Below, one piece after another: positions 1 through 56,734 of a stretch of DNA of 56,734 nucleotides. This DNA comes from Alphaproteobacteria bacterium (lineage in GTDB: Bacteria; Pseudomonadota; Alphaproteobacteria; UBA828), in assembly GCA_963422645.2 (NCBI GenBank), contig CAXXVO010000016.1, positions 1-56,734 on the forward strand, read 5' to 3'. The notes below the pieces were generated by a model. The model was given only the letters and a program-made list of their open reading frames with translations, searched no databases and was not told the DNA's origin. How positions within the stretch are numbered: the stretch's first letter is position 1; each line of letters opens with the position of its first letter. The translations under genes were made by a program, and so were the position numbers.

Positions 1-907
1 CCGCGGATTGCTCAGGCATCCTCCTGTCGTGTCGCTGGAACCTTGAGCGCATCGCGAGAATTGCACCTGCACTCGCCGCTCCGTTGGCGCCACTGCCGGT
101 CTCACCATTCAAGTAAGTGCCGACCCTCGGCTACGCTTCACCTTCGTGCGGACACGCTGTAGTGAGAAAGGGCCCAGCTGTGAGTGTGGTGGAGGCCGGA
201 TGTCCAGGGAAAGAAACCAGCGACACAATCCATAGCTGTCTTCATGCCTCCGTGTCTTCCGTTTGTGCTTGCCGGCGAGCTCGTCGCCTCACCGGCCCTG
301 GGGCACACCGCGCACGTGGCCACACGGGGAGCGGGCACGACCGTGGTGGGCGAGGGACGTCTGCACGACGGCAGGGAGCGACGTCCGGGCTCTGTGCCCT
401 CAGCCTTCAAAGGTGGAATCCCATGGGTATCACGCGAATTCAACCTCCAGGGCGTTCAAGACGGCTCGTGACCTGATTGGCGTTTGAGCAGCGCTGGACG
501 GCAAAGAGACGCTGCCGTGCGCGGCCCAAGTCTGCAAGCGCGGCTCAGCTCCGGCTGGAGCAAATTGTGAAGCTGCAAGAACAGGTTATGGCACTCAAGG
601 TGCTGAATCGGGTTGAGTGTCTGGAGGATCAAGACTGAGTCCGGCGCGATTCACGCAGACCTGACCCTCAGATGGAACATCAGTTTGTTCATCTTCACGT
701 CGATTATGGGCTCGGCCAACAGGACACTCGGAGTAGCGTCGAAGATGATGAATTTGGCGGATAGAATTTCGGGTGTGCCTTCAGAAGTCTAATTACTTCC
801 TGTATAACATATAGTTAGAGATTAGTGTGCTCTGCGAGTCTCCGTTACAAATTGGCTTGTCAACAGCCCCGGCTTACCGATGAGTCGGACGGCAACCTGG
901 ACAGGCA

Positions 908-936
908 TTGACGAGACAGACGGTATAGACCAATAT
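908..936 (+). promoter_or_regulatory. Putative sigma70 promoter of the RES-Xre operon
   Basis: TTGACG (908-913), 17-nt spacer, CAATAT (931-936); GGAGG RBS at 959-963 before ATG 970. Confidence 0.5.
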
Positions 937-969
937 CGGAGTGAGGCGTCATTGCCCTGGAGGACTGCC

Positions 970-1569
970 ATGGCCCCGGTCGGCGAAGAGATGGTACGCG
1001 AGCTGGAGGGCGTGCTGCATGAGGCGGCGGGCCGGCTGAGCCCGGCGCATGTGGCGGCGCTGGTCGCCCATCCCGATGCCGTGCGCTCGGCGCTGGCGGT
1101 GGCGGCCGACGTGCTGGCGACGGACGACGAGGCGCGGTCCCGGACCGAAACCATTGCGGGCGCCGAGCCTGTCCTCGTAGACGCCGACGCGGCAGCCGGG
1201 CGGATGGCGGAGCGTGTCCGCGAGGGCGCGCCCGAGACGCTGCTGACCTCGGACGAGCTGGCGGAGCGGGTCGGGCTCAAGACCCGCCAGTCGGTGCATG
1301 ACTGGCTGAAGAAGGGCCGGATCGTGGGCTGGCGGGGCGCCAGACGCGGCCATGTGTTCCCGGCGGCGCAGCTCGACGAACGGGGCCGGCCGCTCGACGG
1401 TCTCGACCGCGTGGCGGGGCTGTTCGACGACGGCTATGCCGCCTGGGTCTGGCTCACGACGGAACTGTCCTCGCTCGACGGGGCGACGCCGCTGACGCTG
1501 CTGGCCGGAGGGGAAATCGACCGCGTGGCGAAGGCCGCGGAGGGAGATTGCCAGGGCGATTTTGCGTGA
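970..1569 (+). CDS. Xre/MbcA/ParS-type antitoxin (HTH plus C-terminal toxin-binding domain)
   Basis: HTH 'LTSDELAERVGLKTRQSVHDWLKKG'; C-terminal 'AWVWLTT..LDGATPLTLL' typical of MbcA/ParS; GTGA overlap with the RES gene. Confidence 0.8.
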   Translation: MAPVGEEMVRELEGVLHEAAGRLSPAHVAALVAHPDAVRSALAVAADVLATDDEARSRTETIAGAEPVLVDADAAAGRMAERVREGAPETLLTSDELAERVGLKTRQSVHDWLKKGRIVGWRGARRGHVFPAAQLDERGRPLDGLDRVAGLFDDGYAAWVWLTTELSSLDGATPLTLLAGGEIDRVAKAAEGDCQGDFA

Positions 1570-2159
1570 CCGTCGGCTACGATCCCGACCGCTTGCGCTC
1601 GCGGCTCAGCGCCATCCGCCTCGGGCGCATCTTCCGCGTGATCCATCGCGACCGCCGCTCGACGCCATTGGGCGCGGCGCCCGCGCCGAGCCGGTTCAGC
1701 GACCCGCGGGAACGCTATGCGGTGCTGTATGCGTCGGATGCGGTGCGTTGCGCGTTTTGGGAGACCCTGGGCCGAAACCGCTTCGCGCGCCGGCGCCGAC
1801 GAGAACTGCCGCGGGCCGAGGTCGAGGCCCGGCTGGTGGTATCGATATCCTCGACCGAAGCGCTCTCCCTGGTCGACCTGCGCGGCGACGGGCCGGTGCG
1901 CATCGGCGCGCCGAGCGCGGTTGCGCACGACGCCAACCACGCGGCGGGCCGCGCCCTGTCGGCGGCCGTCCACGCCGGCGTGCCGGAGGCGGACGGATTT
2001 GCGTACCCGTCGCGCTTCACGGGCGATAGCTGCGTGGCCGTGTTCGACCGGTCGTTCGGCAAGTTGAAGCTGCTCCGCACCGACGAGCTTGTCCGTCATG
2101 CGGCGTTTCTGGACGCGCTCGACGACTACGGTATCGTGCTCACGGAACCGCCGGAATAG
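1566..2159 (+). CDS. RES-domain toxin (NAD+ phosphorylase/ART-like)
   Basis: R (IFRV), E (AFWET) and S (YPSR) motifs, plus 'SRFSDP..YAVLY'; GTG start overlaps the antitoxin stop. Confidence 0.85.
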   Translation: MTVGYDPDRLRSRLSAIRLGRIFRVIHRDRRSTPLGAAPAPSRFSDPRERYAVLYASDAVRCAFWETLGRNRFARRRRRELPRAEVEARLVVSISSTEALSLVDLRGDGPVRIGAPSAVAHDANHAAGRALSAAVHAGVPEADGFAYPSRFTGDSCVAVFDRSFGKLKLLRTDELVRHAAFLDALDDYGIVLTEPPE

Positions 2160-2454
2160 CGGGGACCGGAGCGAAGTCGGCGATGGTGTCGGTGACGGCC
2201 TGAAAGCGCGCGTTGTCCGGGAATTTGGCGCCCGGTAACTGAGCGGCCCCGCTGTCAATCGGCTTTCAATACTGACCCCCGATCGGCGTGCAAAATTGAC
2301 CCCCCTGAGTGGCACGGCGGAGGTTGTCCCGGTAGCCAATAGGGGGGACCCGCGCGGCTTCGTGTGGCGCCCTGCGCTACGCGGAGCGAAGCCGCGTGGG
2401 GGGTCCCTGTTGGCCCACCGGGGCAACCGGGCCGCAAGGGAGGCCGGCGGCGGG

Positions 2455-3183
2455 TCAGGAGCGGTTCTTGAAGCGCCAGCTCTCGTTGCCGGTCTCGATG
2501 ATCTCGCAATGATGGGTGAGGCGATCGAGCAGCGCTGTGGTCATCTTGGGGTCGCCGAAGACGGATGGCCATTCGCCGAAGGCGAGGTTTGTGGTGATGA
2601 CGATCGAGGTGCGCTCGTAGAGCCGGCTCATCAGATGGAAGAGCAGCTGCCCACCGGCCTGGGCGAAGGGCAGGTAGCCGAGCTCGTCGAGGATGACGAA
2701 GTCGCGGCGGACGAGCTGGTCTGCAGTGCGGCCCTGGCGTCCGGCGCGAAGCTCGGCCTCGAGGAGGTTGACCAGGTCGACGACGTTGTAGCACCGGCCG
2801 CGCGCGCCCTTGCGGATGCAGGACCGCGCGATGGCGACGGCGAGATGGGTCTTGCCGGTACCGGTGCCGCCGACCAGCACGATGTTGCGTTTGCCCTCGA
2901 GGAAGCCGCCGCCGGCGAGCTCCTGGATCAGGGGCTCGTTGACCGGCGAGGCGGCGAAGTCGAAGTCGGCCAGCTCCTTGACCGTCGGCAGCTTGGCGGA
3001 GGCCATCTGGTACTTGATCGAGCGGGCCCTCTTGTCGGCGATCTCGACCTGCAGCAGCGTACCGATGATCTGTTGCACCGGATGGCGGCGCTTGAGCCCG
3101 TCGGCAAGGATGTCGTCGTAAGCGGCGCGCATACCTGCGAGCTTCAGCTGGGTCATCATCTCCAGCACATCATGACGCTCCAT
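2455..3183 (-). CDS. istB: IS21 helper ATPase IstB
   Basis: Walker A GGTGTGKT, 'ILDELGY', 'LLDRLTHH'. Confidence 0.95.
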
Positions 3184-4696
3184 GACCGGCCTCCCTCAGG
3201 CTGTCGTAGCGCTGACAGTCGGCTACCGGCTTGTGGCGAAGCTGCAGGCCCTCGGGCGTCGGGATGATTGCCGGCGGTGCCGGCTGGCGCTGCCGGGCGA
3301 GGATGTTGAGCACCACGTCGGCGCTGCAGGCACCGCAGTCGAGCGTCTCGGCACAGGCCGCCTCAACCGCCTCCAGTCCGTCCTCCAGCACCGCCGCGAG
3401 CACCTTGACGAACTGCCGGTCGCCGTCGTCGTGGCCCGCGAGCCGGGTTCGCAGGCGGCCGAGCGCGTTGGGCAACTGCCAGTCCTTGAAGGGCGCGCCA
3501 TTGCGTAGCGCGCCGGGCTTCCGCGTCAGGATCGGCACGTAATGCCACGGATCGTAGACGAACCGGCCGCGCCCGAAGCTGCGGGGGTGCTCGGCAACGG
3601 TCTCGCCGTCCTGGCGGATGACGATCCGATCGGCATAGGCCCGCACGTCCACCGGCCGGCCGACGGCGCGGGCCGCGACGCTGTACTGGTTGTTGTCGAA
3701 GCGCACCAGACAGGTCTTCGAGACCGACACCTCGCTGGCATGGAAGCCGTCGAAGGGGCCGCGATACGCCATCAGGAAGGGCTGCTCCTCCTCGAACACC
3801 TGCCACACCGTCTTGCCCGGGATTGTCGGATGCGGATGCTTCTTGGCGTCCTCGATGCACCGATCCATCAGCCACTCGTTGATCTCGGCGTAGGAGCGGC
3901 CCCGCGGGATGGGCACGAACAGGCGGCCGCGAAGGTCACCCACCTGCTTCTCGACCTGCCCCTTCTCCCAGCCAGCCCCTGGCGTGCACGCCACAGGCTC
4001 CACCAGATGGTGCGAGCACAGCTCCTGGAAGCGGCGGTTGTAGTCCCGCTTCTTGCCCACGAAGATCGTGCTCACCGCCGTCTTCATGTTGTCGTAGATG
4101 CCCCGCCGGCAGACCCCGCCGAAGAAGCGGAAGGCACGCTCGTGCGCCTCGAAGACCATCTCCTGGCTCTCGCGGGGAAAGATCTGGACCAGATACATCC
4201 GGCTGTGGCACAGCCGCATGTGCGCCGCCTTCACCCTGGTCGTCGCGCCCGACAGACGCGCGTACTCGTGGCTCCAGTCGAACTGGTAGGCCTCGCCGGG
4301 ATCGAAGATCAGCGGCACATAGGCCTGCGCCGGCGACAACAGCCGCCACCGGCGCCGCCAGGCCCTGGCATAGCGGCGAACCGCGTCATAGCCGCCCTTG
4401 TAGCCCAGCGACACAAGGTCTTCATGAATCCGCAGAAGAGACAGCCGATCCTTGCGTGCCTTCTTCTCGTTGGCCTTCAGCTGGCGCTCAAGCTCCTCCA
4501 CCCACAGCCCAAGCTTCGGCATCGGCTGGATCTTGCGCTCGTAGCTGTGCGAGGTCGCATCGCCCCGCACCACCTTGCGTATCGTGTTCTTGGAAACCCT
4601 CAAATCCCGGGCGAGCTTCTTGATCGGAACGCCCTTCACCAGATGATCCCGACGGATCTTCGCGATCGTTTCCACAACCAGCATCTCCCCCACCAC
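3170..4696 (-). CDS. istA: IS21 transposase IstA
   Basis: 'QFDWS', 'YDNMKTAV', 'GWEKGQVE' DDE motifs. Confidence 0.95.
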
Positions 4697-4803
4697 CCCG
4701 TCCGTCCAAACGACGAGGTGTGTTCATGGACACAAATCCAAGGGGGTCAATTTTGGACGCCGATCACCCCCAATAGGGGGTCACTTTTCCACGCTTAACA
4801 ACA

Positions 4804-4848
4804 CAAAGACTTCCGGCCGCGATTCGCAAAGACTTCCGGCCGGCTACA
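4804..4848 (-). mobile_element. Orphan terminus of a second transposon (TGT end with two 16-bp subterminal repeats)
   Basis: CAAAGACTTCCGGCCG at 4804-4819 and 4827-4842, ending ...GCTACA at 4848 (5'-TGTAGCC on the minus strand). Confidence 0.55.
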
Positions 4849-5748
4849 AGCGCCGCCTCGATGTCGGTCTCCGGCCACAGCTCGCAGAGCCACGCGCCGG
4901 TGCGGGCGGGTCTCACCCGGCTTCCGTATCCCGATCCCTACCGGCCGCAGTTCACGCCCGATCTGGTCGAAGGCGCGCTCGCGGATCTCGACCGGCGCTT
5001 CGAGAGCGAGCTTCGGCCGGACGAGATCGCCGCCGTCTTCATCGAGCCGATCCAGTCGGACGGCGGCCTCATCGTGCCGCCCGCCGGCTTCCTCAAGGGG
5101 CTGGAGGAGCGTTGCCGCGCCCACGGAATCCTGATCGTGGTGGACGAGGTCAAGGTGGGCATGGGACGCACCAGCCTCTTCCATGCCTTCGAGGCCGAGG
5201 GCTTGAGCCCGGACATCGTGGTCTACGGCAAGGGCCTGGGCGGCGGGCTGCCGATCTCGGCCGTGGTCGGGCCGGCGGAGCTGATGAACCTTCAGCCCGC
5301 CTTCGCCATCATGACGGCCGCGGGCAATCCGGTTTGCGCCGCCGCCGGCCGCGCCGTCATGCGCACCATCGCGGAGGAGGACTTGATGTCCAGTGCCTCT
5401 CTCCAGGGCGAGCACCTGCTGGCGGGGCTGGCCCGGCTCGCCCAGCGCCATGCGCTGATCGGCCATGTGCGGGGGCGCGGTCTCACATGCGGCGTCGAGC
5501 TGGTGCGCGACCCGGTGAGCAAGGAGCCCGCGAGCAGCGAGACGGCGAAGGTCGCCTTCCGAGCCCACCAGCTAGGGCTGATCTTCTATTACGTCGGCAT
5601 GGAGTCCAACGTGCTCGAGCTCACCCCGCCGCTGACCATCTCCGAAGACGAGATCGACGAGGGGCTGGCAATCCTCGACCGGGCGCTGGAGGACGTAGCG
5701 GCGGGCCGAGTCTCGGACAAGGACATCGCCGCCTTCGCCGGGTGGTAG
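4849..5748 (+). pseudogene. 5'-truncated class III PLP aminotransferase (GABA/ornithine-AT-like)
   Basis: 'IEPIQSDGG', 'VDEVKVGMGRT', 'YGKGLGGG'; the frame begins mid-protein, where the YHG motif region is expected, right at the transposon end. Confidence 0.8.
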
Positions 5749-5774
5749 CGGCCCCGCGCGAGACGCGGGGCCGC
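5748..5774. terminator. GC-rich hairpin between convergent genes
   Basis: GCGGCCCCGCG-CGAGA-CGCGGGGCCGC, perfect 11-bp stem. Confidence 0.6.
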
Positions 5775-5784
5775 ACCTTGCGGA

Positions 5785-6828
5785 TCAACCGTAGCGGTAG
5801 GGCCTGCCTGCCCTCTCCATGTCCGCGTTGTACTGCTTGAAGATCTCCACCACCTTGGCCTTGGTCTCGGACTCGGCCGCGATCTCATCCCAGAAGATTC
5901 GCGCGGCGGCCTCGACCTGCGCCCATTCCTCATCCGGGATCGAGGTCAGCTCCATCTTCGTACCATGAACGCGGAGGCTCGCCTCACCGCCCCAGTACCA
6001 CCACTGGCGGTAGTAGTGGGACTGATCGCAGATGACCCGCAGCAGGGTCTGGAGGTCCTCGGGAATCTCGTTCCAGCGCTCCATGTTGGCGAAGAACGAG
6101 CCGATCCAGGCGCCCGAGATGTTGTTGGTGAGGAAGTAGTTGGTCACGTCGGCCCAACCGACCGTGTAGTCCTCGGTGATGCCGGACCAGGAAACGCCGT
6201 CGAGCTCGCCGGTCTGCACCGCGACCTCGATGTCTTCCCAGGGAAGCGTCACCGGGACCACTCCGAACTGGGTCAGGAAGCGGCCGGCGGTGGGGAAGGT
6301 GAAGACGCGCTTGCCCTCCAGGTCGGCGAGGGAGTGGATCGGGTCCTTGGTCGCGAAGTGGCAGGGGTCCCAGGCGCCCGCCGAGATATGCTTGATCCCG
6401 ACCTTCTCGTACTCCGCTGCCCAGATCTCGTTCAGACCGTACTGGTTGAAGAGCACGGGCACGTCGAGTGAGTAGCGCGAGGCGAAGGGGAAGTACCCGC
6501 CGAAGACAGTGACTTCAGTGGGCGACGCCATGGAATCGTCGTCGGACTGCACCGCATCGAGGGTGCCGCCCTGCATGGCGCGGAAGAGCTCGCCGGTCGG
6601 CACGATCTGATCGGAGAAGAAGAGCTCGATCTGCATGCGCTCGCCAGCGATCTTGTTGAACATCTCGATCGCGGGTTTCACCACATGCGCGGCCAGGGCA
6701 GGGCCGGCATAGGTCTGCATCCGCCAGGTGATCTGCGCCTGCGCAATCGCAGGCTTCACGATGGAAGCCGCTGCGGCCGCGATCGGGACCGTAGCGGCGG
6801 TTTTGAGAAGATTACGCCGTGTTGTCAT
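5785..6828 (-). CDS. dctP: TRAP transporter substrate-binding protein (Tat signal)
   Basis: 'MTTRRNLLK' twin-arginine signal, 'WRMQT', DctP-like body. Confidence 0.9.
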   Translation of the reverse strand: MTTRRNLLKTAATVPIAAAAASIVKPAIAQAQITWRMQTYAGPALAAHVVKPAIEMFNKIAGERMQIELFFSDQIVPTGELFRAMQGGTLDAVQSDDDSMASPTEVTVFGGYFPFASRYSLDVPVLFNQYGLNEIWAAEYEKVGIKHISAGAWDPCHFATKDPIHSLADLEGKRVFTFPTAGRFLTQFGVVPVTLPWEDIEVAVQTGELDGVSWSGITEDYTVGWADVTNYFLTNNISGAWIGSFFANMERWNEIPEDLQTLLRVICDQSHYYRQWWYWGGEASLRVHGTKMELTSIPDEEWAQVEAAARIFWDEIAAESETKAKVVEIFKQYNADMERAGRPYRYG

Positions 6829-6875
6829 GGTTCTCTCTCCTTCCGGGTTGATGTGACAATGAACCGAACTATGCG

Positions 6876-8201
6876 CTAGTTGCCGTAAACGTAAGCCGGA
6901 AACCACAGGGCGATTTCCGGGAAAATCATGATGATCGCGAGTGCAACGATCATCACGCCGACGAAGGGAATTATAGATCGGTAAATATCGCGCAAGGTGA
7001 CTTCGGGCGGGGCCATGGCCCGCATCAGGAACAGGTTGTAGCCGAAGGGCGGCGTCATGTACGCGATCTGCGTGGTGATGGTGTAGAGGATACCGTACCA
7101 GATCAGGTTGAACCCCAAGGCATCGACAAGGGGGACATAGAGGGGCGCCACGATGACCAGCATCGCCGTGTCGTCGAGGAAGGTTCCCATCACCAGGAAC
7201 GAGAGCTGCATGAGAATGAGGACCATCCAGGGCGAAAGCCCCATCTGCTCGGTGAACACGTCTTCGATCGCGTGCGCGGCGCCGAGCCCGTCGAACACCG
7301 AGCCGAAGGCCAGCGCCGCAAGGATGATCCACATGAACATGCACGAGATGCGGAGCGTGTTGCGCACCGAGTTCTCGAAGACCTGCCGGGTCATGCGGCG
7401 CCTGACGACGGCGGCGAGGAAGGCGGCGAGCGCGCCGATGGCGGACGATTCGACCAGCGAGGTCGATCCGGTGACGAAGGGCACGATCATCACCGCATAG
7501 ATGAACAGCGGCAGAAGGCCGGCGCGGAGGAGCTTGAGCTTCTCGGCGCGGGGCACGTCGCGCTCGGCCTTGGGGAGAACCGGGCCGAGGCTCGGGGTAA
7601 TCCAGCAGCGCAACAAGATGTAGAGGACGAAGAGACCCGCCATCATCAGCCCGGGGAAGATCCCCGCGAGCCAGAGCTGCCCTACGGGCTGGCGCGCAAT
7701 CATGGCGTAGAGCACCAGCACCACCGATGGCGGCACGAGGATGCCAAGCGAGCTTCCGGCTTGAATCACGCCGGTTACCATGCGCTTGTCGTAGTTGCGC
7801 TTGAGCAGCTCGGGCAGTGCGATGGTCGCTCCGATGGCCATGCCCGCGACGCTCAGCCCGTTCATCGCCGAGACCAGCACCATGAGCCCGATCGTGCCCA
7901 CGGCGAGGCCGCCGGCCATGCCGCCGGTCCAGACGTGGAACATGCGGTAGAGGTCGTCCGCGATCCTCGATTCCGAGAGGACGTAGCCCATGAAAATGAA
8001 CATCGGCAGCGTGAGCAGCGGATACCATTTCATGAGCTTCATGGCGGCGGCGAAGCCCAGGTCGTAGCCGCCGCGATCGCCCCAAAGCAGGAGCGCGGAC
8101 AAGACGGCGACGAAGCCGATGGCGGCGAAGACACGTTGGCCGGTCGCCAACATGAGCATCATCAGCGCGAACATCAGGATCGTGATGAGCTCGTAGGACA
8201 T
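6876..8201 (-). CDS. dctM: TRAP transporter large permease
   Basis: 'LGILVPPS', 'YMTPPFG', many TM segments. Confidence 0.92.
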   Translation of the reverse strand: MSYELITILMFALMMLMLATGQRVFAAIGFVAVLSALLLWGDRGGYDLGFAAAMKLMKWYPLLTLPMFIFMGYVLSESRIADDLYRMFHVWTGGMAGGLAVGTIGLMVLVSAMNGLSVAGMAIGATIALPELLKRNYDKRMVTGVIQAGSSLGILVPPSVVLVLYAMIARQPVGQLWLAGIFPGLMMAGLFVLYILLRCWITPSLGPVLPKAERDVPRAEKLKLLRAGLLPLFIYAVMIVPFVTGSTSLVESSAIGALAAFLAAVVRRRMTRQVFENSVRNTLRISCMFMWIILAALAFGSVFDGLGAAHAIEDVFTEQMGLSPWMVLILMQLSFLVMGTFLDDTAMLVIVAPLYVPLVDALGFNLIWYGILYTITTQIAYMTPPFGYNLFLMRAMAPPEVTLRDIYRSIIPFVGVMIVALAIIMIFPEIALWFPAYVYGN

Positions 8202-8710
8202 CAGAAGTCCTCGCGCCGAAGCCGCAAAATGTCCTTGAAGAACTCGGAAAACGCCTGAAAGATCATCAAGACGATGCCCGTTACCATGGTCACCTTGATC
8301 GGCCAGAGATAAGGTCGCCAGGCGCTGGGGCTTCGTTCACCCCCGTACCGGAAGCTGTAAATCGTGGAATCGATTCCACCCCAGAGAAGAACGGCGAGAT
8401 AGAAGAGAAGAAAAAATACCGTGAAGACGTCGAACCATGCCTTTCGACGAGCGGCCCAAGAGCCGTAAAACAGGTCCATCCGCACGTTTGCGTCCGTTTG
8501 AATCGCGTAGGGACCGCCCAGAATGTAATAGCCCACCATTGCGAATTGGGCCATTTCGAGGGTCCATAAGGAGGGGTTGAAAAACGTCTTCGAGAGCGAC
8601 GACCACAGCAGAATCGCCATGATCGCGAACATCCCATACATGACGATGCGCCCGACGCGGCGGTTGACCGTGTCGACCACGAGAATGTAGCCGCGCATCG
8701 CGCCGGTCAC
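8201..8710 (-). CDS. dctQ: TRAP transporter small permease
   Basis: 4 TM segments, 'WTLEMAQF', 'VRMDLFY'. Confidence 0.9.
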   Translation of the reverse strand: MTGAMRGYILVVDTVNRRVGRIVMYGMFAIMAILLWSSLSKTFFNPSLWTLEMAQFAMVGYYILGGPYAIQTDANVRMDLFYGSWAARRKAWFDVFTVFFLLFYLAVLLWGGIDSTIYSFRYGGERSPSAWRPYLWPIKVTMVTGIVLMIFQAFSEFFKDILRLRREDF

Positions 8711-8833
8711 GCCTGCAACCCCTGCGATGGGATCCTAAGGTTCTGGGGCAACGGCACGATGGCCCTCACAGGCTGCGACGCCGGTCGGGTCTAGAAAGTC
8801 TTGGCGGTCACGGGAACGGGGACATGCGGCCAC

Positions 8834-9829
8834 TCAGCGCGGGGCGCAGGCTCTGAGAGTGGTCTGGACCATCTCCTTGGCGTTGGGGCCGGCGGCCATC
8901 GGTGCGACCATCGGCAGGTCGATGCCGGAGGCGCGATAGGCCTCGATCCGCTCACGGCAGTGCGCGGGCGTGCCGGCAATGCAGACCGCGTCGATGTGCG
9001 CGTCGCTCACCGCTCGGGTCGCTGCCTCACGCTCACCGCGCCCCCATAGCTCGGCAATCTTCGTGGCTTCCTCGCTGAAGCCCTGGTCCTGTGCCATCCG
9101 GTTGTAGCGGGGGAAGAAGCCCGTATACATGGCGACGCCGGGCCTCAGCGCGTCGTATGCGTCTGCCGGATCGTCGGCGGCGGCGGTCGGGATCAGTGAA
9201 GTGATGTCGACCGCGCCGGGGTCTCGCCCCGCTGCTTCGGCACCGGCGGCAATGTGCCCGCGCGCCTCGGCTCCCACGCCGAGCGTGGTGCGGGTCAGAA
9301 TCAAACCGTCGGCCTCCTCTCCGCAGACCCCCATCATCTTGGGGAAGACAGCCGAGTAGTAGATGGGGAGGTTGGGCCGGAAGGGCTGGAACCAGAGCTC
9401 GTAGTTCTCGATGGTGACGGTTTCGCCATGGTAGGACACTTGGCCGTCCCTGAGCAGGCGGCGCACGACCTCGGCGGTCTCCCGCACGCGCGTCACCGGC
9501 TTGCCGTAGGTGAGGCCGTGCTCGGGCTCGACCTGGACCTTGTGGCTGGAGCCGAGGCCGAGAATGAAGCGCCCTTCCGAAATCTGATCGACCACCGCCG
9601 CCGCCATCGCGAGGGTGGGTGCAGAGCGTACGAAGACGCTCGAGATGCAGGTGCCGAGCTTGACCCTGCTGGTCTGCGCCGCGACCGCAGAGAGCACCGC
9701 GAATTGGTCGCCGCCGTGCCCTTCCGCCATCCAGACCGAGTCGTAGCCGAGCGATTCGGCGAGCTGTGCACAGTCGACGATTTCGGACGCACTCAGCCCG
9801 TGCGAGAACGCGACGCCCACTCTGCTCAT
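8834..9829 (-). CDS. Luciferase-like (LLM class) flavin/F420-dependent oxidoreductase
   Basis: 'AESLGYDSVWMAE', 'SEGRFILGLG'. Confidence 0.88.
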   Translation of the reverse strand: MSRVGVAFSHGLSASEIVDCAQLAESLGYDSVWMAEGHGGDQFAVLSAVAAQTSRVKLGTCISSVFVRSAPTLAMAAAVVDQISEGRFILGLGSSHKVQVEPEHGLTYGKPVTRVRETAEVVRRLLRDGQVSYHGETVTIENYELWFQPFRPNLPIYYSAVFPKMMGVCGEEADGLILTRTTLGVGAEARGHIAAGAEAAGRDPGAVDITSLIPTAAADDPADAYDALRPGVAMYTGFFPRYNRMAQDQGFSEEATKIAELWGRGEREAATRAVSDAHIDAVCIAGTPAHCRERIEAYRASGIDLPMVAPMAAGPNAKEMVQTTLRACAPR

Positions 9830-9974
9830 GCCCTTGTCTCCCCGGCTATTCGGTTGCCTCATGCCCTTGCTGATCGTACAGAGGGCGAAGGGCGAATCCA
9901 AACCTGCCTCCGCGCGCCTGCCGGTCCGTTGGGCGAGGCGCCGGGGAGTGCGGGTGCGCGGGGAGGGCAGTGAT

Positions 9975-11375
9975 ATGGGCGGATACTTGATCACTGGCGG
10001 GCGGCTGCTCGACGCGACCGGCGCAGCGCCGCAGGACGGCGTCTCGGTGCTGGTGGAGGGCAGCCGCATCCGCAAGATCGGTCCGGACCGGGAGGTCGCG
10101 GCCGCAGCCGAGACCCTGGGCGGCTACCGGACCATCGATGCCGCCGGCCACACCCTCATGCCGGGCATGATCGACGCCCACTGCCATATCTCCTACGGCG
10201 ACATCCTGTCGTTCGAGGAGCTCGACCTCTATGCGGGCGTGGAGTACCGGACGCTGCGCGCCGCCAACAACGCCCGCAAGGTGCTGCGCGCGGGAGTCAC
10301 CGCGTTCTCCGATCCCGGGTCCACATGGAACATCTCGGTGGCGGTTCGCGACGCCATCAACGCCGGCCTGATCGAGGGGCCGCGCATGGCGTCCGCCGGG
10401 CGCTACATCACCACCTTCAATGCAATCGGCTCGCCCTGGCCGTCCTGGATGGAGCACCCGAAGTCGTCGTTCGCCGTGCTCTGCAACACGCGCGAGGAGA
10501 TGGTCACGGAGGCACGCCGGGAGATCAAGGACGGCGTCGACATCGTGAAGGTGGCGGGCGACGGTGACGTGCTGACCGGCGATGCGGAGCTCGCCGGCAG
10601 CATCGGGCTCGACGACCTGCGCGCCATCGCCGAAGTCACCCACCGCCTCGGCAAAGCCTGCACCATCCACGCGCGCTCGGGCCAGGCGGCGGCCGACGCG
10701 ATCCGCGCCGGCTTCGACTGGATCATCCACGGCTCCTACATGTCCGAGGACGATCTGGACGTGCTCTTCCGCAACCCGACGCCGCTGATCCCCACCTTCT
10801 CGCTGCTGGTGAACACGCTCGACTGGGGCCCTGACCTCGGCTGCTCGGACTTCATCCTCGATGCCTACAAGGATGAGGTCGAGCGGCTTGCCGGCGTCGT
10901 TTCCCGGGCGCGAGCCGAAGGTATTACCATCATTGCAGGCACCGACAGCGGTCAGGGCTCGGTGCCTTACGGCGAATGGCACGCCCGCGAGATGGAGCAC
11001 TTGATGACCTATGGCGGCCTGAGCGCGATGGAGGCGATCCGCGCGGGCACCGCCAACGGGGCGCTGACGCTCGGCATGGAGAACGAGATCGGCACGCTGG
11101 AGGAGGGCAAGCTCGCCGATATCCTGGTGGTGGAGGGCGATCCGCTCGCCGACATCGCGGTCCTGCAGGACAGGCAGCGCCTCGCCGTCGTGATGAAGGA
11201 CGGCGCCGTCGTCGATACCGAGGCGCCGATCCCAGAGCCCGCACGCTACAACTGGGAAAAGCCCAAGCTCTACTGGGAGGATCCGCGGATGCCGACCCAG
11301 AGCTTCGTGCGCGAGCACGCGACCAGCAAGCCGCGCTGGATGCAGAAGGAGCGTCGCCTCGACGCGGCGGAGTAG
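9975..11375 (+). CDS. Metal-dependent amidohydrolase (prolidase-like subfamily)
   Basis: 'MPGMIDAHCH', 'IAGTDSG', 'IGTLEEGKLADILVV'. Confidence 0.9.
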   Translation: MGGYLITGGRLLDATGAAPQDGVSVLVEGSRIRKIGPDREVAAAAETLGGYRTIDAAGHTLMPGMIDAHCHISYGDILSFEELDLYAGVEYRTLRAANNARKVLRAGVTAFSDPGSTWNISVAVRDAINAGLIEGPRMASAGRYITTFNAIGSPWPSWMEHPKSSFAVLCNTREEMVTEARREIKDGVDIVKVAGDGDVLTGDAELAGSIGLDDLRAIAEVTHRLGKACTIHARSGQAAADAIRAGFDWIIHGSYMSEDDLDVLFRNPTPLIPTFSLLVNTLDWGPDLGCSDFILDAYKDEVERLAGVVSRARAEGITIIAGTDSGQGSVPYGEWHAREMEHLMTYGGLSAMEAIRAGTANGALTLGMENEIGTLEEGKLADILVVEGDPLADIAVLQDRQRLAVVMKDGAVVDTEAPIPEPARYNWEKPKLYWEDPRMPTQSFVREHATSKPRWMQKERRLDAAE

Positions 11376-11385
11376 GGGGCGCGTT

Positions 11386-11430
11386 TCCTAGAGTGTTCCC
11401 GTTTCGCACGGCAACACTCTAGGAGTTTTT
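11386..11430 (+). terminator. Intrinsic terminator-like hairpin
   Basis: TCCTAGAGTGTT...AACACTCTAGGA 12-bp stem followed by a T run. Confidence 0.65.
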
Positions 11431-11532
11431 CGCTCACGGCAGCCGGCCTGCGGCCGGCGCCTGCGCGGGCGCGCCGCATTCGCGGCGGGCCGCGGTCGCG
11501 GCCTGTCGCGCGTCCGCCAGGGACGGACGCGC
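11431..11532. repeat. Multi-hairpin GC-rich intergenic element
   Basis: Four consecutive short palindromes including GGCCGC-GGTC-GCGGCC; shares the GCGGTCGCG core with the 23974 and 28737 repeats. Confidence 0.4.
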
Positions 11533-11533
11533 T

Positions 11534-12706
11534 TTAGCGCCGCATGGACGGGGCCGAGCCCGGCGGGAATTCGGGAGTGGGGCATTCGGGCGGCTCGGCG
11601 GCAGTGTCGCGGTAGTCGAAATAGCCCCAGACGGCCCAGTGGTCCGAGAGATCGCAGTAGCCTTGGCCGCGCACGGCCGAGAAGAGCGTGCGGTCCTCGA
11701 AGTCGTAAAGGCTGCGGAAGACCATGGGGCAATTGCTGTGGTAGCGCGGCTCACGCCAGCCCTTCTTGGCGAGCACGTAATCGACGTAGCCGTTACCGCT
11801 CCGGGCCCAGTCGCTGCGCGACTCGCGGGAATAGCGATGCCCGCGAAAAGCCGGCGCCAGCAGGCCGAGCGGCTCGTCGTCGAGCAGCCTGTCGAAGTTG
11901 TGTCGGAGGACGTTGAAGTCGCCGCCGACGATGATCGGTTCCGAACGCGGGATTCCCGAGTGCTCCTCGATGAACTGCCGGATGGCGCGGAACTGCGCCT
12001 CCTTGGCCTTGCGCTGCGCGCTGCTCCAGCCGAACTGCGCGTGGGTGCCGATGACGTGGTAGCGCGCACTGCCTTTGTCCACGCGGGCATAGACGAAGCC
12101 CTTGGCGGCGCTGCAGTCGCGCTCCACGCAATCGGCATAGATCCATTCCTTGGCGACACCAATGGGATGCCTGCTGGCGATGAGCACGCCGCCGTCCTCG
12201 CCGAACCAGGTATCGCCCTCGCCGCCGCGCGGCGCCTCTTCGGTTAGGGATTGTTCGTAAACTCTGCCCTTCTCGCAGCTTGAAGCGGCGCGGCAGGCGG
12301 TGCCCAGGATGCGGGTGGCGTAGCGAAAGCCCTGCGCCCTCAGCCCTGCGAGGAGCGTTGCGCGCGCGCCATCGTCGTAGGCCTCGGACAGGATGACCAC
12401 GTCGTAGGGGGCGAGGAAGCGCGGGATAAGAGCTGCGCGCTCCTCCTGGGCGAGAGCGAAGCGCTCGCCCATGACGGGAATGTTGCGGACGTACGAGGGC
12501 AGCAGATAGACGTTGTAGGCGAGGACGCTGAGCACCTCGTCGGAGGTCGCCGGGCTTGGCCGGTGGTTGATGCCCGGCCCCTCGCACTCTCGCTCCGCCG
12601 TCGCGCCGCCGACGAGGGTTAGCATCAGGACCGCGGCAAGGGCTGCCCCCGCAATCGCGCGCCCCGCCCCGCCAACGAGACGCGAGCGGATGCGGCCTCC
12701 GATCAC
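11534..12706 (-). CDS. Secreted neutral sphingomyelinase C-like enzyme (EEP/DNase I fold)
   Basis: Signal-peptide-like N-terminus; 'YNVY', 'LSEAYD', 'AAKGFVY', 'GTHAQ', 'GGDFN', 'DYV', 'LSDH'. Confidence 0.8.
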   Translation of the reverse strand: MIGGRIRSRLVGGAGRAIAGAALAAVLMLTLVGGATAERECEGPGINHRPSPATSDEVLSVLAYNVYLLPSYVRNIPVMGERFALAQEERAALIPRFLAPYDVVILSEAYDDGARATLLAGLRAQGFRYATRILGTACRAASSCEKGRVYEQSLTEEAPRGGEGDTWFGEDGGVLIASRHPIGVAKEWIYADCVERDCSAAKGFVYARVDKGSARYHVIGTHAQFGWSSAQRKAKEAQFRAIRQFIEEHSGIPRSEPIIVGGDFNVLRHNFDRLLDDEPLGLLAPAFRGHRYSRESRSDWARSGNGYVDYVLAKKGWREPRYHSNCPMVFRSLYDFEDRTLFSAVRGQGYCDLSDHWAVWGYFDYRDTAAEPPECPTPEFPPGSAPSMRR

Positions 12707-12950
12707 CAGACCTGTTTGAGAGTCACGAAGAATGTCCGGCCGCGGATCGAATCCAGGCTCTCGTCCGGGTACTCTGGAAACTCGGGGTTGATGGAGGGCC
12801 CGGCGTCGAAGACGTTGAGGATGCCGGCGGCGATCTCGGTGCCCTCGAAGGTGTAGGGATTTCGCCAGCGCACCGAAAGGTCGTGACCAACCCATGAGCC
12901 GAAGCGGCCCCGTCTCCCGTTGTAGCCAGTGACCCCGTAACCGTGCCATT
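12703..12950 (-). pseudogene. C-terminal remnant of a TonB-dependent receptor
   Basis: 'HDLSVRW...GILNVFD..P...GRTFFVTLKQVW', terminal beta-barrel strands ending in an aromatic residue; the rest of the gene is absent; 5' limit approximate. Confidence 0.7.
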
Positions 12951-13246
12951 GCGCCCTTATCTTACCCCGCGTGCCGCTTATCGAATCTCCTGATGCGACC
13001 ATCGTACGGTCACCGTCTGGCGAATCGCCGCGGTGCGTGCCTTTCTTGCTCGACATCACTTGAATTTCCTACTCAATGGCCCTGTCCCATTGGGTGGCGC
13101 AACGGTCCGTCAATCGTTGTGACGGCGCAAGGGCCATCTTGTCCAGCCATGTAGCCATGTCGCCATATCATCTTGTCCCACGATGGCGGGCGGCGGGGCC
13201 GTGCTGCTATGGTCGGGCGCACGCGCAGAAGGAAGAGGGGAAGGGC

Positions 13247-14041
13247 GTGGCGGAACCAGAGGCTTGGCGTGACTATCTGCCCTTGGCGCATCGACTCGCC
13301 GATGCATCCGGCGTGGTCATATTGCGCTATTTCAGGCAGGCGCTGGCGATCGAGGACAAGGACCACATCGCGGGCTACTCGCCGGTGACGGCGGCCGACC
13401 GCGAGGCCGAGGCCGCGATCCGCGCGCTGATCAGCGAGGCCTGCCCGGATCATGGCATCCTCGGCGAGGAGCACGGGCACGAGCGGCCCGACGCCCGCTT
13501 TACCTGGGTCATCGATCCCATCGACGGCACCAAGGCGTTCATCTCTGGCATGACGACCTGGGGCACGCTGATCGCGTTGCAGGACCGCGATCGGGGGATC
13601 ATCGGCGTGCTGGACCAGCCCTTCCTGCGCGAGCGCTTTATCGGCCACGGCGAGGGCGCCTATCTGGGGGATCGGCGCCTTGCCGTGCGGGCCTGCCCCG
13701 ACCTGGCTGGGGCCACTCTCTACGCGACCGAGCCCGACATGTTCACGCCGGCCGAGCGCGCCGGGTTCGACGAGCTGGCCGGCCACGTGCGTCTCCGCCG
13801 CTTCGGCGCCGATTGCTATGCCTACGGGATGCTTGCCGCCGGCTTCATCGATCTGGTGGTCGAGGCGAGCATGAACCTTTGGGACATCGCCGCGCTGATC
13901 CCGATCGTCGAGGGCGCCGGCGGTCTCGTCACCGCATGGGACGGCGGCCCCGTCGGCGCGGACGGCCGGGTACTCGCGGTCGGCGACCGCCGCCTGCACG
14001 CGCCCGCGCTCGAAATTCTTGCGCCTGCCGCCGCAGCCTGA
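13247..14041 (+). CDS. hisN: Histidinol-phosphatase, inositol monophosphatase family
   Basis: 'PVTAADREAE', 'WVIDPIDGTKAF', 'WDIAAL'. Confidence 0.8.
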   Translation: MAEPEAWRDYLPLAHRLADASGVVILRYFRQALAIEDKDHIAGYSPVTAADREAEAAIRALISEACPDHGILGEEHGHERPDARFTWVIDPIDGTKAFISGMTTWGTLIALQDRDRGIIGVLDQPFLRERFIGHGEGAYLGDRRLAVRACPDLAGATLYATEPDMFTPAERAGFDELAGHVRLRRFGADCYAYGMLAAGFIDLVVEASMNLWDIAALIPIVEGAGGLVTAWDGGPVGADGRVLAVGDRRLHAPALEILAPAAAA

Positions 14042-14081
14042 CGCCGCGAAGGCTTCGCTATGGTCGCATTGAGCATCGCCG

Positions 14082-14930
14082 ATGCAAGCTGAAATGGACG
14101 GCAAGGTCTGCGTCGTCACGGGTGCGAACTCGGGGATTGGACGGGTGACGGCCATTGACCTTGCAGGGCGGGGCGCGACGGTCGTGCTGATCTGCCGCAA
14201 TCATGCAGGCGGTTCTGCTGTGATGGAAGAGATCGGGCGGCGAGGCGGCAACGCGGCGCTGCTGATCGCCGATCTCGCGTCCCAGCGGCAGGTGCGCGAA
14301 GTGGCGGCGGCCTTCCTGAAGCGCTTCGATCGCCTCGACGTGCTGATCAACAACGCAGGCGTCGCCGGCTGGGGCACCCGGCTCGAGACCGAAGACGGGC
14401 TGGAGGCGACCTTCGCGGTGAACCACCTGGCACCCTTCCTGCTGACCAACCTGCTACTCGACACCCTTAAGACGAGTGCACCGTCGCGCGTGGTGACCGT
14501 GAGTTCCGCAGCGCACAAGAACTTCACCATCGACCTGAATGACCTGCAGGGAGAGCGGCGCTATTCCGGCTTCGGTGCCTACAGCCGCTCCAAGCTCGCG
14601 AACATCCTTTTCACCCATGAGCTCTCGCGCCGGCTGGAGGGAACCGGCGTCACCGCCAACTGCCTGCACCCAGGCGTCGTCGCGACGGGCATCTTTCGCA
14701 ACCTGCCGGGCTGGATGCGCTTTATCTTCACCAGCCCACTCGTGCTCAGCCCCGAGCGGGGCGCGGACACGATGATCTATCTCGCCACCGCGCCCGAGCT
14801 TGCCGAGGTGAGCGGGCAGTACTTCGTGCGACGTAAGCCCGCCCGCTCGTCCCGCGCCTCATGCAATGCGGAGACCGCGCGTCGCCTGTGGTGGGCGAGC
14901 GAGGTGTTGACGGCTGCCAGCGACGCGTAG
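14082..14930 (+). CDS. SDR oxidoreductase (retinol dehydrogenase-like)
   Basis: TGANSGIG, NNAG, YSRSK. Confidence 0.9.
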   Translation: MQAEMDGKVCVVTGANSGIGRVTAIDLAGRGATVVLICRNHAGGSAVMEEIGRRGGNAALLIADLASQRQVREVAAAFLKRFDRLDVLINNAGVAGWGTRLETEDGLEATFAVNHLAPFLLTNLLLDTLKTSAPSRVVTVSSAAHKNFTIDLNDLQGERRYSGFGAYSRSKLANILFTHELSRRLEGTGVTANCLHPGVVATGIFRNLPGWMRFIFTSPLVLSPERGADTMIYLATAPELAEVSGQYFVRRKPARSSRASCNAETARRLWWASEVLTAASDA

Positions 14931-14992
14931 TCGAGGGGCCGGTGTGCTACCGTCAGGCCCCGGCCAGACGTGGCTCTTACTGCGAGGCAAGG

Positions 14993-16007
14993 TTGGAAAG
15001 GGAAGGGCAGGGGCCGCTCGTTGTCGAGTGCACGCGCGGCCCGGCGGTGGAAAGCCGGCATCTGGTGGACGCGGCGGTGGTCGATCCGGCCGGACGCCTC
15101 GTGCAGGGCTGGGGCGAGACCGAGGCGGTGGTCTATCCGCGGTCGGCCATCAAGTCGGTGCAGGTCCTGCCACTGCTGGAAAGCGGCGCCGCCGAGCGCT
15201 ACGCGGTGAGCGACGAGGAGATCGCACTCGCCTGCTCCTCGCACAACGGCCAGCCCGCCCACGTCGCGGTCGTGCGCGGCTGGCTCGCGCGCGCCGGGCT
15301 CGGCGAGGAGGACCTCGAATGCGGCCCGCACCTGCCTTATCACACGCCCTCCGCCCACGCCTGCGTGCGCTTGGGCGAAAGCGGAGGGGGCGGTCCACAA
15401 CATGTGCTCGGGCAAGCACAGCGCCTTCCTGGTGACGGCGCGGGCGCTGGGTGAGCCGACCCGGGACTACGTCGCGCGCGACCATCCCGTGCAGGGGCGG
15501 GTCTCGGCCGCCATCGCCGACCTTTCCGGCTGCGATCTCGAGCGGGCGCCGTGGGCGATCGACGGCTGCAGCATCCCCACCATCGGCCTGCCCCTCTCCG
15601 GGCTCGCGCGGGCGGCGGCCAACATCGCGGACCCCTCCAGCCTGAGCGATGAGCGCCAGGCCGCCATTGCTCGCGTGCGCCGCGCGGTCGCCGGACATCC
15701 CTTCATGGTCGCGGGTGACGGCCGCGCTTGTACGCGCATCATCGAGACGGCGGGCGAGCGCGTGCTGGTCAAGTTCGGTGCGGAGGGCGTGTTCTACGCC
15801 GTGCTCTACGAGAGCGGCCTCGGCCTCGCGCTGAAGGTGCGCGACGGCGCGACCCGCGCGGCGGACGCCGCGATCGCGGCCATGCTCGATCGCCTGGACG
15901 TCCTCGACGACCGGGACCGCGAGGCGTTGGCCGATATGCTGGACAAGCCCTTGCGCAACTGGGCGGGCCGTCTCGTCGGCGCCGTCCGCCCCGCGCAGGA
16001 CGCATAA
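14993..16007 (+). pseudogene. L-asparaginase II (Rhizobium AnsA-type) split by a +1 frameshift near 15378-15390
   Basis: RSAIK and SSHNG motifs in one frame; HNMCSGKH, DGC and KFGAEG in the next frame. Confidence 0.8.
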
Positions 16008-16029
16008 CCCTTAGGGAAGGGGAGACGAC

Positions 16030-16779
16030 ATGCTCAGGCTTTCCGACTTCGCGGGCCGGGTGCTGCGCGAGGATGACATCGACGATCTGGGCCGGCCCAC
16101 CGGGGAGGTGATCGAGGAGGCGATCGACGAGGGCCGCACGGAAGAGGCCAAGACGCTGGCGCGCAACCTGATCCACGAGTGGAAGGGCCTGCACGATCTC
16201 TACTGCGACTGGGTCTGGGACCTGCTGACCAAGATCGGCCGCAAGTTCGGCGAGGGCGAGGTCTACGCCATGCTGCGCGCGACCCAGGAGACCTGGATGA
16301 TGAAGCGGACCTGGAAGGGATTCCGCAAGATGGCCGTCGAGCGCCAGGTCACGCTCACCGCCGAGATGATGCGCGCCCACCGCTGCGGGCCCCGGCAGGA
16401 AGGCGACATCGACGTGCTGGAGGATGCCGAGCGCTACACCATCGTCATGGACCCCTGCGGCAGCGGCGGGCGCATGCGGCGCGGCGACCCCATGGACAAG
16501 ACCCCCTCCCGCCTCGGCCCGCCCTACAACTTCGGCTCGACCCAGGAAGCGCACTGGTGGAGCTGGGGCCGCAAGGACGTGCCCTATTACTGCGTCCACT
16601 GCGCGCTCAACGAGATCCTGCCCATCGAGTGGGGCGGCGCGCCGCTCTGGGTCACCGACTTCGACCCCGATCACGCGAAGCCCTGCCGCTGGCACTTCTA
16701 CAAGAAGCCCGAGCTGATCCCGGCGGAGTACTGGACCCGCCTCGGCAAGGAAAAGCCGGCACAATTCGACGACGCGTGA
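16030..16779 (+). CDS. Hypothetical Cys/His-rich protein
   Basis: Good RBS and codon usage; motifs DPCGSGG and YYCVHC. Confidence 0.75.
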   Translation: MLRLSDFAGRVLREDDIDDLGRPTGEVIEEAIDEGRTEEAKTLARNLIHEWKGLHDLYCDWVWDLLTKIGRKFGEGEVYAMLRATQETWMMKRTWKGFRKMAVERQVTLTAEMMRAHRCGPRQEGDIDVLEDAERYTIVMDPCGSGGRMRRGDPMDKTPSRLGPPYNFGSTQEAHWWSWGRKDVPYYCVHCALNEILPIEWGGAPLWVTDFDPDHAKPCRWHFYKKPELIPAEYWTRLGKEKPAQFDDA

Positions 16780-16817
16780 GGCGAGTCAGCAGGGTATGGG
16801 CAGACGCAACGGAATTG

Positions 16818-16832
16818 GACTAAACTAGGAAC
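16818..16832 (+). promoter_or_regulatory. Degenerate alphaproteobacterial LexA box
   Basis: GACT-N7-GAAC (consensus GAAC-N7-GAAC) upstream of mmcB, a known SOS gene. Confidence 0.45.
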
Positions 16833-16859
16833 ATCGGGTCAATCAAGACCGCGGTGTTC

Positions 16860-17348
16860 ATGTCTCTTACCGTCTCTGAGCCCGTCTCTGCCCAGCTCGC
16901 GTTGGATCTCGCGCGGCCCTGCGTGGCCGAGGGCCGGGCGGAGGGGCTGGCGCGCGGGGTCTGCCGGCTGCTCGGCGAGATGGGGATTTGCCCCCTCGTC
17001 GAAGTGCCGCTCGGCACCGGCCGGCGGGCGGATGTGTTGGGCCAGGACAGCAAGGGCCGCTTCGTCATCGTCGAGATCAAGAGCGGGCTTGCCGATTTTC
17101 GCGCCGACACCAAATGGGGCGACTATCGCGGCCATTGCGATCGGCTCTTTTTCGGGGTCGGCAACGACTTCCCGCTGGACGTCCTGCCGGCGGACGTCGG
17201 CATCATCGTCGCCGACCGCTTTGGCGCCGAGATCAGGCGCGAGGCGCCGCTCCAGCCGATGGCCCAGGGGCTGCGCCGCAAACAGGCGATCCGCTTCGGC
17301 CGTGTCGCCGCTCATCGCCTCCGCTTCTTTCACGAGGAGCCTTGCTAA
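16860..17348 (+). CDS. mmcB: MmcB family DNA repair protein (DUF1052)
   Basis: 'GRRADV', 'IVEIKS..DFRAD.KW.DY...CD'. Confidence 0.9.
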   Translation: MSLTVSEPVSAQLALDLARPCVAEGRAEGLARGVCRLLGEMGICPLVEVPLGTGRRADVLGQDSKGRFVIVEIKSGLADFRADTKWGDYRGHCDRLFFGVGNDFPLDVLPADVGIIVADRFGAEIRREAPLQPMAQGLRRKQAIRFGRVAAHRLRFFHEEPC

Positions 17349-17396
17349 GCCGCTCGCTTCCGCGCCGCTCCGCGCCGTGGTAAAAGCCGCCCCGCC

Positions 17397-17470
17397 TGGG
17401 GCGTAGCCAAGCGGCAAGGCAACGGGTTTTGGTCCCGTGATCCCAGGTTCGAATCCTGGCGCCCCAGCCA
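17397..17470 (+). tRNA. tRNA-Gln(TTG)
   Basis: TGGGGCG/CGCCCCA acceptor stem, anticodon arm ACGGG-TTTTGGT-CCCGT, GGTTCGAATCC, encoded CCA. Confidence 0.95.
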
Positions 17471-17522
17471 CGCCCTGCCGCCGGCACCTGAGGAGAGGGT
17501 CGATCCCCCGCCGCGATATCCC

Positions 17523-18842
17523 ATGATCCCACGTTACTCACGCCCGGAGATGGCCGCGGTCTGGGCACCCGAAACCAGGTTCGCCATCTGGCTGGAGATC
17601 GAGCACCATGCGCTCGACGCGCACGTATCGCTCGGGCAGGCGCCGCAGGCGGCGGCAGACGCGCTCGCGCGCGCCATCGCCGCGCACGAGGACGCGCTGG
17701 TCGATCCGGCGAAGATCGACGCGATCGAGCGCGAGACCCGGCACGACGTGATCGCCTTCCTCACCAACCTCGCGAACCACATGGGACCGGAGGCGCGCTT
17801 CGTCCACCAGGGCCTGACCTCCTCCGATGTTCTGGACACCTGCTTCGCGGTGCAGCTCGACCGGGCGGGCGCTCTGCTGGCAGAGGGCGTCGCGGCCGTG
17901 GCCGCGGCGCTGGAACGCCGCGCCTTCGAGCACAAGGACACGCTCTGCGTCGGCCGGAGCCACGGTGTCCACGCCGAGCCCACCAGCTTCGGGCTCAAGC
18001 TGGCAGGCCACCACACCGAGTTCGCGCGCGCCGGGGAGCGGCTGAAGGCGGCGCGTCGCGAGATCGCGACCTGCGCCATCTCGGGGCCGGTCGGAACATT
18101 TGCGAGCGTGGATCCTGCGGTCGAGGCGCATGTCGCGGAGCAGATGGGGCTCGCGCCCGAGCCGGTCTCGACCCAGGTGATTCCGCGCGATCGCCACGCC
18201 ATGTATTTCGCCGTGCTTGGCGTCATCGCGGGTGCCATCGAGCGGCTGGCGGTGGAGATCCGGCATCTGCAGCGAAGCGAGGTGGGGGAGGCGGCCGAGG
18301 CCTTCGGCAAGGGCCAAAAAGGCTCCTCGGCCATGCCCCACAAGAAGAACCCCATCCTCACGGAAAATCTGACCGGCCTCGCCCGCATCGTGCGCGCGGC
18401 GGTGGTGCCGGCGCTGGAGAACATCGCGCTCTGGCACGAGCGCGACATCAGCCATTCGGCGGTGGAGCGCGTGTTCGCGCCCGATGCGACCGTCGCGCTG
18501 GATTTCGCGCTGACGCGGCTCGCCGGCGTCGTCGATGGCCTGGTGGTCGACGAGGCGGCCATGCGCCGCAATCTCGAGAGCCGCGGCGGGCTGGTTTACA
18601 GCCAGCGCGTCCTGCTGGCGCTGATCGAGCGCGGCATGTCGCGCGAGGAGGCTTACGCCATCGTGCAGGAGATCGCGCTCGGGGTGTGGGAAGGCGGCGC
18701 CGATTTCGAGGCCGCGCTCGCGGTGGACGCACGGGTCGCGGCTGTGGTGGATGGCCCAGAACTCGCCGCGCTCTTTGAGCCCGAGCCTTATCTGAGGCAC
18801 GTCGATACAATTTTCGCCCGCGTGTTCGGGCGAAGGGAGTGA
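17523..18842 (+). CDS. purB: Adenylosuccinate lyase
   Basis: 'MIPRYSRPEM', 'GRSHGVHAEP', 'GSSAMPHKKNP'. Confidence 0.97.
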   Translation: MIPRYSRPEMAAVWAPETRFAIWLEIEHHALDAHVSLGQAPQAAADALARAIAAHEDALVDPAKIDAIERETRHDVIAFLTNLANHMGPEARFVHQGLTSSDVLDTCFAVQLDRAGALLAEGVAAVAAALERRAFEHKDTLCVGRSHGVHAEPTSFGLKLAGHHTEFARAGERLKAARREIATCAISGPVGTFASVDPAVEAHVAEQMGLAPEPVSTQVIPRDRHAMYFAVLGVIAGAIERLAVEIRHLQRSEVGEAAEAFGKGQKGSSAMPHKKNPILTENLTGLARIVRAAVVPALENIALWHERDISHSAVERVFAPDATVALDFALTRLAGVVDGLVVDEAAMRRNLESRGGLVYSQRVLLALIERGMSREEAYAIVQEIALGVWEGGADFEAALAVDARVAAVVDGPELAALFEPEPYLRHVDTIFARVFGRRE

Positions 18843-18872
18843 ACGACCGACAATGGAAGGGAGTGGACGGTC

Positions 18873-19619
18873 ATGATCGAGATGCAGGACCACATCGCCG
18901 TAATCACCGGTGCCGGCAGCGGCTTCGGCGAGGCCACCGCGTATCGGCTCGCGCGCGAGGGCATGCCGATCTTCTGCCAGGACATCAACGAGGAGAACGC
19001 CCAGCGCACGGCCGCCAAGGTCCGCGAGGGCAACGGCCGGGCCGAGGCGATCGGCGGCGATGTCGCCAGCGAAGCCGATGTGAAGGCCATGTTCGCGGCC
19101 TGCCGCAACGCCTTCGGCGACTGCACGCTGCTCTTCGCCAATGCCGGCTACGCCCGGCTGTCACCCTTTGTCGAGATGAGCGTCGAGGAGTTCGACCGCA
19201 TGGTGGCGGTGCTTCTGCGCGGCGTGTTCCTCTGCGACCGCGAGGCGCTCGGCCCGATGCTGGAGAAGGGCGAGGGCGTAATCATCAACACCGCCTCGCA
19301 GCTCGGCCACAAGGGCGCCAATGAAATGGCCCACTACGCGGCGGCGAAGGCCGGCGTCATCGGGCTCACTAAGTCGTTGGCGCTGGAAGTTTCGAGCCGG
19401 GGCGTGCGGGTCAACGCCATCGGCCCCGGCCCCTGCAACACCCCGATTCTCGACGACATCTCCGAGGAGTGGAAGCAGGCGAAGGCCGCCGAGCTACCGC
19501 TCGGGCGCTTCGGCGAAGCGTGGGAGATCGCCGAGACCGTGGCCTTCCTCGCCGGACCCGGCGGGGCCATCTACGTCGGCCAGACCCTTGGTCCCAACTC
19601 CGGCGACGTGATGCTGTGA
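18873..19619 (+). CDS. SDR oxidoreductase (FabG-like)
   Basis: TGAGSGFG, YAAAK. Confidence 0.9.
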   Translation: MIEMQDHIAVITGAGSGFGEATAYRLAREGMPIFCQDINEENAQRTAAKVREGNGRAEAIGGDVASEADVKAMFAACRNAFGDCTLLFANAGYARLSPFVEMSVEEFDRMVAVLLRGVFLCDREALGPMLEKGEGVIINTASQLGHKGANEMAHYAAAKAGVIGLTKSLALEVSSRGVRVNAIGPGPCNTPILDDISEEWKQAKAAELPLGRFGEAWEIAETVAFLAGPGGAIYVGQTLGPNSGDVML

Positions 19620-19649
19620 GCGGCGCGGTGCCGCGACCGAAGACCCGCC

Positions 19650-19823
19650 TTACGCGCCGTCGCACTCCCGATCGGGCGGCGGCGCGGCGGCCTTTCGCTC
19701 GTTCTTCTGGCGCTTGCGCCGGCGCAGGTTCTCTCTCAGGGCTGCGGCGAGCCGCGCCTCGCGCTCCGCCCCTTTCCCTGCGCCGGGGGCGGCCGGTTTA
19801 CCCTTTCGCCGGTCTGTCGACAT
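19650..19823 (-). CDS. Small basic protein of a type seen in alphaproteobacteria
   Basis: 'REARLAAALRENLRRRK' motif. Confidence 0.6.
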   Translation of the reverse strand: MSTDRRKGKPAAPGAGKGAEREARLAAALRENLRRRKRQKNERKAAAPPPDRECDGA

Positions 19824-19906
19824 GACCCTTGCTAACCTAGCACGGATGGCAGAGCCTCGCGCCGCGCGGCGGCCTGAGCCGCATCGGAGTGTCCGGGAGA
19901 CAGTTG

Positions 19907-21214
19907 ATGGCTGACCCACTGGCCTTCAAGCGCGACACGCTGAGCCTGCACGCTGGCCAGAAGCCGGACCCGACGACCGGCGCGCGCGCGGTGCCGATCT
20001 ACCAAACCACCTCCTACGTCTTCGACGACACCGAGCAGGCCGCCTCGCTCTTCAATCTCGAACGCGCCGGCCACATCTACTCGCGCATCTCGAACCCGAC
20101 GGTCGCGGTGCTGGAAGAGAGGATCGCGGCGCTGGAAGGGGGCGTCGGCGCGGTCTGCACGGCGAGCGGGCAGGCGGCGCTTCATCTCGCGGTGGCGACC
20201 CTGATGGATGCGGGCAGTCACATCGTCTCGTCCGCCTCGATCTACGGCGGCAGCCACAACCTCTTCACCCACACCCTGCCGCGCTTCGGGATTGAAACGA
20301 GCTTTGTCCATCCCCGCGACACCGAGGGGTTCCGCAAGGCGATCCGGGCGGAGACCCGCCTCGTGTTCGGCGAGACCCTGGGCAACCCCGGCCTGGAGAT
20401 CATGGACATGCCGGCGGTCGCCGCCATCGCCCATGAGGCGGGCGTGCCGCTCATGATCGACAGCACCTTCGCCACGCCCTGCCTCTTCCGCCCCTTCGAG
20501 CACGGCTGCGACATCATCATGCACTCGGCGACGAAGTTCTTAGGGGGACACGGGGTTGCCATCGGCGGCGTGATCGTCGACGCCGGCACCTTCGACTGGG
20601 AGGCTTCGGGCAAGTTCCCGACGCTGACCGAGCCCTATCTGGGCTATCACGGCATCGATTTCGCCGAGGAGTTCGGGCCGGCGGCCTTCATCGCGCGCGC
20701 GCGGGCCGAGGGCCTGCGCGATTTTGGGGCGTGCATGAGCCCAACCAACGCCTTCCATATTCTCCAGGGTGTCGAAAGCCTGCCGGTCCGCATGGCGCGC
20801 CATGTCGAGAACGCGCGCAGGATCGTGGCCTTTCTCGATGGGCACGACGCGGTCTCATGGGTGAGCTATCCTGAGCTTCCGTCGCACCCCGACCACGAGC
20901 GCGCGAAGACCCTGCTGCCGGAGGGCTCCGGCGCGATCTTCTGCTTCGGCGTGAAGGGCGGCCGCGAGGCAGGGCGGGCCTTCATCGAGGCGGTGGAGCT
21001 GCTCTCGCACCTCGCCAACGTCGGCGACGCCAAGAGCCTCGTCATCCATCCCGCCAGCACCACCCATCAGCAGATGGACGCCGCGGCACTGGAAGCCGCA
21101 GGTGTCGGCGAGGACATGGTGCGGCTCTCGATCGGGCTGGAAGATCCGGAGGACCTGATCGCCGATCTCGAACGCGGCCTCCGCGCGGCCGCGCGGGCCG
21201 CGAAGGGCCGCTAG
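19907..21214 (+). CDS. metY: O-acetylhomoserine aminocarboxypropyltransferase
   Basis: 'AVPIYQTTSY', 'YSRISNPT', 'HSATKF', 'LANVGDAKSLVIHPASTTH'. Confidence 0.92.
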   Translation: MADPLAFKRDTLSLHAGQKPDPTTGARAVPIYQTTSYVFDDTEQAASLFNLERAGHIYSRISNPTVAVLEERIAALEGGVGAVCTASGQAALHLAVATLMDAGSHIVSSASIYGGSHNLFTHTLPRFGIETSFVHPRDTEGFRKAIRAETRLVFGETLGNPGLEIMDMPAVAAIAHEAGVPLMIDSTFATPCLFRPFEHGCDIIMHSATKFLGGHGVAIGGVIVDAGTFDWEASGKFPTLTEPYLGYHGIDFAEEFGPAAFIARARAEGLRDFGACMSPTNAFHILQGVESLPVRMARHVENARRIVAFLDGHDAVSWVSYPELPSHPDHERAKTLLPEGSGAIFCFGVKGGREAGRAFIEAVELLSHLANVGDAKSLVIHPASTTHQQMDAAALEAAGVGEDMVRLSIGLEDPEDLIADLERGLRAAARAAKGR

Positions 21215-21216
21215 CC

Positions 21217-22011
21217 GTGGATATCGAGGTCGACGGCGCGACAGCCTTCGCCGCTACCGGCGGCCGGGCGTTCGATCCGACTTTGCCGGTGACCCTGTTC
21301 GTGCACGGCGCCGCCTTCGACCACACGGTCTGGAAGCTGCAGGCCCGCTATTTCGCCTGGAAGGGCGGCAGCGTGCTGGCGGTCGACCTGCCCGGTCACG
21401 GCCGCTCGGAGGGGCCGCCGCACCCCACGATCCCGGCGATGGCGGATTGGCTGGTTGCGCTCATGGATGCGGTGGAGGTTGGCGAGGCCAATCTCGTTGG
21501 CCACAGCATGGGCGCCCTGGTCGCGATGGACGCCGCGGCGCGCCACGGCGCACGGGTGCGGAAGCTCGCGCTGCTCGGCGCGGCGCCGGCGATCCCGGTC
21601 AACGACCTGCTGCTGAGCCGATCGGCCGAGGACGATCACCACGCGCTCGAGCTGCTCACCGGTTGGGGCTACGGCCGGCGCGCGCATTACGGCGGCCACA
21701 GGATGCCGGGGCTCTGGATGACCGGTGGTGGGCTGCGCACCCTCGAACGCGCGGCGCCCGGCGTGCTGCATACCGACCTGGTCGCGACCAACGAATACGA
21801 GGGCGGCGGGGCGGCCGCCGCGGCCGTCGCCTGCCCGACGCTGGTGGTCATCGGGGCGCGCGACCTGATGACGCCGGCGAAGCGCGGGCACGCGCTCGCC
21901 GCGATGCTGCCCAATTCGACCACGGTGGTAATTCCGCAAGCCGGCCATATCATGCTCGACGAAGAGCCCGACGCGACCCTCGACGCGCTCAGGGATTTTC
22001 TCGTCGATTGA
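21217..22011 (+). CDS. Alpha/beta hydrolase
   Basis: 'DLPGHG', GHSMG nucleophile elbow, C-terminal 'AGH'. Confidence 0.9.
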   Translation: MDIEVDGATAFAATGGRAFDPTLPVTLFVHGAAFDHTVWKLQARYFAWKGGSVLAVDLPGHGRSEGPPHPTIPAMADWLVALMDAVEVGEANLVGHSMGALVAMDAAARHGARVRKLALLGAAPAIPVNDLLLSRSAEDDHHALELLTGWGYGRRAHYGGHRMPGLWMTGGGLRTLERAAPGVLHTDLVATNEYEGGGAAAAAVACPTLVVIGARDLMTPAKRGHALAAMLPNSTTVVIPQAGHIMLDEEPDATLDALRDFLVD

Positions 22012-22040
22012 TTCTGGCTGCCCTCGCCGCGGCGAGATGG

Positions 22041-22730
22041 CTACGCCATCAGACGGTAACCGCCACCCTCGGTGATCAGCAGGCGGGGGTCGGAGGGCTC
22101 GGCCTCGATTTTCTGCCGCAGCCGGTAGATGTGGGTCTCCAGCGTATGGGTCGCGACGTTGGCGTTGTAGCCCCACACTTCGCTCAGCAGCACGTCACGG
22201 GCGATCACCCGGTCGCGCGCGCGATAGAGATACTTGAGGATCGCGGCCTCCTTCTCCGTCAGGCGAATCTTGCCTTTGCCATCGGGCCGGAGCAGGAGCT
22301 TCGACGCGGGCTTGAAGGTGAACTCGCCGATGGTGAAGGTCGCGTCCTCGCTGTGCTCGTGCTGGCGCAGCTGGGCGCGGATGCGCGCGAGCAGGGCGCC
22401 GAGGCGGAAGGGCTTGGTGACGTAGTCGTTGGCGCCGGAATCGAGGCCGAGGATGGTGTCCGCCTCGCTGTCGGCAGCGGTCAGCATGATGATCGGCACC
22501 GCGATGCCGCTCCGGCGCATGAGCTTGCAGAGCTCGCGCCCGTCCATGTCGGGCAGGCCGAGATCCAGCAGGATGAGGTCGAAGCGGCCGGTCTTGATGG
22601 CATCGAGGGCCGCGCGCCCGGTCCCGGCCTCGCTTGTCGCGAACTCCTCGTACATGTGCAGCTGCTCGGCAAGCGACTGGCGCAGCGCCTGGTCGTCGTC
22701 GACGATCAGAATGTTCTTCTGCGCGCTCAC
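22041..22730 (-). CDS. OmpR-family response regulator (no kinase nearby)
   Basis: 'ILIVDDD', 'LLDLGLPD', 'DYVTKPF', 'LETHIYRLRQK'. Confidence 0.92.
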   Translation of the reverse strand: MSAQKNILIVDDDQALRQSLAEQLHMYEEFATSEAGTGRAALDAIKTGRFDLILLDLGLPDMDGRELCKLMRRSGIAVPIIMLTAADSEADTILGLDSGANDYVTKPFRLGALLARIRAQLRQHEHSEDATFTIGEFTFKPASKLLLRPDGKGKIRLTEKEAAILKYLYRARDRVIARDVLLSEVWGYNANVATHTLETHIYRLRQKIEAEPSDPRLLITEGGGYRLMA

Positions 22731-22964
22731 GATGACCCCGCCTCGGCGGCGGGGACGATGCTGGCGGGGTCTACCGAATGAGAAAGATGACCCATTTTCT
22801 AACCGCACATTTTCGGAGGATCGACTCTCCCGTCTCCACATCGATACCCGCTTTGGCGCGCGGGCGCCTGAGGGCATCGATAGAAATATGTGAGATCGTC
22901 GTGCCCGGTGCAACCTTCCGTGTCGCGGCGTCTACCGCGGAGAGAATTGGAGAGGGCAGCGGCT

Positions 22965-23651
22965 CTACCGGGTTTCGAAGGCGGCGAGGGCTTCGTCCGC
23001 TGTCATCACGTCGCCGAATTGCTGGATGATGGTCTCCAGCGTGTTGCGGTGCTCCTCGTCGGAAAGCGCGGCGCAGCAGTCGGCGAGCATGACGGTCTTG
23101 AAGTCCAGCATCATGGCGTCGCGCGCGGTCGATTCGCAGCAGACGTCGGTCTTGGTGCCGCCGATGAGCAGCGTGTCGATGCTGCGACCGCGCACCATCG
23201 TCTCCAGCGACGAGGAGCCCGCGATCAGCGCGCTGTAGCGGTTCTTGAAGAGGATCGTGTCGTCGTCCGCGACCTCCAGCTCCGGCCAGAGCTGCTGCCC
23301 CTCGGCACCGGGGGCGAGGCCGGCGATGGTGCGCTCGCGTGCGTCGTCGGAGACGAAATGCTCGAAGAAGCCCGGCCAATCGGATGCCCCATAGCGGCTC
23401 GTATTGGCATGGGCGACCCAGTAGATGGGGACGCCGAGTGCTCGGAGCCGCGCGTTGAGCCCGTTGATCTGCGGCACGATGGCGCGCGCCATCGGCACCT
23501 CCACCGGCGCCCCCGGCGCGAGGAAGGTGACCTGCATGTCGATATAGACCGCCGCGGTGCGCGTGGGATCGAGTCGCTCGAAGAGACGCACACGCCCGCG
23601 ACGCTTCACGACCCGCTCGACAATCTCCGGCCGGATGGCGATGTCGTGCAT
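22965..23651 (-). CDS. Isochorismatase-family cysteine hydrolase
   Basis: 'IDMQ', 'KNRYSA', 'TDVCCESTARDA'. Confidence 0.9.
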   Translation of the reverse strand: MHDIAIRPEIVERVVKRRGRVRLFERLDPTRTAAVYIDMQVTFLAPGAPVEVPMARAIVPQINGLNARLRALGVPIYWVAHANTSRYGASDWPGFFEHFVSDDARERTIAGLAPGAEGQQLWPELEVADDDTILFKNRYSALIAGSSSLETMVRGRSIDTLLIGGTKTDVCCESTARDAMMLDFKTVMLADCCAALSDEEHRNTLETIIQQFGDVMTADEALAAFETR

Positions 23652-23662
23652 GGTTGCGACCT

Positions 23663-23941
23663 TCAGACCCGCACGATGTCGGTGAGGAAGGGATCGCCAG
23701 CGAGCGCCGATTCGGTGTCGAGCAGGGCACCGCAGCCGGGGCAGAAGAAGCGGCGCAACAGGACCCGCTCGGCATTGCTGTAGGGCTTGCCGCCGGCGCC
23801 CTGCATCGGCTGCTCGTCGAGCCGGGCGGCCTGCTTCCAGGGGTCCCCGGCCGGGCCAAGGGCGTGGCCGCAGGCCATGCAGGCGATGGCGCGGTCGTCG
23901 TTCACCACGAGCGTGGCGGAGATGCGGGTGGCGTTATTCAT
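23663..23941 (-). CDS. Acetone carboxylase gamma-subunit-like zinc protein
   Basis: 'CMACG' and 'FFCPGCG..LDTE'; downstream of hydantoinase A/B. Confidence 0.75.
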   Translation of the reverse strand: MNNATRISATLVVNDDRAIACMACGHALGPAGDPWKQAARLDEQPMQGAGGKPYSNAERVLLRRFFCPGCGALLDTESALAGDPFLTDIVRV

Positions 23942-23986
23942 GTTCCTTCAGTTTCTTGTTCCCTCAATTTCATGTTCCCTCAGTCG
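23939..23986. repeat. Three imperfect 16-bp tandem repeats
   Basis: CATGTTCCTTCAGTTT / CTTGTTCCCTCAATTT / CATGTTCCCTCAGTCG. Confidence 0.7.
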
Positions 23987-24066
23987 CCGGGCGCTCGCTC
24001 CGCTCACTTGGCTTTCGCGCCTTCGGCGCGCGGCGCGGTCGCGCCGTCCAGGCCTGGCGGCCCGGC
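23974..24066. repeat. Dispersed ~90-bp multi-hairpin repeat, copy A
   Basis: Near-identical to 28737-28826; outer GCCGGG/CCCGGC stem with internal hairpins. Confidence 0.8.
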
Positions 24067-24095
24067 GCCAATTCCCTCGATCGCCAAGGGCCTGC

Positions 24096-25931
24096 TCATT
24101 CCGCCGCCGCCGCTACAGGTGCCGCGAGCCGGGCGGCGCGCAGGGCTTCGCGGCGGGCCCGCGTCGCCTCTTCGTCCACCGCACCCGCCGCCGTCACCAC
24201 GCCGTAGACCGAGGCGGCCACTTCCGCCGAGACCGTGCCGGCCTCGATATCTGTCTGAACCCGCGCGGGCTCGCGCTCCAACGGATCGCCGAAGCCGCCG
24301 CCGCCGTCGGAGCGGACGTAGAGCGCGTCCTCGCCCTTGAGCGGAAAGACACCCCACGAGATCGTCTCGGCCTCGCCGGTCATTTCGTCCAGCGACGTGG
24401 GGAAGGGGTTGACGTTGCGCCCGGCTTGGCCGGCCTCGTTGTTGTGGACCCAGCGGTAGGCACAGGGCGCGCCGGCGTAGCCGCCGCCCAGCCCTTCGCT
24501 CATGGAGAACTCGGTGCCCTTGCCGGAGACCACGTAGTTGATGCCGCCCTCGGGCGAATCGTGCTGCACCAGGGCGAACTCGATGGAATTGCCGCCGCGC
24601 CAGCGCCCCGGCCCGCCGGTATCCGGCCGCGCCCGGCGGAAGAGGTAGCGCACCGGGAAGGTCGCTTCCGTGGTCTCGACATTGGCCATGCGGCCGATGG
24701 GGTTGGGAATCTCGCCGCCGACATCGATGCCGTCGGCCCAGGTGCGCGCCCCGCCGGCGCCGCCGAAGGTCTCGGTCAGGATGCCGATGGCCTCCTGCCG
24801 GCGCTGGTTGAGGCCGAACATGAAGATGGCGAAGTGGCTGCCGTGCCAGACCGCCGTCGCCTCCCTGGCGTATTTTTCGCTCGCCGACAGCATCTTGGCG
24901 ATACATGTGCAGGCGGCGTTGTTGACCGACTGGATGGCGCCGACGGTTGCGAGCGAGACCGGCGCCGGCCGCGTGCAGTTCACGACCGAACCTTCCGGCG
25001 CGATCATCTTGATCGGCCGGAGCACGCCGTCGTTCCAGGTGATGTCGTAGCAGAGCAGCGGGAAGAGGGGGGCGAAGAAGCCGCCCCACGAGGCCCAGTA
25101 GGTACAGTTGATGCCGTACTGCGACTGCGGGCTGGAGCCGGTGAAATCGAAGGTGAGCGCGTCGCCCTCCTTGGTCATGGCGAGCAGCACCCGGCAGGTC
25201 TCGCCCTCGATGTCGAAATACTGTCGCGCCTCCCAGCGGCCGTCCGGCAGTTCCCGCAGGCGCTTGCGGAACAGAGTCTCCGACTGGTCGACCAGCGCCG
25301 CGCAGGCCTCGTCCACCGGCGCCGCGCCGTATTTGTCGATCAGCGCGACCATGCGCTCCCGCGCCACGTTGTTGGCCGCGATCATGGAGGAGAGGTCTAG
25401 CGCCACCATCTGGGGCGCGCGCACCATGTTGAGCAGCGTATCCATGACGTCGCGGCGCATCTCGCCGCCCTCGACCAGCTTGATGCCGGGGGAGCTGAAG
25501 CCCTCGGTGAAGATGTCGCGCGAATCCGGGCTGAAGCCGCCGGGCACCATGGCGCCGATGTCGTAGACGTGAACGAAGCAGGCGCTCCACGCGACCAGCC
25601 TGCCCTCGTGGTGGATCGGCGCCACGAGGTAGATGTCCGAGGTGTGGAGCGCTGCGGTGTAGGGGCAGTTGGTGAGGAACACGTCGCCTACGCCGATATC
25701 GCCCTCGAAGCGGCGGATGACCGCCTTGCAGGCCTCGGCGGCGCTGGTCAGGTGGTGGAGGAAGCCGACGCCCCCCATGAGCAGCGAGCCGTCCGCGCGG
25801 TAGAGGGAGACCATGAGGTCGTGGCCCTCGTTGGTGATCGCGCTGCCCGAGACGTGCTTGAGCGTAATCACCGCCTCGTCGATGACGCGGAAGAGACGAT
25901 GGCGGATGATGGAGAAGGTGATCGGGTCCAT
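24096..25931 (-). CDS. Hydantoinase B/oxoprolinase family
   Basis: 'MDPITFSII', 'GDVFLTNCPY...HTSD', 'DTGGPGRWRGG', 'GGGGFGDPLER'. Confidence 0.92.
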   Translation of the reverse strand: MDPITFSIIRHRLFRVIDEAVITLKHVSGSAITNEGHDLMVSLYRADGSLLMGGVGFLHHLTSAAEACKAVIRRFEGDIGVGDVFLTNCPYTAALHTSDIYLVAPIHHEGRLVAWSACFVHVYDIGAMVPGGFSPDSRDIFTEGFSSPGIKLVEGGEMRRDVMDTLLNMVRAPQMVALDLSSMIAANNVARERMVALIDKYGAAPVDEACAALVDQSETLFRKRLRELPDGRWEARQYFDIEGETCRVLLAMTKEGDALTFDFTGSSPQSQYGINCTYWASWGGFFAPLFPLLCYDITWNDGVLRPIKMIAPEGSVVNCTRPAPVSLATVGAIQSVNNAACTCIAKMLSASEKYAREATAVWHGSHFAIFMFGLNQRRQEAIGILTETFGGAGGARTWADGIDVGGEIPNPIGRMANVETTEATFPVRYLFRRARPDTGGPGRWRGGNSIEFALVQHDSPEGGINYVVSGKGTEFSMSEGLGGGYAGAPCAYRWVHNNEAGQAGRNVNPFPTSLDEMTGEAETISWGVFPLKGEDALYVRSDGGGGFGDPLEREPARVQTDIEAGTVSAEVAASVYGVVTAAGAVDEEATRARREALRAARLAAPVAAAAE

Positions 25932-25939
25932 GGCGGGCC

Positions 25940-28060
25940 TCAGCCGAGCTCGATGGAGATGTTGCGGTAGGCGTCCACCCGGCCGGACTGACCGGCCTGG
26001 ACGACGATGGTCGTGATCGGGGTGTGAACCACGGCAGGGCCGGCGATGACGTTGCCGGGCGCGAGCCGCTCGAAGTCGTAAATATCAGCGGGCGCGAAGC
26101 CGCCCTCCGCCTCCACGAAGATGTCGCGCTTGCCGATCCGCGCCGCGCCGGGATCGGCGCCGTCCAGCGCCGCCCGCTCGATGCGGGGTCGCTCCACCAT
26201 GCCGCGGGCGGTGAGGCGGAACATCGTCATCTCCATGCCGGCGGCGCGGTAGGCGGAGCCCTTGCCGAACTTGCGCTCGTAGAGCGCTTCGAAGTCCGCG
26301 GAGAGGCGCCCGACGGCATCGTCGTCCATCGGACCGCCACCTGCGACCGGCGTCGTCACCTCGTGCACCTGGCGTCCGTAGCGCAGGTCGATCGACCAGT
26401 CGAGGGCGATCGCAGCGTCGGCGAAGCCTTCGGCGGCAAGCTGCGTGCGGGCGCGGGCCATCATCGGTGTGTAGATCTCGTTGATTTCCGCAGCCGGGCT
26501 CGGCATGGGGAGCGTCTTGGTGACGGTGTACTCGTGGACGATGTCGGCCGAGAGCAGCCCGAAGGCGGCGTTCACCGAGGCGGTATAGGGCACGACGATG
26601 CGCCTGACGCCGAGCTCCGCGCCGAACACGCCGCAGAGCAGGCCGCAGGAGCCGCCGAAGGCGTGCAGCACGAAGTCCCTGGGGTCGAGGCCGCGTTCGA
26701 CGGTGATTTCGTGAATCAGGTCGGTGATCTGCGCTGCGGCAATGCGGTAGATGCCGATGGCGGCCTCTTCCACGCTCATGCCGAGCGGCTGCGCGATCTT
26801 CTCCGCGAAGACCCGCCGGGCGGCCTCGGCATCGAGGGAGATGGTGCCGCCGAGGAAGGTACCGGGGTCCATGTAGCCCACCAGCAGCATGACATCGGTG
26901 AGCGTAGGCTGGTCCCCACCGAGGCCGTAGCAGACCGGTCCGGGCCGTGCGCCGGCGCTCGCCGGTCCCACGCCCGGGACGCCCGTGGCCGGGTCCAGCG
27001 CGACGATGCTGCCGCCGCCGGCACCGATGGAGACCACCTCGATCTTCGGCGCCACGTAGTGATAGCGGTCGACCATGGGCTCGCGGGCGTAGTCGATGGC
27101 GCCGCCCTGGATCACGCCCACCTTGAAGGTCGTGCCCCCCATGTCGCAGGCGATGATGTCCTCGTCCTCCATGAGCCGGCCGAGATGGCGGCTGCCGATA
27201 ACGCCAGCGGCGGGGCCGCACTCGAGCATGCCCACGGCCCGTTCGGCCGCCTCCTCCGCCGGCAGCAGGCCGCCGTAGCCCTGCATCACCAGCAGGGGCC
27301 CGCCATAGCCACGCCCCTGCAGCAGGGCCTGCAGGCTGGTGATGTAGTCGCTGGCGATGCCTCCGGCATAGGCGTTGATGACGGTCGTGGACGCGCGCTC
27401 GTATTCGCCCGGCACCGGCGCGATTTCGCTCGATAGAGTGACGTAGGCGCCGGGGGCGATCTCGCGGATCAACTCGCCCACCCGTTGCTCGTGGGTGGCG
27501 TTGTAGAAGGACCAGAGGAAGGAGACCGCGAGCGCCTCGACCTCTTCGTCCTCGACCAGCGAGCGAATCGCCCGGCGCACCGCGTCTTCGTCCAGCGCGC
27601 GCAGCACGGCGCCCTTGTAGTCCACCCGCTCCGGCACGCCCCTGGTCCGCGACCCCGGCACCAGCGGCGGGGCTCGGTCGGTCGCCACTGGGTGCTTGAT
27701 GCCGTCCTCGGTGAGGCCGGCCCAGCGGCCGTAGGCGCCGCGGGTGATGATCAGCGTGTCCTCGAATCCTTCGGTGGTGATCAGGCCGGTCCGCGCGCCG
27801 GAGCGGGTGAGCAGCGTGTTGTCCACCACCGTCGAGCCGTGCATGAAGAGCGACGTTCGCGCCAGCAGCTCGTCCGTGGCGAGGCCGATGTCCTCCGCCG
27901 CGGCACCTACGGCGGCGAGCACGCCATCCGCGAAATCGGGCGGGGTGGAGAGCGCCTTGCCGAGGCGCACCGGCTCGCCGGCGGCGAAGAGCACCGCGTC
28001 CGTACAGGTGCCGCCGACATCGGTCGCGACCACGTAGCGCGCGCCGCCTGACTGGTTCAT
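25940..28060 (-). CDS. Hydantoinase A/oxoprolinase family (ATP-binding)
   Basis: 'DVGGTCTD', 'DMGGTT', 'GAGGGSI', 'GPVCYG'. Confidence 0.92.
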   Translation of the reverse strand: MNQSGGARYVVATDVGGTCTDAVLFAAGEPVRLGKALSTPPDFADGVLAAVGAAAEDIGLATDELLARTSLFMHGSTVVDNTLLTRSGARTGLITTEGFEDTLIITRGAYGRWAGLTEDGIKHPVATDRAPPLVPGSRTRGVPERVDYKGAVLRALDEDAVRRAIRSLVEDEEVEALAVSFLWSFYNATHEQRVGELIREIAPGAYVTLSSEIAPVPGEYERASTTVINAYAGGIASDYITSLQALLQGRGYGGPLLVMQGYGGLLPAEEAAERAVGMLECGPAAGVIGSRHLGRLMEDEDIIACDMGGTTFKVGVIQGGAIDYAREPMVDRYHYVAPKIEVVSIGAGGGSIVALDPATGVPGVGPASAGARPGPVCYGLGGDQPTLTDVMLLVGYMDPGTFLGGTISLDAEAARRVFAEKIAQPLGMSVEEAAIGIYRIAAAQITDLIHEITVERGLDPRDFVLHAFGGSCGLLCGVFGAELGVRRIVVPYTASVNAAFGLLSADIVHEYTVTKTLPMPSPAAEINEIYTPMMARARTQLAAEGFADAAIALDWSIDLRYGRQVHEVTTPVAGGGPMDDDAVGRLSADFEALYERKFGKGSAYRAAGMEMTMFRLTARGMVERPRIERAALDGADPGAARIGKRDIFVEAEGGFAPADIYDFERLAPGNVIAGPAVVHTPITTIVVQAGQSGRVDAYRNISIELG

Positions 28061-28233
28061 CCCGTGCCCATCCTATGCCGGCCGCCATCTTGCGCGGCAA
28101 GCGGGCGAACGCAAGCCGGTGTCGGCGCGATCAGGAAGTCTCAGTCGGCAATTGGCGATGGCGGCGGGCGGCGGGGGAGGGTAGCATTCAAACAGGGAAA
28201 TAAGCCCGTAGGGCACGAGCAAGGGGGGAGGCG

Positions 28234-28719
28234 ATGAGAAAGCGGACATGGATCGCAGGCGCAGTGGCGGCGGCGCTGGCGCTGGCGGTATTCACCGGAT
28301 CGGGCGTGGCGAGCGCTCAACAGGATCACTCGGGCGCGGTCAAGGCGCGCATCGCCTACATGCAGCTCAACGGCTTCTTCATGGGTCAGCTCGCCGGGAT
28401 CGCGAAGGGGCAGGTTCCCTACGACGCGGCGCAGGCGACCGGGGTCGCCAAGAGCCTGCTCGCGCTCTCGAGCATGGACGCGGGCGCGATGTGGCCGCCC
28501 GGGTCCGACAACCAGGCCCTTCCCGGCAAGACCCGAACCAAGCCCGAGCTCTGGACCACCTTCCCGGCGGTGATGGAGAAGGCCAACGCGCTCTCCACGG
28601 CGCTGGAGGCGATGGTCGTGGCGGCCGGAACCGATCTCGCCAGCCTTCAGGGTGCGTTCGGCGCGGTCGGTGCAGGCTGCGGCGGCTGTCACCGGAGCTT
28701 CCGCGCCGAGAACTTCTGA
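28234..28719 (+). CDS. Cytochrome c' / c556 (class II)
   Basis: Signal peptide; C-terminal CGGCH heme motif. Confidence 0.9.
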   Translation: MRKRTWIAGAVAAALALAVFTGSGVASAQQDHSGAVKARIAYMQLNGFFMGQLAGIAKGQVPYDAAQATGVAKSLLALSSMDAGAMWPPGSDNQALPGKTRTKPELWTTFPAVMEKANALSTALEAMVVAAGTDLASLQGAFGAVGAGCGGCHRSFRAENF

Positions 28720-28736
28720 CGGGGAAGTCTTAATCA

Positions 28737-28826
28737 GTTCCCTCAGTCGCCGGGCGCTCGCTCCGCGAGCTTGGCTACGCGCTATGCGCGCGGCGCGGTC
28801 GCGCCGTCCGGGCCTGACGGCCCGGC
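28737..28826. repeat. Dispersed ~90-bp multi-hairpin repeat, copy B
   Basis: Near-identical to 23974-24066. Confidence 0.8.
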
Positions 28827-28853
28827 TCTCTAGCGTCTGAAGTTTTGCCTTAG

Positions 28854-30827
28854 CCCGAACTTCCCCCCGGAAATGGGCTGATTTTCGGGGCTAAGCCGTT
28901 GATCTTACGGGCGTATCGGCCTTCGGCGCAGATGCAAAGTGTACCCATGTAAATGGAGAGAGGTGGTTGATATGAGGCGGGAGGTGGGCTATGTTCCGTC
29001 CCCATGTATATCGAGAGCGTCCCAAACCGGAACTCCCCGCCCGCAATCCTCCTGCGCGAATCATGGCGCGCGGGCGGAAAAATCAGAAAACGCACCCTGG
29101 CCAATCTGTCCAAGTGGCCGCCGCACCTGATCGACGGTCTGCGCATCCTGCTGCGCGGCGGAACCGCAGTGCCCCGAGGCGAGACGATCCGCGAGCACGA
29201 CGGCTTCGACATCACCCGCTCGCGTCCCTTCGGCCATGTGGCAGCGGTGCTCGGCGCCCTGCGCGGCCTCGGTCTGGAACGGCTGATCGGCGCCAGGCGC
29301 TCGCGGCTGCGCGATCTCGTGGTGGCCATGATCGTCGCCCGCATCGTGGCGCCGCGCTCGAAGCTCGCCACCGCGCGCGGGCTCAGCGAGGACACGCTTG
29401 GCCACGGCCTCGGCGAGGCGCTCGCCCTGGGCGAGGTCGGCGAAGACGAGCTCTACGAGGCGATGGACTGGCTACTGCAGCGCCAGCCCAGGATCGAGCG
29501 GGGTCTGGCCGAGCGTCATCTCGAGGACGGCGCGCTGGTGCTCTACGACGTCACTTCGACCTGGCTGGAGGGGCGCTGCTGTCCGCTGGCGCGTCACGGC
29601 TACTCCCGCGACGGCAAGCGCGGCAAGCTGCAGATCGTGTTCGGGCTTCTGTGCAACGCGCAGGGCTGCCCGGTGGCGGTGGAGGTGTTCGAGGGCAACA
29701 CCGCCGATCCGGCCACACTGGGCACGCAGATCGACAAGCTGCGCCGGCGCTTCCGGCTTTCGCGGGTCGTTCTCGTGGGCGATCGCGGCATGCTCACCGA
29801 GGCGCGCATCCGCGAGGAGGTGAAGCCGGCCGGGCTGGAGTGGATCAGCGCGCTGCGGGCGCCGGCGATCCGCGAGCTGGCCTCCGGCGGGACGCTGCAG
29901 CTCTCGCTCTTCGACGAGCGCGCCCTGGCCGAGATCCATCATCCCGACTTCCCCGGCGAGCGCCTGATCGCCTGCCGCAACCCGCTGCTCGCCGAAGAGC
30001 GCGCGCGCAAGCGCGAGGCCCTGCTCCAGGCCACCGAGAGCGATCTCGACGCGATCCGTGCGGCAACCCGGCGCGACAAGCGCCGTCTCGCCGGCAAGGA
30101 CAAGATCGGGCTGCGCGTGGGCAAGGTCATCGGCAAGCACAAGGTCGGAAAGCACTTCGACCTGGAGATCGCCGATGACGGCTTCGCCTGGCGGCGCAAC
30201 GCAGAGCGGATCGCCGAAGAGGCGGCGCTCGATGGCCTCTACGTCATCCGCACCAGCCTGTCCGAGCGCGAGCTCGGGGCCGAGGACACGGTGCGCGCCT
30301 ACAAGGGATTGAGCCGCATCGAGCGCGCCTTCCGAAGCGTCAAGACGGTCGACCTCAAGGTGCGGCCCATCCACCACTATCGGCCTGAGCGCGTGCGCGC
30401 CCACGTCCTGCTGTGCATGCTCGCCTACCATGTCGAGTGGCACATGCGCCAAAGGCTCGCCCCCATCCTGTTCGACGAGGACGACCCGGCGGGCGCGGAC
30501 GCCGCGCGCGCCTCCATCGTCGCACCGGCAAAGCCCTCGCCTTCGGCCCGGCGCAAGGCCGCCGCCAAGCGCACACCAGACGGCGTGCCGGTGCATAGCT
30601 TCCGCACCCTCCTCGAAGACCTGGCGACCATCGCCAGGAACAGAGTTCAGCCGAAACTGCCCGGAGCACCGCCCTTCGACCTGGTCACCAAACCGACGAA
30701 GCTGCAGCGCCAGGCGCTCGACCTGCTCGGCGTCAGCCTGTAGCGTACCCAGTACGCGACTCCGCGAAACGGTGCTTTCCAAAGCAACCGCAATGGCTTA
30801 GCTCAATATCCGCTCCGGAAGTTCAGC
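28854..30827 (+). mobile_element. IS1634-family insertion sequence
   Basis: Ends CCCGAACTTCC / GGAAGTTCAGC flanked by duplicated TTAG (or CTTAG; boundary ambiguous by 1 nt). Confidence 0.85.
29004..30743 (+). CDS. IS1634 transposase
   Basis: 'LYDVTS', 'VGDRGM', 'IERAFRSVK', 'RPIHH'. Confidence 0.92.
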   Translation: MYIESVPNRNSPPAILLRESWRAGGKIRKRTLANLSKWPPHLIDGLRILLRGGTAVPRGETIREHDGFDITRSRPFGHVAAVLGALRGLGLERLIGARRSRLRDLVVAMIVARIVAPRSKLATARGLSEDTLGHGLGEALALGEVGEDELYEAMDWLLQRQPRIERGLAERHLEDGALVLYDVTSTWLEGRCCPLARHGYSRDGKRGKLQIVFGLLCNAQGCPVAVEVFEGNTADPATLGTQIDKLRRRFRLSRVVLVGDRGMLTEARIREEVKPAGLEWISALRAPAIRELASGGTLQLSLFDERALAEIHHPDFPGERLIACRNPLLAEERARKREALLQATESDLDAIRAATRRDKRRLAGKDKIGLRVGKVIGKHKVGKHFDLEIADDGFAWRRNAERIAEEAALDGLYVIRTSLSERELGAEDTVRAYKGLSRIERAFRSVKTVDLKVRPIHHYRPERVRAHVLLCMLAYHVEWHMRQRLAPILFDEDDPAGADAARASIVAPAKPSPSARRKAAAKRTPDGVPVHSFRTLLEDLATIARNRVQPKLPGAPPFDLVTKPTKLQRQALDLLGVSL

Positions 30828-31652
30828 TTAGTCCGAGGTCGGCCAGACGAGGGGGAATTCGGGGTCGTCTAGGGGATCGCCGTCGCTTAGCCGCTTGTGC
30901 ACCTCGGGGAAGGGGGGCGAGACCTCGCCGGGGCGGACCTTGAAGCGCACGTCGTCCCCGACCCAGCGGTGAACGAAGGCGCGGCGCCGGGCCGACGCCG
31001 AGGCGTTGCCCGGCGCGCCATGGACGGTGAGGAAGTGGAAGGCGATGGCGTCGCCCGGCGCCACGTCGAAGGACGCGATCTCGTATTCGTCCCGGCGCCC
31101 GTCGATGTCCGGCATGGTATCCAGGGCCTCGCCCTCGCGCTGGTAGTCCACACCCACAAACTTCTTCGGCATGAACGACTTACCCCAACGGTGTGAGCCC
31201 ACGACGAGCTCCAGGCACATTGCGCGGGGGACGGGATCGAGCGCGGTCCAGAAGCTCACGCACTGCGTCCCGTCGATGCAGTAGTAGGGTAGATCGTGGT
31301 GCCAGGGTGTGCGCGATTCGGTTCTGGGCTCCTTCACCAGCACGTGCTCATGAAAGAAGCGTGCCGTGCCTGAACCCATGAGTCGGGCTGCCAGCGCCGC
31401 CGCGTGGGAGTGGAACACGAAGTCCCGATACTCGGGCACGCGGGCCCAGTTGCAGTAATCGCCGAAGAAGTAGCCCTTCGAGCCTTCCGGCTCGTACTCC
31501 CGCGTGTAGGGGCCGGGGGCGCGCATGTTGCGCTCGACCCCGGCGCGGAGCGGATCGAGCCAGTCCGCGAATGCGCCCGCCAGATGGACGACGCCCTCCT
31601 GCTGGAAGCGCTCGGCGGCGGCGCTATCGATGCCGGTGTCTGCGGTGCTCAT
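30828..31652 (-). CDS. Phytanoyl-CoA dioxygenase (PhyH)-family Fe/2OG enzyme
   Basis: 'TPWHHD', 'GSHRW', 'TVHGA'. Confidence 0.88.
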   Translation of the reverse strand: MSTADTGIDSAAAERFQQEGVVHLAGAFADWLDPLRAGVERNMRAPGPYTREYEPEGSKGYFFGDYCNWARVPEYRDFVFHSHAAALAARLMGSGTARFFHEHVLVKEPRTESRTPWHHDLPYYCIDGTQCVSFWTALDPVPRAMCLELVVGSHRWGKSFMPKKFVGVDYQREGEALDTMPDIDGRRDEYEIASFDVAPGDAIAFHFLTVHGAPGNASASARRRAFVHRWVGDDVRFKVRPGEVSPPFPEVHKRLSDGDPLDDPEFPLVWPTSD

Positions 31653-31680
31653 GCGCGACTCAGTCTCGGACGCGCCGGGC

Positions 31681-32607
31681 TCAGAAGTCGACCTGATCGC
31701 CGCCCTTGAGGCCGAGCATCTCGCGCGCTTCGGCCGGCGTCGCGACCTCCAGGGAAAGCTCCTCGACGATGCGCCTGGCCTTGGCCACCTGGGCTGCGTT
31801 GGAGGGCGCGAGCTCGCCCTTGCCGATGAAGAGGCTGTCCTCCAGGCCGACGCGGATGTTGCCGCCCATCATCGCGCCCATGGTGACGAAGCTCATCTGG
31901 TGGCGGCCGGCGGCGAGGATCGACCAGCGGTAGTCGTCGCCGAAGAGCTTGTTGGCGATCCGGCGCATGTGCATCAAGTTCTCGTGGTCAGCGCCGATGC
32001 CGCCCAGGATGCCGAAGATGGTCTGCACGAAGAGCGGCGGCTTGACCAGGCCTCGGTCGACGAAATGGGCCAGGTTGTAGAGATGGCCGATGTCGTAGCA
32101 CTCGAACTCGAAGCGCACGCCGTGGCCCTCACCCAGATCCTTCATAATGTATTCGATGTCCTTGAATGTATTCCTGAATATAAAATCCTTCGTGCCCTCC
32201 AGATGGGGCTTCTCCCAGTCGTACTTGAACTCCTTGTAGCGGTTCAGCATGGGGTAGATGCCGAAATTCATGGAGCCCATGTTGAGCGAGGTCATCTCCG
32301 GGCTCGCGCGGCGCGGCGCGGCGAGGCGCTCGTCGAGGGTCATGCCGAGCCCGCCGCCGGTGGTGATGTTGATGACCGCGTCCGACTGCTGCTTGATGCG
32401 CGGCAGGAAGGCCATGAAGACGTCCGGATCGGGCGTCGGGCGGCCGTCGTTCGGATCGCGGGCGTGGAGATGGAGGATCGAGGCGCCGGCCTCGGCCGCC
32501 GCCACGCCGTCGGCCGCGATCTCGTCCGGCGTGACCGGCAGGTGCGGCGACATGGTGGGGGTATGGATCGACCCCGTGACCGCGCAGGTGATGATAACTT
32601 TGCTCAT
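31681..32607 (-). CDS. Beta-keto acid cleavage enzyme (BKACE/DUF849)
   Basis: 'IITCAVTG', 'LHLHAR', 'RVGLED'. Confidence 0.92.
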   Translation of the reverse strand: MSKVIITCAVTGSIHTPTMSPHLPVTPDEIAADGVAAAEAGASILHLHARDPNDGRPTPDPDVFMAFLPRIKQQSDAVINITTGGGLGMTLDERLAAPRRASPEMTSLNMGSMNFGIYPMLNRYKEFKYDWEKPHLEGTKDFIFRNTFKDIEYIMKDLGEGHGVRFEFECYDIGHLYNLAHFVDRGLVKPPLFVQTIFGILGGIGADHENLMHMRRIANKLFGDDYRWSILAAGRHQMSFVTMGAMMGGNIRVGLEDSLFIGKGELAPSNAAQVAKARRIVEELSLEVATPAEAREMLGLKGGDQVDF

Positions 32608-32695
32608 GGCCCGTGGCCTCCCGCTCGTGTTCGCCGCGCCGCGCCGTCGGCTCAGCCGGTTCTACCCGCCGGGCGCCCGCCTCGACAAGCGCGGC

Positions 32696-33859
32696 TTAGA
32701 GCAGGGTACGCAGCAGATCGTGGAGGGCGGCCTTGCGCTCGAAGCCGGCGCCCGGCGCGTCGCCGAGGCGGACCCGGCCGTCTTCCACCGGGGTCTCGTC
32801 CGCGAAGCCGCCGAAGGGCTGGAACACGCCGGGATAGGATTCGCAGCCGCCCAGCGAGAGGCCGCCGGCGACGGCGAGCGCCAGCAGGTTGCCGCCGTGA
32901 GGCAGGAAGCGGCGCGGCGACCAGCCCTCGGCCGCCATCATCGCCACGATTTCGACGGTCTCGCCGACGCCATAGGCCAATGCGGGGTCGAACTGCACGA
33001 AGTCGGTCGCAGGCCGCATGCCACCGAAGCGGAGCAGGTTGCACGCATCCTGCAGCGAGAGCAGGTTCTCGCCGGTCGCGATGGGGGCGGGATAGGCCGC
33101 CGCCACCGCCGCATTGAGAGAGAAATCGAGGGGGTCGCCCGGCTCCTCGTACCAGGCGAGAGCGTGAGGGGCCATTGCGTCCGCGTAGCGGAGCGCGGTC
33201 TCCTCATCGAAGCGGCCGTTCGCGTCCACCGCGAGGCGTGAACCGTCGCCATCGAGCAGCGCCAGCACCGCCTCGATCCTGGCGAGGTCTTCGTCGAGGG
33301 GAGCGCCGCCTATCTTCATCTTGACCTGGATGTAGCCCTGGTCGAGATAGCGCCGCATCTCGGCGACGAGGCCGTCCGTCCCCTTCTCGGGGTCGTAGTA
33401 GCCGCCTGCGGCGTAGACCGGGATGTGGCGCTCCGGCGCCGGGTTGCCGGCGTCTTCGGCGATCAGCGCCCAGAGCGGCATGTCGCGGAGCTTGGCTGCC
33501 GCGTCCCAGACCGCGATATCGAGCGCGGCCACCGCGACCGCGCGCTCGCCGTGGCCACCCGGCTTCTCGTTCCGCATCATCAGGCGGCGGATTGCGCGGG
33601 GGTCGAGCGAGGTGCCGTCGGCGCTCGCGTGCTCCTCCGGCGCTTCCAGGACCCGAGGCGCGAGCCGCTCGCGGATCACAGCGCTCTGGGCGTAGCGGCC
33701 GTTGGCGTTGAAGCCGAAACCCACCACCGGCTTGCCGCCCCGCACCGCGTTGGTGACCACCGCGACCATGCTCACGGTCATCTTGCTGAAGTCGATAACG
33801 GCGTTCCGCATCGGCGCGCCCATGGGCACGGCGATATCTCGGATTTCGACGATTCTCAT
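32696..33859 (-). CDS. Mandelate racemase-subgroup enolase, D-tartrate dehydratase-like
   Basis: 'RNAVIDFSKMT', 'NEKPGGHGER', 'KMKIGG', 'DANG', 'ATGEN'. Confidence 0.85.
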   Translation of the reverse strand: MRIVEIRDIAVPMGAPMRNAVIDFSKMTVSMVAVVTNAVRGGKPVVGFGFNANGRYAQSAVIRERLAPRVLEAPEEHASADGTSLDPRAIRRLMMRNEKPGGHGERAVAVAALDIAVWDAAAKLRDMPLWALIAEDAGNPAPERHIPVYAAGGYYDPEKGTDGLVAEMRRYLDQGYIQVKMKIGGAPLDEDLARIEAVLALLDGDGSRLAVDANGRFDEETALRYADAMAPHALAWYEEPGDPLDFSLNAAVAAAYPAPIATGENLLSLQDACNLLRFGGMRPATDFVQFDPALAYGVGETVEIVAMMAAEGWSPRRFLPHGGNLLALAVAGGLSLGGCESYPGVFQPFGGFADETPVEDGRVRLGDAPGAGFERKAALHDLLRTLL

Positions 33860-34845
33860 CGCGACCCACCGGGAACCAGGGACTCTTCGGAGCAAAGCTC
33901 GGTGATGCGGCGGCGCTCGGCTTGCGCTTCGGCCACCGAGACCTCGCGGAAGCGGTAAGTCTCGTTGGGTCGCGACTGGCCGAGCTTCCACCACGCGCAG
34001 GTGGGCACCGTGTAGGGGTTGATGAAGCCGCCGAGGGTAAGCGTGTCCACCAACAGGATGATCGGCGTCTGGCCGCAGAGGTTGATGGCGCCGATGGGGT
34101 AGCCGTGGTCGATCACGTTGGAGGGGTCGGCGCCGTTCTCCGGCGCCTTGTCGGTCGCCTTCTCGGTGAAGGTCCAGTCCGGACCCTCCAGGCGAAAGCC
34201 GACGCGGTTGCTCTTGGGCGAGAGCGTCCAGCCGCTCTCCAGGAAGCGCTGCCGGCCGGCGGCGTCGATCCAGTCGTCGTTGAGGCCGGCCACCACCTCG
34301 ATCTCCCAGGCGCCGCCGGCGGGGGCAGGGGGGCGAACGCCCTCTTTCAGCCTGCGGCCGGGCGCGGCGTCGTCGGAGGGTGCGAGCGGGATGGTCTGTC
34401 CCTCCTTCAGCGCGGCACCGTCGAGCCCGCCACAGGCACCGATGACGAAGGTCGCGCGCGAGCCGAGGAAGGGCGCCACCTCGATGCCGCCGGCGAAGGC
34501 GATGTAGGTGCGCGCCCCGATGACGGCGGACCCCAACGCGAGCGTCTGCCCGGCGCTGACGCCGATGCTCTGCCAGAGCGGCACGGGGTCTCCGTCCAGC
34601 GTGGCCTGCATGTCGGCGCCCGTAAGCGCGATCACGGCGTCCTGCTCGAAGCGGAGTGTCGGTCCGATGAAGGCGCATTCCAGCGCCGCTGCGCCAGGCG
34701 CATTGCCGGCCAGCACGTTGGCAAGGCGAAAGGACCAGTGGTCGATGGGGCCCGAGGGCGGGAAGCCCATGCCGAAGGCGCCCTTGCGGCCGGGATAGTC
34801 CTGCACCGTGGTCTCGAGCCCGCCCTTGATGACCGTGACCGCCAT
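33856..34845 (-). CDS. AHS2 / PxpC-like carboxyltransferase subunit (copy 2)
   Basis: 'TTVQDYPGR', 'LANVLAGN', 'SNRVGFRL'. Confidence 0.88.
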   Translation of the reverse strand: MAVTVIKGGLETTVQDYPGRKGAFGMGFPPSGPIDHWSFRLANVLAGNAPGAAALECAFIGPTLRFEQDAVIALTGADMQATLDGDPVPLWQSIGVSAGQTLALGSAVIGARTYIAFAGGIEVAPFLGSRATFVIGACGGLDGAALKEGQTIPLAPSDDAAPGRRLKEGVRPPAPAGGAWEIEVVAGLNDDWIDAAGRQRFLESGWTLSPKSNRVGFRLEGPDWTFTEKATDKAPENGADPSNVIDHGYPIGAINLCGQTPIILLVDTLTLGGFINPYTVPTCAWWKLGQSRPNETYRFREVSVAEAQAERRRITELCSEESLVPGGSR

Positions 34846-34848
34846 CGG

Positions 34849-35720
34849 TCAGAAGCGCTCGCTCGCGCATCGAGAGAGGCGGCCCAAGCCTTGTACTGGC
34901 GGACCGAGAAGCGCTGGTAGCCGGTCACGTTGAAGGCGTAGGTGCCGTCCGCCACGCGGCGCTCGATGTATTCGAACTCCTCCAGCTCGACCGGCACGAA
35001 CTTGACCCGGTCGGCGGCATCGAGCAGCACGACCCGGTCGCGGTAGGCGGGGAGCCTCGCCTGCGTGTCCCAGAGCGGCACCGGGGTTCGGCCGATCAGG
35101 TTGTAGCCGCCCGGCCCCGGAGTCGTATAGATCGAGGTGGAGAGGCCGCCGACGCCGATGGCGCCGAGCGTGGTCCAGGTGCGCGGCGGGTTGTACTTGG
35201 GCGAGGTGATGGCGCAGCGCGGGTCGAGCGCCACCATCAGCGGTAGGCCCGGCGTGGAGCAGACGGCGACCACCCAGTGCTCGGTCCCCGAATGTACACG
35301 CGCAAGCTGAGCTGCGTCCTCCAACCCGTTGATGCGGGCCACGAACTCCGGGTCGCCGCTGCGCGGTGCGATGCGCTGGGCATAGTCCTCGACGCAGGCC
35401 TTGGTCCAGGGGTCGTTGTACATCACGGGGAGGTAGGCGAGGCGGCTCTCAAGCTCCAGGTCCTCGACCGAGCCGAGGCCCTCGATCAGGCGGCGAAGCT
35501 CGCGCTCGAGGTCGTCCGCACCGATCAGGTCGGGGTCGTACTCGACGACCACGGAGTTGTAGGAGGGATTGGTGTCGATCACGCCCTTCGTGCGGTCCTC
35601 CCGCAGCGCCGCGGTGAGGCCGAGGGCCATGAAGTTGAGGTCGATGCGCGCATCGTCGCCGAACTGCACCAGTACGAAGGTATCGCCGCCGGGTAGAAAG
35701 CGCGGCTCGTCGTAGATCAA
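34849..35720 (-). CDS. AHS1 / PxpB-like subunit (copy 2); a 2-nt insertion just before the natural stop
   Basis: 'IYDEPRF', 'PKYNPPRTWT', 'PGGY'; paralog ends LDMSVRF*, while here GATGCGCGAGCGAGCGCTTCTGA shifts ..ASERF* out of frame. Confidence 0.8.
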
Positions 35721-36700
35721 CGCGCGGCCTCCAGGCTCGACTCGGAGCAGAGCGCGTCGATGGCGCGGCGTGCCGCCTGCGCCTCCGATACCGAGACGAG
35801 GTGGAAGCGGTAGGTGTCGTTGGGCTTCGACTGGGCGAGCTTCCAGAACGCCGCCGAGGGCACCGTGTAGGGGTTGATGAAGCCGCCGGCCGAGGGTCCG
35901 TCGTTCACCAGGATGATCGGCGTCTGGCCGCAGAGGTTGACGGCGCCAACGGGATAGCCGTGGTCCAGGATGTTGGAGGGATGCTCGCCGTGCTCCGGCC
36001 CCTTGTCGGTCGCGCGGGCGGCGAAGGTCCACTCGGGGCCGGTGAGGCGAAAGCCGGTGCGGTTGCTGCGGGCCTGGAGCGTCCAGTCGCTCTCCAGGAA
36101 CATGCGCTGGCCCGCCTCGTCGATCCAGTCGTCGTTGGGGCCGGCCACGACCTCGATCTGCCAGCTCTTCTCCGCAGGCATGGGTGGCCGGCAGTCCTCC
36201 CGCACGCGCCGGCCGGGCGTCCCCTTGCCCGCGCCATCGCCGAGGGGCAGACGCTGGCCGTCCTCGATTGCATGTCCCTCCATGCCGCCCACGCCGGCCA
36301 TGTGGAAGGTCGAGCGGGAGCCCAGCACCGGCGCCGTGTCGATGCCGCCGGCGACGGCGAGATAGGCGCGGGCGCCGATGCGCGCGAATCCGGTCTCCAG
36401 CACCGCGCCGGCGGGAACGGCGACGCTCTCCCACTGGGGTATCGGGGCGCCGTCGAGCTTCGGCGCCATCGTCGCGCCGGTGAGCGCGATCACCGTCTCG
36501 CGTTCGAAGCGCAGCGTCGGGCCGAGGAACTGGATTTCGAGCCCGGCTGCATCGGCGGGGTTGCCGACCAGGAGGTTGGCGAGGCGGAAGGACCACATGT
36601 CGAAGGGTCCGGAGGGCGGGAAACCCTGCTCCCAGAAGCCGTAGCGGCCGGGAAAGTCCTGCACGCCGGTCTCCAGCCCGGCCTTGATGACCTCGATCAT
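35717..36700 (-). CDS. AHS2 / PxpC-like carboxyltransferase subunit (copy 1)
   Basis: 'TGVQDFPGR', 'LANLLVGN', 'SNRTGFRL'. Confidence 0.88.
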   Translation of the reverse strand: MIEVIKAGLETGVQDFPGRYGFWEQGFPPSGPFDMWSFRLANLLVGNPADAAGLEIQFLGPTLRFERETVIALTGATMAPKLDGAPIPQWESVAVPAGAVLETGFARIGARAYLAVAGGIDTAPVLGSRSTFHMAGVGGMEGHAIEDGQRLPLGDGAGKGTPGRRVREDCRPPMPAEKSWQIEVVAGPNDDWIDEAGQRMFLESDWTLQARSNRTGFRLTGPEWTFAARATDKGPEHGEHPSNILDHGYPVGAVNLCGQTPIILVNDGPSAGGFINPYTVPSAAFWKLAQSKPNDTYRFHLVSVSEAQAARRAIDALCSESSLEAAR

Positions 36701-37569
36701 CAGAACCGCACGCTCATGTCGAGGGTCTTGAGCCACGCGTGATAGGCGCGGATCGAGAACTTGGCGTAGGCCGCGACCTGGTGCTCGTAGTCGCCGCTCT
36801 CCACCTGGGCGGTCACGTGGTCGTACTCCTCGCGGCCCACGGGGACGAAGCGCACGCGGTCGCCGGGCTTGAGCAGCGCGAGGCGGTCGCGGAAGGCGCG
36901 CAGGCGCTGCTTCAGGTCGACCACCGGCACCGGCGAGTGACCGATGATCTGGTAGCCGCCCGGGGTGCGGGCCGGATAGAGGCAGGTGACGGAGCCGCCG
37001 TAGCCAAGCGTGCCCTTCGGAGTCCACGTGCGGGGCGGGTTGTATTTCGGCGCCGTGAGGCGACAGCGCGGGTCCAGCGCGATGAGCGAGGCGAGGCCCG
37101 GATAGAAGCCCAGCGCCGCGACCCAGTACTCGGTGCCCGAATGGATACGGGCAAGCTGCGCGCGGCTCTCAAGCTTGTTGAGCCGCACCATGAGGTCGGG
37201 ATCGTACTCCTTCTCGACGATGCGGGCGCAGTAGTCCTCCCAACACGCGCGGGTGACGTGATCGAAGTAGAGCACGGGGAAGGTGTAGAGCGGGCTCGGC
37301 AGCTCCACGTCCTCCAGCGAGCCGAGGGAGGCGAAGAGCGCGCCGATTTCGCGCACCACGTCGTCATAGCCGATCCGGTCCGGATCGTAGCTGATGACGA
37401 TGGAGGCCATGTTGGGCAGGAGCTCGATGATGCCGTCGAATTTGGCCTCGCGCACCCGCGCGGCCAAGGCGTGGACCAGGAAGTTGAGGTCGAAATTGAG
37501 CTCGTCCCCCAGCTCCATCTCGATGAAACGGTCGCCGCCCGGCGTGAATCGCGGCTCGTCGTAGATCAT
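36700..37569 (-). CDS. AHS1 / PxpB-like subunit (copy 1)
   Basis: 'MIYDEPRF', 'GFYPG', 'PKYNPPRTWT', 'PGGYQ'. Confidence 0.88.
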   Translation of the reverse strand: MIYDEPRFTPGGDRFIEMELGDELNFDLNFLVHALAARVREAKFDGIIELLPNMASIVISYDPDRIGYDDVVREIGALFASLGSLEDVELPSPLYTFPVLYFDHVTRACWEDYCARIVEKEYDPDLMVRLNKLESRAQLARIHSGTEYWVAALGFYPGLASLIALDPRCRLTAPKYNPPRTWTPKGTLGYGGSVTCLYPARTPGGYQIIGHSPVPVVDLKQRLRAFRDRLALLKPGDRVRFVPVGREEYDHVTAQVESGDYEHQVAAYAKFSIRAYHAWLKTLDMSVRF

Positions 37570-37893
37570 CGTGCGCGCCGGCCTCCGCCGCGTGTGCCCC
37601 CGGCCGAGAGGCCGGTGCGTTGGCCGGTTCTAGCGCGATCGGCCGTCAGGCGCCAAGCGTGGCGGCGCGTCCGCGCGGCGCGGACCGTGACCGTGAAGAG
37701 AAACAACAGTTACGTCTTGTTCCTGCTGATGCTCGTACTTGCTTAGGAGTACTCGGATACCGCTGTAACATTGGGGTTTGGCCGATATCCGACGATCCTG
37801 AAAGGCCAGGAGAGGTCAGGAACACCCCTGAAGTTACTCTCATGTGTTGTGGTTGGTGTTGATTGCGATCCCAAGCCATGCCATCATGCCCGC

Positions 37894-39162
37894 ATGCCAA
37901 ATTCCGGGAAGCGCGTCGCGCGCGTCAAGCTCACCATCGCCAAGCGCGCCATCGACAGCCTCGAGCCCGCCAACAAGCCATGGATCGCCTGGGATGACAA
38001 GCTGACAGGCTATGGCGTCCTCGTGCACCCCTCGGGCGTCAAGTCCTACATCGTCAACTACCGCCTGGGCGCGGGCGGCAGGACGGCGCCCAACAAGCGC
38101 CTCGTCATCGGACGCTGTGACAGGATGGCGGCCGAGCAGGCGCGGCGCGAGGCCCACAGGCTGCTCGGCATGGTCGCCATGGGCGAGGACCCGGCGGCCG
38201 AGCGCGCGAGGAGCCGGCGCATGCCCCCGCTCAGGCAGGCCTTCGAGCAGTACATGAGGGCCAATCCCAAGCGCAAGGCGAGCACCAACGAGTCCTACCG
38301 CGACCGCTTCGAGCGGCCGCTCGCCGACTGGCTTGCCCGTCCCCTCGACGCCATTACCCGGAGCGACGTGGAGGACCGTTTCAACCGCATCACCGAGAAG
38401 CATGGCTGGGCGACGGCCAACCAGTGCATCTCGCTCTTGCGCTCGGTCTATCGCCGGCCCTGCGTGGACATCGAGGGACTGGCCAATCCGGTCGACCTCT
38501 GGCTCGCAGGCGGCGGGAGGTTCCATCCCAAGCCGCGCCGCAAGATCCCGCCACCGGCGGAGGTCCTTCCGTGCTGGCGGAAGGGGATCGAGGCCGTAGT
38601 GAGCAACCCCGCCCTTCGCGACGTGTTCTGGTTCGGCATGTACACCGGCATGCGGCTCGGCGAGGTGCTGCCGCTCCGATGGGAGCGTGTGGACAGGGAG
38701 GCGCTCGTCTTCCGCGTGGATGAGACCAAGACGGGCGCGCCGCTGGAGCTGCCCATCACCCGGCAGCTGGCAGCCATTCTCGATCGCCGGTGGGCCGAGA
38801 GCGGCCACCTGCCGGGCGGTTGGGTGTTTTCCTCTGCCTCCAGCCGCACGGGCTATTTCGTGAAGTTGACCTATTTCCATCGCCGCATCAGCGAGGCAGG
38901 TGGCGCAAAATTCTGGTTCCACGGGCTGCGCAACTGCTTCATCACGGTGGCCGAGCGCGAGTTGATGCTCCCGCACGCCCTGACCAAGCGGCTGGTCAAC
39001 CACGCGCCGCCCAACGACGTTACCGAGGGGTACGCCGCCGACTGGACGATCGGGCAGCTGCGCGGGCCGGCTCAGCGCATAGCGGATTGCATCGAGGCCT
39101 TAATGATAAGTGCAGACTCCGAGCGTATCTGCGGCGAAAGGGCGGCGGTCGGGTCCTCATAA
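37894..39162 (+). CDS. Tyrosine integrase with N-terminal arm-binding domain (P4-like)
   Basis: 'WDDKLTGYGV...SGVKS'; catalytic R (TGMR), HGLR, NH and Y (TEGY). Confidence 0.9.
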   Translation: MPNSGKRVARVKLTIAKRAIDSLEPANKPWIAWDDKLTGYGVLVHPSGVKSYIVNYRLGAGGRTAPNKRLVIGRCDRMAAEQARREAHRLLGMVAMGEDPAAERARSRRMPPLRQAFEQYMRANPKRKASTNESYRDRFERPLADWLARPLDAITRSDVEDRFNRITEKHGWATANQCISLLRSVYRRPCVDIEGLANPVDLWLAGGGRFHPKPRRKIPPPAEVLPCWRKGIEAVVSNPALRDVFWFGMYTGMRLGEVLPLRWERVDREALVFRVDETKTGAPLELPITRQLAAILDRRWAESGHLPGGWVFSSASSRTGYFVKLTYFHRRISEAGGAKFWFHGLRNCFITVAERELMLPHALTKRLVNHAPPNDVTEGYAADWTIGQLRGPAQRIADCIEALMISADSERICGERAAVGSS

Positions 39163-39200
39163 CCTGAAGGTCGTAGGTTCAAATCCTACCCCCGCAACCA
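39156..39200 (+). other. att site: 3' half of tRNA-fMet (anticodon loop to CCA)
   Basis: CTCATAACCTGAAGGTCGTAGGTTCAAATCCTACCCCCGCAACCA; no tRNA 5' half upstream. Confidence 0.85.
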
Positions 39201-40836
39201 CCGAGACCGACATTCCCGAGATGGGCATGTCGGTCTTTTCCTTTTCGGTTCCGGTTTCCGTCCACTCCAGAATCCTGCCGAGCTCACCACGTAGCGTGAC
39301 TTGGAGTTCGCCGCGCTTTCCGCCGGGCGTCAGAACGATCCCGTCGATCAATCCCCGGATCGCAGCCGCGGCCGCATCGCGCTCTTCCGGCTTGCCAAGG
39401 GCTTTGGCGAGACGCCCCACCTTGCGGCGATAGACGCCGGAGACGTTCGGGTGGATGTCCGGGAGTTCGAGAGGCGCGGTTGCAAGGCGATCGTTCAGCT
39501 CCGCCTTTCGAACTTCGAGCTTGTGCAGCCGTTCCTTGAGCACGGCACTGTAGGCGCCATCCTGGATGGCGTCGACGACGCCGTCGATTTTCTTCTCGAT
39601 GTCTGCGAGCTCCTTGCGTTCCGCCTCGCTTGAGGCACTGCGCTCGCGGTTGAGCCGGTTGGTCTCCTCCGCCCACGCGCGCACCGCCGCGTCGGCAGCC
39701 TCGGGCGCCATCAGGTGGTCCTTGAGACCGACCAGGACGCGCTCCTCGAGTTCGGTGCGGCGAATACCCCGGCTGTTCGAGCAGCTGTCGTTCATGACGT
39801 GGTTGGAGCAGCCGTAGCGGTCCTGCCCGCGCATGGAATAGGGACCGCCGCAGACGCCGCATTCCAGGAGGCCCGAGAGCAAGTGGCGGGGCCGGTGGGT
39901 GCCGTTCAGGCGATTGGCGCGCGCACTGCGCGTGGCCTCGATGACGGTCGCGTACTTTGCGGTGAGTTCCTCCTGCCGGTCCTTCACCGCCTGCCAGAGC
40001 TCATCGTCGATGATGCGGAGCTCGGGAACCTCGGTGATTATCCACTCCTCGCGCGGATTGATCCGCGAAACCCGCTTGCCGGTCTCCGGGTTCTTGACGT
40101 AGCGCAGCCGGTTCCAGACCAGGCGCCCGATGTAGAGCTCATTGTTGATCAGCCCGGTGCCGCGCTTGACCTGGCCGCGGATGGTGGAGTCCGTCCAGAG
40201 CTTGCCCGAGGGGCAGGAGAATTTCTCGGCGTTGAGGCGCCTGGCGATCGTCCGTGGGCTGACGCCCGAGGCGAAGTCCCGGAATACGCGCCGCACGACG
40301 TTGGCTTCGGCATCGTTGATCGTGCGCTCACCCCGCACCGGCTCGCCGGCGGCATCGAAGGTCGTGACGACATCGTAGCCGTAGCACAGCCCGCCGCCGG
40401 AGCGGCCCTTCTCGACCCGGCCGCGCAACCCGCGGTGGGTCTTGGCCGCGAGGTCCTTCAGGAACAAGGCGTTCATCGTGCCCTTCAGGCCGACGTGGAG
40501 TTCGTTGACCTCGCCTTCGGACAAGGTGACGATCATTACGCGGGCGAACTGAAGGTGCTTGAACAACGCCGAGACGTCGGCTTGGTCCCTGCTCATCCGG
40601 TCCAGGGCTTCCGCCACGACGACGTCGAACGCGCCCGAGCGGGCATCCGCCAGCAGCGCCTGGATACCGGGGCGCAGGATCATGCTGTCGCCGGAGATGG
40701 CCGCATCGCGGTAGGTGTCCACGACCGTCCAGCCCGCCCGCTCCGCGTGCTCCCGGCAGATCCGGAACTGGTCCTCGATCGAGGCCGCGCTCTGAAGGTC
40801 CGAGGAGTAGCGCGCGTAGAGGGCGGCGCGGATCAT
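39157..40836 (-). CDS. Large serine recombinase (integrase)
   Basis: 'YARYSS' catalytic Ser, 'EALDRMSR', recombinase domain, Zn ribbon 'CGVCG'; C-terminus 'VAGVGFEPTTFRL' is the antisense of the tRNA fragment. Confidence 0.93.
   Translation of the reverse strand: MIRAALYARYSSDLQSAASIEDQFRICREHAERAGWTVVDTYRDAAISGDSMILRPGIQALLADARSGAFDVVVAEALDRMSRDQADVSALFKHLQFARVMIVTLSEGEVNELHVGLKGTMNALFLKDLAAKTHRGLRGRVEKGRSGGGLCYGYDVVTTFDAAGEPVRGERTINDAEANVVRRVFRDFASGVSPRTIARRLNAEKFSCPSGKLWTDSTIRGQVKRGTGLINNELYIGRLVWNRLRYVKNPETGKRVSRINPREEWIITEVPELRIIDDELWQAVKDRQEELTAKYATVIEATRSARANRLNGTHRPRHLLSGLLECGVCGGPYSMRGQDRYGCSNHVMNDSCSNSRGIRRTELEERVLVGLKDHLMAPEAADAAVRAWAEETNRLNRERSASSEAERKELADIEKKIDGVVDAIQDGAYSAVLKERLHKLEVRKAELNDRLATAPLELPDIHPNVSGVYRRKVGRLAKALGKPEERDAAAAAIRGLIDGIVLTPGGKRGELQVTLRGELGRILEWTETGTEKEKTDMPISGMSVSVVAGVGFEPTTFRL
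39206..39245 (+). terminator. Terminator-like hairpin downstream of the tRNA 3' fragment
   Basis: ACCGACAT..ATGTCGGT stem followed by CTTTTCCTTTT. Confidence 0.5.
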
Positions 40837-40837
40837 G

Positions 40838-41038
40838 TCATCGCTCCTGTCGGTCTCCGGTCTCCTTGACCGGCGTATTGTCGTTGGCCGAAGCCTGTCG
40901 CTCGAACTGCTCGCGGGCGATCTGGCGCCCGAGCAGGCGCGCGATGGTCAGCACGGCGGACCGGACCCGGGCCTCCGCCGCGCCGTTGTCGTTGGCGGCA
41001 ACGCGGTCCCTGGACCGTCCGCTTCCGTTTCTTCCCAT
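40838..41038 (-). CDS. Small protein immediately upstream of the recombinase (possible directionality factor)
   Basis: 'VLTIARLLGRQIARE', two ANDN motifs; stop abuts the recombinase start. Confidence 0.55.
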   Translation of the reverse strand: MGRNGSGRSRDRVAANDNGAAEARVRSAVLTIARLLGRQIAREQFERQASANDNTPVKETGDRQER

Positions 41039-41254
41039 AACGCCCCGCCTCCCCGCAACACCGACCCGCATGGGAGACGATCTTTGGGACGAATAGGGCA
41101 ATGTCAAGGGTTTTAATCTTTAGTATCAACGAGTTAGAGGGACATATGGGCATCCCTGCATCGCAGTGCAGCGCATGGCCGCGGGTGCCGACGATCAAGA
41201 ATGTTGATGCCGGATTGCCGCAAACCATGCCGAGGGGCGCTTCTCCGGGGACAA

Positions 41255-41530
41255 TCATCGTGGTGTCCGCCGATAGGCGTCTCGCCGGTGCGTGACACGA
41301 ACCACCAGCACGACAAGCTCCTCGTCCCGGACTTCGTACACGACGCGATAGTCCCCCACCCTGAGCCGCCGCAGACCCCGCAGACCCCGCAGGTCGCCCT
41401 TCAGCGCGGCACCGAGATGAGGGGTCTCGGCCAACCGGTCGATCGCGGCGACGATGCGCGTCCGGTCCGCCTTGGCCACCCGCCTCAGCTCCTTGGCTGC
41501 GCTCTCCTTAATCCGTATCGAGTAGCTCAC
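41255..41530 (-). CDS. RelE/ParE-family toxin
   Basis: 'YSIRIKESAAKEL', 'RLRVGDYRVVY', 'HRRDAY'. Confidence 0.88.
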   Translation of the reverse strand: MSYSIRIKESAAKELRRVAKADRTRIVAAIDRLAETPHLGAALKGDLRGLRGLRRLRVGDYRVVYEVRDEELVVLVVRVTHRRDAYRRTPR

Positions 41531-41732
41531 GCCGGACCTGGTCCCAGTCCAGCACCGGATCCGTGGGATCGCGGAGCCGGTCGATGGCGGCGGAAAGATC
41601 GTCGAAGTCTTCGAGGTAGTGCTCGACGGCGAGGCGGATGACGTCCGCCCGACTGCGCCTGAGTTGTGTTGCGGCCCTGTCAAGGGCCTCCACTACCGGG
41701 TCCGGCAATCGCGCGGTGACCTGCAGGGGCAT
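41508..41732 (-). CDS. Ribbon-helix-helix antitoxin
   Basis: 'QVTARLPD...RSRADVIRLAVEHYLEDFDDL'; overlaps the toxin gene. Confidence 0.85.
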   Translation of the reverse strand: MPLQVTARLPDPVVEALDRAATQLRRSRADVIRLAVEHYLEDFDDLSAAIDRLRDPTDPVLDWDQVRRELLDTD

Positions 41733-41756
41733 GACGGTTCCAGGGTCATAAGAGTA

Positions 41757-41794
41757 AGTGACATTAATTTACATCACTCCAATTACCGGGTCAA
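41757..41794 (-). promoter_or_regulatory. Sigma70 promoter and operator of the TA pair
   Basis: Minus strand TTGACC-N17-TAAATT; AGTGA/TCACT inverted repeat flanks the -10. Confidence 0.6.
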
Positions 41795-41882
41795 TCTATC
41801 TTGGAAGCGAGACAGCCAGATTGACGGAACGTTGCCGACACTGCCTCCGCAGGTCAGAGGAGCACTCTCTGCCTCATTGCCG

Positions 41883-44800
41883 TCAGTGTCCCAAACGCTC
41901 GCGAACACCATCCTGATTGTCCCACCATTTCGCATCCCGGTCGTAGCTGACTGCGATTTGCTCAAGCATGTTCGCGGTGAAAGGGTGTTCAAAAGCCACC
42001 TCTCCGGACCAGTTTCGATACTGTTCTGAGAGCTTGCGTTCCTGGGCTCCGCCCTCGCCTCGCCAAGTCGCCCCGTGAGCGCTGTGGATACCGAAGATCA
42101 TGCCGATCGCGATTTTCTGAGATCCGATATCGTCTATGGCCTCGCGCACGGGCTCGCACGGCCAAATGCCGTCATCGCCGGGCGGGCAATGGGAAAGCAG
42201 TCGACCAATCATTTCATCGCCGATTTCTGCGCGGCCATGTTCGCGGGTGAGTGCGCGCAATTGCTTCAGCCAATCCCTTAGCCTCTTGAGATCAATGCTG
42301 CCATCGGCCTGGGTTCCGGGAATTCGGCTGGCAGTGGTGAGGAGCACGTAGCAGGCGTGCGCGATAGCGGAGCGGTTTTCAGAATTCGATAGCCGCCATT
42401 CTGCAGGGTCTTCTCCGCCATCGTCGCGCCTAAAGGCATGTGCGAGCGCATGTATGAACAGTGCCGGCGTCTCCGAGAGTTGCGCCTCCAGATTTCGAAT
42501 TCCGTGCTCGGTACGGTCAAGCGCCCCGATAAACATATACTCGAGCCGGGCAAGGTCGTCAGGGGACGTATCGCCCCGTTGTTCGAGCGTATCGAGTGCT
42601 TCCGAAACAGAGCGGCCATCAAGTCTGTAGTCGCTCGAAGGTTCCGCGCCATTGGTCGCAACTTCCGTCAACAGACGTATCAGCCGGGGAGAATCGACGA
42701 TTTGCCAATTCATGCGGGCGGCGTGGAATGCGGCGCGCGGCCGCCTCACTTTGAGAAGTTCGTCAATGAACCTGGCTATCTCAGGAGCATCATGGTGCCT
42801 CCAGAGGGGATTCACTTCCTTCCAATATCGCCGCCTCAGGCCATTGGGCAGCCGGTCAACGTGTTGCCAGGTGCCGCCGTCGAAAGGCGCGCAGCGCAGG
42901 AGGCGAATACGCGCATTCTTATCGGAGCCAAGGCGCGCGAGCAGCTCCGCGAGAGCGGCGTCACGGTCTGGCGTATCGAGCCTGGCCAGAAAACCGGCGA
43001 TGCACTGCCCGCACTTGTCCCGTAGCTCATCCGATTGCTCGGCCATGATGTCCTGGAGAAAATCCGTCCTCTGCTGAACCCCGGTGCAGATTTCGGCCAT
43101 GTGCCACCCCACCACGCGTGAGGCGTCGCCGGATCGGCACAGTTCCTTGATTCCGTCCGGCCCCGATTGCCCCCACACCTCCTGCAAGGCGTCACGTCGC
43201 TGGCGGGCAATGCGCTCCTCTCTTTTCTGGTAATCGAACTCTTCGTCCCCAAGCTCGTCAGCCGATTCATCCACCCACTCGCTGAGAAAAAGCCACTGAT
43301 GACGCGTTACGGCGTCTTGGGATTCGAGCAGCGCGCAAGCTTGGCGGGCACACTTCCTATCTGCGTCATCAAGTCGGCGGTGCCGGCTGAGCCGGGTTAG
43401 GACGCTGCACCGTATCCGCTCACGCAACGCCGCCTTCTTGCTGTCGGTAGGACCAGTGTCATTCCAGGCGCCAACAAGCTCCCACACTCGCTTGCGGTGG
43501 TCCGGACCTAGCGCCTTGAGGCGGCAGACCAGATCGCCGAGCGAATGCTCGTCGTGCGTCGACCAGCAAAGCGCAAGCTCTATCGCTTTACATTGACCCT
43601 GCCGCGCTTTGCCGCGTGTAATGACCTCTCCCGTGTCATTAGCGTCGGTGCGCCAGCGCGGCTTAGTACTGTAATCCCCGATGGTTGAACCCGGATTGAA
43701 TTGATCGACACAAACCTGCCAGCCGACCTTCGGGAACTTGTTGGTGAGCCGTTCGAGCGCCCGGTTGCGCTGGTCGAGTGAAGCGGCCGTCTGAGGCATC
43801 CATACCCGGAAGATCGATTTGAGCGTGTCCATGGGCTTGTTGGCCCAATTGTCATCGATCTGCCACGCGCACAGTCTTGCGAGAATAGACGTGACGCGGA
43901 CCAGCCGTTCCGGCTTCCAAGCCAGCAATTCGAGCGCCCACAGCATACCCGAGCGCGGACATTCGCCGAAAATCCCGGTATCCGCGGGCGCGAACAACGC
44001 GGCAATCTTCGGGTCCTCGCTGTCGAGGTCTGCTTCGATGATGCCAAGAAACGCATCCGGCGCGGCCTCGGCGTATTGTGGCAGATCGTTCTTCTGAGAT
44101 AGCCACGTTAACGTTGCTGAAGGGGTCAGCAGGCGGCGGACGACGCCACCAACAGCGGCCTCAAGGTCCATCCCGAGGCGCTCACCGACAAGGGCATTAC
44201 CATGCACGGCCAGAAGCACGAGCGTATCGCAGACGCCCGGACGGAGGGCGGACGAATGATCCCGGCTCTTTCCGTAGAGGTTCGCCGCCCACCGCTGGTC
44301 CTCCGGGAGCTCCAACGCGGGGTCTTGTTCAGACAGAACGATTTCAGCGACGAACAGGAAGTTCTCCAAGTCCTTCTTGGTGAGGGCTCGGTGCGTGGCA
44401 TCAAGCGCATCAATCTTGGAGACGACCCCGCGGAAATTGTCGATCGACCAGATCGGCGGTTCGTCCATTGTCTGGAGCTGAGCGATCGTTCTCTCCACGT
44501 CTTCGTAGGGCTTGTCGATCAGGCAGCGCAGTATTTCCTTGTCCGCATCGGCGCTGGAATCCCACGCGCCAACGAATATGAACGGGATCAGGGCCTGCGC
44601 GACATTGTTGTCGTTGGCCCAGGGCGGAAACTTCACGGCCTCAGCCTGCGCGAGGCGACGCCGGAGGATGGTTGGCGAACGCGCAGATTCCAGTGCAAGC
44701 TTGTCAATCTGGGTGTCGTCAAGTATAGTATCGTGCAGGGCCTCGCGGAACGGCTCATGGCCGAGCAGGTCAAGCGCGATGTTCGCGTCGTTTCTCACCG

Positions 44801-45968
44801 TATTGCGTCCGCGCACGATGATGGTGTGAGTTTTCTTCTGCAGTCCAGCGAGGGCCCGCTCGACATCAGACGAGGCAACGATCGCAATGAAGTTCGATGA
44901 TACCCTGGCGATGGTCCTGAAGGCCTCAAGGGAACGAATGACGATGGCACGCTCGTAGGCACCCGGGCATGTCTGTTCCAACCGTTCCAACCCGCAGCTC
45001 AGAAAGGCCAGAGCCTCCAGTGTCGAGTCGGCGGTAACGACGAAGGGGCTGGCCGGAGGTGCCTTCAGCCATGTCTCGAGCTGTTCCTGGGATCGTTCGG
45101 CAGCAGGAGTGAACAGCGTTTTCGGTAGCTCGGGCTCGGTAGCTCCCGCCCACTCAAGCCATATCCGATCCAGCGTTGTGACCTCCTGACCTGCGCCTCC
45201 CTGGAACTCCCGCATTCGGGTCTGCGCCGGGATCGACTGTTCCAGCCATTGTTCCAGGTCGCTGGCGTCGAAGGCGCGCACATCCTTCCATTCTCCCCGT
45301 GCGCTCTTGTCCTCGGCCCAGTTGTCTTTGCCGGTCCAGTTTCGCGGCGTCACAAACACGAACGTTGTAGATTTTCGTTCCTTGGCGGGAACGCTGGCGG
45401 TGCGGGTTCGATAGTCCGCCTCCGCCTTGGATTGGGGTGTGTTGCCGCATCCGAACTCCCAGCCGGATTTCCCGCACGGTATCCACGGAGTCGCCGATCC
45501 AGACGTGATCTGCCCGTCCCAGCCTTTCCGCTGGGAATTGTCGAAGGCCGGGAAATCGACCGCAGTCAGATTGCTGCCAGTCGTGTGCACCAGCGTGCGC
45601 AGCAGCGCCGGAAGCTGTGCACGCGCATCTATGGTATCCGCCCATGCGGCGACTTGACGGGCAGTAATCCCGAGAAATGCAGGCGTGTACGCGCGGACGA
45701 CGATATCGTCCTCGCGATCGCGCGCCTCGAATTCATCATACCGCGCCTGCATTTCAAGAAGCACTGAGGCGTCGGCGTGAAACGCCTTCTCGAACCGCAC
45801 GGCCATGTCGGGGGAAAGCGCGGCTCTGCCGTTCAGCAGATTGGATAAGGCAGGTCTGCCAACCTGAAGCATCCGGGCGGCCTTCGTCACCGAGAGTTCG
45901 GCGGGAAGAATCGATTGCTTGATGTGGGTTCCCGGATGGATCGGGGGCTTTCTCCGTAGCGATGTCAT
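41883..45968 (-). CDS. ~1360-aa HigA-type HTH fused to a restriction-endonuclease-like domain and a long helical region
   Basis: 'PIHPG...VTKAARMLQVGRPALSNLLNG...SPDMAVRFEKAF' HigA HTH; then 'GWDG', 'WEFG', 'FVFVTPR', 'DASDLEQWLE'. Confidence 0.8.
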   Translation of the reverse strand: MTSLRRKPPIHPGTHIKQSILPAELSVTKAARMLQVGRPALSNLLNGRAALSPDMAVRFEKAFHADASVLLEMQARYDEFEARDREDDIVVRAYTPAFLGITARQVAAWADTIDARAQLPALLRTLVHTTGSNLTAVDFPAFDNSQRKGWDGQITSGSATPWIPCGKSGWEFGCGNTPQSKAEADYRTRTASVPAKERKSTTFVFVTPRNWTGKDNWAEDKSARGEWKDVRAFDASDLEQWLEQSIPAQTRMREFQGGAGQEVTTLDRIWLEWAGATEPELPKTLFTPAAERSQEQLETWLKAPPASPFVVTADSTLEALAFLSCGLERLEQTCPGAYERAIVIRSLEAFRTIARVSSNFIAIVASSDVERALAGLQKKTHTIIVRGRNTVRNDANIALDLLGHEPFREALHDTILDDTQIDKLALESARSPTILRRRLAQAEAVKFPPWANDNNVAQALIPFIFVGAWDSSADADKEILRCLIDKPYEDVERTIAQLQTMDEPPIWSIDNFRGVVSKIDALDATHRALTKKDLENFLFVAEIVLSEQDPALELPEDQRWAANLYGKSRDHSSALRPGVCDTLVLLAVHGNALVGERLGMDLEAAVGGVVRRLLTPSATLTWLSQKNDLPQYAEAAPDAFLGIIEADLDSEDPKIAALFAPADTGIFGECPRSGMLWALELLAWKPERLVRVTSILARLCAWQIDDNWANKPMDTLKSIFRVWMPQTAASLDQRNRALERLTNKFPKVGWQVCVDQFNPGSTIGDYSTKPRWRTDANDTGEVITRGKARQGQCKAIELALCWSTHDEHSLGDLVCRLKALGPDHRKRVWELVGAWNDTGPTDSKKAALRERIRCSVLTRLSRHRRLDDADRKCARQACALLESQDAVTRHQWLFLSEWVDESADELGDEEFDYQKREERIARQRRDALQEVWGQSGPDGIKELCRSGDASRVVGWHMAEICTGVQQRTDFLQDIMAEQSDELRDKCGQCIAGFLARLDTPDRDAALAELLARLGSDKNARIRLLRCAPFDGGTWQHVDRLPNGLRRRYWKEVNPLWRHHDAPEIARFIDELLKVRRPRAAFHAARMNWQIVDSPRLIRLLTEVATNGAEPSSDYRLDGRSVSEALDTLEQRGDTSPDDLARLEYMFIGALDRTEHGIRNLEAQLSETPALFIHALAHAFRRDDGGEDPAEWRLSNSENRSAIAHACYVLLTTASRIPGTQADGSIDLKRLRDWLKQLRALTREHGRAEIGDEMIGRLLSHCPPGDDGIWPCEPVREAIDDIGSQKIAIGMIFGIHSAHGATWRGEGGAQERKLSEQYRNWSGEVAFEHPFTANMLEQIAVSYDRDAKWWDNQDGVRERLGH

Positions 45969-46043
45969 GGCGCATCCAATCCCGTCTTCAACGCAATCAG
46001 GCACTCAGGTTGAAACGGTGACCTGCTCTCCTGATGCACCTGC

Positions 46044-46083
46044 ACACACATAGAATTATAGTGTGTCGCGCGACGGGATACAA
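46044..46083 (-). promoter_or_regulatory. Sigma70 promoter with overlapping palindrome upstream of the HigA-fusion gene
   Basis: Minus strand TTGTAT-N17-TATAAT; ACACACATA-GAAT-TATAGTGTGT imperfect palindrome covers the -10. Confidence 0.65.
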
Positions 46084-46225
46084 GTGGATCATCTGAGCGG
46101 GGGCAGCCCTGCCTGTGGCCCCTCACGCAAGGCGGTGCCACGGAGTGCCGGCTGACAGCTACGGCAGTCGGCCAAGCCGCCTTCGTCATTCCGCGCACGG
46201 AGGCAGGATCGGCCGGCCGGCCGGC

Positions 46226-48510
46226 TCAGGCTTCCTCGAACCCGTGGATGGCGAATCGCAGCGTGCGGCAGTTCTCGTCGACGACCCGTTGCACGTCCCC
46301 GGAGACGCCCTCCGCCGTCTCGGCCTCGATCTCGACCGTGACCCGGACCTTCCCACCAGGCATCGTCGTCAGGTGTTGCAGGACCTCTTCGGCAACCTTG
46401 CCCATGTCGCGGCCGGCGCGATCCGGATCGATCTCGACCGTGCCGAAGAAGCGCCGCGGAAGGAGCGAAGGACGCGGCTCAGGGTCATACTCCGGCGGGT
46501 CCGACTCCCGAACTCCGCCAGACCCTGCATCGGATCCCGCATGCGGATCGGGCTCCCGGCGTTTCGTCTCCAGCCGCTCGGCCTCGATCTGCGCGCGTGC
46601 GGCGTCCGGTTTGACCAGAATGCTTGCCGCGTCGACATATACCGCGGCGGCCGGCGCGCCGAACGTCAGCCCCTCGTAGCGTCCGCTCTCCGACACGCTG
46701 GTTGCGTATGCAAAGTACTCCCCGCCCGCGATCCCGTCCTGGACTGCCTCGACGAAAACCGCCCGATCCCGCAATCGCGGCAGATAACAATAGGAAGCGA
46801 GCGCATCCCATACCGTCTTCGCCGAGACGTGATCCCGGTCGTTCCAGAACCAGCGGTCGAGCTCCATCCGGAGCAGCGCCGGCGACCAGCGGACGATGAC
46901 GTGTTCGGCGGCGCGCACGTGCCGGGACGCCCGGAGCAGGATCGACTCCCCGGCGCCCGCCGCCCGAAAGATATCCCAACCGAGCTCGCCGACATCGCCG
47001 TTCGCGACCGGCTGCGCCGGCGCCAGGAGCCAACGCCATGCCTCATCGAACCGGATGCGGACATTGCGGTCGCTCGCCTTCTCGCCGTCGGACGCCTCGC
47101 GCCTCTGGTGCGTGTCGAGATTGAGCGCCTCCTGGTCGCGGACCACCGACTGCCAGGCGAGGAAGCGCCTTGTTTCCTGCCGCAGGCCGTCCATCGCCTC
47201 GCGGTCCGCGGCGAGAAACACGAGTGCGTTGCGGTGCTGGCGCGGCGCCGTCCCACGGTAGGCGAGGATGTCGCCCGCGGCCTGCAGTGCGGCGCTCTCC
47301 GGGTCGGAGCTCCGATGGGGCGTGTCCGGCCGCAACACGACGAGTCGGCATTCCTGCTCGTCGGGCACGTCACCGGGCGACGCCGGACAGGCGTGCACGC
47401 CCCGGAACTCGCCCCGCTCGCGGCGGGCGGTCTCGCGCACCCGCCGCTCGATCTCGCCCTCGACCTCGTCATCCGCAACTTGCTGCGCGCGCTCCTCGAC
47501 GGTTCGCCGCAGGTTCGGCCGCGTGTCGTACCAGTAGCGCCGGTCCTTGCGGTAGAGATAGGTCAGCCGTTCGGAAAGCTGCGACAGGGCATCGTTGAAC
47601 ACCGAGACGGCCTCGCCCGGCTGCACCGCGCCAAGACGCACGCGCACGTCCTCGACGCCGCGCACCTGCTGCTGGACCACATGCGGTGCGCTGCCGAGGA
47701 AGATCGAGCGCGCCACGCGCCGCGCCGCCAGCGTCCGGCCGAAGCGCGGATTCCCGGAATCGATCCGTAACGGTCCCGAGTTGCGCCCGTCCACATCGCT
47801 TTCCAGCACCGAAGGCCAGCCCTCCGGCAGGTAGCGCGTCAGCTCCTCGCGCACCGCTACTGCGTCGAGGCCGAGCGCGCCGGGCAGGATCAGCAGGCTC
47901 GCGTCGTTGCGCACCCACAGATCGTGGATCACCGCCGCCATCAGGCGCAGCACCCCGCGCGTGCGCTGGAAGCGCTCGAGGGTCGCCCAGTCCGCGTAAA
48001 GCCGGTCGAACACCTCCGGATGGAGCGGGTAGCAGGACTTCATCCGCTCAAGATAGCGCGTTTCGCGGCATTCGCCCGGAAACGCGTCGCCCTCGTCGCG
48101 GTAGAGCTGGCTGAACGCGCGGCACACATCGTCGCGCGCCGGCTCGTCGTCGATCGGCAGGAAGAGCCGCCGGCGCACCACCTCGAAGCCCTCCTCGGAG
48201 CCGACCGGCTTCCAGATCGCCTCCATGCGACCGAAGGTATGTTCGATCCGCGCGAGGGTCTCCTTCCCCGCCTCGCCGCCGATCTCGATGTCGGACTCCG
48301 GGATCGTCGCCACCAGCGCCGTGTTCCTGCTCGCGCGCGCCGCCTCGGTGAGTTCCTGGATGAAAGTCTGCACGGCATCGAAGCTTCCCGCCGGCAGCCC
48401 TTCGGCGCCGGGCGGTACGCCCTTGCGGTCCGCGTCGCGCACATGGTCGTAGAGCTTCCGGTTGCCCGCTTGCTCCGCAAGCTGCGCGCCGATCTCGCCC
48501 CACAGCGTGC
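46226..48510 (-). pseudogene. DUF499-family ATPase, N-terminus removed at the IS66 boundary
   Basis: 'TLWGEIGAQL' at the junction, 'EVVRRRLF', 'YPLHPE', 'FQRTRGVLRLMA'; Walker A region absent. Confidence 0.8.
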
Positions 48511-50149
48511 GTAACTGCCCAGGTCGTCTGATTTGTCATTTTGGGCCAGTGAGTTGAGGCGTGTGTCGTTCTGAATTGGCGCAAAGGGCTTGACGGGAAT
48601 TTCGGGAAATGACTCAACAACGACATGAGCAATCCCGAGTCGCCGCGCGGCCCTTCGACGGGAGCAGCGCCCGAAACGCCCGCGCAGAAGATCGCCCACC
48701 TGGAGGAGGAAAACGCCTGGCTTCGGCAGCAGAACGCGCGTCTGGTCGAGCGTATCGAGGAGTTGGAGCGCCGTCTCGGCCTCAACAGCGGCAACAGCGG
48801 CAAGCCGCCTTCGAGCGATGGGCTGAGGAAGCCGAATTCGAAGCGGCGAACCCGAAGCCTGCGCGGCAAATCGGGCCGCAAGCCCGGTGGCCAGCCCGGC
48901 CACAAGGGCAAGACGCTGCGCCGCGCCGATCACCCGGATCGGGTGAAGGATCACGTCCCGGCTTCCTGCAAGGGATGCGGTTCGCCGCTTTCGGACGCGG
49001 CCAGGGCGGGAACGCCCGTCGCCCGCCAGGTCTTCGATCTGCCCGAGCCTCGTCCGCTGGAGGTAACCGGGCACCGGGCGCATGCCAGGTGCTGCGGGAA
49101 TTGCGGGACGGTGACCCGGGCGGCGTTCCCCGACGGGGTGTCGGCGCCGGTGCAGTACGGCCCGCGCATTGCCGGGGTGGCGGTCTACCTTCAGCACGCT
49201 CACTTCCTGCCGGAGGATCGGCTGTCGCAGGTGATGGCCGAGCTCTTCGGCGCGCCGGTGACGGCTGCGACGTTGGCGACGATGAGCGAGAGGGCGGCCG
49301 AGCGGCTGCGGGACGCGGCCTTGCACATACAGGACCTGGCGGCGGGCACGGCGCGGGTGAAACACATGGACGAGACCGGCTTGCGGATCGGCGGTCAGAC
49401 GCAGTGGCTTCATGTGATCTGCACGCCGCTGCTGGCGGCGTACCGGGTCAGCGGCAAGCGCGGCGCCCTGCTCTCGGGTGTCTCCGGCATCGTCGTGCAC
49501 GATCACTGGAAGCCGTACTTCGCGATGGAAGGGGTGGAGCACGGCCTGTGCAACGCCCATCACCTGCGGGAGTTGCAGGCGCTGGTGGACATCGAAGGGG
49601 AGGCTTGGGCCCGGCGGATGCAGCAGCTCCTGCGCCGGGCCAATCGCGCCGCCCGCATCGCGCTGGACAAGGATATCGCCGTTCCGGCGAGGCTTGTGGC
49701 GCTGATCGAGCGCCGATACGACGAGATCATCGCCGATGCGCTGGCCTTTCACGAGAGCCAACCACCGTTCTCGCCTGGCAAGAGGAAGAAGCGCCGGAAG
49801 CGACGGATCGGTCACAATCCGGCCTTGAGGCTGCGCGGCCACAAGTGCGCGGTGCTCCGGTTCCTGATCGACCTCGAGGTCGGGTTCACGAACAACGAGG
49901 CCGAGCGCGACCTTCGGATGATGAAGCTGCGCCAGAAGATCTCCGGGGACTTCCGCTCCGCACAGGGGGCCGAGAACTTCGCCATCCTGCGCAGCGTCAT
50001 CACCACCGCCAGAAAGCAGGGCTGGAATATCATAGAAGCCCTGACCAGCCCGTCGGATCGGCTCATCGCCACCGTCAAGTGCGCGTAAGCCCACCTGGCG
50101 GGGGCACTCCAACAGCGGAATCATCCCCATGAACAACCTGGGCAGTTAC
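48511..50149 (+). mobile_element. IS66-family element (single-ORF type)
   Basis: Perfect 14-bp IR GTAACTGCCCAGGT / ACCTGGGCAGTTAC; no 8-bp target duplication. Confidence 0.9.
48625..50088 (+). CDS. IS66 transposase
   Basis: 'NSGKPPSSD', Zn finger, 'HMDETG', 'HDHW', 'TNNEAERDLR'. Confidence 0.92.
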   Translation: MSNPESPRGPSTGAAPETPAQKIAHLEEENAWLRQQNARLVERIEELERRLGLNSGNSGKPPSSDGLRKPNSKRRTRSLRGKSGRKPGGQPGHKGKTLRRADHPDRVKDHVPASCKGCGSPLSDAARAGTPVARQVFDLPEPRPLEVTGHRAHARCCGNCGTVTRAAFPDGVSAPVQYGPRIAGVAVYLQHAHFLPEDRLSQVMAELFGAPVTAATLATMSERAAERLRDAALHIQDLAAGTARVKHMDETGLRIGGQTQWLHVICTPLLAAYRVSGKRGALLSGVSGIVVHDHWKPYFAMEGVEHGLCNAHHLRELQALVDIEGEAWARRMQQLLRRANRAARIALDKDIAVPARLVALIERRYDEIIADALAFHESQPPFSPGKRKKRRKRRIGHNPALRLRGHKCAVLRFLIDLEVGFTNNEAERDLRMMKLRQKISGDFRSAQGAENFAILRSVITTARKQGWNIIEALTSPSDRLIATVKCA

Positions 50150-50367
50150 GAATTCGTGTGATTCCCATGCGATTCCCAGTTGAACGTAAGCAAGGTAGAC
50201 ACCAGTTCGCCAACGCCGGGCCGCACGCGGCCAAGACCGTCTTGGCGGCTGTGAAGGATCCCCGACATCGCCCCGTGTCGATGGGACGTGGCCATGAAAG
50301 CAGCCGCCACCCATCCGCTTTTCTACTCTCTCCTCTCTAACGGTTAGCAACTCCAACACAACGAAGG

Positions 50368-51225
50368 TCACGGCCGTGGCATCCGCCATCCGAACAACTC
50401 ACGCCAAGTCTCGACGGCCGCCCGTTCCTTGCCCTCGTATTCCAGCTGCAGCGCCTCCTCCGCGACCCCAAGCCATCCACGCACCAGGACCGAGAGCTGC
50501 CGCCGCCGCTCCGGGCTGATCCCTGCATTCACATCCGGGCCGATCCCCACGGGATCCGGCCAGTCTTCCCCGATCTGGTCAACAACCGACGCTAGGAAGA
50601 ACCGAATCTCGTCGCGGTACCGACCGAATGGCTCAACCACCAGATCGAGCCCCATCACCTCTAGCAGGAACGCCGGCTCGATCGGCTCTCCCGCCTCGCG
50701 GTTCATGCCCTTTACCATCTTCACGAACGGCACGAACTTCTCGTCGCAGGCATTGTTCTTCGCTGTCACGAGCCTGTGCTGCTCTTGCGGATCGGTGTCC
50801 ATCCACCCTGCCCCGTTCGGCATCAAGTATCCACCCCCGTCCCGCGGAAACACCGGGGCGACTTCGTAGGAGGCGACATCCTCGTCGCCGTAGTTGATTG
50901 TCACGACGTTGTCGTCGTCTTCCAGATTGCTCCACCGCTTCGCCAACACGTCGCGCAATGCGAGCACCGCAGCCGTTCCCGTACCGTCTGCCAGCGAGCG
51001 TTGGGGTCCGTCCGGGTCCACGACGACGAAGATGTCCACGTCCTTCAGCTTCTTCGTCTTCGTGTCCCGGCGATAGCTGCCGGTTAGGAAATGGTCGACG
51101 AATTTCCAATTGTCCTCAATGTGTTCGCGGATCAACCGGTGCCGCGTCTGGGCCTGCTCGCTCTCCGTCTTCGTGATCTCGAGATTCGACTTCAGGTTGT
51201 CGAAGGCGTCATCGACATAGCTCAT
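50368..51225 (-). CDS. CBASS CD-NTase (CdnD-like oligonucleotide cyclase)
   Basis: 'FLTGSYRRDTKTKKLKDVDIF' nucleotidyltransferase motif; adjacent to HORMA and TRIP13 genes; resembles recalled P. aeruginosa CdnD. Confidence 0.9.
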   Translation of the reverse strand: MSYVDDAFDNLKSNLEITKTESEQAQTRHRLIREHIEDNWKFVDHFLTGSYRRDTKTKKLKDVDIFVVVDPDGPQRSLADGTGTAAVLALRDVLAKRWSNLEDDDNVVTINYGDEDVASYEVAPVFPRDGGGYLMPNGAGWMDTDPQEQHRLVTAKNNACDEKFVPFVKMVKGMNREAGEPIEPAFLLEVMGLDLVVEPFGRYRDEIRFFLASVVDQIGEDWPDPVGIGPDVNAGISPERRRQLSVLVRGWLGVAEEALQLEYEGKERAAVETWRELFGWRMPRP

Positions 51226-51235
51226 CGCAAATCAC

Positions 51236-51748
51236 CTATCTACGGTAGTAGTGCATACCAGCCGTAGCATGCGGGCCGCTTGCGAGCGTGCCGAAGCTGC
51301 TCGACCGCATGCCGTCCAAAGACGCCCTCGTACCCGGCGACCAGCCAAGCTGTTGTGAGTACGTCCCGTTGTAACTGCAAAAGAGCCGGTACACGGTCCC
51401 GCGCGGCACGCCGCGAAGCTTCGCCATATACCGCGCCCGCGCTGCCCGATCCGCTGTGAACTGCCGATCCCCGACTCCAACTGCGGTATACGTCACCGGA
51501 AACTCGAATATCGGATCCACCGTTCCATCCGGCCGGTGGCACTCGAGGGCGACGCACTTGAGCGATCCTTCGGCAATCCATGCCGAAATCGCCGATTGGT
51601 CGGTCTCCCAATCCGCGAACAGCCGGGTCCGATCGATACCCAACGTGCCCAAGATGTCGGCGATGGAGCCCAGGATCACATCCGCCAGATGCGTGGCCGT
51701 GTGGGTGCGCGTAAAGGTCGAGACCGACGCCCTTGACCTTGTCACCAC
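51236..51748 (-). CDS. Bacterial HORMA protein (HORMA2-type, CBASS type III)
   Basis: 'TFTRTHTATHLADVIL..I.DIL', 'AISAWI..G.L..V.LE', 'GWSPG..AS.DGM' resemble recalled P. aeruginosa HORMA2. Confidence 0.82.
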   Translation of the reverse strand: MVTRSRASVSTFTRTHTATHLADVILGSIADILGTLGIDRTRLFADWETDQSAISAWIAEGSLKCVALECHRPDGTVDPIFEFPVTYTAVGVGDRQFTADRAARARYMAKLRGVPRGTVYRLFCSYNGTYSQQLGWSPGTRASLDGMRSSSFGTLASGPHATAGMHYYRR

Positions 51749-52167
51749 TTCGATGACTCCCGGCGAAGCGCATCAAGATCTATCGCCGACGCCGTCTCGC
51801 CCTTCTTCGCCACCGGCGCCGACTTCGGCGCCGGCTCTACCGACAAATGCACAGACCGCTTCGCCGCCGCCTCGACGCTGGCATCCAGCGCTCCCGGCAA
51901 CGGCAGATACAACATCCACCCGTCGGTCGCGCTGGAACCGCCGGGGACGGGATTCAGATTCTCCTTCACGCCGAGCGCCGCTTCGGCCGTCGCCACCGTA
52001 ACCGTCACGTGCAGCCCGATGTCGCAGAGCACCACACCCTTCGACTCGAGGTGGCCGCCTGCGATCAGCGCTGGACCCAAGCCGTCCAGCGCGCTCAATG
52101 CCTCGCGGACGCTCCCCACCGGAACCACCGGGCTACGCTCCAGCGTGTCGGCGACTAGTGTCCCTAG

Positions 52168-53787
52168 GAGTGTGCGCCGCAGGAATCGCGGATCGCAAGG
52201 GATTGCTTTCCTGCGAAGCGACTGTGTGATCTGATAAGGCATCGCGTAGCGAGGACGGGTTGGATGTCGACGACGTATCGTCCCTATCAGCCGGACCAGT
52301 TGCTGTTGCTGGCGCCGGACCTTCGGGAGTGGCTCCCGGCGGGTCACTTGGCGCATCACGTGAGCGATTTGGTGGATTCTCTGGAGTTGAGCGCGTTGTA
52401 CGCGCCGTATGAGGGTGACGGTCGGCGCAATTCCCCGTACGAGCCCTCGATGATGGTCAAGGTGTTGATTTACGCCTATGCGACGGGGGTGTTTTCCTCG
52501 CGCGCGATTGCGAGAAAGATCGAGGAGGACGTGGCGTTTCGGGTGCTGGGGGCGGGGAACTTCCCGCAGCACCGCACGATTTGTGAATTTCGCCGTCGTC
52601 ATCTCGAAGACTTCGAGCGGATGTTCGTCGAGGTGGTGCGGGTGGCGCGCGAGATGGGGGTGGTGCGGTTTGGGACGCTGTCGGTCGATGGGACGAAGGT
52701 GCGGGCGAACGCGAGCAAGCGCAAGGCGATGAGCTATGGGCGGATGTTGACCGAGGAGTCTCGGCTGAAGGAGGAGATTCAACGGCTGCTGGACCGAGCG
52801 GGCGCGGTCGATGCCGAAGAGGATGAACGCTACGGTGATGAGGTGCGCGGTGATGAGTTGCCCGCGGAGCTCGAACGGCGCGAGAAACGCCTGGCGGCGA
52901 TTCAGGAGGCGAAGGCGCGGCTGGAAGCGGCGCAACGTGAGGCCGATGACGCGCGCGGGCGCGAGCCCGGCCAGGACCGCAATCGCAAAGGAGGCCGGCC
53001 GTACAAGCGCGCCTACGGTGAGCCCGACCCCGGTGCGCAGAGCAACTTCACCGACCCCGAGAGCCAGATCATGAACACCTCCACCGAGGGGTTCCAGCAG
53101 TGCTACAACGCCCAGACGGTGGTCGACGAGACGCATCAACTCATTGTCGCCACCGATGTCGATGCGAACGCCAGCGACCAGGGCCAGTTGCTCCCATTGC
53201 TCGATGGGGTGAGCGAGACCTTCGATGTCGAGCCCGAGGTGGTGTTGGCCGACGCGGGCTACTGCAACGAGGCGGACTTGGTGGCGTTGGAGCAGTGCGG
53301 CATCGATGCTCATGTCGCGCTGGGGCGCGAGGGCAAGGCACGAGTGGCGGTGGACCCCGAGACGCGTCCGGCCACCCACCGCATGGGCGAGAAGCTGGCC
53401 AGTAAGACGGGCCGGGCTCAATACGCCAAGCGCAAGTGGTTGTCCGAGGCACCGAACGGCTGGATCAAAGAGGTGCTGGGGTTCCGGCGGTTCAGCGTTC
53501 GGGGTGCGCACCAAGTCCGAGGTGAATGGCATCTGGTGTGCCTGGCATTGAACATCAAGCGCATGGCGGGGCTGGCGGCATGTTGACGCAACCAATGGCG
53601 CTTCGCGGTGTCGACTGGCGGGGGTCGTTCGCCCCCGCAACGCGCTCTCTACGCCTTCGAGCGTTCCCGGCGCAGTTCCTCGGCTCCGGACCATGAAAAA
53701 CCCCAATCACCGCGTTCGGTCAATCGGCCGACGTCACTACGGCCAAACGCCGTTTGCCCGACGCGAAAACTCCTGCGGCGCACGCTC
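52168..53787 (+). mobile_element. IS1182-family element
   Basis: 17-bp IR GAGTGTGCGCCGCAGGA (1 mismatch); CTAG duplicated on both sides. Confidence 0.9.
52264..53586 (+). CDS. IS1182 transposase
   Basis: 'SVDGTKVRANAS', 'TDPES', 'YNAQ', 'LADAGY'. Confidence 0.92.
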   Translation: MSTTYRPYQPDQLLLLAPDLREWLPAGHLAHHVSDLVDSLELSALYAPYEGDGRRNSPYEPSMMVKVLIYAYATGVFSSRAIARKIEEDVAFRVLGAGNFPQHRTICEFRRRHLEDFERMFVEVVRVAREMGVVRFGTLSVDGTKVRANASKRKAMSYGRMLTEESRLKEEIQRLLDRAGAVDAEEDERYGDEVRGDELPAELERREKRLAAIQEAKARLEAAQREADDARGREPGQDRNRKGGRPYKRAYGEPDPGAQSNFTDPESQIMNTSTEGFQQCYNAQTVVDETHQLIVATDVDANASDQGQLLPLLDGVSETFDVEPEVVLADAGYCNEADLVALEQCGIDAHVALGREGKARVAVDPETRPATHRMGEKLASKTGRAQYAKRKWLSEAPNGWIKEVLGFRRFSVRGAHQVRGEWHLVCLALNIKRMAGLAAC

Positions 53788-53855
53788 CTAGGACTTCCCA
53801 CGCCTCCACCGCGCTTCGAATCGGTGATGCGGCGATTGTCCTGTGGCGCTCCATC

Positions 53856-54681
53856 TCAATACTCCGCTTCTCGACGTTCGATCCCGCCGTCCTCCATCAC
53901 TCGGTCCGCAGCCGCGAGCAGGTCATCGACCGTCGTGCCCCCGGGGTCCAGAACGGTCTCCTGGCGTCCGACCATCGCCTCCATGATTGTCTTGCGGACC
54001 CGTCTACCGTCGGCGCCGGCCAGCCGTTCCGCCACCCTTTCGATGCCACCGTTGCACGCCAGCTCACCCAGCCCCGGATACGCCCCTGCCATCGACTCCA
54101 GCGCGTGCTTCAGGATCTTCACGATCCCTGACTTGTCCGGAGCCGGAACATGAATGAGCACGTCCACGCGCGAGAGGAACGCCTGGTCCAGCACGCCCAC
54201 GAAATTGCTCGTGGCAACGAAGACCAGATGTGCGTAATCGGCGGTGTTCGAATCAAGCGCTGCCAGCACCGCATCCGTCGCGCGATGAACATCGGCCGGG
54301 TTCGCCGCGAGCGATGCCTCGCTCCGCGCGATAGCCATCGACTCGACCTCGTCGAGCAGGACTACCGTTGCCATGCCGTCGTCGCCCAGCTTTGGCACGT
54401 ACTCGGTCAGCAGTTGAGTAACTGCTTTCTGGCTCTCTCCGTGTTCTGCGCTCATGAGCCCGTGCGGATCGATCTCGATCAATCGAGCTTGCCCGCTCGA
54501 GGTGAACCTCGCGAGCTGGTGAGCCAAGCCACGAGCCAGCGTCGTCTTCCCCGTCCCCGGAGGCCCATGCATCAGTATTAGTCCGTGCAAAGCCGTCGTC
54601 TCGAATGGTAGATCGGCCCGCAGCCGTAGATTCAACGCCGTCCCGCGGAGCAGCCGTTCCTTCACGGAAGGGTTAACCACT
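53856..54681 (-). pseudogene. cap6: TRIP13/Pch2-like AAA+ ATPase (Cap6), 5' end cut by IS3
   Basis: GPPGTGKT, VLLDEVES, 'NPADVHRATDAVL', 'DQAFLSRVD'; the frame runs directly into the IS3 end. Confidence 0.85.
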
Positions 54682-54707
54682 TGGACTTGCCCCGGTTTCG
54701 TGGACGG

Positions 54708-55568
54708 TTATGGATTTGGGCGAGCGGGGGGTAGTTGGCTCCGTTCGTAGTTGACTGGTGACAGGTATCCGATGGCGGAGTGGCGCCGCCGTGGGTTGTA
54801 CCATCCCTCGATGAACTCGAAGACGGCCATGCGTGCTTCGGCATGGGAGCGGAACCTCCGGCGGTCGAGCAGCTCGCATTCGAGGGTGGCGAAGAAGCTC
54901 TCGCACATGGCGTTGTCGTAGCAATCCCCGACCGATCCGGTCGAGGGGCGCACGCCGGCATCCTGGCAGCGCCTGCCGAAGGCGATCGAGGTGTACTGCG
55001 ATCCCTGGTCGGAATGGTGGATCACGCCGTCGGGCCGGCGTTGCCGGAGGGCCATGTCGAGGGCATCGAGCACGAGCCGTGTGCGCAGGTGGTTGGCCAT
55101 GGACCAGCCGACCACGCGGCGGCTGAAGGCATCCAGCACGACGGCGAGGAAGAGGAACCCGGCCCAGGTGGGGATGCAGGTGATGTCCGCGACCCAGAGC
55201 CGATCGGGTGCGTCGGCGGTGAAGTCGCGCTCGACCAGGTCCGGTGCTGCCCGGGCATGCGCGTCCCGTGTCGTCGTTCGCGTCCCCTTGCGTCGGCTGA
55301 TGCCCCTCAAGCCCGCACGGCGCATCAATCTGGCGATGCGCTTGCGGCCCACAGCGCAGCCTCGATCGACGAGCTCGGCATGGATGCGGGGGGCACCGTA
55401 GGTCCCGCGCGAGATGCGGTGGATCTCGCGGATGCGATCGAGCAGTGCCTCATCGCTCTCGGTGCGGGCCGACGGCGCCCGGCCCTGCCACGCGTAGTAC
55501 CCGCTGGCGGAGACCCCCGGCAGCCGGCACATCGTGGCGACGGGATACATGGCCCGGTTGGCTCTCAC
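54708..55568 (-). CDS. IS3 OrfB (DDE catalytic domain)
   Basis: 'WVADIT', 'HSDQGSQYTS', 'CYDNAMCESFF'. Confidence 0.92.
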   Translation of the reverse strand: MRANRAMYPVATMCRLPGVSASGYYAWQGRAPSARTESDEALLDRIREIHRISRGTYGAPRIHAELVDRGCAVGRKRIARLMRRAGLRGISRRKGTRTTTRDAHARAAPDLVERDFTADAPDRLWVADITCIPTWAGFLFLAVVLDAFSRRVVGWSMANHLRTRLVLDALDMALRQRRPDGVIHHSDQGSQYTSIAFGRRCQDAGVRPSTGSVGDCYDNAMCESFFATLECELLDRRRFRSHAEARMAVFEFIEGWYNPRRRHSAIGYLSPVNYERSQLPPARPNP

Positions 55569-55879
55569 GAACTCGAAGACCCGGATGGGATCGAGCCGGT
55601 CTCCCGAGCAAACCAGGCCGCGGCTTTTGCCAGTATCTCGCGCTCCTGGCGCAGCCGGCGGTTCTCACGCCTGAGCCGTCGCAGCTCCTCGCGCTCGGCA
55701 CTGGTCAGGCCCTCATGCGAGCGGCCCTCGTCACGGTCAGCCTGGCTGACCCAGTTGCGGATCGACTGAGCGGAGGGCTCGAACTCCCGAGCCAACTCCT
55801 CCGGTGAGCGGCCCGAGCGAACCAGCTCGACCATCTGCTCCCGGAACTCGGATGCATAGGGTGGGCGCGTCATCGACAT
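55565..55879 (-). CDS. IS3 OrfA (HTH)
   Basis: 'YASEFREQMVEL', 'ERE.L.RLRREN', 'LAKAAAWFA'. Confidence 0.9.
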   Translation of the reverse strand: MSMTRPPYASEFREQMVELVRSGRSPEELAREFEPSAQSIRNWVSQADRDEGRSHEGLTSAEREELRRLRRENRRLRQEREILAKAAAWFARETGSIPSGSSSS

Positions 55880-55933
55880 CGTGGACTCCTTTCTCCCAAC
55901 TGATCAGGTGTCCACGAAAACGGGTCAAGTCCA

Positions 55934-56217
55934 AACGGCGAATCGGCAAGTCAAACGCGTACCTGTCCCAAGTCGAGCGCGGCCTGATTAAGCAGCCAGA
56001 CCCGATCGTGCTCCTCGAACTTTCCGAACTCTACGGCCTGAACTTCCGCACGCTTGCCACCTGGGCCCTTTGGGTTAGCGATGACCCGGACACGGCCGAC
56101 GCCCACATTCGAGACTCGACGACGGTCCTTATACGTCAGATCATGCAACTCGACGCCAGCCAACGCGCTACTGTCCTACGCTACGTCGACTCCATTCTGC
56201 GCGAGCACAGGACCTAA
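55934..56217 (+). pseudogene. XRE-family HTH regulator fragment (CapH-like), start removed by IS3
   Basis: 'IGKSNAYLSQVERG...PDP.VL..LSELYGL'; divergent from the CBASS operon. Confidence 0.65.
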
Positions 56218-56288
56218 CTCACCCGCAATCCGTATCCCGCGCCAACACCAACCGCCTACGCCCCACAGTCTGCCACCGTGGCCCCAGT

Positions 56289-56670
56289 TCAACTCCCCGC
56301 CTCGCCCTCGTACGCTTTCCGTCTCACCCAGTAGTACCAGTCCGGCACGCTCGGACATATCCGTCGGTGTTCGAAGATCGCCGCCTGTACAAGGCACACG
56401 TCGGTCGCTGTCGTCGGCCCGCCCTCCTCCTCGGCCCGGGACAGGTATCCGTGCAGCTTCTTCATGCGCTTCTGGGCGGCAGACTGCGCGCGTTGCTCCA
56501 GCAACAGCCATGCGAGCAGCCTGATTACCGCCGCAACCCCCAGCACGACCTCGAACAAACTGATTCCAATTGCCGCCCCCACCACGACCCCCGATAGCGC
56601 TAGCGCCGAGACCGTGAACCAGACCCTGCAGATCCACTCCCCGCGCAACCGACTGTCCCAATGGCAATTC
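56289..56670 (-). pseudogene. C-terminal half of an S-4TM (SMODS-associated 4TM) effector, cut by IS3
   Basis: 'N..WD..LR', two TM helices, 'QAAIFEHRR..P.VPDWYY..RR'. Confidence 0.72.
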
Positions 56671-56734
56671 TGGACTTGACCCGTTTTCGTGGACACCTGA
56701 TCAGTTGGGAGAAAGGAGTCCACGATGTCGATGA
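56671..56734 (+). mobile_element. IS3-family element, copy 2 (left end only, runs off the window)
   Basis: 64 bp identical to the reverse complement of 55870-55933. Confidence 0.9.

Follow-up and report, generated by a model that had tools for sequence, protein, structure and literature searches.

The gene studied here encodes a 1361-aa protein in which a HigA-type HTH, an Mrr/PD-(D/E)xK nuclease domain, a STAND-like oligomerisation domain with lid and winged helix, and a HEAT-like solenoid follow one another in a single chain. Judged by profile comparison, its family is a distant relative of Avs8A, the A protein of PD-lambda-4, which appears to have lost the P-loop and gained an HTH. We favour, with moderate confidence, the view that the protein is a putative self-repressed, nucleotide-independent, Avs-like sensor-nuclease acting by abortive infection; its anti-phage function, its nuclease activity and the binding of the HTH to an operator are what we infer. 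Positions are those of the window, i.e. the whole stretch of 56,734 nucleotides analysed, and the features are the following.

41883..45968, minus strand: whole gene, 1361 aa plus stop (open reading frame, shared ATG start, full-length homologs)
45720..45947, minus strand: HigA-type (XRE) HTH, residues 8-83 (TIGR02607, HTH_3, HigA structures)
45198..45671, minus strand: PD-(D/E)xK (Mrr/restriction-endonuclease-like) domain, residues ~100-257 (AF2, VIA, Avs8 motif alignment)
44619..45191, minus strand: STAND/AAA+-like nucleotide-binding-fold domain with helical lid, residues ~260-450, without Walker A or B (Foldseek, VIA, motif analysis)
45003..45044, minus strand: former Walker A site, residues 309-322, VVTADSTLEALAFL (family alignment)
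44409..44609, minus strand: winged-helix-like module, residues ~454-520, helix-strand-helix-helix-strand-strand (model secondary structure only)
41886..44408, minus strand: HEAT/ARM-like alpha-solenoid, putative sensor, residues ~521-1361 (AF2 pLDDT 90.8, Foldseek)
46055..46083, minus strand: promoter-like TTGTAT-N17-TATAAT (read from the sequence)
46062..46077, minus strand: family-conserved palindrome, consensus TGTGTAGC|GCTACACA (comparison of upstream regions)
46044..46066, minus strand: palindrome ACACAC-N11-GTGTGT over the -10, from the preliminary description (sequence)
46226..48442, minus strand: upstream neighbour, IS66-cut HmaC (DUF499) of an Hma system, C-terminal 738 aa (HmaC 801 bits, profile positions 213-941)
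41255..41732, minus strand: downstream neighbour, RHH antitoxin (41508-41732) and RelE/ParE-type toxin (RelE domain at residues 56-137 of ORF 41255-41683)

Domain architecture of the 1361-aa protein

The preliminary description, made from the letters alone, had announced an intact frame of about 1360 aa. Indeed, the open frame extends over 41883..46004 on the minus strand, which would give 1373 aa from a GTG start and gives 1361 aa from the ATG at 45968, the start common to the homologs (their starts align, and M1 is invariant in the family alignment). The GC content of the gene, about 0.60, is lower than that of its flanks (0.65-0.71), and the part of the protein following the HTH has a confident AF2 model (pLDDT about 91).

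The N-terminal HTH had been assigned to the HigA antitoxin type, with no HigB upstream, and both points hold. TIGR02607 matches residues 8-83 with 62.3 bits, above its equivalog cut-off of 47.7; HTH_3 is the only Pfam match, and a profile search of solved structures returned HigA/XRE chains only. Over these residues the protein is therefore like the HigA antitoxins (e.g. PDB 2icp and 6chv). However, the latter are proteins of about 100 aa paired with HigB, whereas here the HTH makes up 6% of the chain and HigB is absent: the gene upstream is the HmaC/DUF499 fragment, and no small ORF of any kind is conserved beside the gene in 55 related loci. We thus rejected an ordinary HigA antitoxin, i.e. 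a small HigB-paired protein, and the database name of the family, 'HigA family addiction module antitoxin', is misleading.

The region following the HTH, with its GWDG, WEFG and FVFVTP motifs, was proposed to resemble PD-(D/E)xK nucleases at residues 95-250, and a restriction-endonuclease-like fold is indeed found at about 100-257. The model of this domain (AF2 pLDDT 91) was matched by VIA to AF1548 (Z 9.7, rmsd 2.5, 110 aligned), R.BspD6I (Z 9.1) and FokI (Z 8.8), and it displays the alpha-beta-beta-beta-alpha-beta core of the superfamily with acidic residues at beta2/beta3: D151, in GWDG, lies just ahead of the model strand 67-71, and E171, in WEFG, within the model strand 81-87. Both align with the D and Q of the Avs8 motif DGGID..QxK. 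Among 40 aligned relatives, D151 and K181 are kept in all and E171 in 39. The position of the canonical (D/E)xK lysine is G or S in 40/40 members, the invariant K181 standing 8 residues later. This counts against the favoured view, as catalysis would depend on K181 acting as a relocated lysine. This is also the best conserved domain, with a mean pairwise identity of 0.47 versus 0.31 for the NOD-like part.

The remaining stretch of about 1000 aa had been described as having no canonical Walker A, which is correct. It is not featureless, however, and opens with a STAND/AAA+-like domain in which the Walker A is replaced. With residues 86-470 as query, Foldseek ranks Avs4 first in the PDB (E 2.2e-6, 371 columns), ahead of Avs5, SAMD9 and Avs3, all four at a probability of 0.89-1.00. 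VIA matched the NOD-like domain to ClpC1 (Z 8.6), ZAR1 (7.5), CED-4 (7.3) and Avs5 (7.0), values that the tool rates as common (Z 7-8.6). GxxxxGK[ST] is found in none of 46 aligned family members (the 40 relatives and 6 further members); the family consensus at this site is A-[DE]-S-x-x-E-A-L-A, compared with G-x-x-G-x-G-K-T in Avs8A, and A313, S315, E318 and A321 of this replacement are conserved in the family alignment. The Walker B aspartate is also lost in the family. As for the solenoid, about 850 aa long, its Foldseek matches are generic (CAND1, transportin, SF3B1), and the stretch closest to Avs8A is residues 627-740 (43749-44090). Altogether, the protein has the nucleotide-binding fold, lid, winged helix and repeat sensor of the STAND/AVAST layout, the winged helix by secondary structure only, and lacks the Walker A and B motifs of that superfamily.

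Relationship to Avs8A and to other known systems

The family profile aligned with that of four Avs8A proteins at 98.75% (hhalign, E 1.4e-16), and the 885 columns of this alignment extend from the nuclease through the NOD-like domain into the sensor; one Avs2 protein used as control gave 0.4%. With a single Avs8A sequence hhalign gave 91.6%, and BLASTP against the same sequence gave E 3e-5. The two proteins share the order of an Mrr-type nuclease, a NOD and a helical sensor, their sizes are similar (1283 aa for Avs8A and 1272 aa after the HTH here), and their GxDG and (E/Q)x motifs align, at about 15% identity. The suggestion that the protein is a sensor-effector thus finds a counterpart in the homologous layout of an experimentally shown anti-phage sensor (hhalign, Foldseek).

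There are also differences. The lysine of the Avs8A QxK is G or S in the family, and GxxGxGKT, present in the four Avs8A proteins, is ADSxxEALA in the 46 relatives inspected. Avs8 (PD-lambda-4) is a two-gene operon with Avs8B, whereas the family has no conserved Avs8B-like partner: no neighbour cluster is common to more than 8 of the 55 loci, and PD-Lambda-4_B had no match among 127 neighbour ORFs (E 1e-10) or 24 ORFs (E 1e-5), although the library may be without a B model. Unlike Avs8A, the family carries a HigA-type HTH together with a conserved operator-like palindrome; an N-terminal HTH_3 is likewise found in one protein matching the Avs8 model (L065). PD-Lambda-4_A was the only PADLOC match, at E 2.4e-4 and 16.9 bits over residues 631-741 only, and this model had no match at E 1e-5 in the protein's own genome, true members scoring 100-2488 bits. 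We therefore rejected membership of Avs8, because of this 16.9-bit score, the lack of a conserved Avs8B-like partner and the replaced Walker A. The preliminary description could not match the protein to any named system; as far as membership is concerned this stands, but a remote tie to Avs8/PD-lambda-4 does exist. Avs8A is described as a STAND protein with an Mrr domain and a P-loop for which capsid proteins are the trigger (10.1101/2025.07.02.662641), and degenerate Walker motifs are reported for a Klebsiella Avs8 (10.64898/2026.01.04.697583).

Among solved structures the best match to the protein is Avs4 (PDB 8dgf), a portal-sensing protein with an Mrr-like nuclease and a helical-repeat sensor. 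It is the only chain that spans the nuclease and the NOD together (307 residues aligned by VIA, besides the Foldseek match above), at 13-14% identity. Its overall rmsd is 10-12 A, and the domain arrangement is therefore different. Going by the family name only, the NBD of Avs4 is a P-loop STAND NTPase, whereas the present family has no P-loop. The Avs proteins characterised so far rely, to our knowledge, on an NTPase domain with a P-loop, and its absence from the family counts against an Avs-type reading.

In the MalT/LAL-type STAND transcription regulators, too, a single polypeptide carries a NOD, a helical-repeat sensor and an HTH. However, their HTH is C-terminal and of the LuxR type, they need ATP and they have no nuclease domain, unlike the 1361-aa protein with its N-terminal XRE-type HTH, its nuclease and its missing P-loop.

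Promoter and conserved palindrome

The promoter attributed to the gene can be read in the sequence as TTGTAT (46083-46078), a 17-nt spacer and TATAAT (46060-46055) on the minus strand; the promoter scan omitted it because its -35 matches only 3/6. In the window the spacer is filled by a palindrome conserved across phyla, and identical hexamers flank it in orthologues (e.g. L006). Its local sequence is CCCGTCGCGCGACACA, in which the left arm is eroded (11-12 of 16) and the 10-bp core, GTCGCGCGAC, is a perfect palindrome. With a consensus built from the very loci that were afterwards scored for it, at least 13/16 positions match in 36 of the 55 upstream regions versus 4 of 5297 background windows, and at least 12/16 in 48 of the 55 versus 1.2% of background windows. 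Upstream DNA is available for two HTH-less loci, and neither of them contains the palindrome.

A palindrome over the -10 had been pointed out earlier. It is present, with 6-nt perfect arms 11 nt apart (ACACAC/GTGTGT, 46044-46049 and 46061-46066), but it is not the conserved operator: it is not kept in an 89%-identical orthologue (L001), and it has only its right half-site in common with the conserved palindrome in the spacer. The idea of autorepression, on the other hand, is consistent with an operator-like palindrome over the core promoter that is kept across phyla but not in loci without the HTH. Type II antitoxins have palindromic operators over their own promoters, and the predicted operator of the 1361-aa gene resembles them in this respect. 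On these sequence grounds, the N-terminal HTH probably represses the gene's own promoter.

An HTH with such a site, a NOD-like fold with a repeat sensor and the lack of the canonical catalytic lysine in 40/40 members would also suit a STAND-type signal-sensing transcription factor comparable to the MalT/LAL-type regulators, in which the solenoid senses a ligand, the NOD oligomerises, the HTH regulates transcription and the nuclease-like domain has no catalytic activity and serves for DNA binding or dimerisation. We consider this unlikely: there is no conserved neighbour gene to regulate, the sole conserved site being the gene's own promoter, HTH-less members retain the remainder of the protein, the nuclease domain is the most conserved one with D151 and K181 invariant, and Avs8A, the nearest relative in profile comparison, is an immune nuclease.

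Family, genomic setting and proposed mechanism

The family comprises 6653 clusters at 50% identity in many phyla, and we found no name for it in the literature, the database label being only "HigA antitoxin". The full-length gene was found in only 3 of 61 related genomes, and in its own genome there are two copies, one of them split by an insertion sequence. This split copy, together with the lost Walker A and B motifs and the lost canonical lysine, could be taken as signs of a decayed Avs8-like relic, with a dead NTPase and a dead nuclease, hitch-hiking in islands. Such a relic is very improbable, as frames of about 1360 aa are intact across these clusters and the 1361 codons stay open down to 33% identity, which is unexpected for a relic, the replacement motifs are themselves conserved and the structure models are confident.

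The claim that the gene stands alone is sustained, with no partner gene conserved in the 55 loci. The neighbours named earlier, a RelBE-like pair, a DUF499 ATPase and a CBASS, were all recovered, as the RHH/RelE pair, the IS66-cut HmaC and a type III CBASS that IS elements have disrupted. The HmaC fragment is not part of the same unit, and the RHH/RelE pair is not conserved beside homologs (55 loci). Defence or mobile genes lie near the homologs in 11 of the 24 loci examined, a raw count without a background rate, so that enrichment in defence islands is at most possible. At 8 of the 24 there are defence genes no more than 4.5 kb away (Hma, Avs2 with Lit, Olokun OloB, GmrSD with SoFic, a type II restriction-modification set, Gabija-like genes), and 3 more have mobile-element genes; at the other 13 the neighbours are only housekeeping, unknown or toxin-antitoxin-like. 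On a conjugative Rhizobium plasmid a family member adjoins AbiE and Gabija-like genes.

The restriction-modification, Hma and GmrSD neighbours at several loci, and the fold matches to Mrr-type, FokI, MspJI, AspBHI and LlaBIII nucleases, would agree with a restriction-like nuclease that recognises modified or foreign DNA directly by means of its Mrr-type domain and its HTH, with the solenoid as a scaffold or a target of regulation and not a protein sensor. However, the predicted operator of the HTH lies at the promoter of its own gene, as suits regulation and not targeting, the homology to the protein-sensing Avs family covers the whole length, and there is no conserved methyltransferase partner, making this explanation rather improbable.

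That the protein by itself forms an addiction or stability module carried by mobile elements is, in our opinion, quite improbable too. Here the HTH would restrain the fused nuclease toxin both transcriptionally and in cis, element loss or stress would release the nuclease, and no phage would be sensed. The HigA antitoxin domain, the location of the gene in integrative islands with recombinases, in the window and at copy 2, the family members on plasmids (18 records with at least 80% coverage) and the frequent toxin-antitoxin neighbours all fit. Nevertheless, a simple module of this kind would have no need of a NOD-like domain and a conserved solenoid of about 850 aa, which show homology to the Avs8 sensor, and HTH-less members exist. 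Moreover, post-segregational killing in type II systems depends on differential decay, which is impossible with a fused, equally stable antitoxin.

We return to the self-repressed sensor-nuclease. At rest, an HTH dimer on the palindrome would keep the expression of a potentially toxic nuclease low. Upon infection, the solenoid would bind a conserved phage protein (an HK97-fold capsid protein in the case of Avs8), which would free the oligomerisation domain for assembly without nucleotide. The nuclease domains would then come together, cut DNA and abort the infection, and the promoter could be freed from repression as the HTH is drawn off into oligomers.

More tentatively, and with clearly less confidence, the family may represent an overlooked, very large clade of NLR-like receptors without a nucleotide switch, in which the P-loop would have been rebuilt as ADSxxEALA, the NOD would serve as a ligand-gated oligomerisation scaffold, and the HTH would tie the state of the receptor to its own transcription, assembly relieving repression. 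If true, this would amount to a feed-forward loop built into a single-chain immune system.

The gene, its family and its island

The minus-strand frame 41883..46004 is one long ORF, which from the ATG at 45968 translates into 1361 residues without a stop. This start is common to the homologs (M1 is invariant in the family alignment, and the start regions of homologs align), and the gene is intact, as the preliminary description had claimed. The HigA-type HTH proposed for its N-terminus is indeed there: residues 8-83 match TIGR02607, the NCBI HigA equivalog, with 62.3 bits for a cut-off of 47.7. HTH_3 is the only Pfam domain found on the protein. A profile search against PDB sequences returned HigA/XRE chains only, with no significant match for residues 90-1361, and in the ESM Atlas the protein matched nothing beyond its own family and clusters without a name. 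The GC content of the gene is about 0.60, and that of both flanks 0.65-0.71. A canonical HigBA module was ruled out, HigB being absent.

Searching by word index gave 2007 relatives; the top 120 are all about 1300-1370 aa long and colinear. With residues 90-1289 as query, an exhaustive HMMER search found 6653 clusters (50% identity) at E<=1e-3, 2773 of them at E<=1e-30. The only source name for these relatives is 'HigA family addiction module antitoxin', and the plasmid copies are recorded as 'helix-turn-helix transcriptional regulator'. Taking one genome per species, at least 630 of 666 candidate stretches encode a relative; the 55 loci kept come, according to their record titles, from Alpha- and Gammaproteobacteria, Acidobacteriota, Gemmatimonadota, Armatimonadota, Bacteroidota, Chloroflexota, Latescibacterota, Cyanobacteria, Bacillota, Actinomycetota, Desulfobacterota and Binatia. 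Members in cultured strains include those of Paenibacillus chitinolyticus NBRC 15660 and Azospirillum endophyticum, besides the Shewanella baltica and Rhizobium plasmid copies described below. Closer to home, the full-length gene occurs in 3 of 61 genomes of relatives (its own, one congener and one of the same class), the remaining 27 'matches' being ordinary HigA genes of about 100 aa. The family gene is a sporadic accessory gene. Near-full-length copies are found in 18 plasmid records, among them the Shewanella baltica conjugative plasmid pS19502 (strain OS195) and a conjugative Rhizobium plasmid where the copy adjoins AbiEi/AbiEii and a Gabija-like pair. In a clade on Rhizobium plasmids the HTH is of another XRE type, and 16 of the 150 representatives listed lack an HTH, starting within 21 residues of the nuclease region. 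Among 50,697 phage records the sole match was MT837561.1, a 6.6-kb contig labelled 'Bacteriophage sp.', which encodes a protein distantly related to residues 107-716 (22.7% identity, E 2e-32).

The gene is surrounded by the following features.

Features around the focal gene
37771-39162, plus strand: tyrosine integrase, at the end of the listed region, after the serine recombinase
39157-40836, minus strand: large serine recombinase, after the 141-aa ORF in transcription order
40833-41258, minus strand: 141-aa ORF flanked by the RelE-type toxin and the serine recombinase, without Pfam, NCBIfam or PADLOC match
41255-41732, minus strand: RHH antitoxin and RelE-type toxin, downstream of the focal gene
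46226-48442, minus strand: C-terminal fragment (738 aa) of HmaC (DUF499), upstream of the focal gene, cut by an IS66 transposase
50368-56723, beyond the IS66: type III CBASS (cyclase, HORMA, TRIP13, 4TM effector) with two insertion sequences inside

The CBASS is probably inactivated by its insertions, an IS4/IS5-type transposase at 52264-53586 and an IS3 element at 54708-55879. With the recombinases, the Hma fragment and this broken CBASS around it, the focal gene therefore lies in an integrative defence island. Two tandem CT_A_B and CT_C_D carboxyltransferase-domain gene pairs (33856-37569), just outside the integrase, mark the chromosomal side of the island. A mobile-element addiction module would suit the HigA-type HTH and the nearby recombinases; it fits the whole architecture of the protein less well than the Avs-type reading developed below.

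The same genome harbors a second copy (contig C5:104183-110476, or 8184-14477 of locus L073), in which a 613-aa DDE transposase interrupts the gene after residue ~1064. Compared with the window copy it is a mosaic: identity is 89% in residues 1-1064 and 99% in residues 1062-1361, suggestive of an exchange between the two islands by recombination or gene conversion. This copy precedes the same two-recombinase pair, and directly upstream of it stands an intact Hma set (HmaA, a PDC-S32/AbiJ-like gene, HmaB and HmaC; L073 11-7970), in which HmaC bears an N-terminal HEPN_Swt1. Hma adjoins both copies as well as the gene of the 89%-identical orthologue (L001), and DUF499/HmaC-like ORFs occur near the members in L031, L033 and L047. 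We did not adopt a functional link between the focal gene and Hma/DUF499, the adjacency being limited to a few of the 55 loci.

The preliminary description had presented the gene as stand-alone, and this proved right in the related loci: when the ORFs of the 55 loci were compared all-against-all, no neighbour was common to more than 8 loci. The family protein acts alone, or with unlinked partners. We scanned with Pfam and PADLOC 127 of 311 selected ORFs within 4.5 kb of the gene, covering 24 loci (L001-L024) and two ORFs of L025. Defence genes were recognised beside the gene in 8/24 loci: HmaC with DruA; an AriA/GajA-like ATPase; a TOTE primase-helicase; Avs2 with Lit; SoFic with GmrSD; a Dcm, HNH and Vsr set; a GajB-like helicase; and OloB. 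Integrases, transposases or a coupling protein were found in 4 loci, one being among these 8, so that 11 of the 24 have defence or mobile genes and the other 13 have housekeeping, unknown or PIN-type genes. This association with defence or mobile genes is no more than suggestive. In the Arenicellales locus L006 (5083-9258 and 14353-15285), the member has a complete Avs2 upstream (796 bits) and a Lit-like protease downstream, which makes the locus a dense defence island.

Kinship with Avs8 and predicted folds

The preliminary description could not match the protein to a named system. PADLOC 2.0.0 does not detect the family proteins and gives for the focal protein a single weak match, PD-Lambda-4_A (E 2.4e-4, residues 631-741), but a remote tie to Avs8/PD-lambda-4 was found. 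PD-lambda-4 is now named Avs8 (10.1101/2025.07.02.662641). Its A protein, which combines an Mrr nuclease with a P-loop STAND NTPase and is co-encoded with a B gene of unknown function, is a predicted tetramer triggered by HK97-fold capsid proteins (10.1101/2025.07.02.662641), a capsid sensing confirmed in a later preprint (10.64898/2026.01.04.697583). With the PD-Lambda-4_A model, 7 of 401 genomes of the phylum matched at E<=1e-5, our organism's own genome not being among them. Four matching proteins fetched from these genomes were aligned, and the profile-profile comparison of the family alignment with this Avs8A alignment gave 98.75% (E 1.4e-16) over 885 aligned columns, running from nuclease to NOD to sensor (query 112-1103, template 20-1008). 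Against one Avs8A sequence the value was 91.6%, over the sensor stretch 627-740, and against an Avs2 protein, taken as control, 0.4%. BLASTP of the focal protein against a single Avs8A gave E 3e-5, with 26% identity over 147 residues. The relationship between the family and Avs8A is real, specific and distant.

In the joint alignment, the GID of the Avs8 DGGID motif aligns with the GWDG of the family, and the Avs8 FQxK with its WEFG, E171 standing where Avs8 has Q. The position of the catalytic lysine of FQxK is occupied by G or S in 40/40 family members; K181, eight residues further, is invariant in the family. All four Avs8A proteins have a GxxGxGKT Walker A, whereas the family has the same-length A-[DE]-S-x-x-E-A-L-A in 40/40 members; five members without the HTH and the one from the Rhizobium plasmid have it too. 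The canonical Walker A, reported missing from inspection of the focal protein, is thus replaced throughout, and the Walker B aspartate is unconserved. Such losses could evoke a dead relic; the replacement motif is itself conserved, A313 and S315 being nearly invariant and E318 invariant, and a relic fits the whole architecture less well. By domain, mean pairwise identity comes to 0.47 (nuclease), 0.44 (HTH), 0.31 (NOD-like domain), and 0.36 and 0.28 (the two solenoid halves). These values fit an effector that is functional, a scaffold that is relaxed and a sensor that is diversifying.

An HTH-bearing Avs8-like protein at 538-5256 of locus L065 (1573 aa; Avs8A model, 642 bits) keeps its Walker A, and its N-terminal extension of 322 residues contains an HTH_3 domain; BLASTP of the focal protein against it gave nothing significant. 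As this protein has both HTH and P-loop, HTH fusion is a recurrent feature of the wider Avs8 group and is not tied to P-loop loss.

Two AlphaFold2 models were built, each from a 46-row alignment: residues 86-470 (pLDDT 91.2, pTM 0.89) and residues 450-1361 (pLDDT 90.8). For the first, the best Foldseek match in the PDB is portal-bound Avs4 (8dgf_A, E 2.2e-6, 371 columns), followed by Avs5, SAMD9 and Avs3. VIA, a search independent of Foldseek, divides this model into two domains. Residues ~100-257 match AF1548 (Z 9.7, rmsd 2.5, 110 aligned), R.BspD6I (Z 9.1) and FokI (Z 8.8), then MspJI, Card1/Can2, LlaBIII and AspBHI; the model thus has a predicted restriction-endonuclease-like fold where a PD-(D/E)xK-like region had been proposed from motifs. 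A DNA-sensing restriction-like nuclease would account for this domain and fits the whole architecture less well. Residues ~260-470 of the model match AAA+/STAND modules (ClpC1 Z 8.6, ClpA 8.1, RFC 7.8, ZAR1 7.5, CED-4 7.3, Avs5 7.0), with Z values barely above those the tool calls common. We base the domain assignment on the consistency of the match lists and on the single chain of Avs4 covering both domains. The first unit of the second model (helix-strand-helix-helix-strand-strand) looks, by its secondary structure only, like a winged helix. The rest is a HEAT/ARM-like solenoid with generic matches (CAND1, transportins, SF3B1); the Avs4 sensor, at Z 7.3, is tied with unrelated repeats, and these C-terminal searches point to no specific sensor type.

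Promoter and candidate operator

The promoter initially read upstream of the gene, TTGTAT (46083-46078), 17 nt and TATAAT (46060-46055), is there in hexamers and spacing, but a promoter scan of the window does not list it, because its -35 matches only 3/6. Likewise, the inverted repeat proposed over the -10, ACACAC/GTGTGT at 46044-46049 and 46061-46066, exists within 46044-46066 but is not kept in the 89%-identical orthologue. A neighbouring palindrome is conserved instead. Aligning the upstream regions of orthologues with 67-89% protein identity revealed a palindromic block, and an inverted-repeat scan found the same theme in distant phyla, with the consensus TGTGTAGCGCTACACA. Scored as TGTGTAGC and GCTACACA with a spacer of 0-6, this candidate operator reaches 13/16 upstream of the gene in 36 of the 55 loci; of 5297 equally sized background windows taken from those loci, 4 do so. 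These counts are somewhat inflated as the consensus was drawn from the loci scored. A score of 12/16 is reached by 48/55 regions and 1.2% of the background, and 14 by 19 regions and no background window. L008 and L047, the only truly HTH-less genes with upstream DNA, score 10 and 9, which is the background level; five loci whose gene has the HTH likewise stay below 12.

In the window the operator is CCCGTCGCGCGACACA (46062-46077), covering 16 of the 17 spacer bases, with a perfectly palindromic 10-bp core and three outer left-arm bases off consensus; the repeat first noticed consists of its right half-site and a second, downstream GTGTGT. In close orthologues the palindrome is longer (TTGTATTGTGT...ACACAATACAA), and its arms take in the -35 and -10 hexamers. 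Position 6 of the half-site varies symmetrically (GTAGC with GCTAC, GTTGC with GCGAC, GTCGC with GCGAC), and the arms tend to co-vary between loci, preserving the palindrome. The fused HTH is the obvious binder, because no other regulator is conserved nearby, and we infer autorepression through it on the predicted operator. An imperfect inverted repeat (45996-46035; 15-nt arms, 73% complementary, 10 nt apart) lies within the ~80-nt leader from the putative -10 to the start codon, and is also present in the 89%-identical orthologue and in the second copy.

A proposed Avs-type sensor-nuclease

The best-supported reading is that of an Avs-type single-chain sensor-effector, made of a solenoid sensor, a NOD-like assembly module and an Mrr-type nuclease, which has given up nucleotide binding and has a repressor domain of its own. 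It builds on the homology, the predicted folds, the replaced motifs, the conserved upstream palindrome and the lack of a conserved partner gene, all shown computationally. The solenoid would sense a phage protein, the NOD-like module would assemble nucleotide-independently, the nuclease would cleave DNA via a rearranged active site, and the HTH would autorepress its own promoter. A STAND-type transcription factor would also join an HTH to a NOD-like domain, and it fits the whole architecture less well than this Avs-type model.

Avs/STAND sensor-nucleases are already known as a kind, and degenerate Walker motifs are already on record for one Avs8 homolog: a figure legend describes those of KpAvs8 as 'suggest[ing] a lack of ATPase activity' (10.64898/2026.01.04.697583). 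In the literature we found no very large clade that spans phyla and has both Walker motifs replaced in the whole family, which the supplementary tables of that STAND survey may list (10.64898/2026.01.04.697583), and no description of the loss of the canonical catalytic lysine or of a HigA-type HTH fused to such a protein and accompanied by a conserved operator.

If this reading is true, thousands of genes named 'HigA' or 'helix-turn-helix transcriptional regulator' in many bacterial phyla become Avs-like sensor-nucleases. The conserved operator would offer a direct handle on the expression control of a single-chain immune nuclease. Furthermore, a family with STAND architecture but no Walker A/B would provide a natural experiment on the need for a nucleotide switch in NLR-type receptors; independence from such a switch is so far hinted at only for one Avs8 homolog.
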